64,000 bases of DNA. It comes from an uncultured Enterobacterales bacterium (GTDB lineage: Bacteria > Myxococcota_A > UBA796 > CAJQPC01). Below, in pieces: positions 1 to 64,000 of this stretch (its first letter is position 1; each line of letters starts with the position of its first letter). The position numbers and the translations under genes are program-made. The notes under the pieces were generated by a model. That model was given only the letters and a program-made list of their open reading frames with translations, ran no database searches and was not told the origin of the DNA. The DNA lies in assembly GCA_964519895.1 (NCBI GenBank), contig CAZFLE010000005.1:16417-80416 (forward strand). The letters are read 5' to 3'.

Positions 1-3000
1 GCGGCCAGCTCCTTCTGGACTTCGGCGAGCTCGCGGGGGTTGCAGCCCTGGACCAGGGCAGCGATCTCGTCGCTGTCGCCGTTGCTGCTGATCTTGCTCG
101 TCAGGTCGCTGATGCGTTCGGGGTTCCTGGTGTGGCCGCCGACCTTGTCGTCCTTGTTCACCGCACCGGGCTTGTCGTAGTCCTTGGTGTCGCCCCAGCT
201 GAACCAGCTCTCGGCGTCTTCCCGGCGCTTCTTGTCGACCTCCTTGGCCACCGCGTCGGCGAAGCCCTTGGCGCCCGCGGACCGGTTGTCGTCCTTCTTG
301 AGCTCGCCGGTCTCCATGAAGTGCCAGAGCTGGTGGATCGAGGAGAAACCCCCGTCCTTGGACATGCCCTCGAGCCAGGAGCGGGCCACCAGCGGGTCCA
401 TGCCGGTCTTGGCCGTGGCCGCCTTGATGGCCTTGCCGTCTTCCTGGATCTTGTGGGCCTTGTCCGTGCCCTTCTGGGTCGTCTTGCCCATGGCGAGGGT
501 GTTGGCCTCGTTGAGCATGTCGACGTGTTCGGGCTCCGTGAGGAAGGTGTCCAGGTTCTGCGGGAGGTTGCCGTCGGTGGCGCCGGTGCCGTGGGCCTTC
601 ATGGCGTGGGTCTGGGCGGCCCGGTACTCGACGACGAACGCGGCACGCTCGGAGCGGGACATCGCCGCGAAGGCCTCGGCGATCTTGTCCTCGTCGGCGT
701 CGTCGCCCTTCTTCAGTTGGTCGAAGAGCTTCTTGGAGTTGCTCGCGTAGCGTTCGCTCGTGACGTCGGCCGCGAGCATGCTCTGGGTCAGGTCTTCCGA
801 CGTGTCGATGGCGTCGACCATCTTCAGGCCACTGGTCTCGTCCCCGCACTGCAGGGCCGACTCGAACTTGTCCCGGAGCGTCGGGATGTCCTTCAGCAGC
901 TGCTGCTTCTCGGCGGGGGTCAGGCTGCTGAAGTGGGCCAGGATGGCGTCGTCGTTGCCATCGTCCAGCTTGTCCAGCATTCCCTGCTTCTTCTTCTTGT
1001 AGGCGTCGCTGTTCTTGTCGCAGACCAGGCCCAGCCGGCCCATCTCGGCCTTCTCCTCGGCGGACCACTTGATCTGGTAGCCGTCGTGCCGACCGACCCC
1101 CATCTTCTTCTTCATCGCCAGGGCGAACTTGTCGTCCTTGAGCACACCGGCCGGCGATCGGGCCAGGTGCTCGGCGTAGGCTTCGGGGGACATGCCCTGG
1201 GCGTGGGCTTCGGCGGCGAGCTTCTTGTACTCCTCCTTGCCCACGACGTTCTCGAGCTCGGCCTTGACCCCGACCCGGCGCTCCTCCTCGACCAGCATGC
1301 GCATCTCGTCGGCGTCGATGCCCGCAGCACCGGCGTAGAACTTGACCTGCTTGTCGACGTCGGCCTTGGTGCCTGAACTGCCTGGCTTGTAGATCTGGGC
1401 GCTGGGGGGGAGCTGGGCCTTGATGGCCGCCATGCGGTTGTCGTAGGCGCCGTTGAGCTTGTCGGCGTACTTCTTCAGGGCCTCCTTGAGGGCGTCGCCC
1501 TTGAGTCCCTCGAGCTCCGAGGCGCCCAGCTGGAGCATGGCCAGGTCCTTCAGGGCCTCGAGCTGCTTGGCCTCGGGGAGCTGGCGGATCTTGTGGACCT
1601 GTTTGACGATGGCGTTCTCGGTCCGGACCTCGCTCCACGCCTTCTTCAGGTCCTCGGCAGACAGGCCGGTGCGGCCCTGGAGCTCCTGGAGGATCTTGAG
1701 GCGCTCTTCCGGGGGGAGCTTCTCCAGGTTCTTCAGGCGCTGCTTCATGGCAGCGGACACCACCGGGTTGCCCTCGTCGTCCTGCTTGGGCTGGTAGAGG
1801 TCGTTCAGGGCCTCGTTGGGGTCCTTGCCGGCGGCCTTGGCGTCGGTCAGGAACGCCAGGGCGTCGGCCGCCGAGGCCTTCTCGCCGTCGGCGGCCAGCT
1901 GCGCCTGGATGGCCTTCATGTGCTCGTTGGCTTCCAGGGCGCTGACGGGCTTCTCGGGGGTGGACAGAGCCTTGGCGGCTGCCCGCACGGCGCCCACCCG
2001 CTTGACCGCGTCGGCGGCCATGTTCCGGGTGTCCTTGTCCTGCATCCGGGCGACCCGGGCGGTGTCCTCCTTGGACTTCTGGCGGGCCTTGCCCAGGTCG
2101 CTGGCCACCGAGCCCCAGCCGTCCTCGATCTTGCCGTCGTCGGTGTGCTCGGCGATGTACTGGTCGAGCACGGCGGCGATGCTGCGGCCGTCGGCGAGGG
2201 TCACCGGGGGGTTGGCGGTGAGCAGGGCCCGGATCTGGGCCCGGGTCATGTCGTCGAAGGCGTCCTTGATGTCCTTCTCGCTGGGGTCCTTCTTGTTCAT
2301 GGCGCCGGTGAGGGCCTTGGACTTCTTCTGCCAGCGCTTGGCCCGCCGGTAGGCGATCGGATCGGTGTGCTCGAGCTCGGCGATGCGGTCGGGGTCGGTC
2401 TCGACGTAGTCGGACTCCTTGGTCCGCTCGTCCTTCATCATCGCCAGCAAGGGCTGGTCCATCATCGCCGACCGCGGGGCCGTCTCGATCCACTCCACCA
2501 GGCCCTTGGCGCTGGGGGGGATGCCGGCGAGCTTGCAGGTCTCGACGACGTAGTCGGACGCGGCCTCGGGGGAGTAGGGCTTGCCGGTCTCCTGTTCGAA
2601 GAGCCGCTTCTTCTCTTCCCGATCCTCGTCTTCCTGGTCCAGGGTCTCGAACGCACGGCTGGCGTCCATGCCCCAGCCGATTCCACCAAAGACGTCCTGT
2701 TGCTCGACCGAGACGATCTTCTTGCGGAGGTCTTCCTTTTCCTCGGGCGTCAGGGGAGGATCGTTCTTCAGCAGTCGATCGATGTCCTTGGCGAGGGCGG
2801 GGTGGTCCTCCTTGAGCTCGTTGAGGTGCTCTTCAGCCCGGGTCGCCGCCTTGCTCTTCTTGCCCAGCACGGCTTCCTGGCGGGCGTCCATCTCCTGCTT
2901 GAACGCGACCTTGCCGTTGACCCCTCGCAGGGTGTCGATGTCGATGCCGGTCTTGGAGTTGATGACCCGCAGCAGCGCTTCGACGTCGTCCGGGGAGAGC

Positions 3001-6000
3001 GGCTTGCCGTCCTTGCCCTTGTTGCTCTTGAGCTGCTCGATCTTCTTGGCGAGGGTGGGGTCCCCCTTCTTGGCGCTCTTCAGCGCGGTGTCCAGGCTCT
3101 GTTCGGTCTTGGCGATGTCGGCCTCGACCGCCTCCTTGAGCTTGCCGGGGTCCAGGTCGTGCTGCTCGGCGATGGCGTCGAGCTTCTTCTGGCGGTCCGC
3201 CTCGCTGATGGTGGTGTCGAGCAGGACCTTCTGTGCGGCGGGGAAGCTCGCGGCCTTCTTCTTGTAGTTGTCGGTGCCCCGCCACAAGGTGCCCATGGAC
3301 TGGCCCGTGGACCCGGCCAGGTCGAACATCGCCATGGCCCGTTCCTTGGGGTCCTCGATCTTGGCGATGCGTTCGGTCTCGTCCTTGAGGGCCTTGTTGC
3401 CGACCACCCCGCCCTGGAAGGTGCCAGTGGCGTCCAGGTCGGTGGCCAGGGCGTGGCCTGAGATGAGGTCCGGGTTGCCGATCTCCTTGGCGAGCTTCAT
3501 CGCCTCGTCGCCGCCCTTGTCGAGGATGGCCTTCTGGTCCGGGGTCAGCGCGGTCGGTGCGTTCGGCTTGATCGGCATCGACATGAGCTGGACCGCCTGC
3601 TCGGCGGTGTAGCCCTTGGCCTTGTAGGCCTCGATGCGGTTCTTGGCGGTCTCGTAGTCCCAGCCCTTGTCCTTGTTCGCCTCGGCGAGCTCCGTGGCGC
3701 CCTTGACCTTGGCTTCGGCGTCGATGATCTTCTTGGAGAAGGCTTTCTTCTCGTCGTCGGTGGGGGCCTTGTCGCCAAAGGTCCTGAAGACGCCGTGGTC
3801 GCCCTCTGAGTCATGGGCGGCCTTGGCGAGTTTCTTGACGTCGTCCGGGAGCTTGTCCAGATCTTCCTTGGACACGAAGTTCAGATTGCGCATGAACTCG
3901 GAGGGCTTCATGTCGCGCTGCTTGGCCAGCTCGAACATCTTCTCCCGGCACGCGTCGACGTCCATGTTGACCTTGCCGTCCTTGTCCTTGACCTGGAACG
4001 CCCTGACCGCAGCCTCCCGGTCCTCGTTCATCCGGTGCCAGCGCTCGTTGAGCTTCTCCATGGCCGGCGAGACGTTGGCCTTCTGCTGGCCGTCGGCGCC
4101 CTTGACCGTGGTCTTCTCGTCCCAGACCTTGAGCAGATCGGCCTTGCTGATCTTGGGCTTCTGCTTCTGACCATAGGCGGCGATGGCCTTCTCGCGTTCG
4201 GCCTTGTTCGGGATGGTCTCGTACATGCCCATGACCGCGGAGGCCTGTTCCTCTTCCTTCTCCTGCTTCTTCTGTTCGTCGGTCTTGGTCTCTTCGGCGG
4301 CGGTGTCCTCGGCCTTCTTGTCGTCGGAGACCTTCTTCTCACCCGTGGTCTCTGCGCCCTTTTCGGAGAGGTCCTTCAGGTCCGTCTCGTCCTTCTTCTG
4401 GTCGTCGGTCTTCTCCTCGTCGGCCGGATCCTTGATCACGATGTCGATGAACTCGCCGTCCGGTCCTTCCTTCTTGCCGGCCGGGATGTAGACCACCATC
4501 GACGCGTAGTTGATGTCGAGCAGGGTGCAGTAGGCCTGGAGCACGGGCGCCGGGCAGCCGCCGGCCATCTGCATGTCGCCCACGGCGGAGTCGAAGATGT
4601 CCTTCTTCTTCTTGGCCTCCTTGACCTTGTCCTCCATCGGCTTCAAGGCGGCCCGGTGGGCCTCGAGCTGCTTGGCGGTGAGGCCTGACGCCAGCTCGGC
4701 GGCGGCGATCTCGGTGGGGAGCTCGCCCTCGCGCTTCTGGAGCGTGGCCAGCGACGCGGACAGGCTGACGACCTCGCTGTCCGTGTCGAGGTTCGGCGGC
4801 GGGCCCGGGTCCGTGGCGCCCTCGTGCTTGTCGTCAAAGGCCTTCTTCTTGGCTAGGTAGTCCCGGTTCAGGGCCTGCTTGCGGGTGCCGATGGCCCGGT
4901 TCTTGGACCCGACGCCGATCTGGGTGGTGGTGAGCTCGGCCTTGAGGGTGGAGACCTTCTTCATCGACTCCTGGGACTCGACGGGCAGCTTCTTGAGCTG
5001 CTTGTCGACCAGCTTCGAGAGGTCGGCTTCCTTCTTGGTGACGTCCTTGGCGATCTTCTCGCCCTTCTTCGGCAGCGCCTCGGCGACCTTCTTCGACGTC
5101 TGGATCTCCGCCACCGGCAGCGTGGGCCCGCCACCGCCACCGCCCTTGGGCTGCTTGTCCTGGATCTGCGCCAGGATGGCGTCGAGTTCTTCCTGCTTCT
5201 CGGTCTGGGACTCCTGGAGGGGCTCCATGTCCTCCTGGAGCTCCGTGCGGATCTTCTTCTCCTTGCCCAGGTCCTTGGGGAAGCGCTTGGACTTGGCCTG
5301 GAGGCCCTTGAGGCGAGTGTCCTTGTCCGGGGGCTTCGGCTTGCGGTTCTTCTTCTTGGCGACCGCTGAGAGCTTCTCCAGCTGGGCCTTGCGCTTGTCG
5401 AGCTCGGTCTTGTTCCGGGAGATCTTCTTCTCGACGTCGTCGATCTTGACCTGGACCTCGTCCACGTCATAGCCGAGCTCGCCGAGCTGGTAGGCGATGT
5501 CGTCGAGCTCCCACTGGAGGTCGTCGCGCAGCCGCTCGAGTTCCTCCAGGGTCGGCGGCTCGTCCTTGGCGGCGGTCTCTTCTTCCTTTTCCTCGGAGGT
5601 GGTCGAAGGCGCATCGCCGGTCTTGGTGCCCCCTTCCTTGGCGAGCTTGTCGATGTCCTCGGTGGACTTCTTCTTGTCCTCTGCCTTGGAGGCGTCGTCC
5701 TCCTTGGCGTCCTCCTCGGTGACCTCGCCCTCGCCCTCGCCTTCCTCCTCTTCCTCTTCCTCATCCTTCGGCGCCTCTTCCTTGGGACCCTCGGCCTTGG
5801 CGGCTTCGGGAGCCACAGGCGGTGCTGGTGCGTTCAGGGCCTTGACCACCGCCTTGCCCACCACCTTGAAGCCGGCGGCGCCGCCGCGGGCGAGCAGTGC
5901 AGCGTCGGCCTGGTTGGAAGACTCGTCGCCCGTGGCGGTCGAGCGTTCGGTCTTGGGCGTGTCGGTGGAGACCGGGGAGCTGTCGGCCGCAGGAGCGTCC
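1..6000 (-). other. Lys/Glu/Asp-rich helical tail of the giant protein (more than 2,000 aa, incomplete) with coiled-coil stretches and degenerate annexin-like repeats
   Basis: Examples: 'LEELERLRDDLQWELDDIAYQLGELGYDVDEVQVKIDDVEKKISRNKTELDKRKAQLEKL' (about 5560-5380), poly-E 'KDEEEEEEEGEGEGEV' (about 5790-5700), and recurring 'x-D-[DE]-x-x-I-x-x-x-[LF]-x-x-[LM]-x-x-x-[EQ]' units ('DADEDKIAEAFAAMSRSERAAF', 'DSDEIAALVQGCNPRELAEVQKEL'). AAG, GAG and GAC codons dominate. Confidence 0.6.
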
Positions 6001-9000
6001 GTGGTCGTGGCCTGGACCGGGGCAGGTGTCTCCTCGACGGTCCGGGTGAGCTTGGGGGCCGGCTCGTTCGTCGTGGCTGTCGCCTCGTCCTGCTTCAGCG
6101 CGTCGGGCTGCTCCGGGGCCTTGACCTCCTGGGGGGTGTTCGCCCGCTCGAAGGCGCCGCCGTAGAGCTCTTCGGACTCGGCGTTCAGCGCGTCGATCCG
6201 GGCCTGTTCAGAGTCGGTGAGCTCCCTGCCCTCGCGGGTGGCCTGGGCCTGGAGGCTGCGGGTCTCCTCGTAAATCTCGTGGCCCCGGCCGCCCTTGACC
6301 TCGAGAATCTCCCGGAGGTGGAGCTGGAGCTCGACCACGTGCCCGTTGGGCATGCGCACGTTGAGCAGCATGTCCCGGTAGCCGCCCGGCGCCGGGTTCT
6401 CGAAGCGGTCCTTCATGCGCACGATCTCGAACTGACCGTGGATGCTCTCCAGGCCCTTGTAGAGGGCGTCCATGGAGTCGTACTGGATGCTGCTGCGGGA
6501 CAGGTCCGTGAGCTGGGAGGCGTCGCCCCCGTACTCGGTGTCCATCTTCTCCGTGGCCCGCTCCCGACCCTTCAGGCCCGGTGGGTACATGGCCTCGCCA
6601 CCGGTGGCCGCCGAGATGGCGTCGGTGGCGTCGTGGAGCATGACGTCGGCGACGGCGGCGTCGCCGTAGAGCGCGTCCAGATCGTCGGTGGACTGGGTCC
6701 GGTCCCGGCCAGCGATGTCGTCGGCGACACTCTTGCTGACGGCTGCGTTGCCGGTCAGGGACTCGGTCTCGGGCACGGCCTGCTTCTTGGCCGGGTAGGG
6801 GGTCGGGTCCACACCCAGGCGCCGGGCGGTGTCCTGCAGGCTCTCGCCGACCTGGTGGGCGTCCCGGACCCGCACTGCCTCGTCGTGCTTGCTCGCGGGC
6901 ACCGTGAACTTGCCGTCGGGGCCTTCCAGGGTCAGCGTGGTGATGTTGGGTTCGTCGCTGGGCCCGTTCCAGGCCCGATCCAGCTGCTGCGCCGGGGTGA
7001 GCGGGGTGTCTGCCGAAGTGTCCGTGGTCGGTTCTGAGGTCGGTCCTGGGGTGATCTCCGGCGCCGTCTCTGGGACGGTGTCGTCGGTGGGTGCGCTGGA
7101 CTCCCGCGGCACCTCCCGATCCCGCTGCTCGCCGTAGCCGTCCGGGTGCGGGTTCGGGTTCCGGGGCACGTCCTGGAGCTCGCTCGTCCCGGTCTTGCGG
7201 AAGCTCTCGGGGAACGCCGAGACCACCCGACCCGTGGCCGGCTCATAGACCACGCGAATGCGCACGCCGTCCCGCTCGCCCCAGAACACGTGTCGGTTGG
7301 GGTCCCCGTTCTTGTTGTACAGGTTCGGGGAGTTGTTGGGGGACGCCTCGGCCTTGGGGTCGGTGACGATGTCGCTGACCCGGTTGACGATGTCGACGTC
7401 GGTCCAGGTGTTCGGGAACTCGGTCTTGTCGTAGACCATGCGACCGTTCTCGTGGCCGCCGCCGGTGCGGTCGCCCTCGAGGATGTGCTCCCGAGCCTGC
7501 TGGTCGAGCACGTCGACATCGGACAGCGGCTCGGACAGGTCCTTGGCATCGGCCGAGTCGCCGATGGGGTGGCTCGGGTAGTGACTCGGATCCAGACCCA
7601 GCCGGGCCGCGGTCTCCTGGAGGCTCTCCCCGGGGCGGTGAGCGGCCTGGACCCGGGTCGCGTCGCCGTACTCCGACGCGGGCAGGGTGACCTTTTCTCC
7701 CTGGACGTAGACGGTCGCCATCGACGGCTGCTCGGACTGGTTCTTGCCGTCGAAGTGGTCCTGGAGGGACTGGAGCTGGTCCGGGGTGACCCCCTGGCCG
7801 TCTGTGTCGGGGCCGCTGTCCGGGGTCTGGTCGCTGGCGCCGTTCGTCACCAGGTCCGGGGTCTCGTCGCCCCCGGTGGTGTTGACCGTGACCTCGCCGC
7901 CTTCCCGCAGCGCGACGTCGCCATCGGCGGTCTTGATCAGCTCCTTGTCGCCCTTGACCACGGCCATGGAGCCGTCGCCACCGATGGCGACGGCGTCGTT
8001 CATGGAGCCGGTCTCGCCGACCTCGGTGCCGCCGCTCTTGCCGTGGCCGCTGCCGTCGCCAGCCACCAGGGCCGAGCCGCCGTCGGTGGTCACCAGGGAG
8101 CCGTCGCCGGTCTCGGTGACGGTGGCGGTGCCGCCCTGCTTGGCGGCCTCGTTCATGACGCCGTCGACGTCTGTGGCCGAGTTCGGTGCCGTGTCGACGC
8201 CCCCGGCCTGGAGCTCGGCCTTGACCTCGGCGGCGGACGGCGCTGCGGCCTCGACGTCGGCCTCGGTGACCTGGAGGTTCTGTTCGGCGTCGCTGCCAGC
8301 CGTGTTGGCGGCCGAGACTTCGGTCTCCTTGGTCTTGACCCGCTGCTGCCACCCCTCGGCGAGCTTCTCCAGGACGCTGGTGACGGTCGCGTTGATGGTG
8401 GCGGTGGCGACCTGCTGGAATGCGGTCTCGGGGTCGACGGGCTTGCCGGTCGCCACGTCGATGAGGACGTTGGTGGTGGACCCCGCCAGCTCGCCGCCCC
8501 CACCAGATGCACCCGATGCGACGGCCTGCTTCCACAGGGGACTCTTCTCGTCGGACCACGCTTCGCCCCAGGCGCTGGTGTTGATGGCCTCGCTGGTCAT
8601 CGCCGTGACCGAGCTGGTGGTGCCCTTGCGCAGGGCGCCACCGCCCACATTCAGCAGGCCCTCGCCCACACCCTTGTCCCAGGTCTTGTCCTTGAGGCCG
8701 GTCTCGACACCGCCCTCGAGTGCCCCGGTGCCGAACGCCACGATGCCTTCGCCCAGGATCTTCTTGCCCCGGCTGGCGCCCTTGCCGAACAGCCCTCCGG
8801 CGGCCTGGAAGCGGGCGCCGACCCCGGCGGTGACGACGCTGGCCGCCGTGTTGCCCAGGTCGGCCACGGCCTGCTCCCAGCCGTAGCGGCCGCCCTTGAC
8901 CGCGTAGTTGATGCCCATCGAGGTCAGGCCAGTGATGCCGGCGACCCACATGGCCGCGGCGGGCCCCAGGGTGCCGCCGCTCAGCACCGTGGCGACGATG

Positions 9001-12000
9001 GCGATGAGCGCGGCCGCCGCGGTGGTCAGGATGTTCGCCAGCCGGTCCTGGGCCGCCCGGTAGTTCTCGGCGCTGATGCCCACGTAGTCGCACAGGATCA
9101 GGAAGCGCTCTTCCTGTTCCTTGGTGCCGTTGAACTTGCCGTCGGCCTTGTAGACCGAGTCGGGCTTGGAGCCGGGGACCTTGCAGGCCCGGACCAGCCG
9201 CTCGAGCTCGGCCATGTGGGTGGCCAGGTTGGCCCGCTCGTTGCCGGTGATGCCGTAGAACTCGGCGGCGGTCATGAGCACGTCGCCGGCGCCGGTGGAC
9301 TCGTCGCCCACCACCCACTCGTTCTGGAGCCGGGCGAGCTCCAGGCGCTGGTCCAGGGTCATGTACTTGGGGTCGCCGAGGAGCAGCTCCTCGACCTCGC
9401 GCCGCTCGTCGCCGGAGAGCTCGGAGCCCCAGCCGGAGTGGTCCTTGCCGGTCTTGCGGTTGTTGACGCCCAGAGCCGCGTCCAGGGCGTCGGTGTCGCC
9501 GGCCTCGAGCCCATAGGCCTGGGCGTGCTTGGTGGCGAAGATGCCGCGTAGCGCTTCGACCTCTTCCGGCCGCATGCCGGTCAGGGCCCGCTTGATCGCG
9601 TCCTCGTCGGTGCCCCCACGGTCGGTGGCGAGTCGGATCTGGTCGGCCGCCACCCGGGCCGTGTTGGTCCCGTCGGTCATCATGTTGGTGACCAGGTCGC
9701 GGCCGACCCCGGACTTGTCGTCGCCGCCGGGGAACATGGTCTTGACCGCGTCGCCGGTGGAGCGCTCGTAGTCCTTCTCGTACTGGGCCTGGAAGGCGTC
9801 GTTGCGCTTGCGCTGCTCGTCCTGGGCGGCCTGGCGGACCTTCTCGTCGGGGCTGTGGAGCCGCTCCTGGAGCTGGGCGTTGCCGTAGAGCGCGGTCTCC
9901 ATGCGCTTCATGTCGGGGCCGCCCTTGCGGGTGCGCTCGACCTCGAAGGCGTGGACCTGGGCGGCGGTGGAGTCCCGGCCCTCGGTCGCCAGGGCGACGG
10001 CCAGGTCCTTGTTCGGCCCCTCCAGCTTGCGGGTGATGGTCTGGGGCTGGCCGCCGTGGTGGCCGCCGTGGGGGTTGTGGACCTCGCGATCCTTGGTGAT
10101 GAAGTCGACGAACTGGGCTTGGGCCGCGCCCTGGTCGATGGGCTGGGTGGTGGTGGCCCCTGCGGCGCCCTTGTTCTCGATGTGGGCGAATTCCCGCTGC
10201 AGCTCGGCCAGCTGCTCGGGCTCGACGCCTCGGAGCGCGTCGGTCAGGTCGTCGGGCTTGCCGCTGCGGCGGGCTTTCTCGATCTTGTCGCGCAGCCGGT
10301 AGGCGTCGGCGCGGCGGGTGTTGCCCACCAGGAGCGACTCGGTGACGTTCAGGTCCGTGCCGCCCAGGTTGTCCTTGAGCCGGGCCTCGGTCGCCGACCA
10401 GTCCCCGAGCTTCTTCATGGCGTTGCGGTCGTCTTCGTTCAGGTCCCGCAGGACCGCCTCGATCTGGGCCTCATCGTCGCCGTACCAACGCATGTTGGTC
10501 TCGAGCTCCAGCCGGGCGCCTTCGGCCCGGTTGCCGATCAGGTACTGCTTGGCGACCTTGAGCTCGTCGCCGGACAGGTCGTCGTCCAGCCAGGACCGCA
10601 GGCTGGAGTCCCGGGGGAACAGGTCCGTCCAGATCATCTCCAGGGCCTTGCCCTTGAGGAAGGTCATGGGCCGGAGCGCATTGAAGAGCTTGTTCTCGTC
10701 GGTCCCCATGCCCGACATGGCGTCGTAGCAGCTGTCCGCCCGCTTCACGAGGTCCTTGCGGAGACCGGACGCCGCCTGCTCCGCCTTGGGGGCCACCGTG
10801 GTGGGGAACTTGGTCATGATGGCGTCGAGCTGGCCGCCGTAGGCGGTCACCTGGGCATCGAGGGCCGTCTCGGTCTCGGTCTTGAGCACGCCCAGGTCGG
10901 TGACGCACTTCGCCTTGTAGGCGGTCATGTCCTCCTGGACCGGGGCGACGTAGTCCTTCATCGCCTGGTCCACGGCGCCGCCCACGAGCACCATGGACTC
11001 GCCAAAGGCCAGCGACGCGTCCTCGATGCCCTTGGCCTTTTCCGTCATCAGGGCGTCGGCTTCGGTCTCGTTGTCCGACGCGATCTTCTCGATCTTCTCC
11101 AGGTCGCCGGCGACACGGCCGTCGATCGTGACGTGGGCAGCGTCCAGGGAGCCCTGGAGGTCGGCCAGGTTCTGGCGGTGGAACGCCCCCAGGGCGTCCT
11201 GTTGCTGGGTCAGGTAGGCCTGGGCGTCGTCGGCGGTGAGGAAGGTCTGGTCCGGCAGGCTGTCCGAGATGCCCTGGACGAAGTCCCGGTAGGACTGGGT
11301 GAAGGTGCCGGCGGCGGTGGTGAGCTGGGCCTCGACGCTGTCGGCGATCTCGGCCATGTCCGTCTCGAGCTGGGTCGAGATGTCCTGGAGCTCGCCGACA
11401 GCGGTGGTCTCGTCCTCGTCGAGCTGGGTGATGGCGGTGGACCGGGTGTCCTCGATGCTGGTCTCGGCCGAGGTCCGATCGGTGGCGAGCTGGCCGGTGG
11501 CCTGGGAGTAGGACCCGTCCAGGGCCCCCAGGGTGTGGTCGCGCACCGCCATGACCTGGTCGGCCAGGGGCTTGAGCAGGCCGTCGACCTTCTTCTGGTA
11601 GATGGCCTTGCTGGCGGTGACCTCGGCGGCCTTGGCCGGACCGCCCTTGGTGCCCATGTCCTTGGCGGCTTCGTCCAGGGCCTTGGCTGCGGTCTCCCGG
11701 CGGACCTCTTGCTTGGCCCGCTCCAGGATGTCGCCGCCACTGTCGGGAAAGGCCTCCTTGGCGAGCTCTCTCTTGCGGGTCTTGAAGGTGGCGGCCTTTT
11801 CGGTGGCCTTGGCCTGGAATTTGGGGGCCTTGTCCTTCAGGACGGTCTCGAAGGGCTCTACCCAGGTCTCGCCGAGCCCCAGCACCTCGCCCATGCCCAG
11901 GTCAAAGGTCGTCTGGGACTTCGTCAGGCCGTCGGCGTGGCCCTGTTGGAGCTGGCCCTCGGCGGCGGTGGCGTCGATGTCGACCTGGGACGTGGCCATG

Positions 12001-13949
12001 TCGGCGGCGGTGCCCACCCCGTCCCGGGCCGTGCTGTAGGCGGTCTGAACGCGGCCGATCGCGGCGGTGGCCTTGCCCTGCAGGTCCATGGCCTTGCCGG
12101 ACATCACGCTGTGCACGGTGCCAGCGAGCTCCTGGGCCTTGGCGATGGCCTCGCCCTGGAGGGTCTCGGCCCGGGTCCGGAGCTGACCGATGCCGGCCTG
12201 GATCAGGGCCTGGTGCTGCTCGGGGGACTGGCCCGTCTGGCGGGTGACGGCGTCGACCTGGTCTTGGTCCAGGTCGGGCATGCACATGGCGACTTCAGGG
12301 ATGCCGCCGACGGCCGGGGTCTCGTCGGGCTGGAGCGGTGGCGCACCCCCCCCGCCACCGCCGCCACCGGTGGCCGCGGGCTCGCCGCCGCCGCCCTCGC
12401 CGTCGGCAGCCGCGGGTTCTTCGGCACCCTCCTCGGCCTCGCCGCCTTCGGCGTCGGCTTCGCCTTCGCCCTCCTCCTCGGCGGGGGCTTCCTCGGCGGG
12501 CGGGGCCTCTTCCTCTTCCTTGTCCCCGGCGGCGTCGCTCTTGTCCTTGTCCTCCTTGTTCTCGGCCTTCTCGCCGTCCTTGTCCTCGCCTTCCTCTTCC
12601 TTGTCCTCGCCCTCGGACCCGGCCTTGGGCCCTTCCTCGACCTCCTCCTCGTCGGGGCCGACCTCGAGCTCCTGGCGGTGGATGCTCGTGCCGCCGCGCT
12701 CGTGCTGGGTCTGGGCTTGGGTAAACTCCGCGGCGTCGACTTCGACGGCGGTGGCCTGGGCCGTGAGGCTCGGCGCCGCGACCAAGCCGTGGCTCTCGGC
12801 GGCCTCGGCCTCGCGTTCCAGAGGGTCGCCGGGCATGGACACGACGACCTGGCCCGCCGCGGGCAGGGGAATGCGGCCCTCGTCGTGCTGGACCACGTGG
12901 GTGAGCTCGTGGGCGATGAGCGCGTCGCCGTCGGTGGTGCCGGGGCTGTAGGCCCCGTCCCGGAAGTAGATGTCCCGGCCGACGGTCAGGGCCCTGGCCC
13001 CGGCGATCTGGCAGGCCAGGGCAGCCGCCGAGCCGATGTGGATCTGGACCCCTCGGAGCTGGCGGCCCGGAGCCAGCCGGTCGACGACGTCCTGGGGAAG
13101 GCTGAGCCCGGCGCTCTGCCCCAGCACGGTGCGAAGGTGCTGGGGCATCTCCCGGTCCCCGGCCTGGTCCCGGCGGGCCATGGCCGCCACGCTGGCCCCG
13201 GACACCTGCTCAGCCAGGGCAGCGGTCGCCCCGGAGAGGCCTTCGTAGGGGGCCATGGCGGACTGGTGGAAGGCGATGTCGTCGGCCGACGGGAACCCCA
13301 CCCGATCCACGAGCTCGTCGAGGCCCGTGTCGGTGTGGAGGTCCTGGTGGAGCGCGAGCAGGTCGGCCCGGGCGGCGTCGGCCAGGTCCGGCTCGCCAGT
13401 CCACTGCTCCAGGTTGGTGAGGTGCTCGGCCACCGTGCGCAGGCCCTTGCCGACCATGACGGCGTGCAGGCTGTCTTCGATCACGTCGGCCGATGGCGGC
13501 GGGGGATGGGCCGGCAGCTGGCCGAGCAGGCGGCTCAAGATGGCGAGGCCCGCCGAGTCGACAGGGAGCCGAGCGGTGAGTCCCCACGCGTCGGAGGTTG
13601 CCGGCTCGCGGGTGCCGTTGAGCTCGGCCAGCTGCTCCCGCTCCCGCCAGGCGACCTCGTAGAGCGGGGTGACCATCTGCAGCCAGGAGCGGTCGGCCTG
13701 CCAGGGCAGGTAGGGGCCGATGTCGAACCCGGTGGCCTCGGCCACGTCGAGGAGGTGGGCCAGGTAGAGGTCCTCGGAGTCCCCGGGCCCCTCGACCCTC
13801 AGGCGGGCCAGGTGGCGATTTCCGAACCGCTGCTGCAGCGCGGCCACGGCCTCGAGACCCCTGTCGGGCGCACGCGCAACGGTGCCTTCGGACCCCGTCT
13901 CGGGGCCCTGGCCTTTGCGGCCTTTGCGCGCGCGGGGGAGATGTGCCAT
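1..13949 (-). CDS. Giant multidomain polymorphic-toxin-like protein, at least 4,649 aa; the 3' end lies beyond the left edge of the window
   Basis: ATG at 13949 ('MAHLPRARKGRKGQG..') has an in-frame TGA 8 codons upstream. Every minus-strand ORF in the track between 1 and 13949 lies in the other two frames, so this frame has no stop. Hand translation at 13949, 13140, 12960, 10760, 7560, 6720, 4500, 1020 and position 5 stays in one frame with GC3-rich codons and protein-like sequence. Domain evidence is listed in the sub-features. Confidence 0.88.
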   Translation of the reverse strand, partial: MAHLPRARKGRKGQGPETGSEGTVARAPDRGLEAVAALQQRFGNRHLARLRVEGPGDSEDLYLAHLLDVAEATGFDIGPYLPWQADRSWLQMVTPLYEVAWREREQLAELNGTREPATSDAWGLTARLPVDSAGLAILSRLLGQLPAHPPPPSADVIEDSLHAVMVGKGLRTVAEHLTNLEQWTGEPDLADAARADLLALHQDLHTDTGLDELVDRVGFPSADDIAFHQSAMAPYEGLSGATAALAEQVSGASVAAMARRDQAGDREMPQHLRTVLGQSAGLSLPQDVVDRLAPGRQLRGVQIHIGSAAALACQIAGARALTVGRDIYFRDGAYSPGTTDGDALIAHELTHVVQHDEGRIPLPAAGQVVVSMPGDPLEREAEAAESHGLVAAPSLTAQATAVEVDAAEFTQAQTQHERGGTSIHRQELEVGPDEEEVEEGPKAGSEGEDKEEEGEDKDGEKAENKEDKDKSDAAGDKEEEEAPPAEEAPAEEEGEGEADAEGGEAEEGAEEPAAADGEGGGGEPAATGGGGGGGGAPPLQPDETPAVGGIPEVAMCMPDLDQDQVDAVTRQTGQSPEQHQALIQAGIGQLRTRAETLQGEAIAKAQELAGTVHSVMSGKAMDLQGKATAAIGRVQTAYSTARDGVGTAADMATSQVDIDATAAEGQLQQGHADGLTKSQTTFDLGMGEVLGLGETWVEPFETVLKDKAPKFQAKATEKAATFKTRKRELAKEAFPDSGGDILERAKQEVRRETAAKALDEAAKDMGTKGGPAKAAEVTASKAIYQKKVDGLLKPLADQVMAVRDHTLGALDGSYSQATGQLATDRTSAETSIEDTRSTAITQLDEDETTAVGELQDISTQLETDMAEIADSVEAQLTTAAGTFTQSYRDFVQGISDSLPDQTFLTADDAQAYLTQQQDALGAFHRQNLADLQGSLDAAHVTIDGRVAGDLEKIEKIASDNETEADALMTEKAKGIEDASLAFGESMVLVGGAVDQAMKDYVAPVQEDMTAYKAKCVTDLGVLKTETETALDAQVTAYGGQLDAIMTKFPTTVAPKAEQAASGLRKDLVKRADSCYDAMSGMGTDENKLFNALRPMTFLKGKALEMIWTDLFPRDSSLRSWLDDDLSGDELKVAKQYLIGNRAEGARLELETNMRWYGDDEAQIEAVLRDLNEDDRNAMKKLGDWSATEARLKDNLGGTDLNVTESLLVGNTRRADAYRLRDKIEKARRSGKPDDLTDALRGVEPEQLAELQREFAHIENKGAAGATTTQPIDQGAAQAQFVDFITKDREVHNPHGGHHGGQPQTITRKLEGPNKDLAVALATEGRDSTAAQVHAFEVERTRKGGPDMKRMETALYGNAQLQERLHSPDEKVRQAAQDEQRKRNDAFQAQYEKDYERSTGDAVKTMFPGGDDKSGVGRDLVTNMMTDGTNTARVAADQIRLATDRGGTDEDAIKRALTGMRPEEVEALRGIFATKHAQAYGLEAGDTDALDAALGVNNRKTGKDHSGWGSELSGDERREVEELLLGDPKYMTLDQRLELARLQNEWVVGDESTGAGDVLMTAAEFYGITGNERANLATHMAELERLVRACKVPGSKPDSVYKADGKFNGTKEQEERFLILCDYVGISAENYRAAQDRLANILTTAAAALIAIVATVLSGGTLGPAAAMWVAGITGLTSMGINYAVKGGRYGWEQAVADLGNTAASVVTAGVGARFQAAGGLFGKGASRGKKILGEGIVAFGTGALEGGVETGLKDKTWDKGVGEGLLNVGGGALRKGTTSSVTAMTSEAINTSAWGEAWSDEKSPLWKQAVASGASGGGGELAGSTTNVLIDVATGKPVDPETAFQQVATATINATVTSVLEKLAEGWQQRVKTKETEVSAANTAGSDAEQNLQVTEADVEAAAPSAAEVKAELQAGGVDTAPNSATDVDGVMNEAAKQGGTATVTETGDGSLVTTDGGSALVAGDGSGHGKSGGTEVGETGSMNDAVAIGGDGSMAVVKGDKELIKTADGDVALREGGEVTVNTTGGDETPDLVTNGASDQTPDSGPDTDGQGVTPDQLQSLQDHFDGKNQSEQPSMATVYVQGEKVTLPASEYGDATRVQAAHRPGESLQETAARLGLDPSHYPSHPIGDSADAKDLSEPLSDVDVLDQQAREHILEGDRTGGGHENGRMVYDKTEFPNTWTDVDIVNRVSDIVTDPKAEASPNNSPNLYNKNGDPNRHVFWGERDGVRIRVVYEPATGRVVSAFPESFRKTGTSELQDVPRNPNPHPDGYGEQRDREVPRESSAPTDDTVPETAPEITPGPTSEPTTDTSADTPLTPAQQLDRAWNGPSDEPNITTLTLEGPDGKFTVPASKHDEAVRVRDAHQVGESLQDTARRLGVDPTPYPAKKQAVPETESLTGNAAVSKSVADDIAGRDRTQSTDDLDALYGDAAVADVMLHDATDAISAATGGEAMYPPGLKGRERATEKMDTEYGGDASQLTDLSRSSIQYDSMDALYKGLESIHGQFEIVRMKDRFENPAPGGYRDMLLNVRMPNGHVVELQLHLREILEVKGGRGHEIYEETRSLQAQATREGRELTDSEQARIDALNAESEELYGGAFERANTPQEVKAPEQPDALKQDEATATTNEPAPKLTRTVEETPAPVQATTTDAPAADSSPVSTDTPKTERSTATGDESSNQADAALLARGGAAGFKVVGKAVVKALNAPAPPVAPEAAKAEGPKEEAPKDEEEEEEEGEGEGEVTEEDAKEDDASKAEDKKKSTEDIDKLAKEGGTKTGDAPSTTSEEKEEETAAKDEPPTLEELERLRDDLQWELDDIAYQLGELGYDVDEVQVKIDDVEKKISRNKTELDKRKAQLEKLSAVAKKKNRKPKPPDKDTRLKGLQAKSKRFPKDLGKEKKIRTELQEDMEPLQESQTEKQEELDAILAQIQDKQPKGGGGGGPTLPVAEIQTSKKVAEALPKKGEKIAKDVTKKEADLSKLVDKQLKKLPVESQESMKKVSTLKAELTTTQIGVGSKNRAIGTRKQALNRDYLAKKKAFDDKHEGATDPGPPPNLDTDSEVVSLSASLATLQKREGELPTEIAAAELASGLTAKQLEAHRAALKPMEDKVKEAKKKKDIFDSAVGDMQMAGGCPAPVLQAYCTLLDINYASMVVYIPAGKKEGPDGEFIDIVIKDPADEEKTDDQKKDETDLKDLSEKGAETTGEKKVSDDKKAEDTAAEETKTDEQKKQEKEEEQASAVMGMYETIPNKAEREKAIAAYGQKQKPKISKADLLKVWDEKTTVKGADGQQKANVSPAMEKLNERWHRMNEDREAAVRAFQVKDKDGKVNMDVDACREKMFELAKQRDMKPSEFMRNLNFVSKEDLDKLPDDVKKLAKAAHDSEGDHGVFRTFGDKAPTDDEKKAFSKKIIDAEAKVKGATELAEANKDKGWDYETAKNRIEAYKAKGYTAEQAVQLMSMPIKPNAPTALTPDQKAILDKGGDEAMKLAKEIGNPDLISGHALATDLDATGTFQGGVVGNKALKDETERIAKIEDPKERAMAMFDLAGSTGQSMGTLWRGTDNYKKKAASFPAAQKVLLDTTISEADRQKKLDAIAEQHDLDPGKLKEAVEADIAKTEQSLDTALKSAKKGDPTLAKKIEQLKSNKGKDGKPLSPDDVEALLRVINSKTGIDIDTLRGVNGKVAFKQEMDARQEAVLGKKSKAATRAEEHLNELKEDHPALAKDIDRLLKNDPPLTPEEKEDLRKKIVSVEQQDVFGGIGWGMDASRAFETLDQEDEDREEKKRLFEQETGKPYSPEAASDYVVETCKLAGIPPSAKGLVEWIETAPRSAMMDQPLLAMMKDERTKESDYVETDPDRIAELEHTDPIAYRRAKRWQKKSKALTGAMNKKDPSEKDIKDAFDDMTRAQIRALLTANPPVTLADGRSIAAVLDQYIAEHTDDGKIEDGWGSVASDLGKARQKSKEDTARVARMQDKDTRNMAADAVKRVGAVRAAAKALSTPEKPVSALEANEHMKAIQAQLAADGEKASAADALAFLTDAKAAGKDPNEALNDLYQPKQDDEGNPVVSAAMKQRLKNLEKLPPEERLKILQELQGRTGLSAEDLKKAWSEVRTENAIVKQVHKIRQLPEAKQLEALKDLAMLQLGASELEGLKGDALKEALKKYADKLNGAYDNRMAAIKAQLPPSAQIYKPGSSGTKADVDKQVKFYAGAAGIDADEMRMLVEEERRVGVKAELENVVGKEEYKKLAAEAHAQGMSPEAYAEHLARSPAGVLKDDKFALAMKKKMGVGRHDGYQIKWSAEEKAEMGRLGLVCDKNSDAYKKKKQGMLDKLDDGNDDAILAHFSSLTPAEKQQLLKDIPTLRDKFESALQCGDETSGLKMVDAIDTSEDLTQSMLAADVTSERYASNSKKLFDQLKKGDDADEDKIAEAFAAMSRSERAAFVVEYRAAQTHAMKAHGTGATDGNLPQNLDTFLTEPEHVDMLNEANTLAMGKTTQKGTDKAHKIQEDGKAIKAATAKTGMDPLVARSWLEGMSKDGGFSSIHQLWHFMETGELKKDDNRSAGAKGFADAVAKEVDKKRREDAESWFSWGDTKDYDKPGAVNKDDKVGGHTRNPERISDLTSKISSNGDSDEIAALVQGCNPRELAEVQKELA
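6280..6680 (-). other. RelA/SpoT-homologue (RSH, alarmone-synthetase-like nucleotidyltransferase) toxin-type domain
   Basis: Base-by-base translation gives 'PGLKGRERATEKMDTEYGGDASQLTDLSRSSIQYDSMDALYKGLESIHGQFEIVRMKDRFENPAPGGYRDMLLNVRMPNGHVVELQLHLREILEVKGGRGHEIYEETR'. It follows the RelA_SpoT order: basic 'K.R....K', 'D...R..i', 'kD....P...GYR.l...v', 'vElQl', 'H.iYe..R'. Confidence 0.7.
6792..6950 (-). repeat. Pre-toxin module copy 2 (LysM-like), immediately N-terminal to the RelA/SpoT-like domain
   Basis: 'TTLTLEGPDGKFTVPASKHDEAVRVRDAHQVGESLQDTARRLGVDPTPYP', a paralogous duplicate of 7566-7722. Confidence 0.6.
7195..7500 (-). other. EndoU-like (bacterial EndoU nuclease family) toxin domain
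   Basis: Base-by-base translation gives 'EHILEGDRTGGGHENGRMVYDKTEFPNTWTDVDIVNRVSDIVTDPKAEASPNNSPNLYNKNGDPNRHVFWGERDGVRIRVVYEPATGRVVSAFPESF'. It matches the EndoU_bacteria pattern: 'H.l.G.....GGH', 'FP..Ws...i...i..v..dP', 'G..i.VV.....G.ivtAfP'. Confidence 0.75.
7566..7722 (-). repeat. Pre-toxin module copy 1 (LysM-like, ~55 aa), immediately N-terminal to the EndoU domain
   Basis: 'ATVYVQGEKVTLPASEYGDATRVQAAHRPGESLQETAARLGLDPSHYP' aligns with copy 2 ('PAS', 'RV..AH..GESLQ.TA.RLG.DP..YP'). The 'GESLQETAARLGLDP' core resembles the LysM 'GDTL..IA..yGv' core. Confidence 0.6.
8690..9045 (-). other. Hydrophobic transmembrane / glycine-zipper segment of the giant protein
   Basis: 'LANILTTAAAALIAIVATVLSGGTLGPAAAMWVAGITGLTSMGINYAV', then 'LGNTAASVVTAGVGARFQAAGGLFG' and 'GEGIVAFGTGALEGGVETG'. 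These are the only strongly hydrophobic stretches in the protein. Confidence 0.65.
9540..10745 (-). other. Annexin-type helical repeats (several copies)
   Basis: 'ADSCYDAMSGMGTDENKLFNALRPM' (10745-10670) and 'RLATDRGGTDEDAIKRALTGMRPEEVEALRGIF' (about 9640-9540) carry the annexin endonexin signature G-x-G-T-[DE]-E-x-x-[LI]. Degenerate copies lie between them ('WYGDDEAQIEAVLRDLNEDDRNAM', 'LTDALRGVEPEQLAELQREF'). Confidence 0.55.
10760..12300 (-). other. Long Ala/Gln/Thr/Asp-rich predicted alpha-helical region (apolipoprotein-like or coiled-coil-like)
   Basis: The translation has almost no Pro or Gly breaks and amphipathic periodicity (e.g. 'AKAQELAGTVHSVMSGKAMDLQGKATAAIGRVQTAYSTARDG..'). No specific family recognised. 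Confidence 0.5.
12335..12680 (-). other. Acidic Glu/Asp/Gly/Lys low-complexity linker in the giant protein
   Basis: Translated 'EVGPDEEEVEEGPKAGSEGEDKEEEGEDKDGEKAENKEDKDKSDAAGDKEEEEAPPAEE..GGGGGGGAPP'. Confidence 0.8.
12870..13100 (-). other. DUF4157-type metallopeptidase-like domain (HExxH) in the giant protein, about aa 285-360
   Basis: Translated 'LRGVQIHIGSAAALACQIAGARALTVGRDIYFRDGAYSPGTTDGDALIAHELTHVVQHDEG'. This matches the DUF4157 pattern ('VRvH.G..A......A.AfT.G.dI.F..g.Y.P.t..G..LlAHELaHVvQ'). The HELTH codons are at 12911-12897. Confidence 0.8.
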
Positions 13950-13973
13950 GGGCAGGAGGCTCTGGCGGAATCA

Positions 13974-14029
13974 TAGGGTTCACCGGCACTCTGCGCACCT
14001 GGTTTCTCCCCCGTCATCGGGTAGGGTTC
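13974..14029. promoter_or_regulatory. Divergent promoter spacer with an 8-bp direct repeat TAGGGTTC (13974-13981 and 14022-14029)
   Basis: The 85-bp spacer lies between the giant gene start (13949, minus) and ATG 14035 (plus). 'TAGGGT' fits a TAnnnT -10 hexamer, and the second copy ends 6 nt before ATG 14035. On the minus strand, 'TATGAT' (complement of 13971-13976) lies about 20 nt upstream of ATG 13949. Confidence 0.3.
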
Positions 14030-14034
14030 GCCCG

Positions 14035-15522
14035 ATGCTGCACGCACGCTCCGAGCTCGAGGTCGCTGGATGGCTGCTGCTCCACGAGGCCGATGTGCAG
14101 CGCACCGTGCGACAGGAGGAAGGGGAACACACGCGGATCGTCCACCACTGCCAGGCGGGGCCCGACGACCCGCCCGTGACCCACGCGTTCCTCATCCCGA
14201 ACGGAACGCCCCCGGACCACTGGGGCGTGCTGACGTCGGCGGAGTGGCTGGCCCTGGCAGACAGGATGTTGACAGCCATCCCGCGGTCCCCGGCAGGCCT
14301 GATCCGGCCGGTGCTGGACGCATGCTGCGAAGAACTCGACGTCGCGCTGAGGTGCTGCCACGAGGCGGCGCGGATCCGACCCCCGCTCTCGGCCCGAGCG
14401 AACGGGATCCGGGCGGCGTCGGCGGTGTTCCGCTCCGTGCGCCCCTTTGCGCCCCGACCCAGACCTCTGGCGGAGCTACCCGAGGTCCTGGTCGCCGCGC
14501 GGCTTGCGCCAGACGCAGCCGAGCGCGCACGCACCGCGGCCCCCATCTCGATGGAGGCGCTGCACGGGGGGGCTCTGGGGCCCTGGGGCTTCGTCGGGCG
14601 GATCCAGGACCCGGTGCCAGCGGCGCTCTACCGCCACGCCTCCGGCGCCGTCCTCCAGGCCGAGGTGGTGGGCGACACCGCCGTCGCCATCCAGCTGTGG
14701 GAAGGCCGCGAGGCCCTGGACGCGCAGCTGGCGCACGCCTTTCGCCTGCCCGCGAGCGTGGTGCGGGACCTGGACCGGGGGCTCAGGCCCGGCGCGACGC
14801 GACCGGAAATGGTGGCCCGGCTCCTGGGGCCCCACGACGTGCTCACGCCGCTCTTCGGGGTCGTCACGGGGGATCAGGAGCTGCGCTTCTTGCGGCTCGA
14901 GACCCGGGGGGTGGTGCACCGCACCGTCGTGCTGTGCCTGATCCTGACCGGCGGGGTCGTCACGGGCTTCCGGGTGCTCCAGGGGCGTGTGGCCCTGGAG
15001 CAGCTGGTCCTGATCTCGGAGACGGCGCACCTGTTCGGCGGGCCGGGGGATGGCCCTACCGTCGGGCCCGCTGACGCCCAGACCAGCATCGACACCATCG
15101 CCCAGGCCCTGGCCCCGCTGCTGTCCGGCATTCGGCGGGGCGAGGTGGACATCCGGACCCTCCAGCCCCGGCCGGGAGACGCCGGCCGGGTGTTCCGAGG
15201 GGTGGACCTGGAGCGGATCCAGCGGACCTATGACGGGCTGTGGCAGGCCGATCCCCCCCGGCTCTCGGCCGCGGCCGACCAGACCGAGCTGGTGGTCCAC
15301 GTCTCCACGGGCGGTGCCCTGGGGTCGGGCCACGAGCTCTCCCATGGCTTCTCGGAGCACTACCAGTCCATCGCCCCCCACCTGGTGCCCGAGCGCACCT
15401 GGGTCGCGTGGAGCTTCCGGCGGCCAGGAGAAGAACGCGGGCGACGCTTCGAAGGGCTGGTGTGGGTCGGGGACCACTGGGCGTGGTTCCCCAAGGCGTG
15501 GCGGGTGGTGTCGGGGGGGTAG
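14035..15522 (+). CDS. Hypothetical protein (495 aa), divergent neighbour of the giant toxin gene
   Basis: GC3-rich ORF. I chose ATG 14035 ('MLHARSELEVAGWLLLHE..') because the track start 13882 would overlap the toxin gene start and encodes Arg/Pro-rich sequence. Nearly Lys-free; no family recognised. Confidence 0.6.
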   Translation: MLHARSELEVAGWLLLHEADVQRTVRQEEGEHTRIVHHCQAGPDDPPVTHAFLIPNGTPPDHWGVLTSAEWLALADRMLTAIPRSPAGLIRPVLDACCEELDVALRCCHEAARIRPPLSARANGIRAASAVFRSVRPFAPRPRPLAELPEVLVAARLAPDAAERARTAAPISMEALHGGALGPWGFVGRIQDPVPAALYRHASGAVLQAEVVGDTAVAIQLWEGREALDAQLAHAFRLPASVVRDLDRGLRPGATRPEMVARLLGPHDVLTPLFGVVTGDQELRFLRLETRGVVHRTVVLCLILTGGVVTGFRVLQGRVALEQLVLISETAHLFGGPGDGPTVGPADAQTSIDTIAQALAPLLSGIRRGEVDIRTLQPRPGDAGRVFRGVDLERIQRTYDGLWQADPPRLSAAADQTELVVHVSTGGALGSGHELSHGFSEHYQSIAPHLVPERTWVAWSFRRPGEERGRRFEGLVWVGDHWAWFPKAWRVVSGG

Positions 15523-15525
15523 CCG

Positions 15526-15726
15526 GACAGACAGAGGACTCCAACGCCGCACCTGCTGCAGACAGAGGGGTCGAGTGCCGGTACAGGGAGGCCACAGAGC
15601 CCTCTGAAGGCGTCAATGGGCCCTGGTGACGCGGTCTCCTGCGCTTGGAGCGCCTGCCGGGCGGTGAGCCCCCGACACCCGACCCCTCTGTCTGCAGTGA
15701 CTGCGGCGTTCGACCCGGCTGTCTGC
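15526..15726. repeat. Nested palindromic intergenic element, copy 1, between convergent genes
   Basis: The inner 18-bp inverted repeat is perfect: CTGCAGACAGAGGGGTCG (15556-15573) with CGACCCCTCTGTCTGCAG (15680-15697). The outer arms are imperfect (15526-15551 with 15702-15726, sharing AACGCCGCA/TGCGGCGTT). It shares the 11-mers AGAGGGGTCGA and GCGTTCGACCC with the element at 39107-39286. Confidence 0.7.
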
Positions 15727-15728
15727 GC

Positions 15729-16325
15729 TCACCCGACCCTTGCCCACACCAGACAGTGGTTGTTCGCCGGCATCGCCACGACCTCTTGCAGCGCCAGCCC
15801 GTGCAGCGCCGCCAGGGCGATCACGTCCACGAGGTCCCGGACCCCCCAGCGGGGGTCACGCTGCTGGAGCGAGCGATCGAAGCGGACGTTGCTGTCCGAC
15901 GTCCACACACCCGCGAAGCGAAACGGCCCATAGAGTACGAACACACCGCCTGGCGCCAGCACGCGCGCCAGCCCCGCGAACAGCCCCTGGGCGCTCTCCC
16001 AGGGCGAGATGTGGATCATGTTGCAGCACACCGCGCCGTCCACGACCCCGACCCCCCAGTCGGTGTCGCAGGTGTCCAGTCGCACCGGCGCCAGCAGGTT
16101 CGGCGCAGCCACGGTGTCCCGCCAGGCGGCGATGCTGGCCAGGGCGTCGGGGTCCCGGTCGGTGGGCTGCCACGCCAGCCCGGGCAGCCGCGGGGCCCAC
16201 CAGGCGCTGTGCATGCCCGTGCCCGCCGAGAACTCCAACACCCGCCCCCTCGCCGGCAACACCCGCCGCAGCACGGCCAGGATCGGGTCGCGGTTCCGCT
16301 CACAGGCGGGCGAGTAGCGCTTCAC
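15729..16325 (-). CDS. DUF938-family class I SAM-dependent methyltransferase (198 aa)
   Basis: 'KRYSPACERNRDPILAVLRRVLPARGRVLEFSAGTGMHS..' matches DUF938. GTG 16325 lies 4 nt after the upstream stop (16330-16332). ATG 16400 is a possible alternative but would overlap the upstream gene by 71 nt. Confidence 0.75.
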   Translation of the reverse strand: MKRYSPACERNRDPILAVLRRVLPARGRVLEFSAGTGMHSAWWAPRLPGLAWQPTDRDPDALASIAAWRDTVAAPNLLAPVRLDTCDTDWGVGVVDGAVCCNMIHISPWESAQGLFAGLARVLAPGGVFVLYGPFRFAGVWTSDSNVRFDRSLQQRDPRWGVRDLVDVIALAALHGLALQEVVAMPANNHCLVWARVG

Positions 16326-16329
16326 CGGC

Positions 16330-19300
16330 TCAGTCCGGGCAGCCCTCGACCACCCAGGTCTCAATGATCGCCAGGGTGGCCTTGTCCAGGAAGGGGCCAC
16401 CGCGAGGCATCTGCTGCCCGGCGCCGCCCACGTCGCCCTGGGTGTTGTTGAGCTTGTGCCAGATGTAGCTCTGGGAGGTGTCCCCGGGCTCGAAGAGGTC
16501 CATGGCCGGCACGTCGATGGAGGCCACGTTCACGTGGTCCACCGTGCCGTTGTCCATGTTGAAGCCACCGCTCGCCGCACCGCTCAGGTGGCAGCCGTCG
16601 CAGTTGGCGTCGAAGATCGGCTCGATGTCCGTGGCGTAGGTGTAGGTGTAGCTGTCCACGCCGTCGCAGTCCTGGTCGATGCCGTCGCCGTTGATCTCGG
16701 TGGCGCCCGGGTTGATGCCGGCGTCGCTGTCGTCGCAGTCGGTGTTGTCCGCCGACGTGTTCGACGGCTGGAGACAGGCCAGGGTGCCGGGGTCGGTGTC
16801 GTCGCCGTAGCTGTCGCCGTCGGCGTCGGCGTACCAGGTGGACCGACCGGTCACGCCGGCGTCTGCGTCGTCGATGTCGCCGTTGCAGTCGTTGTCCACG
16901 CCGTCGCAGATCTCGGTGGCGCCCGGGTTGATGGCGATGTCCCCGTCGTCGCAGTCGACGTCGGACGTGAAGCCGTCGCCGTCGGCGTCGGGCGGGCCGG
17001 CGTCGCAGTCGTCGTTGGCGCTGCCGGGGGTGCCGGAGTCGCCGCTGCCAAAGGTGCTCGTGGCCGCGCACCAGTTGGCGCCGTCGTCGTTCTCGGTGAC
17101 GTCGAGGTGGTCCCCGTCGAGGGAGATCGACGCACCCGCCGTGTTCGGGAATGTGGCTCCCCCGTCGTAGGCGACCTGATCGATGGTCAGGCTGCCGTTG
17201 TACAAGAAGACCTCGTCGGCGAAGTTGGCCAGCCGGTGGGTGCTGCCGTACTCGTGGTCGACCGTCACGCCGCCGTTGGCCGCGGCGTCGCCGTCGATTC
17301 CCAGCACCACGTACTCACCCGCCAACACGGGCACGGACCCAGAGACCTGGACCCACTCGCCCATCACGGCGACCGAGGTGTCGAAGATCTCCAGCCCGTC
17401 CAGCTCGATGGTCACCAGCGTGTTGTTGTAGATCTCGATCCACTCGCCGCGCAGGTCACCGACCGCCACCGGGTTGTGGTGGAGCTCGGTGATGATCAGG
17501 TCCCCTTCGATCAGATCCCCGACCGCCAGGTCCGAGCCGCCCCCGGTGCAGGCGTCGTTGGCGCTGCCCGGGGTGCCCAGGTCCCCGTCGCCGAAGGTGG
17601 AGGTCGCCGCGCACCAGTTGGCGCCGTCGTCGTTGCTCAGATCGTCGAGGGTGTCCGGGTTCAGGCTGAAGCTGGCGCCCGTCGGGTCCGGGAAGGTCAG
17701 GCCATTGTCCCAGGACACGCTGTCGATGATGGTGCTCCCCACCCCCAGGAACAGCTCGTCGGACGCATTGCCCAGGGTGTGCGCACCCCCATAGGTCTCG
17801 GCCAGGCTGACGCCCCCGTTGACGCCCAGGTCGCCGTAGCGCCCGAGCAGCACGTAGGCGCCGGGCTCGACCAGGACCCCGCCAGAGAGGGTGACCAGGT
17901 TGCCCTTGGTCGTGCTGTCGGTGTCGTAGAGCTCGAGTCCGTCCAGGTCCACGGTGCTGCCCGTGGCGTTGTAGAGCTCCATCCACTCGCCGGCGTTGTC
18001 CGGCACGGCGTCGGGGTCGACCATCAATTCCGTGATGACCAGATCGCCCGCCGTCAGGTCGTCGACGGACAGCGCACAGCTGTCGTTGGCCGCGCCCGGG
18101 GTGCCCAGGTCCCCGTCGCCGTAGCTCGACGTCGCCACGCACCAGTTGTTGCCGTCGTCGTTGTCGGTGGCGTTCAGGTGATCGGGATCCAGGATCATCG
18201 CCGCACCGCTCGGGTCCGGGAACGTGAAGCCGTTGTCCCAGGACACGGAGTCGATGACGTCGGTGCCGTTGTACAGGAAGGTCTCGTCGGCCGCATTACC
18301 CAGGGTGTGACCGGTGCCGTAGGCGTAGTCCAGGGTCACGCCACCGTTGGTGGCGACGTCGGCCCTGCGGCCCAGGACCGCATAGGCCCCCGCCGCGACG
18401 AGCACCTGTCCAGAGACCGTGATCTTGTCGGTCTGGGCGGCGACCGAGGTGTCGAAGACCTGGAGTCCGTCCAGGTCGACCACGCCAGCGGTGTTGTTGT
18501 AGATCTCGAACCACTCGCCGCGGTTGTCGGGCACCGCCGACGGCTCCTTCATGATCTCGGTGATGATCAGGTCACCGGCCACCAGATCCGCGACCGCCGT
18601 CCCGCCCCCGCCGCCACCGCAGCTGTCGTTGACCGCGCCCGGTGTGCCCAGGTCACCGGCGCCAAAGGACGAGGTCGCGTCACACCAGCTCGACCCGTCA
18701 TCGTTGCTGGTGGCGTCCTGGCTGGCCGAGGACAGGGAGATCGAAGTGCCGGCCGTGTCGGGCCAGGTGCTGCCGTTGTCGTAGGCGATGCTGTCCAGCA
18801 CGGTGGACCCGTCGGACAGGAAGATCTCGTCGGCGCCATTGCCCAGGGTGTGGGCGAAGCCGTAGGCGTAGTCCAAGGCGACGCCGCCATTGGCGCCGGT
18901 GTCCGAGTTGCGGCCCAGCACCGCCAGCCCGCCGTCGGCGACCACCACGCTGCTGCCCACCGTGACCAGGTTGCCCTGGGTGACCTCGTCGGTGTCGAAG
19001 ATCTGGAGACCCTGAAGGTCCACGTCGACCCCGGCGGCGTTGTAGATCTCGAACCACTCCCCCGCGCCAGCGCCCGAGGCCACGGGCTCTTTGAAGATCT
19101 CGTTGATCACCAGGTCCCCGACCGCCAGCTCGGTGACGGCAAAGGTCGAGCAGCTGTCGTTGGCCGCTCCCGGCGTGCCCAGGTCGCCGTCGCCGTACGC
19201 CGACCGCGAAACGCACCAGCTGGCGCCGTCGTCGTTGCTGGTGGCGTCCTGGCTGGCGCTGTCCAGGCTGATGCTGGCCCCCGTGGGATCGGGGAAGCTC

Positions 19301-19797
19301 AGGCCGTTGTCCCACGCGATGCTGTCGATCACGTCGGTCCCATTGGACAGGAAGAGCTCGTCGGAGGCGTTGCCGAGCACGTGGGCGACGCCGTAGGCGT
19401 AGTCGACGGGCGCCCCGCCGTTGGTGGACTGGTCGGTCTTGCGCCCGAGCACCACGTGGCTGCCGGCATCCACGATCAGGGTGCCTGAGACGGTGAAGCT
19501 GTTGCCCGGCGACGCCACGCTGGTGTCGAAGACCCGGAGTCCGTCCAGGTCTACGTTGAGGCCGCTCGCGTTGTAGATCTCGAACCACTCGCCGGCTCCG
19601 TTTGCAACGGCGCTGGTGTCGATCATGACCTCGTTGATCACCAGGTCGCCCACAGCGAGATCGGCCACGAAGAGCTCGGCCGGCCCGGTGTCCTTGGCCG
19701 AGGCCCAGAAGCCCCCCAGATCCGCGGAGTCCAGGGACAGGTCTTCAGAGCACCCGGCCAGCAGAGCGAGGAAGACGACGGGACGAATGCCCTTCAT
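16330..19797 (-). CDS. Lipoprotein (1,155 aa) with five lamin-tail-domain (LTD) repeats, two MopE-type metal-binding motifs and a C-terminal PSCyt1-like CxxCH domain
   Basis: ATG 19797 'MKGIRPVVFLALLAGC' (lipobox) has GGAG 7 nt upstream. The 610-aa N-terminal part of the track ORF is antisense to the 19939 gene. There are five repeats of 'GDL[VI]I[NT]E...GEWFEIYN...VDLDGL'. Also 'DADGDGFTSDVDCDDGDIAINPGATEICDGVDNDC' and a C-terminal 'IEPIFDANCDGCH...QMPRGGP...IETWV'. Confidence 0.8.
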   Translation of the reverse strand: MKGIRPVVFLALLAGCSEDLSLDSADLGGFWASAKDTGPAELFVADLAVGDLVINEVMIDTSAVANGAGEWFEIYNASGLNVDLDGLRVFDTSVASPGNSFTVSGTLIVDAGSHVVLGRKTDQSTNGGAPVDYAYGVAHVLGNASDELFLSNGTDVIDSIAWDNGLSFPDPTGASISLDSASQDATSNDDGASWCVSRSAYGDGDLGTPGAANDSCSTFAVTELAVGDLVINEIFKEPVASGAGAGEWFEIYNAAGVDVDLQGLQIFDTDEVTQGNLVTVGSSVVVADGGLAVLGRNSDTGANGGVALDYAYGFAHTLGNGADEIFLSDGSTVLDSIAYDNGSTWPDTAGTSISLSSASQDATSNDDGSSWCDATSSFGAGDLGTPGAVNDSCGGGGGGTAVADLVAGDLIITEIMKEPSAVPDNRGEWFEIYNNTAGVVDLDGLQVFDTSVAAQTDKITVSGQVLVAAGAYAVLGRRADVATNGGVTLDYAYGTGHTLGNAADETFLYNGTDVIDSVSWDNGFTFPDPSGAAMILDPDHLNATDNDDGNNWCVATSSYGDGDLGTPGAANDSCALSVDDLTAGDLVITELMVDPDAVPDNAGEWMELYNATGSTVDLDGLELYDTDSTTKGNLVTLSGGVLVEPGAYVLLGRYGDLGVNGGVSLAETYGGAHTLGNASDELFLGVGSTIIDSVSWDNGLTFPDPTGASFSLNPDTLDDLSNDDGANWCAATSTFGDGDLGTPGSANDACTGGGSDLAVGDLIEGDLIITELHHNPVAVGDLRGEWIEIYNNTLVTIELDGLEIFDTSVAVMGEWVQVSGSVPVLAGEYVVLGIDGDAAANGGVTVDHEYGSTHRLANFADEVFLYNGSLTIDQVAYDGGATFPNTAGASISLDGDHLDVTENDDGANWCAATSTFGSGDSGTPGSANDDCDAGPPDADGDGFTSDVDCDDGDIAINPGATEICDGVDNDCNGDIDDADAGVTGRSTWYADADGDSYGDDTDPGTLACLQPSNTSADNTDCDDSDAGINPGATEINGDGIDQDCDGVDSYTYTYATDIEPIFDANCDGCHLSGAASGGFNMDNGTVDHVNVASIDVPAMDLFEPGDTSQSYIWHKLNNTQGDVGGAGQQMPRGGPFLDKATLAIIETWVVEGCPD
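17010..19671 (-). repeat. Five tandem ~531-bp coding repeats (LTD units of ~177 aa)
   Basis: Each unit starts near '..L.VGDL[VI]I.E' and ends 'GDLGTPG[AS][AV]ND[SAD]C'. The repeats are diverged at the DNA level but collinear. Confidence 0.75.
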
Positions 19798-19938
19798 GGC
19801 GGGCTCCGTGGAAGAGGAAGGCGGAAGGTCAGGCGAGTGTCGCACCGGACCTCGATCCTTCACAACCGAGGTGCCGCCCCCGGGTGGCTTGACAGGGAAG
19901 AGGTCGGGTCCTACCCACCCCTCCAAGCTGGAGATGCG

Positions 19939-21843
19939 ATGACAGCGGCTGTCCTGGGTCTGGCTGCGATCTTTGTCACCGGGTGTGGATCCCCAGCGGC
20001 AGCGGGCGGCGGACCGGACGCGTCGACCCTGGTGATCGCCCGCGACACGGTGCCGCTCACCAATGCCTCCTTGCTGGCCGACGACGGCACCCAGAAGGGC
20101 CCTGGCGATCGCATCGCCGGCAACGGCGTGCCCGACGGCTGGCTCGTGCGCATGAACGCCGGCGCGGTTCGGTTCGCTCCCGCCGCGACGCCTGACGGCC
20201 AGGGCGTGCGGCTCTCCTACGACAAGGGCGCCAAGGGCAGCCTGGTCGGCTCGGCGGTTCCGGTGAAGCCCGGCGAGACCTACGAGCTGCGGGTCAAGCT
20301 CGACGCGGGCGGGGTGGAGCACCCCGGCTCGATCGGGCTGGCCTTCAAGGGCGCTGGCGGCCTGCTCGACACCGAGACCCACCGCCTGCGCACCGAGACC
20401 CCGGGGTGGTCCGAGATCGCAGTGCGCGGCACGGCCCCCGAAGGCGCACAGCAGCTGATCGTGCGGGCCGTGTTCACCGGCGCCAAGGCCGCGGGCAGCG
20501 TGGTCATGGGTCCGGTGGTCCTGGAGCGCTCCACAGCGACCAGCCGCAGCAAGACCTTTCCGCTCCAGCGCATCCTGCTCGTCACGATCGAGACCTTTCG
20601 CTGGGACCACGCCAGCCTGTACGGGTATGGCCGGGACACCACACCGACCCTGGAGCGGCTGGCTCGTGAAGGCGCCGCCTTCGACCAGCACTATGTCCAG
20701 GCCCCCTACACGCGCCCGAGCCTGAGCTCGATGGTCACGTCGCGGTACCCGGTGTCGCTGGGCATCACCGACAACGTGCCGCCGCTGCCGGACAGCGCCT
20801 ACACCGCCGCCGAGATCTTCGCCGACCGCGGCTACGTGACATCGGGCTTCCTGGCCCAATTCATCCTGGGCCAGCACTACGGCTTCACCCAGGGCTTCCA
20901 CTACTTCTTCAACCACAAGAACGACACCGTCACCGAGACCGTGACCCGGGACCTCTACCCCTGGCTGGAGCGGCACCGGGCGGACAACACCTTCACCTGG
21001 ATGCACCTGTTCGATCCCCACGGTCCCTACCGTCCGACCTCGGACTACGCCGGCCGCTACCGGGACGACGCGCTGTACCGGAGCGACACCGAGACGCTGA
21101 CGACGGGCACGGGCAAGGCCACCGGGCCCTTCATCCCCGGCTACGTGGCCGACCCCGGTGCCCTCGAGCGGCGGCACTACGTGTCCAACTACGACGCCGA
21201 GATCCGCTATGTCGACGACCAGCTCGCCAAGCTGGTCGCCTGGCTCGAACAGACCGACCAGGCCAAGCACACCCTGCTGGTCGTCACGGCCGACCACGGG
21301 GAGTCCATGACGGACCACGGGCGCTACTTTGCCCACGGCTCGCTCTACGAGCACGACCTGCACGTGCCGATGCTCATCTGGGCCCCGGGTCGGATCGCCC
21401 CGGGAACCCGAGTCGCGGCCCGGTCCAGCCACCTGGACATCGTGCCGACCCTGTTGGACTACGCCGGAGCCGACCAGCCCCCGGGCCTCAAGGGCCACAG
21501 CCTGCGGGGCCTGATCGACGGGGCGACCCAAGCCCCGGAGCCCTTCACCATCGCTGTGACGGGCGCCGGCGCCCGGGAACAGGTCGCCGTGATGAGCGAC
21601 TCCGATCTGAAGCTCATCGTCGACCACCAGGGCCAGCCGGTCGAGGTCTATGCGCGCGCCAAGGACCCGGACGAGACCCGCAACCTGGTGAGCAGCCGGG
21701 GAGACGAAGCCCGCAAGCTGGCCACGGCGTACCGAGGATGGCTGGCGGATCAGCTCGCAGACGACGCGCGCACCACCACCGAGGACCGGGATCTCAGCGA
21801 CGACGAGATCGAGGCGCTGCGGGCGCTGGGCTACATCGAGTGA
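19939..21843 (+). CDS. Sulfatase-fold (alkaline-phosphatase superfamily) lipoprotein, paralog 1 (634 aa), with a CBM4_9-like N-domain and Thr in place of the FGly Cys
   Basis: ATG 19939 'MTAAVLGLAAIFVTGC' has GGAG 5 nt upstream. 'VPDGW...' marks a CBM-like domain. 'LLVTIETFRWDH', 'APYTRPSLSSMVTSRYP' (T-x-P-S instead of C-x-P-x-R) and 'VVTADHGES'. C-terminal 'EIEALRALGYIE'. Confidence 0.75.
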   Translation: MTAAVLGLAAIFVTGCGSPAAAGGGPDASTLVIARDTVPLTNASLLADDGTQKGPGDRIAGNGVPDGWLVRMNAGAVRFAPAATPDGQGVRLSYDKGAKGSLVGSAVPVKPGETYELRVKLDAGGVEHPGSIGLAFKGAGGLLDTETHRLRTETPGWSEIAVRGTAPEGAQQLIVRAVFTGAKAAGSVVMGPVVLERSTATSRSKTFPLQRILLVTIETFRWDHASLYGYGRDTTPTLERLAREGAAFDQHYVQAPYTRPSLSSMVTSRYPVSLGITDNVPPLPDSAYTAAEIFADRGYVTSGFLAQFILGQHYGFTQGFHYFFNHKNDTVTETVTRDLYPWLERHRADNTFTWMHLFDPHGPYRPTSDYAGRYRDDALYRSDTETLTTGTGKATGPFIPGYVADPGALERRHYVSNYDAEIRYVDDQLAKLVAWLEQTDQAKHTLLVVTADHGESMTDHGRYFAHGSLYEHDLHVPMLIWAPGRIAPGTRVAARSSHLDIVPTLLDYAGADQPPGLKGHSLRGLIDGATQAPEPFTIAVTGAGAREQVAVMSDSDLKLIVDHQGQPVEVYARAKDPDETRNLVSSRGDEARKLATAYRGWLADQLADDARTTTEDRDLSDDEIEALRALGYIE

Positions 21844-23660
21844 GACTTCGGGTTCGGCGCCTGGCGGCCCTCGCCGGCGTGGTCCTGGCCCTGACCCAGC
21901 TGGCGGCCGACACCCCCGGTGCGAGCGTGCGCAGCTGGCAGCTGGAGCTCTTCAACGAGACGCTGCTGCTCGACAACGGCACGTCCTTTGGCTTCGGCAA
22001 CGAGCGGGCGCGGGACCGGATCCCCGACGGCTGGTGGACCGTGCCGACCCAAGGGGGCGTCCTGGCCCGCTCGGCCGAAGCCGAAGACGGCGGCGTCGCG
22101 GTGCGCCTGGTCGCCCCGGCCGGGGTGGACTCCAAGCTCTACAGCGCCCGGATCCCGGTCCGGGCGGGCCGGGCCGTGACGCTGTCGACCCGGGTGCGGG
22201 CCCGCCCGGGGCTGCAACATGGCGGCACGCTGTCCCTGCGCTTCATCGGAGACAAGGGGCACCTGGGCACGCTCAAGCGCCGGGTCCCCCTGACCGAAGG
22301 CGGCTGGCAAGACCTGAGCTTGACGGCCAACGCCCCCCACGGGGCGGGTGCCGTCGTGCTGGAGTGGTCGTTCTTCCATGACGGGGGCGGCCCGGGGGGC
22401 TGGATCGAGCTGGAGCCCCTGCGGCTGACCGCGTCGCGGGTCGAGACCGACCCCACGGCACCCGCCCTGCGGCGAATCCTGCTGGTGACCCTGGGGTCGA
22501 CCCGGGCCGACCACGCGGACGGCTACGGCCGAGACACGACAGCGGTGCTGGACCGGCTCGCCGCCGAGGGCACCCTGTTCACGAACCACCGCAGCGTGCA
22601 CGCCCGGACCGTGCCGAGCCTGGCTGCCTTGTGGACCGGGTGGCTGCCCGCCCAGACCGACCTGGACCTGTGGGGGGCCCAGGCGCCCGCGACGGCTGCC
22701 ACACGCCTGGCCGGGGCCGGGTACGCCACCGGTGCCTTCCTGGCCCACAACCGGCTGGGCGCCACCCGCGGCTTCACCCGCGGGGTGCACCACCCCTGGC
22801 AGCTCGACAGCCGGGCCACCGCTTCCCAGGTCAACGCGGTCGGCTTGCCCTGGTTGGCGTCCCACGCCGACCAGGCCGTGTTCCTGTGGGCCCACTACAA
22901 CGATGGGGAGCGGCCCTTCACGCCCCCCGCACCCTATGACACTCGGTTCACCGACGACGCCCTGTGGCGCAAGGACACGCTGCAGCTCCGCCGCGGGTCC
23001 GAGGTCCACGAAGGCCGGCCCCTGATCCCCGAGCCGGTCTACGAACCCGGCCGCCTGGCTCGCCGCCACTACGTGGCCCGCTACGACGGCGAGCTGGCGT
23101 CCGCCGACCACGCCCTGGGGTCGCTGGTGACGCTGCTCGAAGAACTGGCCCTGGCCCAGGACACCCTGGTGGTGGTCACCGCCGACCACGGGATCTCGCT
23201 GACGGAGCACGGCAGGTACTTCTCGACCGGCTCGGTCTACGACCACGACCTGCGGGTGCCCCTGGTCCTCTGGAGCCCCGGGCGGGTACCCGCCGGCCAG
23301 CGGATCGATGTGGCCACCGATCACCAGGACGTCCTGCCCACGCTGTTGGACTTCGCGGGGCTGCCAGGAGGGGACCTGCCTGGCCGGAGCCTGCGGCCGC
23401 TGCTCGATGGACCCGAAGGCGCCGCGGCCTGGTCCCCCCGCGTCCACGTCGCCACCACCGGCACAGGCGAACACACCCGCCATGCCGTCTGGGGCACGGG
23501 GTCCTGGAAGGTCGTCACCGACGCCGGGTGGAAGCCACTGGCGCTCTACGACCTGGACACCGACCCCGGGGAGCTCAGAGACGTGCTCTGGCGGCGACCG
23601 GGTGTCGCTCGGACGCTGGCGGACCAGGGCGCCCCCGCGCTGGAGAGCCGCCTGCGCTGA
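21840..23660 (+). CDS. Sulfatase-fold secreted protein, paralog 2 (606 aa), with a CBM-like N-domain and a degenerate metal site
   Basis: GTG 21840 overlaps the upstream TGA (GTGA). The N-terminus 'VRLRVRRLAALAGVVLALTQLAA' is signal-like. 'IPDGWW', 'LLVTLGSTRADH' (acidic ligand replaced by Gly-Ser), 'HARTVPSLAALWTG' and 'VVTADHGIS'. Confidence 0.7.
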   Translation: MRLRVRRLAALAGVVLALTQLAADTPGASVRSWQLELFNETLLLDNGTSFGFGNERARDRIPDGWWTVPTQGGVLARSAEAEDGGVAVRLVAPAGVDSKLYSARIPVRAGRAVTLSTRVRARPGLQHGGTLSLRFIGDKGHLGTLKRRVPLTEGGWQDLSLTANAPHGAGAVVLEWSFFHDGGGPGGWIELEPLRLTASRVETDPTAPALRRILLVTLGSTRADHADGYGRDTTAVLDRLAAEGTLFTNHRSVHARTVPSLAALWTGWLPAQTDLDLWGAQAPATAATRLAGAGYATGAFLAHNRLGATRGFTRGVHHPWQLDSRATASQVNAVGLPWLASHADQAVFLWAHYNDGERPFTPPAPYDTRFTDDALWRKDTLQLRRGSEVHEGRPLIPEPVYEPGRLARRHYVARYDGELASADHALGSLVTLLEELALAQDTLVVVTADHGISLTEHGRYFSTGSVYDHDLRVPLVLWSPGRVPAGQRIDVATDHQDVLPTLLDFAGLPGGDLPGRSLRPLLDGPEGAAAWSPRVHVATTGTGEHTRHAVWGTGSWKVVTDAGWKPLALYDLDTDPGELRDVLWRRPGVARTLADQGAPALESRLR

Positions 23661-23666
23661 ACCGGC

Positions 23667-25790
23667 TCAGCGGGCGTCGACCAGCCGAACCTGGTCGAGC
23701 CAGGCCTGGGACCCCTGGCCCCCCAGGCCGATGCACAGGCGGGCGGCCGCCGCCCCCGGCGGGGCCTTGACCCGCTGATCCAGGGCCAGCCAGTCGTGCT
23801 CGCCCCAACGGGTCATCACGTTCTGCAGCCCTCGCTCGGCCGCCGTGTTGCCGCGCACCAGCGCACCGTCGACGTCGAAGAAGCGCACCTGGACCCGGAA
23901 ACCATCGGCGTCCTTGGGCACCGCGCTCCAGCGAACCCTGCCTCCCAGGGTGACCCGGCTGCTGGCCGACGTGGAGGCCCGCTGGCAGACCAGCAGGTTC
24001 TCGTGGGGATCGCTCGCGTCCAGCCGCAGCACGCCGCCGCCCTCGTCGGCCAGGGACCTCTTGAGCCGGGGCTGGGCGACCACCCAGTCCCGGCGGGTGA
24101 CGATCGGGACCTGGGGCTTGGCGCGGTCGGCCGAGGTCCCGGGGTCATCGGCCTGGGCCCCGGGCAGCTCGGCCAGCCCGGGGGGCAGCGTGTACAGACC
24201 GATCCCGGGGTTCTGCGCGAACAGGTCGAGCTTCCAGCCCCCACCCCCGAATTTCACCAGGGGCTTCTGGGAAGCGAACCACGCCCTGGCGGTCGCGATC
24301 GAGGCGGGGTCCGGCCGGGACTTGCCGGCGGGCAGGCCGAAGCTGATCTGGGGGCCCCCGACCACGTGGGTCGCCCCGGCCCGAACCCAGTCCCCCGGCT
24401 CGGCGTCCAACAAGGACACGTCGACCGTGTCGAGGCCAGCCAGGTCCGGCGCATACAGCCGCAGCTCGCGCGGCACCGCCAGGACCATGCCAGCGGGCCC
24501 CTCGGTCTGGAGGTGATCGGTGAGCAGCACCCGGCTGTCCCGGTCGGCTGCGCGGGCCTGGCCTGCCGACAGCGTCGCTCGACCCGGCAGGGCCACCAGC
24601 ACCAGCCCGATGGGCCACGCCGACCGCAACCGCGGCTGCCAACGGGTGAGCGCCCCCCAGCTCAAGGCGGCCCCGGCACCGGCGAGGACCGCGAGCCCAG
24701 GCAGCACCACCGTCAGGTTGCGCACGTAGTGGACCTTCATGCCGCTCAGGGCGAACAGCACCGCGGCCGGCCCGGCCACGGCCAGGGCCGTGGCGCGCCA
24801 GTCCTTGCGGAGTCCGAGCCCCACGCCCACCAGCACCAGCACCCACCACCAGGGCAGCGAGGTCTCGACCAGGTAGGTCAGGTCGGTCTGGAGATGGTCC
24901 CAGCCGGCGAGCCTCTCGAAGCTGGCGCGCTTCTCGCCGCGCACCGCGTAGTGGTGGGCCTCGTAGAGCACGTCCTGGACCACGGTGCCCAGGTCCAGGA
25001 TGGCGTAGGGCATGGTCAGGGCCAACACCCCGAAGCCCAGCGGCGGCACGGCCAGGGCCCACCACAGGCGCGTGTTCCGGTGGTGCTCCGCCAGGACCCA
25101 CGCCACGAGCGGCACCGCCAGCACGAAGACGGCGTTGTACTTGAACGAGATGGTCAGCCCGAACGCCAGCCCGGCGAAGACGTAGTGCCTGCGTGCGCCC
25201 TCCTTGAGCAGGAAGGCCGACGCGAGCAGCAGCAGGGCCACCGCGCCGCTCGCCGGCACGTCGACGGTGATGTACTGCGAGTGCACGACGTGGTCGGGCG
25301 CCAGCGCGACGATGAGCCCGGCGAGCACACCGGCCGGCTCGCCGAAGAGCCGCCGGCCGGCCAGGTAGGACACCCCGGCCGTCAAGCCCCCGAACACCGC
25401 CGTCAGGCGGCGGGCGGAGTGCCAGATCTCAGACGAGCCGATCGTGTGGTGCAGCCCGGTGTCGAAGCCCGTGACGACGCCCTCCAGGGCCTTGGCCCCC
25501 TGGGGCTCGAGCAGGTCGAGCACCCCCAGGAAGCTGGTGGCGGTGTGCAGATAGATGACGAGCGACGGGTAGTGGAACCACCCGGGGTTCAAGTCCCCCG
25601 TCTGCAGGATCCGGATGGCCCGGGACATGATGGCGGGTTCGTCGGGGTGCCAGGGGTAGGGCAGGCCGAAGTCCAGCCCCACCAGGCGGAGCAGCGTGGC
25701 GCCGACCACCAGGCCGAGGAACGTCCAGAACACCCGCGGCGGGAGCCAGCTCTCGGCACCCGCGGGCTGGGTGTGCCCTCCCTCGTCCAT
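23667..25790 (-). CDS. GT-C fold glycosyltransferase (GT39 / PMT_2 / ArnT-like, 707 aa) with a C-terminal CBM-like domain
   Basis: ATG 25790 'MDEGGHTQ..' follows GGAGGCGGAG. There are about 10 hydrophobic helices and a first-loop 'PYPWHPDEPAIMSRAIRILQTGDLNPGWFHYPSL' (the DE motif of PMT_2/ArnT-type enzymes). The soluble C-terminal ~200 aa include 'FRVQVRFFD..AWLDQVRLVD'. Confidence 0.7.
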   Translation of the reverse strand: MDEGGHTQPAGAESWLPPRVFWTFLGLVVGATLLRLVGLDFGLPYPWHPDEPAIMSRAIRILQTGDLNPGWFHYPSLVIYLHTATSFLGVLDLLEPQGAKALEGVVTGFDTGLHHTIGSSEIWHSARRLTAVFGGLTAGVSYLAGRRLFGEPAGVLAGLIVALAPDHVVHSQYITVDVPASGAVALLLLASAFLLKEGARRHYVFAGLAFGLTISFKYNAVFVLAVPLVAWVLAEHHRNTRLWWALAVPPLGFGVLALTMPYAILDLGTVVQDVLYEAHHYAVRGEKRASFERLAGWDHLQTDLTYLVETSLPWWWVLVLVGVGLGLRKDWRATALAVAGPAAVLFALSGMKVHYVRNLTVVLPGLAVLAGAGAALSWGALTRWQPRLRSAWPIGLVLVALPGRATLSAGQARAADRDSRVLLTDHLQTEGPAGMVLAVPRELRLYAPDLAGLDTVDVSLLDAEPGDWVRAGATHVVGGPQISFGLPAGKSRPDPASIATARAWFASQKPLVKFGGGGWKLDLFAQNPGIGLYTLPPGLAELPGAQADDPGTSADRAKPQVPIVTRRDWVVAQPRLKRSLADEGGGVLRLDASDPHENLLVCQRASTSASSRVTLGGRVRWSAVPKDADGFRVQVRFFDVDGALVRGNTAAERGLQNVMTRWGEHDWLALDQRVKAPPGAAAARLCIGLGGQGSQAWLDQVRLVDAR

Positions 25791-25830
25791 CTCCGCCTCC
25801 CTGCGGGCCAGCCCCCCTCGCATACACGGT

Positions 25831-25847
25831 TTGGCACACCCTGCCAA
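25831..25847. promoter_or_regulatory. Palindrome TTGGCA-N5-TGCCAA in the divergent promoter region
   Basis: Perfect 6-bp arms, centred in the 125-bp spacer between the GT-C gene start (25790, minus) and the paralog-3 start (25916, plus). Confidence 0.3.
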
Positions 25848-25885
25848 GCTTCGGCGGGCCGATCCGCCGGCTCTCCAGAATCGAA

Positions 25886-25893
25886 TAGAGTCC
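25886..25893 (+). promoter_or_regulatory. TAGAGTCC motif (candidate -10-like element) upstream of the 25916 gene
   Basis: The same octamer recurs at 44330-44337 (plus) and 56316-56309 (minus), each 22-31 nt upstream of a lipoprotein start codon. It is flanked here by direct GAATCG repeats. Confidence 0.3.
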
Positions 25894-25915
25894 TCCGAAT
25901 CGTGCCCACCTGGTC

Positions 25916-28342
25916 TTGAACATGGTCTCTCTCTGGCTGCTGACCCTGAGCTGCTCCGGCGGCGACTCCGACCCCACGGTCGGGGCACCGCCTGCGGCCG
26001 GGCCGACCGGGACCCTGGACGCCGCGGAGCTGGTGTCCCTGGACCTGCCCACGAACAGCCGCCTGAGCGAGAAGCCGGTCCCCACAGAGCACCACCCCGT
26101 GCGCGAGTTCCGCGTCCGCCGCACGGTGGGCAGCGTGGTCGAGTGGGTCGCTCCCCACCCCTACGCGGCGCTGAGCGGCGTGCGCGAAGCCCCGGTCGGG
26201 CTCGGTGTCAGGCTGGGCGACGGCGAGCCGCTGGCGTTCGAGCGGGCAGCCACCGACAAGCCCCGCCTGGGCACCTGGGGCCTGACCCCCCGAGAGGTGA
26301 TCGTTCGACTGCCCAAGGGCCAGCCGGCCCCCGAGCTCAGCGACGTGACGCTGACCTGGCCCAGCGCAGCGGACAAGGAAGCCAGCCTGAACCTGGTGCT
26401 GAGTGGCCTGGAGCCCGCTGAATTCGCCTTCCGCCAGGCGCGAGTGGGCGGCCTGACCCACGAGGGTCTGCTCCTGCCGGCGCCGGCCAAGGCCGTGTTC
26501 GAGGTCCAGGTCCCCCAGGGCGGCGTCCTGGACACCGAAGCGACCATCCTGTTTCCCGAGGTCTTCGAGCGCCGCCGCTCAGACGGCGCGACCCTGATCG
26601 TGACCGTCGACGACGGCAGCGGTCCGATCGAAGCCAGCCGCACGGCAGTGGCCCCCCGAGAGCCGGTCGCTGTGCGGGTGGACCTGGGGCCCTGGGCGGG
26701 CAAGACCGTCGCGCTGGGCCTGGTCACCGAGCCCGGCGAGAAGCCGCAGATGGACTACGTCTTCCTGACGGCGCCGGCGGTGGTCAGCCCGGCCCAGCAG
26801 CCCAAGCGGGTGGTCCTGGTCTTCATCGACACCCTGCGGCCCGACCACCTGGGCCTCTATGGCCACCACCGCGAGACCTCGCCGCGCTTGGACGCATGGG
26901 CCCAGGACGCGGCGGTCTTCGACCAGGCCCGGTCTGTCTCGTCGTGGACCCTGCCCTCGTCTCGTGCAGCCCTCTCGGGCCGCCACCCCGAGGCCTGGTC
27001 CAATGCGGTGACCCTGCCCGAAGCCTTCGCCGCACAGGGCTGGCTGACCGGCGCCTTCGTCGCCAACCACCTGCTGACCCCCGGCTTCGACATGACCCGG
27101 GGCTGGGCCCACCACGACTACTGGGGCTCCCACCCCGCCGACAAGCGCGTCGAAGCCGCCCAGGCCTGGCTGGCCGCCCACCAGGACCGGGACGCGCTGG
27201 TGCTGCTCCACCTGATGGACCCGCACCTGCCCTACAACGAGCCCGAGCCCTTCGCGTCGATGTGGGCCGGCCAGACACCGCCCAAGATCGCCCGTGGCAT
27301 CACCCGCAGCGGCATGGCGGTGCTGGACCGCAGGGGCATGGACCCGGACGTCCAGGAAGCCGTGCGCACCTACACCCGGGACCGGTACGACCAGAACATC
27401 CGCTTCACCGACGACGCCCTGGGCACCTTCCTGGAGGCCCTGGACCCGTCAACCACCGTGATCGTGTTCTCCGACCACGGCGAAGAATTCTGGGAGCACG
27501 GCGGCTTCGAGCATGGGCACTCGCTCTACGACGAGCTCGTCCGGGTCCCGCTGATCATCAAGGGTCCGGGCGTGCCTGCTGGGCGGCACGACACACCGGT
27601 GAGCCTGCTGGATGTCGCGCCTACCGCCCTGGACCTGGCCGGCCTGGACCCCGCGGACAGCGACGGGGTGTCCCTGGTCGGACTGCTCGGCGGCACGCCG
27701 CTGGCCCCCCGGGTCCTGGGGCTGGGCCGCTCCTACTACACGCCGGACCTCTGGGGCGCGGTCGCGGGCGGCAAGAAGTGGATCACCGGCGACGGCGGCC
27801 AGGAGCTCTACGACCTGGGGAGCGATCCCGGGGAGACCCAGGATCTGGCCGAGCAGAGCGACCTCTCCCCCTGGCCCGCCCAGGCCGCCGGGGCCATCGG
27901 GCTGCCCATCGAGTCGGTGATCCGCCTGCGGGCCAGGGGACGCGGCAGCGAGCTGCCGGTGTCCTTGACCGTGAGCCACCCCGCGGGCATCACGCGCTGG
28001 TGGCCGGCCTACGACTACCGGGGCGACTTCTCGCCCTATCGGAGCGAGGTGAGCCTGGTCGACGGCGTGCTGACCCTGAGACAGGAGCCCGGCCAGCAAC
28101 CGCGGCCGGAGCTCTACATCCAGGTCGAAGGCGACACCCAGGACGTCTCGCTGCTCGAGCTCACCCTCCAGGTGGGCGACCAGACCTTTCAGGACCGGGG
28201 CAAGCACACCAAGGCGATCGGAAAGGGCCAGACGCGCTGGAACGTCGACGCCGCCTGGACCGCCGTGCTCCACGACGCCGAGGCCTCGGAGTTCTCACCG
28301 GACAGCCTCCAGGAGCTCCGGGCCCTTGGGTACATCGAGTAG
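25916..28342 (+). CDS. Sulfatase-fold lipoprotein, paralog 3 (808 aa), Thr-type
   Basis: TTG 25916 or ATG 25922 gives 'M(NM)VSLWLLTLSC'. 'VVLVFIDTLRPDHLGLYG', 'SVSSWTLPSSRAALSGRHP' (Thr two residues before Pro) and 'VFSDHGEEFWEHG'. C-terminal 'LQELRALGYIE' is shared with paralog 1. Confidence 0.75.
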   Translation: MNMVSLWLLTLSCSGGDSDPTVGAPPAAGPTGTLDAAELVSLDLPTNSRLSEKPVPTEHHPVREFRVRRTVGSVVEWVAPHPYAALSGVREAPVGLGVRLGDGEPLAFERAATDKPRLGTWGLTPREVIVRLPKGQPAPELSDVTLTWPSAADKEASLNLVLSGLEPAEFAFRQARVGGLTHEGLLLPAPAKAVFEVQVPQGGVLDTEATILFPEVFERRRSDGATLIVTVDDGSGPIEASRTAVAPREPVAVRVDLGPWAGKTVALGLVTEPGEKPQMDYVFLTAPAVVSPAQQPKRVVLVFIDTLRPDHLGLYGHHRETSPRLDAWAQDAAVFDQARSVSSWTLPSSRAALSGRHPEAWSNAVTLPEAFAAQGWLTGAFVANHLLTPGFDMTRGWAHHDYWGSHPADKRVEAAQAWLAAHQDRDALVLLHLMDPHLPYNEPEPFASMWAGQTPPKIARGITRSGMAVLDRRGMDPDVQEAVRTYTRDRYDQNIRFTDDALGTFLEALDPSTTVIVFSDHGEEFWEHGGFEHGHSLYDELVRVPLIIKGPGVPAGRHDTPVSLLDVAPTALDLAGLDPADSDGVSLVGLLGGTPLAPRVLGLGRSYYTPDLWGAVAGGKKWITGDGGQELYDLGSDPGETQDLAEQSDLSPWPAQAAGAIGLPIESVIRLRARGRGSELPVSLTVSHPAGITRWWPAYDYRGDFSPYRSEVSLVDGVLTLRQEPGQQPRPELYIQVEGDTQDVSLLELTLQVGDQTFQDRGKHTKAIGKGQTRWNVDAAWTAVLHDAEASEFSPDSLQELRALGYIE

Positions 28343-28373
28343 CCGTGCTGGCTGACACCGCGTCGGTGACCCC

Positions 28374-30884
28374 TTGAGCCCGTGGTGGTTCGTCGGCCTG
28401 GCGGCCGCCGCGGGCCCCGAGTGGCCCTGTCCGGTGGCCACCTGTGAGTGGGACCCCCAGGCCACGCAGACGCTGGCCGCCGTGCCGCTCCAGGTGTCGC
28501 CGGAGGCACCGCTGACGTGGCCGGTGTCCGACGACCACCAGTGGCTGGAACTGGTCCTGATGCCAACGGCCGGGCCGGTGCGCGGCAGGGTGCTGGAGGT
28601 CGCCTGGGAGCGGGCGGCCCACCCGGTCAGCGACACGCTGCTGGGCGGTCGGCAGGTCTGGGCCGCGGACGCGACCGGGAGCGCCCCCCAGGCCCTCCCG
28701 GTGCCGCTGGGCACCGGGACCGATGACCAGGGCGGGACCACGGCCCTCACCGGCTCCCGCGTCGTGCTGAAGGTCCCGGCGGGCACGACCGGCGCGACCG
28801 TGCGCGTGCTGGACCGACGCACCCACGTGGCCGTGCTCGCCCATCAGCTCACGTCGGAGCCGACCGCCTGGCCCCTGGGACCCCAGGAGCGGCCCGCCGG
28901 CGCCGACTGGGGTCCCTTTGCGATCGCACCCGCTGGCCCCCTCGCGCTGCCCCGACCCGCCGCGCTGCCCGCTCCGGTGCCGGTCACGACCCCGCTGATC
29001 AGCCGCGACGGGGCACTGTGGGAGGCCGACGGGCGCCGGGCTCACCTGTCGGGCATGAACCTGGTGGTCCAGTGGGACCTGCCCACCGCCGACGAGAGCG
29101 AGCGGTTGGCCGCCACCTTGGCGACCCTCGGCGTGAACCTGGTCCGCCTGAGGGTCTTCGGGGTGTCCCGTGCCGCCTTGTACGAAGGGGAGCCGGTCCG
29201 CGTCCCGACGGACGAGGAGTGGGTACTCTTCGACCAGCTGGTCGACGCCCTGGCCCGCCACGGCATCCGGCTGGCGCTGCCGCTGATCGCCGTGGACTAC
29301 CGGCCCGGTCGGGGCCCGGAGGGCACCCTGGATCGCGCGCTCGTGGCCCGCGGGCTCCCGATCTGGCGCCCAGAGGCCATGGCCCACCAACAGGCCGCCA
29401 TCACCGGGCTCCTGGGCCGGGCGAGCACGGTCCGCGGTGTTGCCCTGGCCCGCGATCCGGCCCTCGCCATCGTCGAGATCGCCAACGAAAGTGGCCTGAC
29501 ACGCAGCTGGGCTGCCGGTGCGCACGACCAGCTCCCCATGGCCTGGCGGTCCGAGCTGGAGACCTTGTGGCGGTCCTGGCTCGAGGCTCGCTACGCCACC
29601 GACGACGCGCTGGCCCTGGCCTGGGCGGGCTCGCTGAATCCGGGGCTGCAGCCTGGAGAGTCCCTTGCGACCCGGGTGCCTCTCCAGCCCTCCAACCCCC
29701 GGCGCTGGGGCAGCTGGCCGGCCCAGCGGCGGGCCGATCTGGCCGCCTTCCACCTGGGCCTGGACGCGGCGTATTACGACGGGATGCGCACGTTCCTGGA
29801 GGGTGCGCTGGCCACGACCGCCCTGGTCGTGGGCACCCAGTACCTGAACGTGCGCGAGGCCAACACGCTGTTCGCGGACTGGCCCCTGGGCGACTCCCAC
29901 CACCAGCTGGACCAGCCCTCGGGGCCGACCCAGGAACAGACGCGGGCCTCGCTGCTCGCAGCCCCCTTCGATCGGGGTCTGCGCCGAACAGTCGGTCAGG
30001 CGGTTCTGGGCCAGCCCTTCTACCTGGGCGAGGTCAACCAGGGCTGGCCGAGCCCCTTCGACTACGAGGCGCCGCTGGTGCTCTCCGGCCTGGCCGCACG
30101 ACAGGGGTGGTCCGGCTACAGCTGGCACATCTGGTCGCCCCGCCCGTGGTCCGCGGACACGCCGAACGCCATCCTGGGCCCCATGGACCTGGCCGCCAAC
30201 CCGACCAAGCTGGGCCAGCTGCCCGTCGCAGCGGCCGTCCTGCGGGGGGGCCTGATCCAACCGGCCGAGGGCCTGCTGGTCCAGGACGGCAGCGTGCCCG
30301 GCCCGGTGGGCACCGGCTTCCCTGTCGGCACCGACACGCCGGGCTCGGGGGACCTGCAGCTCTGGCTGGACCACCGGGTCCGCACGGCCTTCGAACCCGC
30401 CGCGCTGGCTCCGCAGCCAGGCGCACCGGGCCCAGTGACCTGGGATCCCGACGAGACCCTGGTGATCGACGCGCCCGGCGTGGCGGCGGTGATCAGCACG
30501 GGGCAGACCCGGCGGACCACGGTGCTCGAGGCCGGTGGCGGACCCGGCGCGGTCAGCGTGGTCGGGCTGGACGCCGTGCCGCTGGACCAGGCCCAGCGGT
30601 GGCTGCTGACGGTCGGGACCCGCTCGGCCAATGTTGGCCTGCTCGAAGCCAGCGGACACACCATCGTGGCCCGGGGCGACGGACCCGTGCTGCTGGCGCC
30701 CTACGCCGGCGACATCTGGCTGTTCGGCAGCCACCGCCGGGCGCCCCAGGTCACCCGCTTGGGTCCCGACGGCGCCCCCGACGGGACCGTGCCCGTGTCC
30801 TGGGCGCGCGACCGCGGAGCGTGGCGGATCGACGTCGCGGCGCTGCCGCCGTCCCCCTGGTACACGGTCACCTGGCCGGACTGA
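28374..30884 (+). CDS. Putative clan GH-A (GH5-like) glycoside hydrolase (836 aa)
   Basis: TTG 28374 is the only in-frame start after the upstream TAG (28340-28342). 'HLSGMNLV..', 'LGVNLVRLRV', 'LAIVEIANESG' (acid/base N-E motif) and 'PFYLGEVNQGWP' (candidate nucleophile Glu). Long flanking beta-rich regions. Confidence 0.5.
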   Translation: MSPWWFVGLAAAAGPEWPCPVATCEWDPQATQTLAAVPLQVSPEAPLTWPVSDDHQWLELVLMPTAGPVRGRVLEVAWERAAHPVSDTLLGGRQVWAADATGSAPQALPVPLGTGTDDQGGTTALTGSRVVLKVPAGTTGATVRVLDRRTHVAVLAHQLTSEPTAWPLGPQERPAGADWGPFAIAPAGPLALPRPAALPAPVPVTTPLISRDGALWEADGRRAHLSGMNLVVQWDLPTADESERLAATLATLGVNLVRLRVFGVSRAALYEGEPVRVPTDEEWVLFDQLVDALARHGIRLALPLIAVDYRPGRGPEGTLDRALVARGLPIWRPEAMAHQQAAITGLLGRASTVRGVALARDPALAIVEIANESGLTRSWAAGAHDQLPMAWRSELETLWRSWLEARYATDDALALAWAGSLNPGLQPGESLATRVPLQPSNPRRWGSWPAQRRADLAAFHLGLDAAYYDGMRTFLEGALATTALVVGTQYLNVREANTLFADWPLGDSHHQLDQPSGPTQEQTRASLLAAPFDRGLRRTVGQAVLGQPFYLGEVNQGWPSPFDYEAPLVLSGLAARQGWSGYSWHIWSPRPWSADTPNAILGPMDLAANPTKLGQLPVAAAVLRGGLIQPAEGLLVQDGSVPGPVGTGFPVGTDTPGSGDLQLWLDHRVRTAFEPAALAPQPGAPGPVTWDPDETLVIDAPGVAAVISTGQTRRTTVLEAGGGPGAVSVVGLDAVPLDQAQRWLLTVGTRSANVGLLEASGHTIVARGDGPVLLAPYAGDIWLFGSHRRAPQVTRLGPDGAPDGTVPVSWARDRGAWRIDVAALPPSPWYTVTWPD

Positions 30885-30903
30885 TCGGTGGTCTATCGCC
30901 AGG

Positions 30904-31992
30904 TCACTCGCAGGGCCCGGGCGCATCAGCGCCGGCCGAGAGCGCGTAGAGCAGCTCGGAGTGCTCGCTGTAGAAGCGCACGTCCTCCAACCGACGGCTG
31001 GCCGTGCAGACCGAGACCCAGGCAAAGCCCCCGACCTGGTCGGTCTGGTAGGTGACCGGCAGCTCGCCCTCCAGAGCCCGCAGCCCGGCCGTCGCGCCGC
31101 TGATGAGCTGGGGCGACGCGCACAGCTCCGACGTCATGAACAGGGCCAGATTGTGATCGTGGCCGCTGATCACCAGGTCCGCGTGGCCACAGACGAAGTC
31201 GTCATAGAAGACCTTGAGGCAAGCCCCGGCATCCCGCCCAGCCGCTGTGCTCGGGCGGTGGGTGTCCTTGCAGCTCAGGTCGTCGCCCGCAGGCCGGTTG
31301 GCGTAGTCCCCGACCACGCCGTGCTGGCCGTTGGACAGGTAGGCGTGGTGTCCGAGGGCGACTCGGAAGCGGTCGGTCTGGTCCCGAAAGGCGGGCCCCA
31401 GGGTCGTCCATGCGCTCGACTCCCCGCCGCCGCCCTGGTCGTCGATGCCCCACATGATCCGGTGGGTGTCCAGCGCCAACAGGGACAGCCCCGGCGCGGG
31501 CTCGCCGAGCCACTGCCAGGCCGGCATCTCGAAGTGGGTGTCCCGGGTCGCGCTGTAGCTCAACTGGTACCCCGCCCGCACGTCATCGAAAGCCTCGCCG
31601 CCCTCGCACTCCCCGTCCAGGGACTCCCGGTAGTCGTGGTTGCCCAGCACAGCGTGCCAGGGCATGCCCAGGCTGCCGAAGGGCACCTCGAAGTCCTCGT
31701 CAAAGGAGGGATCGTCGACGCTGTCGACGCCACAGGTGTAGAAGAGATCCCCGGCCATCAGCCCGAAGTCACAGCCCTTCTGGGCGCACACCCGGGCCAA
31801 GGCGTCGACCACACCGTCCCGAATGTCGGTCCTGACACCGCTGTCCCCGACCACGACGAACCTGGCCCGGACCGGGGGCTCGTCGCCCGGGTCGGTGGTC
31901 TCGATTGTGCCCGTCTGTCCCGTCGGAGGGGCCCGCGAGGAGTCCCCCGTGGCCGGACCGCCCGAGTCGCACGCCAGCAGCAGGAGCCACAT
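30904..31992 (-). CDS. Calcineurin-like metallophosphoesterase lipoprotein (362 aa)
   Basis: 'MWLLLLACDSGG', then 'FVVVGDSG', 'MAGDLFY', 'VLGNHDY', 'ALGHHAY' and 'VISGHDHN'. An alternative GTG 32025 overlaps the upstream TGA (GTGA). The remainder of track ORF 30904..33462 is out-of-frame shadow sequence overlapping the sulfatase gene on the same strand. Confidence 0.8.
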   Translation of the reverse strand: MWLLLLACDSGGPATGDSSRAPPTGQTGTIETTDPGDEPPVRARFVVVGDSGVRTDIRDGVVDALARVCAQKGCDFGLMAGDLFYTCGVDSVDDPSFDEDFEVPFGSLGMPWHAVLGNHDYRESLDGECEGGEAFDDVRAGYQLSYSATRDTHFEMPAWQWLGEPAPGLSLLALDTHRIMWGIDDQGGGGESSAWTTLGPAFRDQTDRFRVALGHHAYLSNGQHGVVGDYANRPAGDDLSCKDTHRPSTAAGRDAGACLKVFYDDFVCGHADLVISGHDHNLALFMTSELCASPQLISGATAGLRALEGELPVTYQTDQVGGFAWVSVCTASRRLEDVRFYSEHSELLYALSAGADAPGPCE

Positions 31993-32021
31993 GCCGCCAG
32001 TGTAGTCAACCGCAGGCCCGA

Positions 32022-33509
32022 TCACCCCGCGGGGGACGGGACCGGCTCCTCGGGGCCCGGACCCAGCGCAGTCAGCTTCTGGTCCAGCTGCTGCCGCAGT
32101 TCGGCGATGCGGTCCTCGTGCCCCCCGGAGACGGCCAGGTTGTGCAGCTCGTAGGGGTCGTCGTCCAGGTCGTAGAGCTCCAGTCCGTCGTCGTAGGCCG
32201 GGGAGACCACGAGCTTGTAGCGGTCCGTGCGCAGGCCGTGCATGGTCGGCCGAGCCGGCCACTTGACGTCGGCAAAGTGCTGGAGCAACAGGTGTTTCCG
32301 CCAGTCCCGGACCCGTCCCCGCCCCTTGCGGGCCAGGAGCGGCACCAGGCTGCGGCCGTGCACCGGCGGGGGCTCGGCGATCCCGCCCAGCTCGAACAGC
32401 GTCGGCGCCAGGTCGACCCCGCTGACCAGGCGAGCATCCCGACGCCCGACGGGCACACCGGGGCCCCGCAAGATCAGCGGGACACGCACGCTCTCTTCGT
32501 AGAGGAGCTGCTTGCCGCCCGGCAAGAAGGCGTGCTCGCCGAGCAGCACGCCGTTGTCGCTGGTGAAGATCACCACCGTGTCCTGGGCCAGGCCGAGCTG
32601 GTCCAGGGTGTCGCACACCCGCCCGACGCTCTCGTCCACGCTCAGCAGACACCGGGCGGTGTCCATGTGGATCGGGTGGCGAGGCTGCCACGGCCGGGGA
32701 GGGATGCTGGCGGGGATCGGCACCCCCGCGTCGCGCCGCTTGGCCCAGGCATGCCGTGTGCGCCCCCAGGCCACCCCCGCCCGCTGGTACTCGGGCTTGT
32801 CGGCCAGGTCGTCGGTCCAGCTGACCGGCTCGGGGAACTGCTCGGTGGGAAAGGCGGCGGCGTGTCGGGCCGCGGGGACCGGGCGCCCGTGCACGCCCTT
32901 GTGGGACAGCAGCAGGGCAAAGGGTTTGTCGGAGGTCCGGCCTTGCAGCCAGGCCACCGTGCGGTCCGTGAGCAGGTCGGTGATGTAGCCGGGCTCGGTG
33001 AAGAACTTCTCGCCGTCGTAGAGCTCGGGGTCGTTGTAGAGCCCCTGGCCCCGGAAGCTCAGCCAGTGGTCCCAGCCGGGCTTGGGCCGGTTGTAAGGAC
33101 GCATGTGCCACTTGCCGAAGCAGGCCGTCTCGTAGCCTCCGCCCTGGAGGACCTGGGCCCAGGAGGGTACGTCGGTCGCGATGTGCTGGGACGAATTCTT
33201 GAAGACCCGGGTGCGCTGGGGCTGACAGCCGGTCAGCATCGTGGCCCGCGAAGGCGAGCACAGGGACACGGCGACAAAGGCGTTGTCGAAGATGGTCCCG
33301 CCCGCGGCCAGGCGATCGATGTGGGGCGTGGGAATCCAGGGGTGGCCCATGCAGCCGAGCCAATTCCAGCGCAGGTCGTCGACGAGCACGAACACGACGT
33401 TGGGTGGCCGGGCGGACGCCAACGCGGGCCCGCCAACCAGCCCCACGGCAGCGCCGCCACACAAGCCGGCCAGGGTCTCGCGGCGGGTGGGTCGTGAGGG
33501 AGTGGACAT
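32022..33509 (-). CDS. Formylglycine-type (Cys) sulfatase with a Tat signal (495 aa)
   Basis: 'MSTPSRPTRRETLAGLCGGAAVGLVGGPALASA' (twin-Arg), 'VVFVLVDDLRWNWLG', 'SLCSPSRATMLTG' (canonical C-x-P-S-R) and 'IFTSDNGVLLGEH'. Confidence 0.88.
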   Translation of the reverse strand: MSTPSRPTRRETLAGLCGGAAVGLVGGPALASARPPNVVFVLVDDLRWNWLGCMGHPWIPTPHIDRLAAGGTIFDNAFVAVSLCSPSRATMLTGCQPQRTRVFKNSSQHIATDVPSWAQVLQGGGYETACFGKWHMRPYNRPKPGWDHWLSFRGQGLYNDPELYDGEKFFTEPGYITDLLTDRTVAWLQGRTSDKPFALLLSHKGVHGRPVPAARHAAAFPTEQFPEPVSWTDDLADKPEYQRAGVAWGRTRHAWAKRRDAGVPIPASIPPRPWQPRHPIHMDTARCLLSVDESVGRVCDTLDQLGLAQDTVVIFTSDNGVLLGEHAFLPGGKQLLYEESVRVPLILRGPGVPVGRRDARLVSGVDLAPTLFELGGIAEPPPVHGRSLVPLLARKGRGRVRDWRKHLLLQHFADVKWPARPTMHGLRTDRYKLVVSPAYDDGLELYDLDDDPYELHNLAVSGGHEDRIAELRQQLDQKLTALGPGPEEPVPSPAG

Positions 33510-33569
33510 GTCGCTCCGTGGCGTGGCTGTCGCCCTAACGCTTCACACCGCCCCCAGGGTCCCCCCGGA

Positions 33570-36035
33570 TCACCCTTCCGTGAAGTCGCCCAGCCGGACC
33601 GTCTGCCAGGCGTCGGCCGCCGGCGGCGGCGCTTCGAGGTCGAGCTGGCGAAGCACCCGGGTGGGGGCGCCGACCGGGTTCTCGACCGTCACCGTCAGCG
33701 TGCGCCACCGCACGTCGGGCGACACCACCAGGGGCAGGCTCTGGCGAGCCGGATCGGGCGCCACCTCGATCGAAGAGACCTGGCCGGCCAGGGGCTCCAG
33801 GGTGAGCTGCACCGAGGGCCCGGCATCGCCCGGAGGCCCGCGGAGCTTCACGCCGAGCTGACTGAGGGACTGCATCAGCGACCCGTTGCCGCGCACCCTC
33901 ACAGCCATGGTGAAGCGATCACCGGGGTAGAGCCACACGTCTCGACGGCACTCCTTGATGACCCTCGCAGGGTCCAGGCCCAGGGTCCAGGTGCGCTGGG
34001 CGACCGGGGGGCCTTGGGCCAGGGGCGAGAAGCGCACGCTGTCCGCCAGGTGCACGAAGCGTCCGGGGCCCGCTGCGACCGGGCGAGGGCCCACACGGCG
34101 CTCCAGGGCCGTCGAGCCCTCGGTGAGGGTGAGCGGGGAGCACCTCCGGTAGGTCAGGTGGTCGGTCAGCGCGAGCGGCGGCACCGCCGGGTCGTCTGGC
34201 AGGGCCAGGGCGTAGACCCCCTGCCCCGCCGGAGACGGGTCTCCGGAAGCCGGCAGCGCCGGCGGCGGCTGGGCGAAGCGCACGGCGCTGGCGTCCAGCA
34301 AGGGGACCGTGCCGCCGAGCACGTCGAAGGCTGGCGGCAGGAGGTCCTGGGTGATGCCCTGGCCCGCGACCCGCAGGCTGGCGACCGCCGCGTGCGCCCC
34401 GTCGGCGGGCGAGGACAGGACCAGGGCGCTGCCCCCGGTCGTGGCCGGGCCCTCGAACCTCACCGCATGGCGACCTGCGGTCTCCAGCGCCACCTCGTGC
34501 TTGCCGAGGGCCAGGGAGACCTGCCCTGCCCCGAAGACCTCCACCACCAGCTCCAGGGACACCGTGCCGTCGCCGGCCAGCGCACCGGCCGGGACGTCGA
34601 GCACCGTGCGGGTGCCGGCCAGGTGCCACACCAGCGCCCGATCCCCGGCGTCGACGACGGGGTCGTCCGGCACGGACACGCCGATGGTCAGCCCTTCGGT
34701 GGACGCCGTCGTCAAGATCAGCACCCGTTCTCCGACCATCGCCGCCGGCTCACAGGCGTTGTCCTTGCGACGAAGGCGCCGGGCTGGCAGGGCGCTGCCC
34801 CCGATCCGAGTGACCTGCACGGGAGATGCCTCGACCGGCCAGCCGCGCGCGAGCATGGCGCCTTGCCCGATGGTCGCGAACGGTGGCTTGCGCAGGACCC
34901 GGGTGCAGTCCGAGCTCGCGGGAACCTGGAGCGTTGCGCCGACCGCGGCGCCCTCTCGGCGAACCCGCAGGCTGGCGGCCGGCCGCGCGAGTGGTCCCCC
35001 GGAGAGCGCACCCACGTCGGAGAGGCCCTGAGCGATCAGGGGGGCGATCTTGCGGCGACCGCTGTGGCCCAGGTGCACCCGATCGTTGAAGTCGCCGGCG
35101 GAGAGATCCGCCGCGCTCAGGTCCACATAGGCGGCGCCGCGGGACCGCAGGTGGTCCTTGAGGGCGTCCTCTTCGTCTCGGAGACCGGGACCGCGCTGGG
35201 CTCCTCCGGGAGACTCCGGCAGCCGCAGGAAGATCACCTGGGCGCCGGCATCGCGCACCACGTCCACCAGCTCCGGGACCAGGGTGTGCTCGACCGGCAA
35301 CGGTCCCTGGGTGTACCGGCGCTGGGTCACGGTGCGCCGCTCGGGTGCGACGATCGGGGTGCCGGCGCGGTGCCGATCCATGTCGATGGCGTCTTCGTCG
35401 GCGAAGACCTCTGCGTTGGCCAGCGCCAGGGCCTCGGCGCCTCGATCGTGGGGCCCACCGTCTCCAGGCGTCGCGAGTCCCACGGCGCCGTGGATGAACC
35501 AGTCGAGCAGCCCCTGGCGCAGGGCTGTGCGACGCGTCCTGGCCCGCGCGCTCGGACCATCGACCGCCGCGGCGCCCTGGAGCTTGGCGGTCAGGGCGGC
35601 CTCGTCCCCCACCAACAGAGCATCGAGCGCTTCCGCGTCGCCTTCGCCGTCCACCCCGGATCCGACCAGCACGTCCAGGGTGCCCGCGACCACCACCACC
35701 TCGGGCTCGACCCGGGGCAGCACGTGGTTGCGCAACAGGGCGTACCAGGCCGGCGTGCCCGACGAAGGCACCCAGGTCAGGGCCAGTTGGTCGGGCTCCA
35801 GGCCCAGCGCGGCACCGACCCGCGTGAGCTCAAAGGCGCGATCTGCCGACGAGTTCCCCACCACCAGGATGCGCGGCGAGCGCCCGTCCAGGGCTCGGAG
35901 GACCCGGTCGGGGGTCACCGGGTCGCTGGCTGGCAGCGGACGCGTGAAGCCCCAGACCGCACCGGCCGCGAGCACGACCAGCACCGCGGCGGCCAGGGCC
36001 GCCCAGCCCCTAGAACTGGAAGTAGATGAAGTCAT
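33570..36035 (-). CDS. Membrane-anchored SGNH-like acyl-transfer partner of the MBOAT (821 aa) with a large C-terminal beta-rich domain
   Basis: ATG 36035 'MTSSTSSSRGWAALAAAVLVVLAAGAVWGF' overlaps the MBOAT 3' end by 26 nt. 'RILVVGNSSADRAF' (block I-like) and 'FNDRVHLGHSGRRKIAPLIA' (DxxH block V-like). About 460 aa of unrecognised C-terminal sequence. Confidence 0.55.
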   Translation of the reverse strand: MTSSTSSSRGWAALAAAVLVVLAAGAVWGFTRPLPASDPVTPDRVLRALDGRSPRILVVGNSSADRAFELTRVGAALGLEPDQLALTWVPSSGTPAWYALLRNHVLPRVEPEVVVVAGTLDVLVGSGVDGEGDAEALDALLVGDEAALTAKLQGAAAVDGPSARARTRRTALRQGLLDWFIHGAVGLATPGDGGPHDRGAEALALANAEVFADEDAIDMDRHRAGTPIVAPERRTVTQRRYTQGPLPVEHTLVPELVDVVRDAGAQVIFLRLPESPGGAQRGPGLRDEEDALKDHLRSRGAAYVDLSAADLSAGDFNDRVHLGHSGRRKIAPLIAQGLSDVGALSGGPLARPAASLRVRREGAAVGATLQVPASSDCTRVLRKPPFATIGQGAMLARGWPVEASPVQVTRIGGSALPARRLRRKDNACEPAAMVGERVLILTTASTEGLTIGVSVPDDPVVDAGDRALVWHLAGTRTVLDVPAGALAGDGTVSLELVVEVFGAGQVSLALGKHEVALETAGRHAVRFEGPATTGGSALVLSSPADGAHAAVASLRVAGQGITQDLLPPAFDVLGGTVPLLDASAVRFAQPPPALPASGDPSPAGQGVYALALPDDPAVPPLALTDHLTYRRCSPLTLTEGSTALERRVGPRPVAAGPGRFVHLADSVRFSPLAQGPPVAQRTWTLGLDPARVIKECRRDVWLYPGDRFTMAVRVRGNGSLMQSLSQLGVKLRGPPGDAGPSVQLTLEPLAGQVSSIEVAPDPARQSLPLVVSPDVRWRTLTVTVENPVGAPTRVLRQLDLEAPPPAADAWQTVRLGDFTEG

Positions 36036-37419
36036 TGGCCAGATCACGGAAGAACACCACCACACCCACCGCCAGCGCGACCCAGGCACCGGTCTGGAGC
36101 GGCAGGGCGGCGGGACGGTCCTCGAGGCGGGGCAGGATCAGCTCCTGGATGGCCATCGCGATGACCAGCACCAGGCTGCAGAACGCGCACACCCCCAGCA
36201 GCGCCCAGGTGGCGGTCCACTGCTCGGGGGCCGCCTGGAAGGGACTCAGGGTGAAGAAGTGGAGCAGTCGCGAGATGTCCGTCTCGCGGAAGATCAGCCA
36301 GCCGACGTTGGTGAAGCCGAACATGAGCACGATGGCGGCCAGGCCGCTGCCGGGCAGGTCCTTGACCGCCTGGGGGATGCGGGGCACGACCAGCCGGTAG
36401 CCGGTGAGCAGCGCGGCATGGAACGCCCCCCAGAGCACGAAGGTCCAAGCCGCGCCGTGCCACAGGCCACTCAGGAGCATGGCGATGAAGGCCGAGCGGG
36501 TCGCGACCCAGAACCCACCCCGAGAACCGCCCACCGCGAAGTAGACGTAGTCCCGGATCCACGACGAGAAGGAGATGTGCCAGCGCCGCCAGAAGTCCGA
36601 AGGGTTCTTGGCGATGTAGGGGTGGTCGAAGTTGACCATCAGCTCGAAGCCGAGAATCCGGGCCAGGCCCCGGGCGATGTCCGAGTAGGCCGAGAAGTCA
36701 GCCAGGATCTGGATGGCGAACCCGAGGGTGGCTGCCCAGATCAGCGGGCCCGAGGGGTCCTCCAGGATGAAGACCTTGTCCACATAGGGGGCGATGGTGT
36801 CGGCCACGACCACCTTCTTGAATGCCCCCCACAGGGCCAGGCTGAGGCCGCTGCGAACCGCCACCCAGGAGAAGACCCGGTCGAGCTCCATCTGGGGCAG
36901 GAGGTTCCGCGCCCGCTCCACAGGCCCGGCCACGAGCTGCGGGAAGAAGCTGACGAACACCACGTAGTCCAGGAAGTTCGTCCTGGGCTCCAGCTGCCCC
37001 CGGTAGATGTCCAGGGTGTAGCTCATGGTCTGGAAGGTGAAGAAGCTGATGCCCACGGGCAGGAAGATGCCCAGGGTGTGGAGGCTGGTCTCCACCCCCA
37101 GCAAGCCAAAGACCCCGATCACGTTCTCGATGAAGAAGTCGCAGTACTTGAACGTGCCCAGCATGCCCAGGTTGCCGCACAGGCTCAGGACCAGGAACAG
37201 GCGCTTGCGGGACGGCAGCCGGACCATGCCCAGCCCGCAGAAGTAGTCCAGGGTGGCGGAGCCGTAGAGCAGCAGCAGGAACCAGGGGTGGACCCAGCCG
37301 TAGAAGATGGCGCTGGAGACCGCGAGCAACCCGTTCTGGAGGCGTCGGCTCGGCATCGACCAGTACAGGCCGAACACCAGCACGATGAACACCAGGAATT
37401 CAACCTGCACAAAGGTCAT
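36010..37419 (-). CDS. MBOAT family O-acyltransferase (AlgI/DltB/PatA-like, 469 aa)
   Basis: Polytopic. 'FFTFQTMSYTLDIYRG', 'FFPQLVAGPVERA' and 'NPSDFWRRWHISFSSWIRDYVY' (conserved His). Confidence 0.9.
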   Translation of the reverse strand: MTFVQVEFLVFIVLVFGLYWSMPSRRLQNGLLAVSSAIFYGWVHPWFLLLLYGSATLDYFCGLGMVRLPSRKRLFLVLSLCGNLGMLGTFKYCDFFIENVIGVFGLLGVETSLHTLGIFLPVGISFFTFQTMSYTLDIYRGQLEPRTNFLDYVVFVSFFPQLVAGPVERARNLLPQMELDRVFSWVAVRSGLSLALWGAFKKVVVADTIAPYVDKVFILEDPSGPLIWAATLGFAIQILADFSAYSDIARGLARILGFELMVNFDHPYIAKNPSDFWRRWHISFSSWIRDYVYFAVGGSRGGFWVATRSAFIAMLLSGLWHGAAWTFVLWGAFHAALLTGYRLVVPRIPQAVKDLPGSGLAAIVLMFGFTNVGWLIFRETDISRLLHFFTLSPFQAAPEQWTATWALLGVCAFCSLVLVIAMAIQELILPRLEDRPAALPLQTGAWVALAVGVVVFFRDLANDFIYFQF

Positions 37420-37476
37420 GGCACGGGGCTAACGCCCTGGTGAGACCTGGGGTGACCGGGCTAAAAGCGGCGCTCC

Positions 37477-39096
37477 ATGCCCGACTCCACCCACGACTTC
37501 GTCATCGTCGGAGGCGGCTCGGCCGGCTGCTGCCTGGCGGCCCGGCTCAGCGAAGACCCGGGCTGTCGCGTCCTGGTGCTCGAGGCCGGTCGACCCGATG
37601 CCTGGTGGGACCTGTTCATCCACATGCCGGCGGCCTTGACGATCCCGCTGGGCAACCCGCGCTACGACTGGTGCCACGTGTCCGAGCCCGAGCCGTTCAT
37701 GGGCGGCCGCCGGGTGCGGCACGCCCGGGGCAAGGTCCTGGGCGGCTCCAGCAGCATCAACGGGATGATCTTCATCCGCGGGAACCCGGCGGACTTCGAC
37801 CGCTGGGCTGCGGAACCCGGGATGGAGACGTGGGACCACGCCCACTGCCTGCCCTACTTCCAGCGCATGGAGAGCCGGCTGGGGGGCGGTCCCCTGCGCG
37901 GGTCCGACGGACCCCTGGGGCTCGAGGTCGGCCCCTGCACGAACCCGCTCTTCGCGGCCTTTCTCCAGGCGGTGCAACAGGCGGGCCACCCCCTGACCGA
38001 CGACGTGAACGGTGCGCAGCAGGAGGGCTTTGGCGCCTTCGACCGCAACATCCGCCGGGGCCGCCGCCTGAGCGCCGCCCGGGCCTACCTGCACCCGGTG
38101 CTCGACCGCCCGAACCTGGACGTCCAGTGCCGCGCCCGTGCCACCGGCATCCGCTTCCAGGGCACCCGAGCCATCGGCGTCGACTACCGGATCGGCCGCC
38201 GGGACCGCTTCGCGGCAGCCGGCACCGTGATCAGCTGCGGGGGCGCCTTTGCGTCGCCCCAGCTGCTGCAGCTCTCCGGCATTGGCGACGCCCAACGCCT
38301 CCGGGAGCTCGGGATCGAGCCGGTGCACGACCTGCCGGGCGTGGGCCAGAACCTCCAGGACCACCTCGAGGTCTACGTGCAGCACGCCTGTGCACAGCCG
38401 GTGTCCGAGCAGCCGAACCTGGCCTGGTGGCGCAAGCCCTGGCTGGGCTACCGCTGGCTGGTCCACCGGGACGGCGCCGCCGCGACGAACCACTTCGAGG
38501 CCGGGGGCTTCGCCCGCTCCAACGACACGGTCAGCCAGCCCAACCTGCAGTTCCACTTCCTGCCGCTGGCGGTGCGCTACGACGGCTCATCCCCGGTGGG
38601 GGGCCACGGCTACCAGGTGCACGTAGGGCCGATGCTCAGCGAGAGCCGTGGGTCCGTGCTGCTGAAGAGCGCTGATCCCTTCGAGGCACCCGCCATCCGC
38701 TTCAACTACCTGTCGAAGGAGCGGGACCGGCGGGAGTGGGTCGAAGCGATCCGCTGCACCCGGGACATCCTGGGTCAGCCGGCCTTCGCCGGGCTGGACG
38801 CAGGCGAGCTGTCCCCCGGTCCCGACCTGCAGACCGACGACGAGCTCCTGGACTGGGTCGCCCGGGACGCCGAGACGGCCCTGCACCCCAGCTGCACCTG
38901 TGCCCTCGGCGTGGGACCCGATGCGGTGGTCGACCCGGCCACCATGCGGGTCCACGGGGTCGAGGGCCTGGCGGTGGTCGACGCGTCGGTCATGCCGTCG
39001 ATCACCAACGGGAATCTCTACGGCCCCACCATGATGATCGCCGAGAAGGCCGCGGACCTGTTGCGGGGGGACACACCTCTGGCGCCAGAGCGCTGA
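37477..39096 (+). CDS. GMC family FAD oxidoreductase, choline-dehydrogenase-like (539 aa)
   Basis: '[22 protein letters not shown]', '[18 protein letters not shown]', '[16 protein letters not shown]', 'HPSCTCALG' and '[29 protein letters not shown]'. Confidence 0.88.
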
Positions 39097-39106
39097 CCCG
39101 ACACGC

Positions 39107-39286
39107 GGAGAGGGGTCGAACGCGACACCTCCCACATGGAGAGGGGCTGAACGCGACAAGATCGGCCCAGAAGGCCCTTGCACGGCCCTCCAAAGGCCCT
39201 CAGATCGGTCGAATCGGCCCTGGGGCAAGCAATCTGTCGCGTTCAGCCCCTCTGCGCGTGGCGACTGTCGCGTTCGACCCCTCTCC
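39107..39286. repeat. Nested double-palindrome intergenic element, copy 2, between convergent genes
   Basis: A = GGAGAGGGGTCGAACGCGACA (39107-39127) pairs perfectly over 21 bp with A' (39266-39286). B = AGAGGGGCTGAACGCGACA (39140-39158) pairs perfectly over 19 bp with B' (39235-39253). A and B are direct repeats differing at 2 positions. The 76-nt core is rich in GGCCC and has two AGATCGG copies. Confidence 0.85.
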
Positions 39287-39292
39287 ACCTGC

Positions 39293-42200
39293 TCAGGGCT
39301 CGTAGAGTCCCGCGGCCGTGAGCTGCTCGATCAGCACCGAGGTGCGGTGCGGAAAGAACTCGGTCCGCAGCCGCTCCCGCTCGGTGAGCCACTCCACGTC
39401 GCGGGTGTAGGGCGCGGACCGGACCGCGTCGCCCCAGCGAGCGGACTCGCCGACCACCGCGTTCCAGATCTCGTCGGCCCGGGCGTCCCAGCGGGCCAGG
39501 CAGGCGTCGGCGGTCAGGGCACCGTCTCCGGTCAGGTGCTCTCGGGCCCGGGCGGCGTAGCGGGCGCGGAAGTCCGGATTGTCCCGCAGCCGGGCGTAGA
39601 CGTGGGAGATGCTGCCGGCCACGTCCACGTCGATGTTGTAGTCATCGGTCGCCGCCCAGATGCTGTACTCCATGTCCCACAACAGCCAGTGGAACTGGGC
39701 GCCGTCGACCCGCTCCCGCACACCGCGCATGTTGTTGGACGAGAAGATCTCCGGGCCGTCCATGTTGACCGTGTACTGGTGGATCAGCATGTAGTCGATG
39801 AGGTCGTCCAGGTTCAGCATGGCCTCGACCGCCACATAGTTCGCGGGCACTGCCAGGTCTTCGTCGGCCAGGGCGAGCAGGGTGTTGTAGGCCTCCAGGT
39901 CGCCGTTGATCGCCTCGTTGGTGGTCGTGCGGCGGTTGATGGCGTCGTAGTCCTCGTCGCGCCCGCCCAGGTACTCCTCAGCGAAGCCCGCGTCGGGGCG
40001 CTCGACGGGGTTGTAGAGGCCCCAGTAGAGCCCGTTCAGGTACAGGTGCACGACCGTGGCGTGCCCGTCGAGCTTGCCCATGTCCCGGGCGGTGTCCCGG
40101 GCCCAGCTGTCCCGGATGTACTGGGCCTGCTCCGGGTCCCGAAAGTCCTGCCAACCCCGGCTGCCCTGGCAGCGCAGCACGATGCTGTCGAAGCGCTCGG
40201 CCGGAGAGTCCACGAACAGCGGATAGTCCAGCTTGGAGGGGCCGTACTCCGGTCGGAATTCCAGCCTAAGCGCGTGCTTGCGGGTCGAGGAGTGATAGCG
40301 CCAGCCATAGCCGTGCACCCGCACCCCGGCGTCGACCTGGAACCCGGTGGACCCGTCGGGCAGGATCAGCTCGACCGACGTGGCCCGCTCCCAGGCCCGA
40401 CCCCGCTGAAGCGAGTGCACGTAGAGCCCGTCGTCGGCCCCGAACAGGTCCTGGGGGTCCAGCACCAGGGACATCGTGGGGATCTCCCGAAGCCCGTCGA
40501 GCAGGTCCCGGGCATAGGCGGCGGCGTCGACGATCTCGGGATCCATCTCGTAGTCGGCGGCCACCGCGGCCTGATCCAGGCCGTCCCAGGTGGTGGGGAA
40601 GCCCTCCGGCGCTGCCGGCTGACGGACCACATCGTCCAGGTAGAGGTAGGTGTGGGTCGCGACCGGGGACGGCTCCAGCCCGTCCTGGAAGGCGACGGCT
40701 CGCAGGATGGCGGTGGTCTGCACGTCGACCACGACGGATGCGGCGGCCACCTGGACCCCGTGGTCCGGACCGGGCACCGAGCCGTCCAGGGTGTAGGCCA
40801 GGGAAGCCCCGGCGGTGTCGGTGGCCAGGGTGACCTGGAGGGGGGCGTCGTAGAAGCCCCTGGGCGGGTCCAGGGTCACCGGGGACACAAAACCCCCGAA
40901 GCCCGTGCCGTTGGGGGCCCCGGGGGTCGGGGTCGAGAACCAGGCCAGCTCGCCGGTGTCCAGGGCCGTCGCCGTCAGGGTCGGCGCCAGGAACAGGTCG
41001 TCGTCGTCGACGGAGGTGGCGTGGAAGGCCACGCTGGTGACCAGGGCGGGCGCTTGCTGCCCGGCTGTCGTGGCCACCCCGTCGATCCAGACCGACGCCG
41101 CGTCGTCCACCTCGAGGGCCAGGTCCAGCCGCTCGGGCACCGCGTCTCCGCTCACCGACGCCCGCACCCAGACCTGGGGCCCGTCCAGCAGCCCTGCCAG
41201 GTCGGTGCCCAGCCGCTCGGCATAGGGCGAGGCCTCGCCCACCCGGACTTCGACCTCGGCCAGGCTCAGCCACTCGCTGCTGCGCACCCCACCCACGGCC
41301 TCCTTGGAGACCCGCACGAACCGGCCCGACACGCCGCCGGGGGCCACGCCCAGCTCGGCTCCGGGGTTGGTCGGGGTGCCGTCAGCCGCCACCGGGTTGA
41401 GCACCTCGGAGACCCAGACCGGGGCGCCCCCATCGTCGTAGACCGTGACCGTCAGGTTGTAGAACCGCTCGGGACAACAGTCGATCCGGTTGAAAAGTGC
41501 GACTTCGACCATCGGCTGCTCGCTGCCCAGGTCCACCTGCCACCACGGCGCCAGGTCCCCGTCGCCGGTGTGGGTAAAGGTGCTCAGCTCCCCGTCGGTG
41601 CCCTGGACGCCGGTGTAGCCGTACCCATCGGACGACTGGGTGGTGGCCTGGAACAGCGCGGCGTTCTCGACCGGAGCGTCGGGGTCGACGTCGGTGCCGT
41701 CGAAGCCCACCGGCAGCGTGCCTGGGGCCCAGGCAGCGTCGTCGAACCCCGGGTCGGTCCAGTCGGCGCTGGGCTCGGTCCCCGTCCACAGCACTGCGCT
41801 GCCGTCCCCCAACCACACCGTGTCCGTGGCGGTCTGTTCCCACCCGTAGGACACGTCTTCGACCTGGTCGGCAAAGCTCAGCCCGTCGGCCACGACCCCG
41901 TCCGGTCGCAGCAGCCGGACCGTCTCGCCCGCCCCGCCCAGCTTGAAGTCCGTGTGCCAGGCGCCGTCGGCATCCACCCTGTCCTTGCCCGACGCGAAGA
42001 CCACCCGGAAGCCCCCGCCCACCAGCTCCGCCGCCGGCAGGACCCAGCCGTCCTGCGCGGCGTCGTCGTCGGTCAGCATCCAGCCCGCCAGCGACACGCT
42101 CTCGGGGCCCGGGTTGAACAGCTCGATCCAGTCGCTGCTGTCCCCGTCGGCGTCCTCCAGGCTGCCGCCGTTGCGGGCCAGGACCTCGTTGATGCGCAGG

Positions 42201-42319
42201 GTCCCCCCGGTCCAGGGCGCGGTGTCGCGAGCGGTGTCCGAGTCCGCCGGCAGCGGGCTCGAGTCGGTCACGATGACGCTGCCGTCCTGGCAGGCGAGCA
42301 GGAAGAAGAGCAGCCCCAC
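39293..42319 (-). CDS. CotH kinase-family secreted lipoprotein with LTD, discoidin (F5/8 type C)-like and Fn3-associated domains (1,008 aa)
   Basis: GTG 42319 '(M)GLLFFLLAC' is the only in-frame start after the upstream TAG (42337-42339). 'LRINEVLARN..SDWIELFNPG' (LTD), 'LAPWWQVDLG..VALFNRIDCCPERF' (discoidin-like), and a CotH core 'VELILPDG..GVRVHGYGWRYHSSTRKHALRLEF..VHLYLNGLYWGLYN'. Confidence 0.8.
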   Translation of the reverse strand: MGLLFFLLACQDGSVIVTDSSPLPADSDTARDTAPWTGGTLRINEVLARNGGSLEDADGDSSDWIELFNPGPESVSLAGWMLTDDDAAQDGWVLPAAELVGGGFRVVFASGKDRVDADGAWHTDFKLGGAGETVRLLRPDGVVADGLSFADQVEDVSYGWEQTATDTVWLGDGSAVLWTGTEPSADWTDPGFDDAAWAPGTLPVGFDGTDVDPDAPVENAALFQATTQSSDGYGYTGVQGTDGELSTFTHTGDGDLAPWWQVDLGSEQPMVEVALFNRIDCCPERFYNLTVTVYDDGGAPVWVSEVLNPVAADGTPTNPGAELGVAPGGVSGRFVRVSKEAVGGVRSSEWLSLAEVEVRVGEASPYAERLGTDLAGLLDGPQVWVRASVSGDAVPERLDLALEVDDAASVWIDGVATTAGQQAPALVTSVAFHATSVDDDDLFLAPTLTATALDTGELAWFSTPTPGAPNGTGFGGFVSPVTLDPPRGFYDAPLQVTLATDTAGASLAYTLDGSVPGPDHGVQVAAASVVVDVQTTAILRAVAFQDGLEPSPVATHTYLYLDDVVRQPAAPEGFPTTWDGLDQAAVAADYEMDPEIVDAAAYARDLLDGLREIPTMSLVLDPQDLFGADDGLYVHSLQRGRAWERATSVELILPDGSTGFQVDAGVRVHGYGWRYHSSTRKHALRLEFRPEYGPSKLDYPLFVDSPAERFDSIVLRCQGSRGWQDFRDPEQAQYIRDSWARDTARDMGKLDGHATVVHLYLNGLYWGLYNPVERPDAGFAEEYLGGRDEDYDAINRRTTTNEAINGDLEAYNTLLALADEDLAVPANYVAVEAMLNLDDLIDYMLIHQYTVNMDGPEIFSSNNMRGVRERVDGAQFHWLLWDMEYSIWAATDDYNIDVDVAGSISHVYARLRDNPDFRARYAARAREHLTGDGALTADACLARWDARADEIWNAVVGESARWGDAVRSAPYTRDVEWLTERERLRTEFFPHRTSVLIEQLTAAGLYEP

Positions 42320-42336
42320 GGGGCCACGGTACTCCC

Positions 42337-44232
42337 CTACAGGGTCATCAGGAAGGCCTCCAGGTCTGCCAGCTCGCCCTCGCTGAGCCCCGAAGTGTCC
42401 CCCATCGACCCGTCCTGGCTGCGCAGGAGCAGTGCCTGGAGGGTGGGCTCGGAGCCGTCGTGGAGGTAGGGCGCGGTGGCCGCCACACCGACCAGGCTGG
42501 GGGTCATGACGTCGTCCAGGCCATAGAGCGCATGGCCCCGGTTGTCGGTGTACAGCGGCGGCACGTGGCACTCTCCACAGGCCACGTCGTCCCGGAAGAA
42601 CACCTCGGCGCCGCGGGCCACGGCGTCCGGGTCCTGGGGCACGCCGGACTCGTTGGGGGTGGCGTCGACAAATACCGCGATCGCGTCGAACAGGGCCGGG
42701 TTCACGGCGCCCCTGGCCCCACCCATGCGCAGGCGGGCCGTCAGCTGTGCCTCCAGGGCGACGCTCTGGACCCCTTCGGTCCATGTGACAGGCGCCGTCT
42801 CCGAGACCACCCCACCCAGCGAAGGGGTCTGGCGATCGCCGTCATCGAACTCCCAGGTCAGGCCATCGGTCCGGCCCTCGAAGTGGCAGGTGCTGCACGA
42901 AACCCCGACCGACGTGTCGACCAGGCTGTCGTCCACGGCCGACGTGAACAGCCGGCGGCCGAGCTCGAACTCCCAGCCCAGGTCGCCTTCGAAGGGCCAC
43001 CAGCTCTCCTCCCGGGTGAGCACATTGCCGGACGTCTGGTCCGTGGTCAGCACGGTCACCGCCCGGTCCAGGTTCTCGTGGATCAGCGCCAGGAAGTGGC
43101 CTGTCCAGACCACCATGGCGGGTCCCGCACCGGTCTCCAGGGTCGTTGCGTCTGCCGCCAGCAGCGGCTCCCCGGGAGACCAGGACGGCAGAGCCGCGGG
43201 CACGCTCACCCACAGCACGGTGTCCGAGGCCTCCATCGGACCGGCGATGGCGCTCTGGTCCGGACTCCAGCTGACCGACGACAGGTAGCTCCGAGCCACC
43301 ACGGCGTCGTTGTCGACCCGGGTCTCCTCGATCGTGCTCAGGGGCAGCCCCGACCCGGGGTCCGGCTCTCCGTCCTCGTCCAGCTCGAACAGTGTGACCG
43401 CCGGCTGGAAGCGTCCCTGACCCGGCGTCGTGTCCAGGACGCCCTCGGTGTAGTAGCCCTCGACACTGGTGCCCTGGGACAGGCCGACCTCGGTGCTCTC
43501 GGAGGCGAAGTGATCCACGTACAGGATCGGCACGGCCAGCCGCCTGCCGTCCGGAGAGACCGACAGGTCCCCGGTCACCCGCGGGGTGTAGGGCTGGGCC
43601 GCGCTGCGCATCTCGCTCAGCACCTCTGGCGGATCGACCAAGAGCTGGTCGCCGTCAGACAGCGACACAGCGGTCAGGTGGGGCCCGACGGCGTGGCCCA
43701 CGTAGAGCCACTGCCCGGTGGGATGGATGGCGAGCCACCGCGGCTCGGGCCCCACGGCGTGGACGCGCAAGACCTCCAACGTGTCCAGGTCGCGCTCCTC
43801 GATCACCCCCTCCCGAGAGCTGGCGATGTACAGCCGACGCCGCTCGCTGTCCGCGGCCAGGCCGTACGGCTCGACCGCGGTGGGGTGACGGGAGAGCTCG
43901 GCCGGGGCCGCCGCCAAGGAGTCGGTGAGCGCCAGGACCACGAGCTCGTCGCTGCCACGCAGGGTCACGAAGAGCCGCTGGTCCTGGACCAGCAGGCGCG
44001 TGGGCTCACCGCCTAGGGTCACGTGCAGGCTGTCCCCCGTCTGCAGGTCCAGCTGGCTGACCTGGCCCAGGCTGGTGTCCAGTGCGAACACCGAGGTGGT
44101 GCCGTCCCAGGCGGCCACGGTCGCGCCCCGGGCCCCGTCCTCGGCATGGTTGACCATGGGCGCATCCCGGAACGTGTCGTCGGTGACAGCGCAGCTGATG
44201 AGTGCCGAAACAAAGGTTGCGAGTGCGAACAT
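42337..44232 (-). CDS. Lipoprotein with a beta-propeller and a di-haem cytochrome c peroxidase (CCP/MauG)-like domain (631 aa)
   Basis: ATG 44232 'MFALATFVSALISC' has GGAG 6 nt upstream. 'CSTCHFEGRTDGLTWEF' and 'CGECHVPPLYTDN..TPSLVGVAATAPYLHDGSEPTL' give two CxxCH motifs plus the CCP C-terminal signature. Confidence 0.75.
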   Translation of the reverse strand: MFALATFVSALISCAVTDDTFRDAPMVNHAEDGARGATVAAWDGTTSVFALDTSLGQVSQLDLQTGDSLHVTLGGEPTRLLVQDQRLFVTLRGSDELVVLALTDSLAAAPAELSRHPTAVEPYGLAADSERRRLYIASSREGVIEERDLDTLEVLRVHAVGPEPRWLAIHPTGQWLYVGHAVGPHLTAVSLSDGDQLLVDPPEVLSEMRSAAQPYTPRVTGDLSVSPDGRRLAVPILYVDHFASESTEVGLSQGTSVEGYYTEGVLDTTPGQGRFQPAVTLFELDEDGEPDPGSGLPLSTIEETRVDNDAVVARSYLSSVSWSPDQSAIAGPMEASDTVLWVSVPAALPSWSPGEPLLAADATTLETGAGPAMVVWTGHFLALIHENLDRAVTVLTTDQTSGNVLTREESWWPFEGDLGWEFELGRRLFTSAVDDSLVDTSVGVSCSTCHFEGRTDGLTWEFDDGDRQTPSLGGVVSETAPVTWTEGVQSVALEAQLTARLRMGGARGAVNPALFDAIAVFVDATPNESGVPQDPDAVARGAEVFFRDDVACGECHVPPLYTDNRGHALYGLDDVMTPSLVGVAATAPYLHDGSEPTLQALLLRSQDGSMGDTSGLSEGELADLEAFLMTL

Positions 44233-44329
44233 GGGGGCTCCGAGGCTGAGCAAGAGACGGGTTCCTTCTCTCCACAGTGCCCAGGAGCGGGAAGAAGGAT
44301 CACAAGATCCGAAGCTTTCTGAGCCAGGG

Positions 44330-44337
44330 TAGAGTCC
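44330..44337 (+). promoter_or_regulatory. TAGAGTCC motif upstream of the 44357 gene
   Basis: 'GGGTAGAGTCCCCTCCCCTGGGGATCCGCCATG'. The hexamer TAGAGT ends 21 nt before the ATG. The in-frame TAG within it rules out any upstream start. Confidence 0.3.
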
Positions 44338-44356
44338 CCTCCCCTGGGGATCCGCC

Positions 44357-46219
44357 ATGCTGCTCACCGCCCTGCTCCTGACCGCGTGCACCGACAAGCC
44401 CGACGACACCGGTCACACCGGGCTGCCCGCCATCTGTCACAGCGGCTCCCGCTGGTCCAACGGCCAGACCGCGTTCCGGGACGCCTCCAGCGACTGGGGC
44501 CTGCCAGACCTGGATGCAATCGGGGTCGTGATCAACGCCGTGGACTTCGACGGCGACGGCTGGACCGACCTGGCGATCCGCCACCACAGGGGCGCCGACG
44601 ACTTCTCCGACGGCGGCACCCGCAACACCTGGCTGCTGCGGAACAACGGCGGCAGCTTCCTGGACGTGACCCAGGACAGCGGCGTGCTCGCCCGGCGGGA
44701 CGACGACAGCGACAAGGGCCGCCCGGGCCAGGTCTGGGCTTTTGGCGACGTGGACAACGACGGGGACCTGGACCTGTACACCGGCTGCCCGGGCGCGGTC
44801 GTGAGCTGCGACGGCCAGTCCAACGAGCTGATGCTCAACGACGGCGACGGCACCTTCAGCCTGGGCCCCGAGAGCCGGGACCTGGCCTATGAGAGCAGCC
44901 CCGGCGGCGCGGCCTTTGTCGACGTGGACCGCGACGGCGCCCTGGACCTGTGGGTCGCCGAGTACAACGCCGCCCAGGACCGCCTGTACCAGGGCGACGG
45001 CGGCGGCGGCTACACCGACGTCACCCACGACGCCGGGCTGACCACCGACGCCTGGTCGTCGGTGACCACCCTGAACAACGCCGAGGCCCACACCAATGCC
45101 TGGTCCGCCCTGGCCTGCGACCTCAACAACGACGGGGATCCGGAGCTGTTGGCCAGCTCCTATGGCCGGGCGCCGAACCACCTGTGGCAGGCCACCGACG
45201 GGCTGGCCTTCGACAACCGCAGCATCGCCAGCGGCTACGCCTTCGACGACCGGGTGGACTGGACCGACAACGAGTCCGCCCGCTGCTGGTGCAAGCTCCA
45301 CCCCACGGACGACGACTGCGAAGGGGTGCCCGAGCCCGAGCTCATCGTCTGCAACACCGACAGCGACGCATTCCGCTGGGACCACAACTACGACCGCGAG
45401 GCCTTCCGGCTGGGCGGCAACAGCGGCAAGAGCGCCTGCGCCGACGTCGACAACGACGGCTGGATGGACCTGGTCACCACCGAGATCGTGCACTGGGACG
45501 TGGGCCAGAGCTCCGATCCGAGCGAGCTGCTGGTCAACACCGGCGCCACCGACGTGGCCTTCACCCGCCCGGGCCGGGAGGCGACGGGCCTGACCCGCGA
45601 CCACGAGCTGGTCGACTGGAACGAAGGCGACATCACCAACTCGGTGTTCGACTTCGACCTGGACGGCTGGCCGGACATCTACCTGGGCGCGTCGGAGTAC
45701 GCGGGCAACCGGGGCTTGCTGTACCACCAGAACTCGGCGGGCCTGTTCGAAGCCGTGCCCATCGACCAGGGCATCGACCACTTCCGCAGCCACGGCAGCG
45801 TGGTCGCGGACTTCGACCGGGACGGCGACCTGGACCTGGTGGTGGGCCACTCCAGCTCCCGGTGCGACGACGACTGCTACGACACGTTCTCGGTGCGGCT
45901 GTTCGAGAACCAGCTGGCCGACGACGCGAACTGGATCCAGCTGCGCCTGGCGGGCGGGGACGGCACCAACGCCGCGGCCATCGGCGCCCGGGTCAGCGTC
46001 ACCGCAAACGGCGTGACCCAGACCCAGGACGTGGACGGCGGCCACGGTCACTACGGCAACCAGGACGACCTGGTGCTCACCTTTGGCCTGGGCGGGGCTT
46101 GCGAGGCCGACGTGACCGTGCGCTGGCCGGACAGCGGGCTCTCGGAGCAGAGCTTCACCGTCGGGGGCGGCTACCGCTACCGGGTCGATCAGGGCCAGCC
46201 GCCCCAGGTCGTTCCCTGA
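44357..46219 (+). CDS. FG-GAP/VCBS repeat plus ASPIC/UnbV (CRTAC1-like) lipoprotein (620 aa)
   Basis: 'MLLTALLLTAC'. Repeated 'D[FV]D[GN]DG..DL' FG-GAP calcium loops. C-terminal 'NWIQLRLAGG..NAAAIGARVSV..QDVDGGHGHYGNQDDLVLTFGLG....VTVRWPDG'. Confidence 0.85.
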   Translation: MLLTALLLTACTDKPDDTGHTGLPAICHSGSRWSNGQTAFRDASSDWGLPDLDAIGVVINAVDFDGDGWTDLAIRHHRGADDFSDGGTRNTWLLRNNGGSFLDVTQDSGVLARRDDDSDKGRPGQVWAFGDVDNDGDLDLYTGCPGAVVSCDGQSNELMLNDGDGTFSLGPESRDLAYESSPGGAAFVDVDRDGALDLWVAEYNAAQDRLYQGDGGGGYTDVTHDAGLTTDAWSSVTTLNNAEAHTNAWSALACDLNNDGDPELLASSYGRAPNHLWQATDGLAFDNRSIASGYAFDDRVDWTDNESARCWCKLHPTDDDCEGVPEPELIVCNTDSDAFRWDHNYDREAFRLGGNSGKSACADVDNDGWMDLVTTEIVHWDVGQSSDPSELLVNTGATDVAFTRPGREATGLTRDHELVDWNEGDITNSVFDFDLDGWPDIYLGASEYAGNRGLLYHQNSAGLFEAVPIDQGIDHFRSHGSVVADFDRDGDLDLVVGHSSSRCDDDCYDTFSVRLFENQLADDANWIQLRLAGGDGTNAAAIGARVSVTANGVTQTQDVDGGHGHYGNQDDLVLTFGLGGACEADVTVRWPDSGLSEQSFTVGGGYRYRVDQGQPPQVVP

Positions 46220-47031
46220 GCCTGGGGCTGCTGGCCCTGGCTTGCACGGCGGGAGACCCCGTCGACAGCGGGCCCACGGACACGGACACGGACTGGACCC
46301 CGAGCCCCGGCGAGCCGAGCTGGGACATCGAGGAGGCCCTGGCGCGAGCGACCGAGGCGCTGGCGTCCGGGGTGCCCGAGCCCCACGCCCTGCGCGACGC
46401 CTGGCTCGCCACGATGGCCGAAGGGGACGAGGTCTGCCCGGGACACCCGACCAACCTGGGCCCGCCGTCGGTGGACGAGCAGGGCTGCACCGCGTCGACC
46501 GGCTGGCACTACGCCGGCATCGCCACGTACTCCGAGGGGGGCTGGTCCGACGGCGACGAGGGCCAGACCTGGTTCGGGCTCTTCCAGGGGGACTTCGCGA
46601 TCACCGCACCCGACGGCTCCGCATTCGTGGGTGGCGGCACCTTTGCTTACGACGGCCTGCGGCAGGACGGCGAGAGCGGCTTCCAGGGATCGGTCGAAGG
46701 CACCTTTGCCTGGCCCGGCGGCGCCGGTTGGCTGGCGTCCGAGGCGAGCGTCGCCCTGGCACTGTCCGGCGACGACACCACCCTGGTGCTCGACGGCGGG
46801 ATCGACGTGGGCACGACCCTGGCCTTCGACGAGCTGACCTGGGGCAGCTGCCCGGAGCAGCCCACCGGCACCCTCTCGATCCGGGATCCGTCGGGCTGGT
46901 GGTACGCCCTGGCGCTCGAGGCGTGCGGCGGCTGCGGCAGCCTGAGCTTTGGCGGGGTCGACGCCGGAGAGGGCTGCGTGGATCTGGCCGCCCCCGGTGC
47001 CGACACCCTCACCCGGCTGGTGGTCCCGTGA
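46216..47031 (+). CDS. Small Cys-rich lipoprotein (about 271 aa); the start codon is uncertain
   Basis: Clear GC3-rich coding frame with the lipobox 'SLGLLALAC' at the very beginning. No ATG, GTG or TTG lies in frame upstream of the lipobox. CTG 46216 overlaps the upstream TGA (CTGA). The next canonical in-frame start (GTG, about 46372) would delete the signal peptide. Confidence 0.55.
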   Translation: MSLGLLALACTAGDPVDSGPTDTDTDWTPSPGEPSWDIEEALARATEALASGVPEPHALRDAWLATMAEGDEVCPGHPTNLGPPSVDEQGCTASTGWHYAGIATYSEGGWSDGDEGQTWFGLFQGDFAITAPDGSAFVGGGTFAYDGLRQDGESGFQGSVEGTFAWPGGAGWLASEASVALALSGDDTTLVLDGGIDVGTTLAFDELTWGSCPEQPTGTLSIRDPSGWWYALALEACGGCGSLSFGGVDAGEGCVDLAAPGADTLTRLVVP

Positions 47032-48599
47032 TCGCGCTCTGGTGGCTCGCCTGCACCGGTCCTGTCCAGGACTCCGCGGCGCCCCTGGAGCCCGTCCAGG
47101 TCCCCCTCGAGCCAGCGCGACTGGCCCGCCGGCTCTCCCTGGACCTCCGGGGGGTGCTGCCGAGCGAGACCGAGCTGGACCGGGCCGAAGCCGGTGAGCT
47201 GGACGCGCTGCGCAACGCGTGGCTGGCGGATCCTCGCCTCGAGGACCGCCTGGTGGCCGTGCTTGGGGAGAGCTGGCACACCCTGGTCGACGCCTTCGAG
47301 GCCGAGGCCTTCGAGTTCGGTCTCGACCCCGACCAGGAGCACGCCTTCGAGCGGGCGGTGGGCGAGGAGCCCCTGCGGCTGATGGCGCGGGCGATCACCG
47401 AAGGCGCAGCGCCGGCGACCCTGGTGACGGCGGAGTGGACCGTCGTCGATCCGCTGCTGCTGCCCCTGTGGCCACTGGAGGCACTGGAGCAGGGGGATGG
47501 CCCGGTGCGGGCCCGCTACACCGACGGTCGCCCGCCCGTGGGGGTGCTGGCGACCAATGGGCTGTGGTGGCGCCACACCACGACCACCGAGAACGCCAAC
47601 CGGGGCCGGGCCGCCGCCATCGCCCGGCTGCTGACCTGTGAGGAGCTCACGGGCCCAGTCAGCTTTCGGGTCGGCTCGTCCCTGCTGGAGGAGGACGGAA
47701 CCTCCACGGCGATCCGCGAGGATCCCGCCTGTCAGAGCTGTCACGACACCCTGGAGCCCCTGGCCGCCACGCTCTTCGGGTTCTGGTGGTTCGAGGCCAA
47801 CAGCGTCGCCGAGCTGAGTCGCTACCACCCGGAGCGGGAGCTCCTGGGGCCCCAGGAGCTGGGGGTCACGCCGGGCTGGATGGGCACCGAGCTGGCGGGC
47901 CTGGTGGAGCTGGGCCAGGTCGTCGCCCGGGACCCGTCGTTCGAGCCCTGCCTGGTCCAGACCCTGGCCCAGGGGTTCTGGCGCCGGCCCGTCGACGCCG
48001 GAGACGACGGGACCCTGGCGGCGCTGGGCACCGAGCTGGACCAGCACCAGGACCTGCTGGCGCTGCTGGCGGGCGTGATCCAGGCCCCGGCCTACACCGC
48101 CGGTGGCCTGACGACGGCCGCCACCGACGCCGACCGGGATCGGGCCCGCACCGACCGGCTGCTGACGCCCGAGCAGCTGGCCACTGCGGTCGAGGAGCTG
48201 ACCGGCTTCCGCTGGTCCATCGTGGGCTTCGACATGTTGCGCACCGACGACCCCGGCGTCCGGGTGCTGGCCGGGGGCGTCGACGGCCGCAGCGTGACCC
48301 GGCCCCAGGAGGACCCGGGCTTGACCTGGGCGCTGGTGGTCCAACGCCTGGCCCAGGCGGGGGCGTGGCAGGCGGTGGCCGACGGCCGGCTGGACGCGGG
48401 CCTGGCACCAGACGACCCCGGCTTCACCGAGCAGCTCCAGCACTGGCACCGTCGGACCCTGGGCACGGCGGCCGACGACGAGACCGTCGCCGGCCTGACC
48501 GCAATGTGGCAGACCGTCGACGACGCCGACGGGCCCGACGCGGCGTGGCGGGCCGTGCTCGAGGCCCTGCTGCGCGACCCCGCTTACGTGAGCCTGTGA
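47028..48599 (+). CDS. DUF1549/DUF1588-like lipoprotein with a single CxxCH motif (523 aa), partner of DUF1501
   Basis: GTG 47028 overlaps the upstream TGA (GTGA). '(M)IALWWLAC', 'ARRLSLDLRGVLPSETELD', 'ANRGRAAAIARLLTCEEL' and 'DPACQSCHDTLEPLAATLFGFW'. Confidence 0.55.
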   Translation: MIALWWLACTGPVQDSAAPLEPVQVPLEPARLARRLSLDLRGVLPSETELDRAEAGELDALRNAWLADPRLEDRLVAVLGESWHTLVDAFEAEAFEFGLDPDQEHAFERAVGEEPLRLMARAITEGAAPATLVTAEWTVVDPLLLPLWPLEALEQGDGPVRARYTDGRPPVGVLATNGLWWRHTTTTENANRGRAAAIARLLTCEELTGPVSFRVGSSLLEEDGTSTAIREDPACQSCHDTLEPLAATLFGFWWFEANSVAELSRYHPERELLGPQELGVTPGWMGTELAGLVELGQVVARDPSFEPCLVQTLAQGFWRRPVDAGDDGTLAALGTELDQHQDLLALLAGVIQAPAYTAGGLTTAATDADRDRARTDRLLTPEQLATAVEELTGFRWSIVGFDMLRTDDPGVRVLAGGVDGRSVTRPQEDPGLTWALVVQRLAQAGAWQAVADGRLDAGLAPDDPGFTEQLQHWHRRTLGTAADDETVAGLTAMWQTVDDADGPDAAWRAVLEALLRDPAYVSL

Positions 48600-48600
48600 C

Positions 48601-49833
48601 GTGAGCTGGACCCGCCGCGACTGGCTCCGCACGACGGCCCTGGCCGCCGGGGGGCTGACCCTGCCCACCGCCCTTCGGGCCCAGGACCCCTCGGACCGCC
48701 TGGTCCTGGTGGTGCTGTGCACTGGCGGCTGGGACCCCAGCGTGGCTCTGGATCCCCTCTTCGAGCACCCCCAGGTGGACACGGACCCGGGGAGCGCGGC
48801 TGCCCAGGCCGGAGACCTGGCGTTCGTGGATCACCCGGACCGGCCGTCGGTCCGCGGGTTCTTCGAGGCCGCGTGGGACCAGAGCGTGCTGATCCACGGG
48901 CTCGAAGTACCGTCGATCACCCACGACAAGTGCCGCCAGCTCCTGCTCACCGGCGTGTCCGGCGACGGGGGCCAGGACTGGGCCACCCGGCTGGCGGTGG
49001 CCGGCCACAGCGAGCTCCTGCTGCCCCACCTGGTCGTCTCGGGCCCGGCGTTCACCGGCGACCAGGGGGCCGAGGTCGTGCGGGTCGGCAGCGCGGGCCA
49101 GCTCCCCGAGCTGCTGGACGGCACGGCCCTGGCACGCCTCGCGTCGCCGATCCCCCTGCCCTCGGACACCGCCTCGGCCGCCGTCGACGCCTGGCTGGCC
49201 GAGCGGGCCAACGCGGCCGTCGCCGGCGCAGCGCCCGGTCGCGCCGCCCGCTTCGCCGACGGCTACCAGACCGCGCTGGCCGACGTGGCGCGGGCCCAGG
49301 CCTGGCGCGGCGCACTCCGGGTGACGACCGGCGACGACCTGGGCCAGCAGCTCGCCCTTGCCCTGGACTGCTTCGAGCTGGGGCTGAGCCGGTGCGCGAC
49401 CGTGGAGTTCGAAGGCCTGTGGGGCCTGAGCTGGGACACCCACGCCGTGAACAGCGTGCAGGGGCTGAATTTCGAGGAGCTCTTCCGCAACCTGTCGGGC
49501 CTGCTCGTCGAGCTGGACGCCCGGGGCTTGAGCGAGCGGGTGAGCGTCGCGGTGATCTCCGAGATGGGCCGCCACCCCCACCTGAACGAGCAAGGGGGCA
49601 AGCACCACTGGCCCGTCACGTCGGCGCTGCTGTTCGGCGCCGGGATGGCCGGTGGACAGGTCGTCGGGGCCCTGGACGACCAGGCTTTGGGCCAGCCCGT
49701 GGACCTGGCGACCGGGGAGCTCGACCCCGACGGCACCCGCCTGGGGCCCGTCCAGCTCGGGGCGACCCTGCTGGCTCTGGGCGACGTGGATCCGGGCGAG
49801 GTCGGCGAGCCGCTCACCGCCGTGCTGGCTTGA
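48601..49833 (+). CDS. DUF1501 domain protein (sulfatase-fold, Tat signal; 410 aa)
   Basis: GTG 48601 '(M)SWTRRDWLRTTALAAGGLTLPTALRA', 'LVLVVLCTGGWDPS' and C-terminal 'GGKHHWPVTSALLFGAGMAGGQVVGALD'. Confidence 0.8.
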   Translation: MSWTRRDWLRTTALAAGGLTLPTALRAQDPSDRLVLVVLCTGGWDPSVALDPLFEHPQVDTDPGSAAAQAGDLAFVDHPDRPSVRGFFEAAWDQSVLIHGLEVPSITHDKCRQLLLTGVSGDGGQDWATRLAVAGHSELLLPHLVVSGPAFTGDQGAEVVRVGSAGQLPELLDGTALARLASPIPLPSDTASAAVDAWLAERANAAVAGAAPGRAARFADGYQTALADVARAQAWRGALRVTTGDDLGQQLALALDCFELGLSRCATVEFEGLWGLSWDTHAVNSVQGLNFEELFRNLSGLLVELDARGLSERVSVAVISEMGRHPHLNEQGGKHHWPVTSALLFGAGMAGGQVVGALDDQALGQPVDLATGELDPDGTRLGPVQLGATLLALGDVDPGEVGEPLTAVLA

Positions 49834-50946
49834 TCACTCCGCGCTGTCGACCACTTCCCAGGTCAGCTCGTCGGGGAGCTCGGGCAGCTGGTCCAGGGCG
49901 CCTTCGAGCCCCTGCAGGTGGCCCAGGAAGGCGAGCACCGCCGTGCCCACCGCGTCGGTGAAGACGTCCAGATCCACGTTGTCACTGCCGCAGCCGTCGC
50001 CGTTGCCGAAGTCGCAGTAGATCGGCGTGTAGCTGAAGTGGCCGGCGGTCTCGAAGCTGCCCAGGGCCCGCGGCGTCGCCGTGATCGCGCCATGGAGGTC
50101 CAGGTACTGGGTGCCGACGGTCTCATCGAGCTCGCCGCCCAGGGTCAGCACCGGGACCTGGAGCGCCTGGGTGCCGTCGGTCAGCGTGTTGTAGGCATTC
50201 CACGGGGCCAGGGTCACCACACCGTGCACGGCGGGATCGGCCAGGTCCACCGGTTCGTCGGCGTTGATCAGCGCTCCGCCTGTGACGTACGCCGTGTAGC
50301 CGCCGAAGGAGTAGCCACTCACCACGTAGCCCGCGTCCGGGTCCACGCAGCCGTGCAGGGGGCTGTCGGCGTCGGCGCTCTCGCCCACCAGCCAGGTCCA
50401 GGTGTCGGCCACGTCGGTCGGGCGTTGGGTCGTGAGGTCCCGGAAGGCACCGCTCTCGTCGTAGAAGGTGTTGCCCGGGTGATCCGACGCCACCACCAGC
50501 CAGCCGTGGGACGCCAGGCGCTCCTGGAGCCAGAACATCTCCCAGCTGATGGAGCCATAGCCGTGGCTGTGCACCATCACCGGCCGGGGCTCGTCGCAGG
50601 CCGGTGTCGCGTCGACCCAGCTCTCGCCGGTCTTGTTCCACGAGTCCCAGCCGTAGAGGGTGGCCTCGCTGCCCGGGGCCTGGGCCGGCCACCAGGCCAC
50701 GCCGTACAGCGCCTGCCCGTCGCGGTTGGCGGTCTCGAAGACCGACGCGCCGGCGGCCCAAGCACCCGGGGCCGTGTAGTCCGGGGCTGTCTCCTTGGTG
50801 TCAGTCGTGCCCGCGGTGCCGGTGTCGGTCGGCGGGATCGTGGCCGGTGTGCCGGTGTCGGTGCCGACACTCACCGTGCCGCCGGTGCACGCCACGAGCA
50901 GGGCCGCAAAGCCACACGCTGGAAGTGCGGGGGAGTCCATGCGCAT
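49834..50946 (-). CDS. Alpha/beta-hydrolase lipoprotein (370 aa)
   Basis: ATG 50946 'MRMDSPALPACGFAALLVAC', 'PVMVHSHGYG' and the nucleophile elbow 'VSGYSFGGY'. Its stop abuts the DUF1501 stop (TGATCA). Confidence 0.7.
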   Translation of the reverse strand: MRMDSPALPACGFAALLVACTGGTVSVGTDTGTPATIPPTDTGTAGTTDTKETAPDYTAPGAWAAGASVFETANRDGQALYGVAWWPAQAPGSEATLYGWDSWNKTGESWVDATPACDEPRPVMVHSHGYGSISWEMFWLQERLASHGWLVVASDHPGNTFYDESGAFRDLTTQRPTDVADTWTWLVGESADADSPLHGCVDPDAGYVVSGYSFGGYTAYVTGGALINADEPVDLADPAVHGVVTLAPWNAYNTLTDGTQALQVPVLTLGGELDETVGTQYLDLHGAITATPRALGSFETAGHFSYTPIYCDFGNGDGCGSDNVDLDVFTDAVGTAVLAFLGHLQGLEGALDQLPELPDELTWEVVDSAE

Positions 50947-51002
50947 CGGGTCCTCGCGTCGGGCGAGCAAGTGTGCCCTGTTGCGCCCCGACTTGCCAAC
51001 GC

Positions 51003-52250
51003 TCAGCTGGCTTCCAGCGCCTCCCCGAAGAGCAACTCGTCTTGGTCCTCGTCTCCGGCCGACGTCTGACCGGCGAGCAGGGCCCGGGCCTCGGCCAGGA
51101 ACGCCGCGTGCTCGCGTGGGGGCCCAGGGAGACCGGCCGCACGCTCCAGGTGCTCTACCGCCAGGGCCGCGCGCGCCCGCGGCGAGCGGGCCGGACTGAG
51201 GAAGACCGCCCGGGCAAACCAGGTGTGGTGAGCAGCGGAGCGGGGGTTGTCCTCCAGGGCCTCGGTCAGGATGGCGAGGGCCGCCGTGGCGCCGCCCCGG
51301 GCCAACAGGCTGCGGCCCTTGTCCAGCCGAGGGTCGGACTCGCTCGCGCCTTCGAGCCAGCGCTTCCGGGCTCTGCCCTGCTCGCCGAGCTGGCGTGCCG
51401 CACGGGTGATCGCTGCCCGGAGCTCCCCGAGCAGGGCCACGACCTCGTCGCTGTCGCCGGACCGGGCCGTGTAGCGCTCGCGCAGGCGGTCGGCCGCGGC
51501 CTGGACCTGGGCGTCGCTCGCGGTCTTGCGAAGTCCAAAGGACCGCCACGGATCCACCTTGCCGAAGATGCGCAGCTGACGCTGGAGGTCCGCCACGTCG
51601 TGCCGCTTGCGCCGCCCTTGTCGGGCGCCGCGCCCGGAGCCGTTGCGACGACGGCGGGAGGCCGAGCGGCTCACAGTCAGGGACGCCGCGTCCTCGCGGG
51701 CGGCCTGCTCACGGGCCTTGGCGGCCTCGGCACCGAGCACTGGACGAAGTCTGATCATGTCCAGGGCGAGCAGCCCCCGGAGCTCGGCGGCGATCCGCCC
51801 GAGCTGGAGCCCGGCGTCTCGCAAGAGGTGATCGAGGCGCTTGCCGCGGCCGCGTCGGGCCAGGAGCTCGCGCAGGGACGGGTTCAGTGCCAGCCCGTGC
51901 ACCCGGTCCCAGGTCGGGCCTTCCACGATGCCCAGGTCGAGTCGCTCCAGCCCAGGGAGCACCGGGATCTGGAGGACGGCCTCCCAGATCCGGCGCCCAG
52001 CGCCCGGCACCCGGCGGGTTCCTGTGATGGTGGGCACCCGGTTGACCACCACGTACTCGCCGATCAGGGCCCCGTTCAGCATGCGCATGCTCAGCGCATC
52101 GATCGCTTCCCCCTTGGCCAGCGCCCCCTTGCCGTACTGCCGCGAAGACAGCTCGGCGTGACCCCGCTGGGCCCAGATGCGACCCAGGTTGAGCACCACG
52201 TGCGGCGGTGCGCGACGCGCGCTCGGTGCAACTCCGACAGCCTGACCCAT
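51003..52250 (-). CDS. Hypothetical protein (415 aa) with a possible J-domain-like segment and a C-terminal helical region
   Basis: GC3-rich ORF. 'VDPWRSFGLRKTASDAQVQAAADRLRERY' loosely resembles the J-domain N-terminal helices. Function uncertain, and the start could be an internal Met. Confidence 0.45.
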   Translation of the reverse strand: MGQAVGVAPSARRAPPHVVLNLGRIWAQRGHAELSSRQYGKGALAKGEAIDALSMRMLNGALIGEYVVVNRVPTITGTRRVPGAGRRIWEAVLQIPVLPGLERLDLGIVEGPTWDRVHGLALNPSLRELLARRGRGKRLDHLLRDAGLQLGRIAAELRGLLALDMIRLRPVLGAEAAKAREQAAREDAASLTVSRSASRRRRNGSGRGARQGRRKRHDVADLQRQLRIFGKVDPWRSFGLRKTASDAQVQAAADRLRERYTARSGDSDEVVALLGELRAAITRAARQLGEQGRARKRWLEGASESDPRLDKGRSLLARGGATAALAILTEALEDNPRSAAHHTWFARAVFLSPARSPRARAALAVEHLERAAGLPGPPREHAAFLAEARALLAGQTSAGDEDQDELLFGEALEAS

Positions 52251-52310
52251 GGTGCCTCTCCCCGTCGACGTGCCCTCAGCAAACCACGCCCACAGGACCA
52301 GCTCAAGACC

Positions 52311-52345
52311 AGATCCTAAAAATCATAAAACTTATGACTCTCCTG
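52311..52345. promoter_or_regulatory. AT-rich island with tandem 9-mers ATCCTAAAA / ATCATAAAA in the divergent intergenic region
   Basis: 'AGATCCTAAAAATCATAAAACTTATGACTCTCCTG' is the most AT-rich stretch in the window. It lies between the minus-strand start at 52250 and the MFS start at 52441 and contains the TAAAAT and CATAAA -10-like hexamers. Confidence 0.35.
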
Positions 52346-52440
52346 GGCCGCCTCGGGGCACGCCAGGGCCCGAGGGACCCCCGCCTGCTACCCTGCCCCG
52401 CGCCCAGGACGGCCCCATCTCCGCCACGAACGATCCCCAG

Positions 52441-53682
52441 GTGCTGCGCCAGTGGCGCCGCAACATCCTGGTCAGCACGTGGCTGGCCTACGCAGGCCTC
52501 TACTTCTGTCGCAAGGCCTTCTACGCGGCCAAGGGCACCCTGGGTCGAGACCTGGACCTGACCGCCGCGGACCTGGGCGAGATCGGCGTCGCCTACCTGA
52601 TCGCCTACACCCTGGGGCAGTTCATCTCGGCCGGTAACGGGATGCGCTTCGGCGCCCGCAAGCTCCTGCTCGTCGGCATGGGGCTGTCCATCGCTTGCAA
52701 TGTCGTGTTCGCGTTCGCCAACAACTACTGGACATTGCTGGCGTTCATGACCCTGAACGGACTGGCCCAGTCCACGGGCTGGCCGGCCACGGTCGGCACC
52801 CTGGGCCGCTGGACCACCCGCGGCGAGCGGGGCACGGTGATGGGCTTCTGGGGCACCTGCTACCAGATCGGCGGGGTCGCGGCGACGGCGTGGGCAGCGT
52901 TCTGGCTGGCCCAGATGGGCCTGCGCGGCGCGTTCCTGATGGCGTCCTGTGTGACCCTGGTGTGCTGGGGCGTGGTCTACGCCTGGCAGCGGAACCGGCC
53001 AGAAGACGTGGGGCTCGAACCACTGGAGCCAGAGCTCGCGGAACACGACGAGACCGTCGAGGGAGCGCCCTCGGCCTGGACCCGCCAGCTCATCGTGAAC
53101 CTGGGCCTGCTGGGCGTGTTCTACGCCGGGGTCAAGTTCGTGCGCTACGCCCTGTGGTCGTGGACCCCCTACCTGCTGGAGAGCAACTTCGGGCTCCAGG
53201 CCGACCAGGCCGGCTACCTGTCGACGGTCTTCGACCTGGCGGGGTTCGTGGGCGTGATCTTCGCCGGCGTGGTCTCGGACCGCGTCTTCGGCGGCAAGCG
53301 CACACCGCCGGCGTTCCTGATGCTCGTGGGCATGATGGCGGCGACCGCGCTGCTGCACTTCGTCGGGGGCACCAGCCTGGTGTTCTTCGCGGTCTGTCTT
53401 GGGCTGATCGGCTTCATGCTGTTCGGGCCCGACTCGCTGCTCACGGGCGCCGGAGCCATCGAGGTCGGCAACCCGAGACTCGCGGTCGCCTGCGCCGGCA
53501 TCATCAACGGCATGGGCTCCATGGGCTCGGTGGTCCAGGAGCTGGTCATCGGGCGCGTGCTGGACGCCTCTCCCGACGCGACGGGCGCGGTCTTCCAGCT
53601 GCTCTGGGGCGCGTCGTTGCTGTCGGTGGCCGCTCTGGCGGTGATGCTGGTGCGGGTCCGCCAGGGCAAGGCGGATCTCTGA
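52441..53682 (+). CDS. MFS transporter, organophosphate:Pi antiporter (GlpT/UhpC-like) family (413 aa)
   Basis: GTG 52441 '(M)LRQWRRNILVSTWLAYAGLYFCRKAF', 'IGVAYLIAYTLGQFISAG', 12 predicted helices. The track start 52249 runs through the AT-rich promoter island and Pro-rich sequence. Confidence 0.75.
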   Translation: MLRQWRRNILVSTWLAYAGLYFCRKAFYAAKGTLGRDLDLTAADLGEIGVAYLIAYTLGQFISAGNGMRFGARKLLLVGMGLSIACNVVFAFANNYWTLLAFMTLNGLAQSTGWPATVGTLGRWTTRGERGTVMGFWGTCYQIGGVAATAWAAFWLAQMGLRGAFLMASCVTLVCWGVVYAWQRNRPEDVGLEPLEPELAEHDETVEGAPSAWTRQLIVNLGLLGVFYAGVKFVRYALWSWTPYLLESNFGLQADQAGYLSTVFDLAGFVGVIFAGVVSDRVFGGKRTPPAFLMLVGMMAATALLHFVGGTSLVFFAVCLGLIGFMLFGPDSLLTGAGAIEVGNPRLAVACAGIINGMGSMGSVVQELVIGRVLDASPDATGAVFQLLWGASLLSVAALAVMLVRVRQGKADL

Positions 53683-53697
53683 GTTAGGTCCCGGCCC

Positions 53698-55035
53698 ATG
53701 CCGATCCGTGGAACGCCTCCGACCCCCAAGACCCGCGCCGCACGCCTGGCCCGGGCCCGCCAGCACATGCCCATGGGCGTGGCCGAGAACTACCGCTACT
53801 GGGGGCCCGACGAGACGGTCTTCATCCAGTCCATGCAGGGCTGCACCCTGACGGACTTCGACGGCCACAGCTGGGTGGACTTCCGGCTGGGCTATGGCCC
53901 GATCATCCTGGGCTACCGGGACCCCCGGGTCGACGCCGCGGTGGTCGAGACGATCGAGCAGCAGGGCACCGTCTGCGGCTTCTCGGGCGAGCTCGAGTGC
54001 GACGTGGTCGAGACCCTCAAGACCCTGTGTCCCCAGATCGAGAAGCTGCGCTTCGCCAACTCGGGCACCGAGGCCGTGATGGGCGCGGTCCGTGTGGCCA
54101 GAGGCTTCACCGGACGGGACCGGATCATCCAGGTCGAAGGCGGCTTCCACGGGCTCTACGACGAGATGATGTGGAAGTCCGACCTGGACGGCTGGGACGA
54201 GAGCGGTGGCGGCGAGCCACCGGTGGTGCCCTTTGGCGTAGGCATCCCCGCCGCATCCCGCGCCCTGTCCGAGTTCGTGCCGTTGAACGACGCCGCGGCG
54301 CTGGACGCGGCCTTCGTGCGGGGCCAGGGCAACATCGCCGCCGTGGTGCTGGAGCCGATCCAGGGCAACGCCGGCAGCATCGCCAGCACCGACGACTACA
54401 TCGCGCACCTTCGGGCCACCTGCGACCGCCACGGGGCCCTGTTGATCATGGACGAGGTCAAGACGGGCTTCCGTGTCGCCAAGGGCGGCGTCCAGGAGCT
54501 CTACGGGGTGCACGCCGACCTGACGACCTACGCCAAGGCGATGGGCAATGGCTACCCCATCGCCGCGTTTGGGGGCCGGGCCGACGTGATGGACGTGATC
54601 TCTGCCACCGGCGGGGTCGTGCACGGCGGCACCTACACCGCGAACCTGATCGGTCTGAGCGCTGCCCGGGCGACCCTGGACGTGCTGGCCACCACCGACG
54701 CGCTGGAGACCATCGATCGCGTGGGCGACGCGATCATGGACGTGCTGGGCCACGTCTTCGCCTTCTACGACCTGGAGCACCGCTTCGCTGGGCCCCCGTC
54801 GATGTTCGGGGTGCACCTGGGGGACCACGTGCCCCAGAACTACCGGGACTGGAAGAAGACCTGGTCCAAGCTCTACGAGCGCTTCGCCTGGGGGCTCATC
54901 CACCGGGGCGTGATGCTCGAGCCGGACTCACGGGAGCCGTGGTTCATCTGCGAGGCCCACCAAGACCTGGACCTGGGCTGGCTGGACCGGGTCGCCCGGC
55001 AGTCCCTCGAGGACGCACTCGCCGCCGAAGAGTGA
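53698..55035 (+). CDS. Class-III PLP aminotransferase, glutamate-1-semialdehyde aminomutase-like (445 aa)
   Basis: 'FANSGTEAVMGAVRVARGFTGR', 'VLEPIQGNAG', 'LIMDEVKTGFRV' and 'TYAKAMGNGYPIAAFGGR' (PLP Lys). Confidence 0.85.
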   Translation: MPIRGTPPTPKTRAARLARARQHMPMGVAENYRYWGPDETVFIQSMQGCTLTDFDGHSWVDFRLGYGPIILGYRDPRVDAAVVETIEQQGTVCGFSGELECDVVETLKTLCPQIEKLRFANSGTEAVMGAVRVARGFTGRDRIIQVEGGFHGLYDEMMWKSDLDGWDESGGGEPPVVPFGVGIPAASRALSEFVPLNDAAALDAAFVRGQGNIAAVVLEPIQGNAGSIASTDDYIAHLRATCDRHGALLIMDEVKTGFRVAKGGVQELYGVHADLTTYAKAMGNGYPIAAFGGRADVMDVISATGGVVHGGTYTANLIGLSAARATLDVLATTDALETIDRVGDAIMDVLGHVFAFYDLEHRFAGPPSMFGVHLGDHVPQNYRDWKKTWSKLYERFAWGLIHRGVMLEPDSREPWFICEAHQDLDLGWLDRVARQSLEDALAAEE

Positions 55036-55038
55036 GCG

Positions 55039-56280
55039 TCACTCCACCGCGGTGATGTCCAGGACGTACTCCCCAGCCCAGGGAAAGGTCACCGCCTTGA
55101 CCACCACCAGTACGCTCTCGCCTTCGGCCACGCCCTGCTGGACCGCCGCCTCGTCGACGTTCTTGTAGTCGCAGCCCAGCTCGGTGCCGCCACAGGCATC
55201 GAACACGCCCACCGCCAGGGTGCCCCCGTCGGGCGAGGTGGCCTGGAACTGCCAGGTGCCGGTGGACGGCGCGGTCCACGACCAGCCCACGTCGCCGGCC
55301 GCGTCCTCGAGGGCGCAGCTCAACAGGTGGTCCCCCTGGGCGTCGACGGTCGTGCCGGTGGCCACCCCGGCGCCTGTGGCGCTGCCCAGGTCGCCGTCGG
55401 TGCAGATGACACAGGCCGCGTCGTCGACGCAGTCCGGGTCCTCGCAGTCGGTGAGGCCGTCCTTGTCCTCGTCGCCGCCGTCGTCGCAAGTGCGCTCCAG
55501 GCCGCTGGTCTCCTGCTGGCCGGCGACCCGGATCTTGTAGTTGCCAGGCAGGTCGTAGTTGATCAGCTCTTCCCAGGCATAGGGCGCGGCGGTGGCGTTG
55601 GACCAGTAGTTGGACGCGTCGGCGGTGGTGCTGGCACAGGTCATCACGCAGCCCACACCCTGGGGGGTTCCGGCCAGCTCCACGGCCACGAAGAGCACCT
55701 CGCCCTGAGCCACGGTCACCGGTGCGTCCAGGGTGTGGCTGAAGTCTCGACTGGCGCCGGGGCCAAAGGCCGCGCTGGCAGGCACGTCGAGGGTGTCCAA
55801 CAGTGCCGGCGACGCGTCGGGGGTTCCGTCGGCCTGGGCCCACAGCTCGACCCGGTGGGCGAGCGAGTCGTCGCAGGCCGCGTCGGCCTCGGCGGTCGCC
55901 AATACGTAGGACACGGACTCGACCTTGAAGTCCCCGTCGGCCGGCACGAGCTTGGCCGCGCCCAGGTGTCCCCACTCCGAGCGGCCCGGGTAGACCGGGT
56001 TGTCGATGAAGCAGTCCTCGAGGTCGTTGCGCAGGCTCCAGGGCTCCCAGCGCTCGGCGACGGCCGTGCCGCCGGAGTCGGTGGTCGTGCCGGAGTCCGA
56101 CGTGCCGCCGGAGTCGGTCGTGTTCGTCGTGGCGCCGGAGTCGGTTGCGCTGGTCGTGGCGCCGGTGTCGGTGCCGCCGGTGGTCTGAGTCGTGCCGGTG
56201 GTCGGCTCGGTGGCACTGTCGCTCGTGCCGGTGTCGTCGCCACAGCCGCTCAGCACCAGGGGGATCCAGAGGGCGAGCAT
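55039..56280 (-). CDS. Hypothetical lipoprotein (413 aa) with a Thr/Ser/Gly/Asp linker
   Basis: 'MLALWIPLVLSGC' with an in-frame TAG 12 codons upstream and no alternative start. 'GDDTGTSDSATEPTTGTTQTTGGTDTG..' linker and a Cys-rich C-terminal part. Confidence 0.7.
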   Translation of the reverse strand: MLALWIPLVLSGCGDDTGTSDSATEPTTGTTQTTGGTDTGATTSATDSGATTNTTDSGGTSDSGTTTDSGGTAVAERWEPWSLRNDLEDCFIDNPVYPGRSEWGHLGAAKLVPADGDFKVESVSYVLATAEADAACDDSLAHRVELWAQADGTPDASPALLDTLDVPASAAFGPGASRDFSHTLDAPVTVAQGEVLFVAVELAGTPQGVGCVMTCASTTADASNYWSNATAAPYAWEELINYDLPGNYKIRVAGQQETSGLERTCDDGGDEDKDGLTDCEDPDCVDDAACVICTDGDLGSATGAGVATGTTVDAQGDHLLSCALEDAAGDVGWSWTAPSTGTWQFQATSPDGGTLAVGVFDACGGTELGCDYKNVDEAAVQQGVAEGESVLVVVKAVTFPWAGEYVLDITAVE

Positions 56281-56308
56281 CGGGCGACTCCAGGCGGGTG
56301 AGGCCTGG

Positions 56309-56316
56309 GGACTCTA
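56309..56316 (-). promoter_or_regulatory. TAGAGTCC motif upstream of the 56280 gene
   Basis: The minus strand reads 'TGTAGAGTCCCCAGGCC..' and its TAG is the PLD stop codon. The hexamer ends 30 nt before ATG 56280. Confidence 0.25.
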
Positions 56317-57837
56317 CATGCTGCCTTCGAGCTGGCGCAGGAGCAGGACCTCCATCGCCTTCTTGTCATAGCGGGGGTCGTTCCAGGGCAGCACCCGCTC
56401 CTGGGGCTTGGGCAAGCTGAGGGGATCGGCCCAGGCGTCGGCCTGTTCGGGGGTGATGCGGGCGGTCATGCGCAGGTCCTTGGTGCGCACGTATGTGGCC
56501 AGCTCCAGGGCCAGCGGGGGGTGCTCGATGAGCACCACGTCCTCGGAGTTCAGGGCCAGGCTGCGGGCGTCCAGGTTGTAGGAGCCCACGATGGCCGCCG
56601 TGTCGTCGAACACCGCCACCTTGCTGTGCACGGTGCCCTCGCCGAAGCGCTCGCCGTGCCACTCGTAGAGCTCGACGCCGCCGCCGATAAGCTCGCGGTA
56701 GTGCAGCCGGGCGACGGTGGTGATCATCGGGATGTCGTTGGTCTCGGGGCTGTTGGTGATCACCTGGACCCGGACACCCCGCGCCGCCGCGTCGACCAGT
56801 GCCCGGCGCAGGTCCGGGGTGGGCACGAAGTAGGCGTTCTCGATCAGCACGCTGTCCTGGGCCTGGGCGATCAGGGCCAGGTAGAGGTCCTGGATGTGGC
56901 GCTCGTCTTCGCGGGGGCGGCTGCGCACCAGCTGGACCGGGACGTCCTGGTGGCTCTCGCTGGGGACCGGCGTGCCGTCGCAGACCGCGTCCTCGCTGCC
57001 TTCGCCCCCGCGCAGCCAGCGGCGGACCTGGCGCCCGAGCCGCATGGACTTGCGGACCAGCTTCACGGCCGGGTTGGCCTTGTGCCAGAGATCCCAGTAG
57101 GCATCGGGGTTCACGAAGCCGGGCTTGGCCTCCTTGACCGCCTTGAACCAGCGGTGGTTGTCCAAGAAGACCTGCTCCACGTCGTTGACCACCGGGCCCT
57201 CGAGCAGCACGTCCTGGTCCCGCCAGATCAGCAGCGGATCGTCGGTGCAGCGGGCGTACTCGTCGGCGATGTTCATGCCGCCCACGATGGCCGCCCGGCC
57301 GTCCACCACCATGTACTTCTCGTGGTGGCGCTTGTTGGCAGCAAGCCAGTCCTTGAGGTTCACCTCGTTGAGCACCTGGAGGTAGAAGGCCTCAAAACCC
57401 TCGACGTCGATGCCGGCGTTCTGCAGGTCGAAGTACATCAGCTGCGCTTCGGTGTCCTGGACGTTGGCATAGGCGTCAACGATCACCCGGATGTCCAGGT
57501 CCGGATCGTCGTGCTTGCGCCGCATCAGCGCGTGGGCCAGGGCCCGGCCCGTGCTGTCGGCCTTCCAGATCAGCGCCTGGATGTAGATCGACTCCTGGGC
57601 CCCCAGCACCAGGTCCAGCCGCTCCTGGAACGCGGCTTCGCCATTGGTCAGCAGCCGCGCCTGGTTGCCCAGACGGACTGGCGGCGTGCTGAGCCGCTGA
57701 CTGGCGAGGGAGGCTTCGGGCGGCGCCAGGCCCAGGCCGTCGACGGTGCCGCTGAGGGACGGCAGCTCACAGGAGCAACCGAGCACCAGGAGCAGGCTGA
57801 GCAGACCGACCATCAGCCCGATGTAGCTCTTTTCCAT
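56314..57837 (-). CDS. Phospholipase D / cardiolipin-synthase-family lipoprotein with two HKD motifs (507 aa)
   Basis: ATG 57837 'MEKSYIGLMVGLLSLLLVLGC', 'HHEKYMVVDGRAAIVGGMNIADEY' and 'HSKVAVFDDTAAIVGSYNLDARS'. Confidence 0.88.
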   Translation of the reverse strand: MEKSYIGLMVGLLSLLLVLGCSCELPSLSGTVDGLGLAPPEASLASQRLSTPPVRLGNQARLLTNGEAAFQERLDLVLGAQESIYIQALIWKADSTGRALAHALMRRKHDDPDLDIRVIVDAYANVQDTEAQLMYFDLQNAGIDVEGFEAFYLQVLNEVNLKDWLAANKRHHEKYMVVDGRAAIVGGMNIADEYARCTDDPLLIWRDQDVLLEGPVVNDVEQVFLDNHRWFKAVKEAKPGFVNPDAYWDLWHKANPAVKLVRKSMRLGRQVRRWLRGGEGSEDAVCDGTPVPSESHQDVPVQLVRSRPREDERHIQDLYLALIAQAQDSVLIENAYFVPTPDLRRALVDAAARGVRVQVITNSPETNDIPMITTVARLHYRELIGGGVELYEWHGERFGEGTVHSKVAVFDDTAAIVGSYNLDARSLALNSEDVVLIEHPPLALELATYVRTKDLRMTARITPEQADAWADPLSLPKPQERVLPWNDPRYDKKAMEVLLLRQLEGSM

Positions 57838-57949
57838 CGCCGGCGCCGCGCAAGCCAAGCCGGGATCATGACCACGAGACAGAACGGCCCGAACCCGTTG
57901 CCCAAGCTCGCGACGCTAATGCTTAACAAAAGGTTCCTGACCCCTGTTC

Positions 57950-59110
57950 CTACGGACCCCAGCCCACGGTGTCGGTGACGCTGCCGCCCCAGCACTTCAG
58001 CTCGTGCTCGGACGTGATGCCACAGGTCGACTCCCAGCCCGCTTCGACGATGAGCCAGGTCTGAGCTTCGTCCAGGGTGGGCGCGTCTTGCTGGCCCGAG
58101 CCGTTGTAGCCCCAGCAGTCCACGCCGCCGTCTCGACGGATGGCGCAGCCGTGGTTCACGCCCACCGAGACCCGGGAGTAGTCCGGGCCGGTCGGCGGCT
58201 GTGCGGTGGGAGCGAACTCGAAGTCGTCGCCCCAGCAGGTCAGGGTGCCGTCGGTCTTGACCCCGCAGGTCTTGCCGTCGCCGGTGGCGATCTGGCTCAG
58301 GTTCTTGAGCGTCTCGGGCGGGCTCACACCCCAGCAGTAGGGGGCACCGCTGTCCAACAGGCAGGTGTCGCGACTGCCCGCCGTCATGTCCCCGACGGGC
58401 CCGCCGAGGGGGGTGGCCACGTAGTCCGGACCACCGCTGCCGCCCCAGCACTGGATGTCGCTCACGCTGTCCAGGGCACAGGCGTGGTCCAGGCCCGCCT
58501 CGACCCGGGCAAAGCTGCCCGTCGGGGTGTTCGCCGGCACCAGGGACCCGAAGCAGGTGAGCGCCCCGCTGGTGTTCAGGTGACAGGCGAAGCCATCGCC
58601 CACGCCCACGTCGGCGTAGGCGCCGCTGAAGCCGGAGCTGTTGAGGTCCCGCCCCCAGCATTCCAAGACCTGGTCGCGGTCGATCCAGCAGGCGTCGGCG
58701 TAGCCCAGGGACAAGACGGGAACCTCGCCCAGGCCGGGGTCTCCGGTGTCCCCTGGCGGGTCGGCGTCCTGGGTGTCCTGGGTGTCGGTGGTGGTGCCGG
58801 TGACCTGGGTGTCTCCGGCGTCCGTGTCCGTGCCGCTTTCTCCGGTGTCGATGTCCGGGGTGCCGGTGTCCGGGTCTGGCTCACTAGCGCAGACCCCGCC
58901 TTCATCGGCCTGGAGATCGCAGTCGTTGTCGACGCCGTCGCAGGTCTCGACGTTGCCCGGCCAGCGCGCCGGATCCGAGTCGTCGCAGTCGGCTTCGGCG
59001 TGCACGCCGTCGTCATCCCAGTCGTCCCAGTAGTCGGACACGCAGGCGGCGAGCGCGAGCAGGAGCACGGTGGGCACAGCGGGAGCCTCCTGCCGCCTCC
59101 ATCGGATCAA
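57950..59110 (-). CDS. Lipoprotein with a MopE-type metal-binding motif and RCC1-like propeller repeats (386 aa)
   Basis: 'MIRWRRQEAPAVPTVLLLALAAC', 'ADCDDSDPARWPGNVETCDGVDNDCD', and repeated '..C.L...G...CWG' units. Confidence 0.75.
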   Translation of the reverse strand: MIRWRRQEAPAVPTVLLLALAACVSDYWDDWDDDGVHAEADCDDSDPARWPGNVETCDGVDNDCDLQADEGGVCASEPDPDTGTPDIDTGESGTDTDAGDTQVTGTTTDTQDTQDADPPGDTGDPGLGEVPVLSLGYADACWIDRDQVLECWGRDLNSSGFSGAYADVGVGDGFACHLNTSGALTCFGSLVPANTPTGSFARVEAGLDHACALDSVSDIQCWGGSGGPDYVATPLGGPVGDMTAGSRDTCLLDSGAPYCWGVSPPETLKNLSQIATGDGKTCGVKTDGTLTCWGDDFEFAPTAQPPTGPDYSRVSVGVNHGCAIRRDGGVDCWGYNGSGQQDAPTLDEAQTWLIVEAGWESTCGITSEHELKCWGGSVTDTVGWGP

Positions 59111-59166
59111 GCCCGGCCCGGCTCAATCACCCAGGGGGTCGTGGCTGGCGCATTGGCTCAGAGCAC

Positions 59167-59197
59167 GGAGAGCCCCTGAACGCGGCGTCGACCCGGG
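59167..59197. repeat. Possible degenerate solo fragment of the palindromic element family
   Basis: 'GGAGAGCCCCTGAACGCGGCGTCGACCCGGG' resembles GGAGAGGGGCTGAACGCG (39138-39155) and GCGGCGTTCGACCCGG (15704-15719, one deletion). No clear partner arm. Confidence 0.3.
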
Positions 59198-59215
59198 CCC
59201 GTGCCGCCGGTCAGC

Positions 59216-60736
59216 TCAGTAGCAAGCCGTCGCGTCGCAGGTGAAGCTGGCGCCGTCCCCGTGGTCCGCCGTGCTCGACGACTGGTACAGGTACAGGTCT
59301 TCGGGGCGGTTGGCGCTCGCCCCGTCCCAGTCGGAGTCCACGCTCTCCAGGGTCGCGCCCGACGACAGCCAACCGCCGCCGCCGCTGGACGCCGCGTTGC
59401 CCGTGACCGACCCATCGTCGACCGAGACCGCGCCGGCGTAGACAAAGAATCCGCCGCCCTGGGACGCGGCGGTGTTGTCGTCGACCGCGCACTCGCCCAG
59501 CGTCGCGTCCGCGGCCCAGAGCATCAGACCGCCGCCCGAGTCGCCGGCGTTGTTGTCCGCAATGCTGCCGCCCTGAACCGACAGGTCCCCCGCGTAGAGG
59601 TAGACCCCGCCGCCATGGGACCCGGCGCTGTTGTGCTCGACGACCAGCCCGGTGCCCGTGGCCGCCACGCTGCTCGAGAGCATCAGGCCGCCGCCGCTGC
59701 CCCCGGCGTCGTTGCCGTGCACGGTCAGGTCGCTGAAGTCCAGATCACCCGCGTAGAGGTAGAGCCCGCCCCCGTCGGCCGACGCCGAGTTCCCGTGGAG
59801 CACCACATCGCTGAGCGTCGCCAGGTGGGTCGCGTAGAACAGCATCCCGCCGCCGGCGGCCGCACTGTTCCGGGCCAGCCGCGCATCGCTCACGCTCACG
59901 CTCGTGGTGGCGTAGGCGTAGAGCCCGCCCCCATAGACCGTCGCCGCGTTGTCCAGGAACCGTGCCCCGTCCACCGAGACGACACCCGACGCCCAGAAGA
60001 AGGCCCCACCGCCCGACGCCGCGCTGTTGTCCTGGAACAACAGATCGCTGGCCGTCACCACCGACATGCCGGCGTAGAGGCCCCCGCCATAGGTCGAAGC
60101 GGCGTTGTCCCGGAACCGGACCCGGCGGGCGTCGAGCGTGCCCGAGCTGAGGAACAGCCCCGCACCCGACGCCGCCGCGTTGTCCTGGAGCGTCACACCC
60201 ACCAGGGTCAGCTCACCGCCCAGCGGGGCCGAGATGCCACCGCCATAGGTGCTGTCCCCCCCGGAGATCACCAGACGTCGCAGGCTCAGCTCGGTCGCCG
60301 CGGCCAGGGTCACCACCGCATCGGCGCCGCCACCGTCGAGCACGACCGGCTCGCCGGCAGCCCCCACGATGCGCAGCGCCGCCGTGTCCACGGTCAGGTT
60401 CGTGTACCAGGTGCCTTCGCAGAAGCGCAGAGCCCCGTCGGCGTCGGCGGTGTGCGCCACCGGCGCCGACTCGGTGCCCCCAGAGAACGTCGACGTGACG
60501 TCGGTCCACTTGCCCCCATCAGGACGGAAGCCCACGGTGCCCGGGTCGTCCCGGACCCCGTCGCAGTCGTTGTCGAAGCCGTTGCAGATCTCGGTGGCAC
60601 CGGGGTGCACCGACGCCCGGCTGTCGTCGCAGTCGTCGCCGCCGGCAGCCAGCGCGTCGTGGCCGTCGCCGTCGGCATCGAGGCCCGCCAGGGCCAAGGG
60701 CAGCAGGACCAGCCAGGTCATGGTCGCACCGGGCAA
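59216..60736 (-). CDS. Secreted right-handed beta-helix repeat protein (Pmp-like 'GGG[LM]' repeats) with a MopE-type motif (506 aa)
   Basis: 'MTWLVLLPLALAG', 'DADGDGHDALAAGGDDCDDSRASVHPGATEICNGFDNDCDG', and about 12 repeats of '..N.A...GGGLY[LA]..'. Confidence 0.75.
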   Translation of the reverse strand: MPGATMTWLVLLPLALAGLDADGDGHDALAAGGDDCDDSRASVHPGATEICNGFDNDCDGVRDDPGTVGFRPDGGKWTDVTSTFSGGTESAPVAHTADADGALRFCEGTWYTNLTVDTAALRIVGAAGEPVVLDGGGADAVVTLAAATELSLRRLVISGGDSTYGGGISAPLGGELTLVGVTLQDNAAASGAGLFLSSGTLDARRVRFRDNAASTYGGGLYAGMSVVTASDLLFQDNSAASGGGAFFWASGVVSVDGARFLDNAATVYGGGLYAYATTSVSVSDARLARNSAAAGGGMLFYATHLATLSDVVLHGNSASADGGGLYLYAGDLDFSDLTVHGNDAGGSGGGLMLSSSVAATGTGLVVEHNSAGSHGGGVYLYAGDLSVQGGSIADNNAGDSGGGLMLWAADATLGECAVDDNTAASQGGGFFVYAGAVSVDDGSVTGNAASSGGGGWLSSGATLESVDSDWDGASANRPEDLYLYQSSSTADHGDGASFTCDATACY

Positions 60737-60782
60737 GGAAGGCCCAGCCTACCACCCGATGGTGCCCCTCCCAGGCCTCGCC

Positions 60783-62402
60783 TCAGCCCCCCCGAATCAA
60801 CTCCGCCGCCCGCTCCCCGATCATGATGCTGGGCGCGTTTGTGTTGCCCCCGGTGACCGTGGGCATGATGCTCGCGTCGGCCACCCGCAGGCCCTCGAGC
60901 CCCCGCACGCGCAGGTCCGGTCCGACCACCGCCCGCTCGTCGCTGCCCATCCGGCACGTGCCCACCGGGTGGTACACGGTCGCCACCCGGTTGGGCAGCT
61001 CCCGGGCCATGGCCTGGCGGTCCTGGAACTTGGGGCCGGGCTCGAACTCACCGTCGAGCGTGGGCGCGATGCCCTTGGAGCCCATGATCTCCCGGCACAG
61101 GTCGATGCCGTCGAGCAGATGGGCCACGTCGTCCGGCTCCTCCAGGAAGTGGGGATCGATGTGGGGCTTGTCGCTCGGGTCGGCCGACCGCAGCAGGACC
61201 TCGCCCCGGCTCTTGGGGTAGATCAGCGTGGGCTCGACGGTCAGGGCCCCCCGTAGATCGACCTTGGGGATCTCCTCGTCGTTGTCCCGGTTCGGGGCCG
61301 GATACGACCAGGGCAGGGTGTGGATCTGCAGGTTCGGGATGCGCTCGGACGGCGACGTCTTGAGCCACGCCATGGTCTCGAAGACCGTGCGGCTGAACCA
61401 CGTCGAGCCCGGCTTCCACTTCTCCCGCAGGATCGCCTTGAGGAAGTGCCAACCGGTGCCCGTGTGGCCCGAGTTCGGCGCCAGGAAGACCAGGGGCACG
61501 AAGAGGTGGTCGTGCAGGTTCTGGCCGACCGGCAGGTCCTGGACCACGTCGATGCCGTGCTCCCCCAGGTGGGCGGCGGGCCCCACCCCGGAGAGCATCA
61601 GGATCTGGGGAGACCCGATGGCCCCGCCGGACAGCACGACCTCGCGGTCCGCCCGCAGGGTGCGGAGCTCGCTGCCCACGGCCACCTCGACGCCCACCGC
61701 CCGGGTGCCTTCGAACAGCACCCGCCGGCACTGCGCGCCCGAGAGCACGTCCAGGTTCGCTCGGTCCAGGTGGGGGTGCAGGTAGCCCTCGCTGGTCGAG
61801 TAGCGGAGGCCGTCCTTGGCGTTGACCTGGACCCGACCCACGCCCTCCTGCTCGAACCCGTTGTAGTCGTCGGTCCAAGGCACCCCGGTGACCTGCTGAC
61901 AGGCCTCGCCAAAAGCCACCGACGCCGGGCTGATCTCCACGTCGGTCCGCACCACGTGGATGGGCCCCGAGCCGCCCCGGTGCTCGCTCTCGCCGTCTTC
62001 GAAGGACTCCATGCGCTTGAAGGACGGCAGCACGTCGGCGTAGGACCAGCCGGGACATCCATCCGCGGCCCAGTCGTCGAAGTTCTGCCGGTGGCCCCGC
62101 ACGAACACCATGCCGTTGACCGCGCTCGAGCCACCCAGCACCTTGCCGCGCACGTACGGGATCTTCCGCTCGAGGGTGTGGGCGTTCGGCGTGGTCTTGA
62201 AGCCCCAGTCGAGCTTCTTCTTGAGCTGGGGCACCACGTGCAGGATGGACATCATGCCCGGGGTCCGGCACAGCATGGTCCGGTCCGAGCCCCCGGCTTC
62301 GACCAGCAGGACCGAGACGTCGGGGTCCTCGCTCAGCCGGCTGGCGATGACGCAGCCGGCCGAGCCGGCACCGACGATGACGTAGTCGTGAGAAGTGCGC
62401 AC
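60783..62402 (-). CDS. GMC family FAD oxidoreductase, second paralog (539 aa)
   Basis: GTG 62402 '(M)RTSHDYVIVGAGSAGCVIASRLSED', '[18 protein letters not shown]', 'HPVGTCRMG' and 'VADASIMPTVTGGNTNAPSIMIGERAAELI'. The track start 62495 overlaps the upstream gene. Confidence 0.85.
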   Translation of the reverse strand: MRTSHDYVIVGAGSAGCVIASRLSEDPDVSVLLVEAGGSDRTMLCRTPGMMSILHVVPQLKKKLDWGFKTTPNAHTLERKIPYVRGKVLGGSSAVNGMVFVRGHRQNFDDWAADGCPGWSYADVLPSFKRMESFEDGESEHRGGSGPIHVVRTDVEISPASVAFGEACQQVTGVPWTDDYNGFEQEGVGRVQVNAKDGLRYSTSEGYLHPHLDRANLDVLSGAQCRRVLFEGTRAVGVEVAVGSELRTLRADREVVLSGGAIGSPQILMLSGVGPAAHLGEHGIDVVQDLPVGQNLHDHLFVPLVFLAPNSGHTGTGWHFLKAILREKWKPGSTWFSRTVFETMAWLKTSPSERIPNLQIHTLPWSYPAPNRDNDEEIPKVDLRGALTVEPTLIYPKSRGEVLLRSADPSDKPHIDPHFLEEPDDVAHLLDGIDLCREIMGSKGIAPTLDGEFEPGPKFQDRQAMARELPNRVATVYHPVGTCRMGSDERAVVGPDLRVRGLEGLRVADASIMPTVTGGNTNAPSIMIGERAAELIRGG

Positions 62403-62410
62403 GACAGAAG

Positions 62411-62424
62411 TAGAACACGTTCTA
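62411..62424. promoter_or_regulatory. Palindrome TAGAAC-AC-GTTCTA immediately upstream of the GMC start
   Basis: 6-bp perfect arms in the 37-bp AT-richer spacer (62403-62439), 9-22 nt from GTG 62402. Confidence 0.25.
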
Positions 62425-62439
62425 GTTCTCAGCGCACCC

Positions 62440-64000
62440 CTACTCCCCCCGCAGCGCCGCCCCCCGAGCCTCGGCCTTTTCCCACATGCGCACATAGCCC
62501 TCGGCCGAGCGAAACAGCGGTTCCAGGTCGTCGTCGCTCAGGGCATCGGTCCGGGCGTCCTCGATCAGTTCGGCGAGCAGCCCCACGTGGATCATGCCCT
62601 CGGTGTTGTAGTCCACGATCCGCTCGCCGAGGGTGGGCTGGGAGAACGTCACGGCGCCGTCGTAGCTGGTGAAGGGGTAGTCCACGGGGTCGGCCTGGTC
62701 GTCTCCACAGCCCTCGTCGCCGAAGCGGGGACCGTGGGCGCCGGCGAAGCCGTTGAAGTCGAAGCCGAAGCCCTCGGCGGGGTAGCCCCCCATCTCTTCG
62801 ATCAGGGCGATCCGGTCCAGGTAGTCCCGCAGGCTCTGCCCTGGCTGGTCCGGGTCGTGGCAACGACGGAACTTGGTCTTGGACACCCCGCCCAGCGCAT
62901 AGAGCCGCCCGTCCCAGTGGCGCCCGTGGGACCCGGCTCCCGGGTAGTCGTGCTGCTCCATCAGCGCATAGGCCTGCTCAAAGGCCCGCGCCGGCAGGTG
63001 GTCGAGCTCCAGGATCAGGCCCCGGGTCATGAGCTCCCAGACCAGGAACTCGCCCAGCGCCGTGAACCCGTGGTTCTGGCACCAGTCGCCGTCCAGCGAG
63101 CCCTGCTCGATGTAGTAGTAGTAGGGCGCGATAGTCAGGAGCGGCTCATAGGGCAGCCCGCTCACGTCGTTCGGGGGAGGCGCCAGGTAGTCGTCCCGGG
63201 CCTGGAGCAGCCCTCCGAAGTCCAGGTCACCGCCATCCCCGGCCGGGGTGTCGGGACAGTCCTCGGTCATGTTCGTCCAGTGGCCGCTGTTCAGGAAGTT
63301 CCCGAGCTCGATGAAGCCGCCCGCGCCGTCGCCCGGCGCAAAGGCGTTGTCGTACTTGTGCACCGGAAAGATCGCCCGCACCCCCCGGGCCTGGTAGGCG
63401 TCGAGCTCGGCGAGCACGGTCTCCTGGGTGCAGCCGGTCTTGCCGACTCGGGGCAGCAGGCGGCAGTCGAAGAGGTCGGACACCTCGATGCCCAGCACCA
63501 CCGCGAGCTTGCCGTCGGCGATGACCGCGCGGGCCTCGGCCGGGGTCTGCACGACCCGGAACCAGCCGAGCCCTGGGCCGCCGGATCGGGCGTCGATGTA
63601 GTCCTGCAGCGCCCAGGTCTCGTCGACGATGCGGTCGATGGCGGTCATGTCCTCGCAGTCGTAGCGGGCGGGCTGGTACCCCTCGCCCACCGTGACGTGG
63701 CAGATGACCGAGTTGCTGGTGGCGTGCTGGACCACCAGCCGCAGTCCGGCCAGCCAGGCCCGCTCGAGCCAGCGGAAGTACTGGGCCTGGTGGGTCGAGC
63801 GCTTGCGGGCGTCGGGCCAGTCGGTGAAGGTCGGGTAGCCGTCGGTCGCGTGGTTGTCTTCGCTGAGCTCGCCGGCGATCAGGTCCGGGAGCATGTCGCC
63901 GATGTCCGAGCTGTCGTTGCCAGAGGCGTCAAAGGCGAAGCCGAAGAAGTCCTGGCGCCCGTTGACCCCGTGGTAGGTCTCGCAGTCGCCCAGCGCGTGC
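62440..64000 (-). CDS. Membrane-dipeptidase (M19)-like amidohydrolase-fold protein, 5' end outside the window
   Basis: The frame stays open from 63999 ('HALGDCETYHGVNG..') through M at 63894. 'GKLAVVLGIEVSDLF..LDAYQARGVRAIFPVHKYDNAFA', 'GLILELDHLPARAF', 'GFGFDFNGFAG' and C-terminal 'LFRSAEGYVRMWEKAE' follow the order of M19 motifs. Confidence 0.6.
   Translation of the reverse strand, partial: HALGDCETYHGVNGRQDFFGFAFDASGNDSSDIGDMLPDLIAGELSEDNHATDGYPTFTDWPDARKRSTHQAQYFRWLERAWLAGLRLVVQHATSNSVICHVTVGEGYQPARYDCEDMTAIDRIVDETWALQDYIDARSGGPGLGWFRVVQTPAEARAVIADGKLAVVLGIEVSDLFDCRLLPRVGKTGCTQETVLAELDAYQARGVRAIFPVHKYDNAFAPGDGAGGFIELGNFLNSGHWTNMTEDCPDTPAGDGGDLDFGGLLQARDDYLAPPPNDVSGLPYEPLLTIAPYYYYIEQGSLDGDWCQNHGFTALGEFLVWELMTRGLILELDHLPARAFEQAYALMEQHDYPGAGSHGRHWDGRLYALGGVSKTKFRRCHDPDQPGQSLRDYLDRIALIEEMGGYPAEGFGFDFNGFAGAHGPRFGDEGCGDDQADPVDYPFTSYDGAVTFSQPTLGERIVDYNTEGMIHVGLLAELIEDARTDALSDDDLEPLFRSAEGYVRMWEKAEARGAALRGE

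Follow-up and report, generated by a model that had tools for sequence, protein, structure and literature searches.

What is the sequence that fills the gap between two convergent genes of an uncultured bacterium, and how did it come to lie there? The window, by which we mean the whole stretch of 64,000 nucleotides that was analyzed, has a GC content of 70.6% and contains MopE copper-binding motifs and LTD-rich giant proteins; its nearest named homologues are labelled Myxococcota. A GMC oxidoreductase (choline-dehydrogenase-like) gene on the plus strand ends with a TGA stop at 39094-39096, and the gene of a CotH/LTD/F5-F8 protein on the minus strand ends at 39293-39295 (TCA on the plus strand). 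A first-pass annotation had described a nested double palindrome between these stops and had offered a REP/MITE-like element, a bidirectional terminator, a structured sRNA and a recombination site as possible identities.

The gap from the GMC stop to the CotH stop measures 196 nt, as had been annotated, and the element, 39097-39292 on the plus strand (copy 1 in what follows), occupies it entirely. The GMC stop lies 3 nt ahead of the GACAC terminus, which belongs to a left terminal stretch CCCGACACGC (39097-39106, plus strand) and carries the motif with which each 31-nt unit starts. There follow on the plus strand the outer left unit A, GGAGAGGGGTCGAACGCGACA (39107-39127), a left linker CCTCCCACAT (39128-39137), the inner left unit B, GGAGAGGGGCTGAACGCGACA (39138-39158), and a core of 76 nt (39159-39234). 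The same parts then return on the minus strand as the inner right unit B' (39235-39255, reverse complement GCAGAGGGGCTGAACGCGACA), the right linker (39256-39265, reverse complement GTCGCCACGC) and the outer right unit A' (39266-39286). A' is reverse-complementary to A at every position (21/21) and B' matches B at 20 of 21 positions, 19 of them contiguous, while A and B start 31 nt apart and differ solely by TC/CT, so that both the nested palindrome and the near-identical direct repeats reported previously stand as described. In general form the unit reads GACAC-GGAGAGGGG(TC/CT)GAACGCGACA and then a few bases of linker, each arm being made of two such 31-nt units in tandem, and throughout the family the arms are inverted around a GGCC-rich core of 76-88 nt. 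GACAC or GACAG stands ahead of an AGAGG core at five of the six element ends that were compared, and the 31-nt spacing of the units amounts to about three helical turns. In the core of copy 1 GGCC occurs at offsets 5, 14, 25, 36 and 57, and the five GGCCC observed in 39159-39234 are to be compared with 0.33 expected from the window, in keeping with the GGCCC-rich core of the earlier description. The unit pattern itself, with up to three mismatches, has 4 matches in the 64-kb window vs 0.02 expected from shuffles.

When flanks and linkers are included the arms of copy 1 extend over 57 nt with 84% complementarity, as given by a repeat finder. The long hairpin predicted from the palindrome is recovered in RNA folds of both strands, with energies of -128 kcal/mol for the plus strand (z = -11.2) and -142 kcal/mol for the minus strand (z = -12.3) and with 0 of 200 shuffles as low in either case; by these calculations, either strand of copy 1 can fold into a hairpin whose arms are 57 bp long. 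Pairing mismatches in copy 1 are found at 1 of 42 unit positions vs 8 of 15 in linkers and termini (Fisher p = 3e-5), and in the arm comparison 4 of 10 bases of the left linker pair with the right linker. In a further copy, on metagenome contig L009 (see below), it is the units of the left arm that have decayed and not the linkers, so that a pairing constraint specific to the units is not general. The linker that follows the outer unit reads CCTC/CCTG in the left arm and GTCG/GTCA in the right arm (as reverse complement) in both copies of the window, a shared asymmetry that gives each of them a predicted 4x4 internal loop, conserved between the two, and fixes a polarity. GGCC recurs in steps of ~10.5 nt in both young cores (the 39-kb copy and that on L009), although these cores align poorly, at ~65% identity.

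The 39-kb element is also carried by an independent ENA assembly (L017), unchanged but for one base at 39291, and is therefore not an assembly artefact. The organism of the window has been assembled, at 99.8-100% identity, in several JGI, ENA and Logan metagenomes, and it occurs in JGI 3300009481 and 3300009703, in ENA ERZ27249630, ERZ27251151 and ERZ27251152, and in SRR6056609 and SRR5211068. Overall, the window and L017, two strains of this organism, are 99.77% identical and their differences fall almost wholly in three dense SNP patches (38652-38805, 39410-39443 and 46881-47120) which look like recombination tracts and bring few amino-acid changes; two of these lie on either side of the 39-kb element, ~300 and ~120 nt away from it, and the element in between does not differ. 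The ENA contig of L011 ends at ~39080, inside a 14-nt perfect palindrome CTCTGGCGCCAGAG (39077-39090) just ahead of the element, and two contigs of the organism end at ~37389 while another begins at 37576, around the MBOAT/GMC divergent region. Allele differences, coverage loss at hairpins or repeats are possible causes of the contig ends at ~39080 and ~37389-37576. Exact-protein look-ups meant to extend the window at its right end returned solely a 5-kb contig from within it.

Further copies of the element exist. An inverted-repeat search of the window revealed a diverged second copy at 15523-15728 on the plus strand, with 54-nt arms and a covariance-model score of 167.9 bits. Its units, at 15531-15551 and 15562-15582 (direct) and at 15671-15691 and 15702-15722 (inverted), are again 31 nt apart in each arm and enclose a core of 88 nt, and the copy-2 unit ACAGAGGGGTCGAACGCCGCA is recognizably alike the copy-1 unit GGAGAGGGGTCGAACGCGACA; copy 2 is older than the 39-kb copy. 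It too is placed between convergent stops, on one side that of a plus-strand gene for a hypothetical protein (13882/14035-15522; TAG at 15520-15522) and on the other that of a DUF938 methyltransferase-like gene on the minus strand (15729-16400; stop at 15729-15731). Copy 2 is present in each of the seven contigs, from independent JGI, ENA and Logan assemblies, that span its site at 15.5 kb, and in one of these assemblies it carries a single SNP, T>C at 15540. The third copy, at 6907-7102 of L009, turned up when 241 million metagenome records were scanned with a pattern of two adjacent units; it has a core of 76 nt and a fold z of -10, and its two right-arm units are identical to A'. L009 may come from the same organism as the window, to judge by composition (tetranucleotide correlation 0.987, the value for the window's own strain being 0.995). 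Another contig returned by the two-unit scan, L008, was rejected, its match at 6560-6690 being a low-GC tandem array of a ~30-nt unit CTGTCATTTCGACCGGAGCGTTCCTCCCCT unrelated to the element. Two copies lie in the 64-kb window and the two-unit scan of 241 million records added just one further locus; with these three copies known, the family may have few members, or most of them may have decayed.

These three copies measure 193-206 bp and contain no credible ORF of their own, and in each the arms are 54-61 nt long with 80-84% complementarity. A covariance model built from them, R1, scores the 39-kb copy at 195.9 bits over 39099-39294 and the L009 copy at 181 bits, its next-best match in 173 kb (window plus relatives) reaching 11 bits. 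Of the 69 predicted pairs 23 are changed on both sides in at least one copy, which indicates that the pairing of the palindrome is kept through sequence change. The gene contexts are unrelated (GMC/CotH, hypothetical/DUF938 and TCAD9-phosphatase/unknown) and all of them are non-promoter gaps. Copy 3 is located between co-directional genes, ~5 nt past a TGA and ~40 nt ahead of the next likely start codon, and stop codons are found 1-8 nt from five of the six element ends.

Comparison with relatives, also proposed at the outset, bears directly on how the 39-kb copy arrived. In L003, the closest syntenic relative, the GMC, CotH, FG-GAP/ASPIC and MFS genes follow in the same order with 75-85% amino-acid identity; GMC and CotH share 13 bp at their ends there, without the element. 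Alignment places 195-205 bp of extra sequence in the window at the GMC-CotH junction, and identity with L003 restarts exactly at CTCAGGGCTCGTAGAG, one base past the CotH stop, so that the edges of the insertion lie somewhere in 39086-39099 on the left and at 39291/39292 on the right. This comparison, made with one relative that is ~80% identical, shows the GMC-CotH junction of L003 to be an apparent empty site, the 39-kb copy having evidently inserted between the convergent 3' ends. Less probably, the element was lost by deletion in the lineage of L003 rather than inserted in that of the window. The last GMC codons vary among orthologues (APER* in the window, DPQGS* in L003, GPA* in L027), and the GMC tail with its stop codon may derive from the element or from a mirrored copy of the CotH flank. 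Other convergent genes of this genome are tightly packed, lying 6 nt apart or overlapping, as illustrated by the 6-nt gap between L010 17845-19626 and the gene from 19633 onward, and gaps of 200 nt therefore look like additions. In the relatives at 70-78% identity (L018-L024, L026 and L027) these genes are flanked by different neighbours, so that no second empty site was obtained from them, and searches with nhmmer and the covariance model yielded no member of the family there. With at least three copies and an empty site in L003, the picture is not that of an element unique in its genome and lacking conservation.

Beyond this lineage the family could not be found in the collections that were searched. 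The exact 21-mer, sought in 185,579 species genomes, gave two lone matches, in a Polyangiaceae genome and in Lysobacter, neither of which has the architecture of the element, and both are attributed to chance. No member of the 21-mer family was detected in viral contigs, nor by blastn in plasmids or phages. This absence from species genomes, viral contigs, plasmids and phages makes the family look young and confined to the lineage of the window, and so far it has been seen only in one uncultured Myxococcota-like bacterium. No Rfam family matched near the element at E <= 1 or anywhere in the window at gathering score, and a tRNA scan returned nothing. A literature search for MITE or REP elements in myxobacteria produced nothing relevant, and the unit sequences were likewise without a match.

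We consider the element to be, probably, a lineage-specific, non-autonomous palindromic repeat of MITE/REPIN-like kind that is inserted at gene ends, its hairpin probably ending or stabilizing both convergent transcripts. It has the features by which mobile repeats are recognized, being shorter than ~500 bp and non-coding, with terminal inverted repeats, dispersed copies and presence/absence between relatives. The class is ordinary, that of interspersed hairpin repeats; the family is new and its doubled, phased architecture is uncommon. In the working that we propose, an enzyme whose gene lies at another place in the genome would mobilize the element in trans, and copies would survive where ~200 bp do least harm, that is, in the few bases between gene ends. 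Since both flanking genes read into the element, the hairpin would form in both mRNAs, where it could act as a stop that is independent of a U-tract, as a structure that protects or processes the 3' end, or as both, for each of the two transcripts. A role as terminator or at the 3' end is a plausible consequence of the predicted hairpin.

Several other kinds of mobile element come close to this description. A classical MITE of the TIR type would be a deletion derivative of an insertion sequence, moved by a DDE transposase with two binding sites per end, these being the 21-nt units. The terminal inverted repeats do hold duplicated 21-nt units whose 31-nt spacing fits protein sites on the same face of the helix, the units of the 39-kb copy pair far better than its linkers and termini, and L003 provides an empty site. 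The ends of Tn7, Mu, IS21 and Tn402/Tn5053 contain ~20-nt repeats, direct within an end and inverted between ends, and so do those of the element; the former, however, have 5'-TG...CA-3' facing outward, as is expected of Mu, Tn7 and IS21-type ends, and are associated with 5-bp duplications, whereas in the element the TG/CA of each unit points toward the core. No target-site duplication is found at any copy when the six ends are aligned (with termini defined to within a few bases), which counts against a MITE of the DDE/TIR type, and no transposase, recombinase or integrase is evident among the window genes that were scanned. Nor do the 185,579 species genomes, the plasmids, the phages or the viral contigs contain a parent insertion sequence with these ends, and in L009 decay has reached the units of the left arm but not the linkers, so that we regard a TIR-type origin as unlikely. 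The lack of a target duplication is what a REPIN in the strict sense would predict, with arms that are REP sequences and a folded single-stranded DNA that is cut and pasted by a RAYT (HUH/Y1) enzyme without duplicating its target. REPINs of Pseudomonas fluorescens are REP doublets that form hairpins, with symmetric ends and a constant spacer, and the features of the element match (PMC3116915): the two ends are conserved, the spacer between them is less so but constant in length, with a 76-nt core in both young copies, and there is a hairpin with compensatory changes. Like REPINs the element is also non-coding and extragenic, with inverted ends and a lineage-specific sequence (PMC3116915). Its arms, however, each consist of two tandem 31-nt units, with neither unit nor arm palindromic in itself, and it is about twice as long. 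Units and whole arms fold no better than shuffles (z -0.9 to +1.7), so the units are not REP palindromes of the kind that RAYTs recognize and the defining feature of a REP is missing; there is moreover no GTAG-type 5' motif, the window genes scanned include no RAYT, and the copy number looks low, a few rather than hundreds. A strict REPIN is accordingly quite unlikely in our judgement, and of the REP/MITE-like identity suggested at first it is the repeat character that has held, through three copies at unrelated loci and an empty site, and the strict REP that has not. About as unlikely is a hairpin mobile element of a kind not described before, defined by arms of tandem 31-nt modules, a core with GGCC in ~10.5-nt steps and a conserved 4-nt asymmetric internal loop, which some novel enzyme would move and set down a few bases from stop codons.

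The remaining explanations dispense with transposition or invoke a different chemistry. Were the sequence a bidirectional intrinsic terminator, evolved in place and immobile, its position between convergent stops and its very stable hairpin on both strands would be accounted for, as would the sequence-unrelated long hairpins that relatives have in similar gaps; as in a Rho-independent terminator, a GC-rich hairpin comes straight after the stops and could serve both convergent genes. The arms, however, are 57 bp long vs 5-15 bp, and there is no T-run in the element nor any site in a terminator consensus scan of 38800-39600, so that it is not a canonical terminator. It belongs, moreover, to a dispersed repeat family in which three loci have the same unit sequence and architecture, which independent local evolution could not produce, and L003 has an empty site; evolution in place is in our view most improbable. 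We give only a small chance to the reading that a host protein binds DNA or RNA at the units and the phased core, and that this array of sites is kept for nucleoid organization or regulation and not for mobility. The 31-nt spacing of the units, the ~10.5-nt GGCC steps that persist in both young cores despite poor core alignment and the 4-nt asymmetric internal loop conserved in both window copies would all suit such an array, while the location of the copies at gene ends and not at promoters, and the absence of the site from the syntenic relative L003, speak against it; the motif is also missing from every species genome sampled, which is hard to square with a conserved function in the host. 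An integron attC-like site, with nested R''-L''...L'-R' repeats that an integrase recombines as folded single strands, is hardly tenable. It would share with the element the nested A-B...B'-A' layout of outer and inner inverted-repeat pairs and a variable centre; attC sites have an unpaired central spacer, which the unpaired linkers between the boxes of the element recall, and the units hold GTCGAAC/GTTCGAC, one mismatch from RYYYAAC/GTTRRRY. The scale is nevertheless different, at 180-205 nt for the element vs 57-141 nt, as are the boxes, 21 nt long and 31 nt apart vs ~7 nt long and ~12 nt apart, and the consensus. In genomic context, too, the two diverge, since the element lies here between convergent chromosomal genes that are large and syntenic rather than between cassettes, the window copies are 24 kb apart, and the window genes that were scanned showed no integrase. 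For a recombination site more generally, one of the initial proposals, we find nothing specific in favour, and the structured sRNA fares no better, with no Rfam match and a poorly conserved core. A retron msr/msd locus was also considered and rejected (no reverse transcriptase nearby, three differing contexts and no Rfam match).

Palindromic repeats of MITE-like type are familiar from other bacteria. Correia elements of Neisseria and ERIC/IRU sequences of enterobacteria are ~100-150 bp long and are co-transcribed with neighbouring genes, their hairpins alter the ends or the stability of mRNAs, and they differ in presence or absence between related strains; Correia elements, in addition, have a TA duplication as well as IHF and promoter motifs. 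The present element is without sequence relation to either group, no TA duplication, IHF or promoter motif was seen in it, and its doubled units and phased GGCC core have no Correia or ERIC counterpart.

Hairpins also fill gaps at gene ends in relatives of the organism. In L018, with 73% identity in CotH, a long imperfect hairpin (13001-13165, z = -5.5) fills the gap directly after the CotH orthologue, and in L024 a long hairpin at 5553-5627 fills the gap after a gene end. The next convergent gap of L018 holds a separate palindrome (13996-14163) whose right-arm units GCGGAAGTTC.GGGGGACTCCGTG (14109/14140) are 31 nt apart. As a homologue of the window family the L018 palindrome was rejected, local alignment being no better than with shuffles. 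By analogy, these gap-filling hairpins, unrelated in sequence, would fit a general role at 3' ends in the clade, and the recurrence of the 31-nt spacing in the unrelated L018 palindrome hints at a superfamily with fast turnover in marine Myxococcota. The L024 region (5553-5700) comprises a palindrome with 37-nt arms straight after the stop in a convergent gap, followed by short tandem repeats of the GGTGCGTGGTG type. Within the window a simple hairpin at 46190-46239, with 19 bp, 95% complementarity and a 12-nt loop, overlaps the FG-GAP/ASPIC stop and shows what the ordinary gene-end type looks like here, in contrast to the element with its 57-bp arms.

The present family adds an interspersed palindromic repeat to those of Myxococcota and provides a clean before/after case in which a hairpin element is wedged between overlapping convergent genes and parts them. 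Annotators stand to gain from recognizing such elements, since these break metagenome assemblies and mimic structured RNAs. Should the doubled, helically phased build turn out to reflect a new mechanism of mobilization or binding, the interest would be wider.

A few further observations were made in the window. The reading frame at 3-13970 on the minus strand belongs to a giant gene that continues beyond the left end of the window; on L011, a longer ENA contig, it is called at more than 9,000 residues. At ~30900-32000 there is ~1.1 kb between convergent genes with no Rfam match and no ORF of the high third-position GC that typifies this genome. Finally, a second GMC oxidoreductase paralogue is encoded at 60783-62402 on the minus strand, and exact-protein look-ups place its called start at GTG 62402 instead of at the ATG further upstream (62495).
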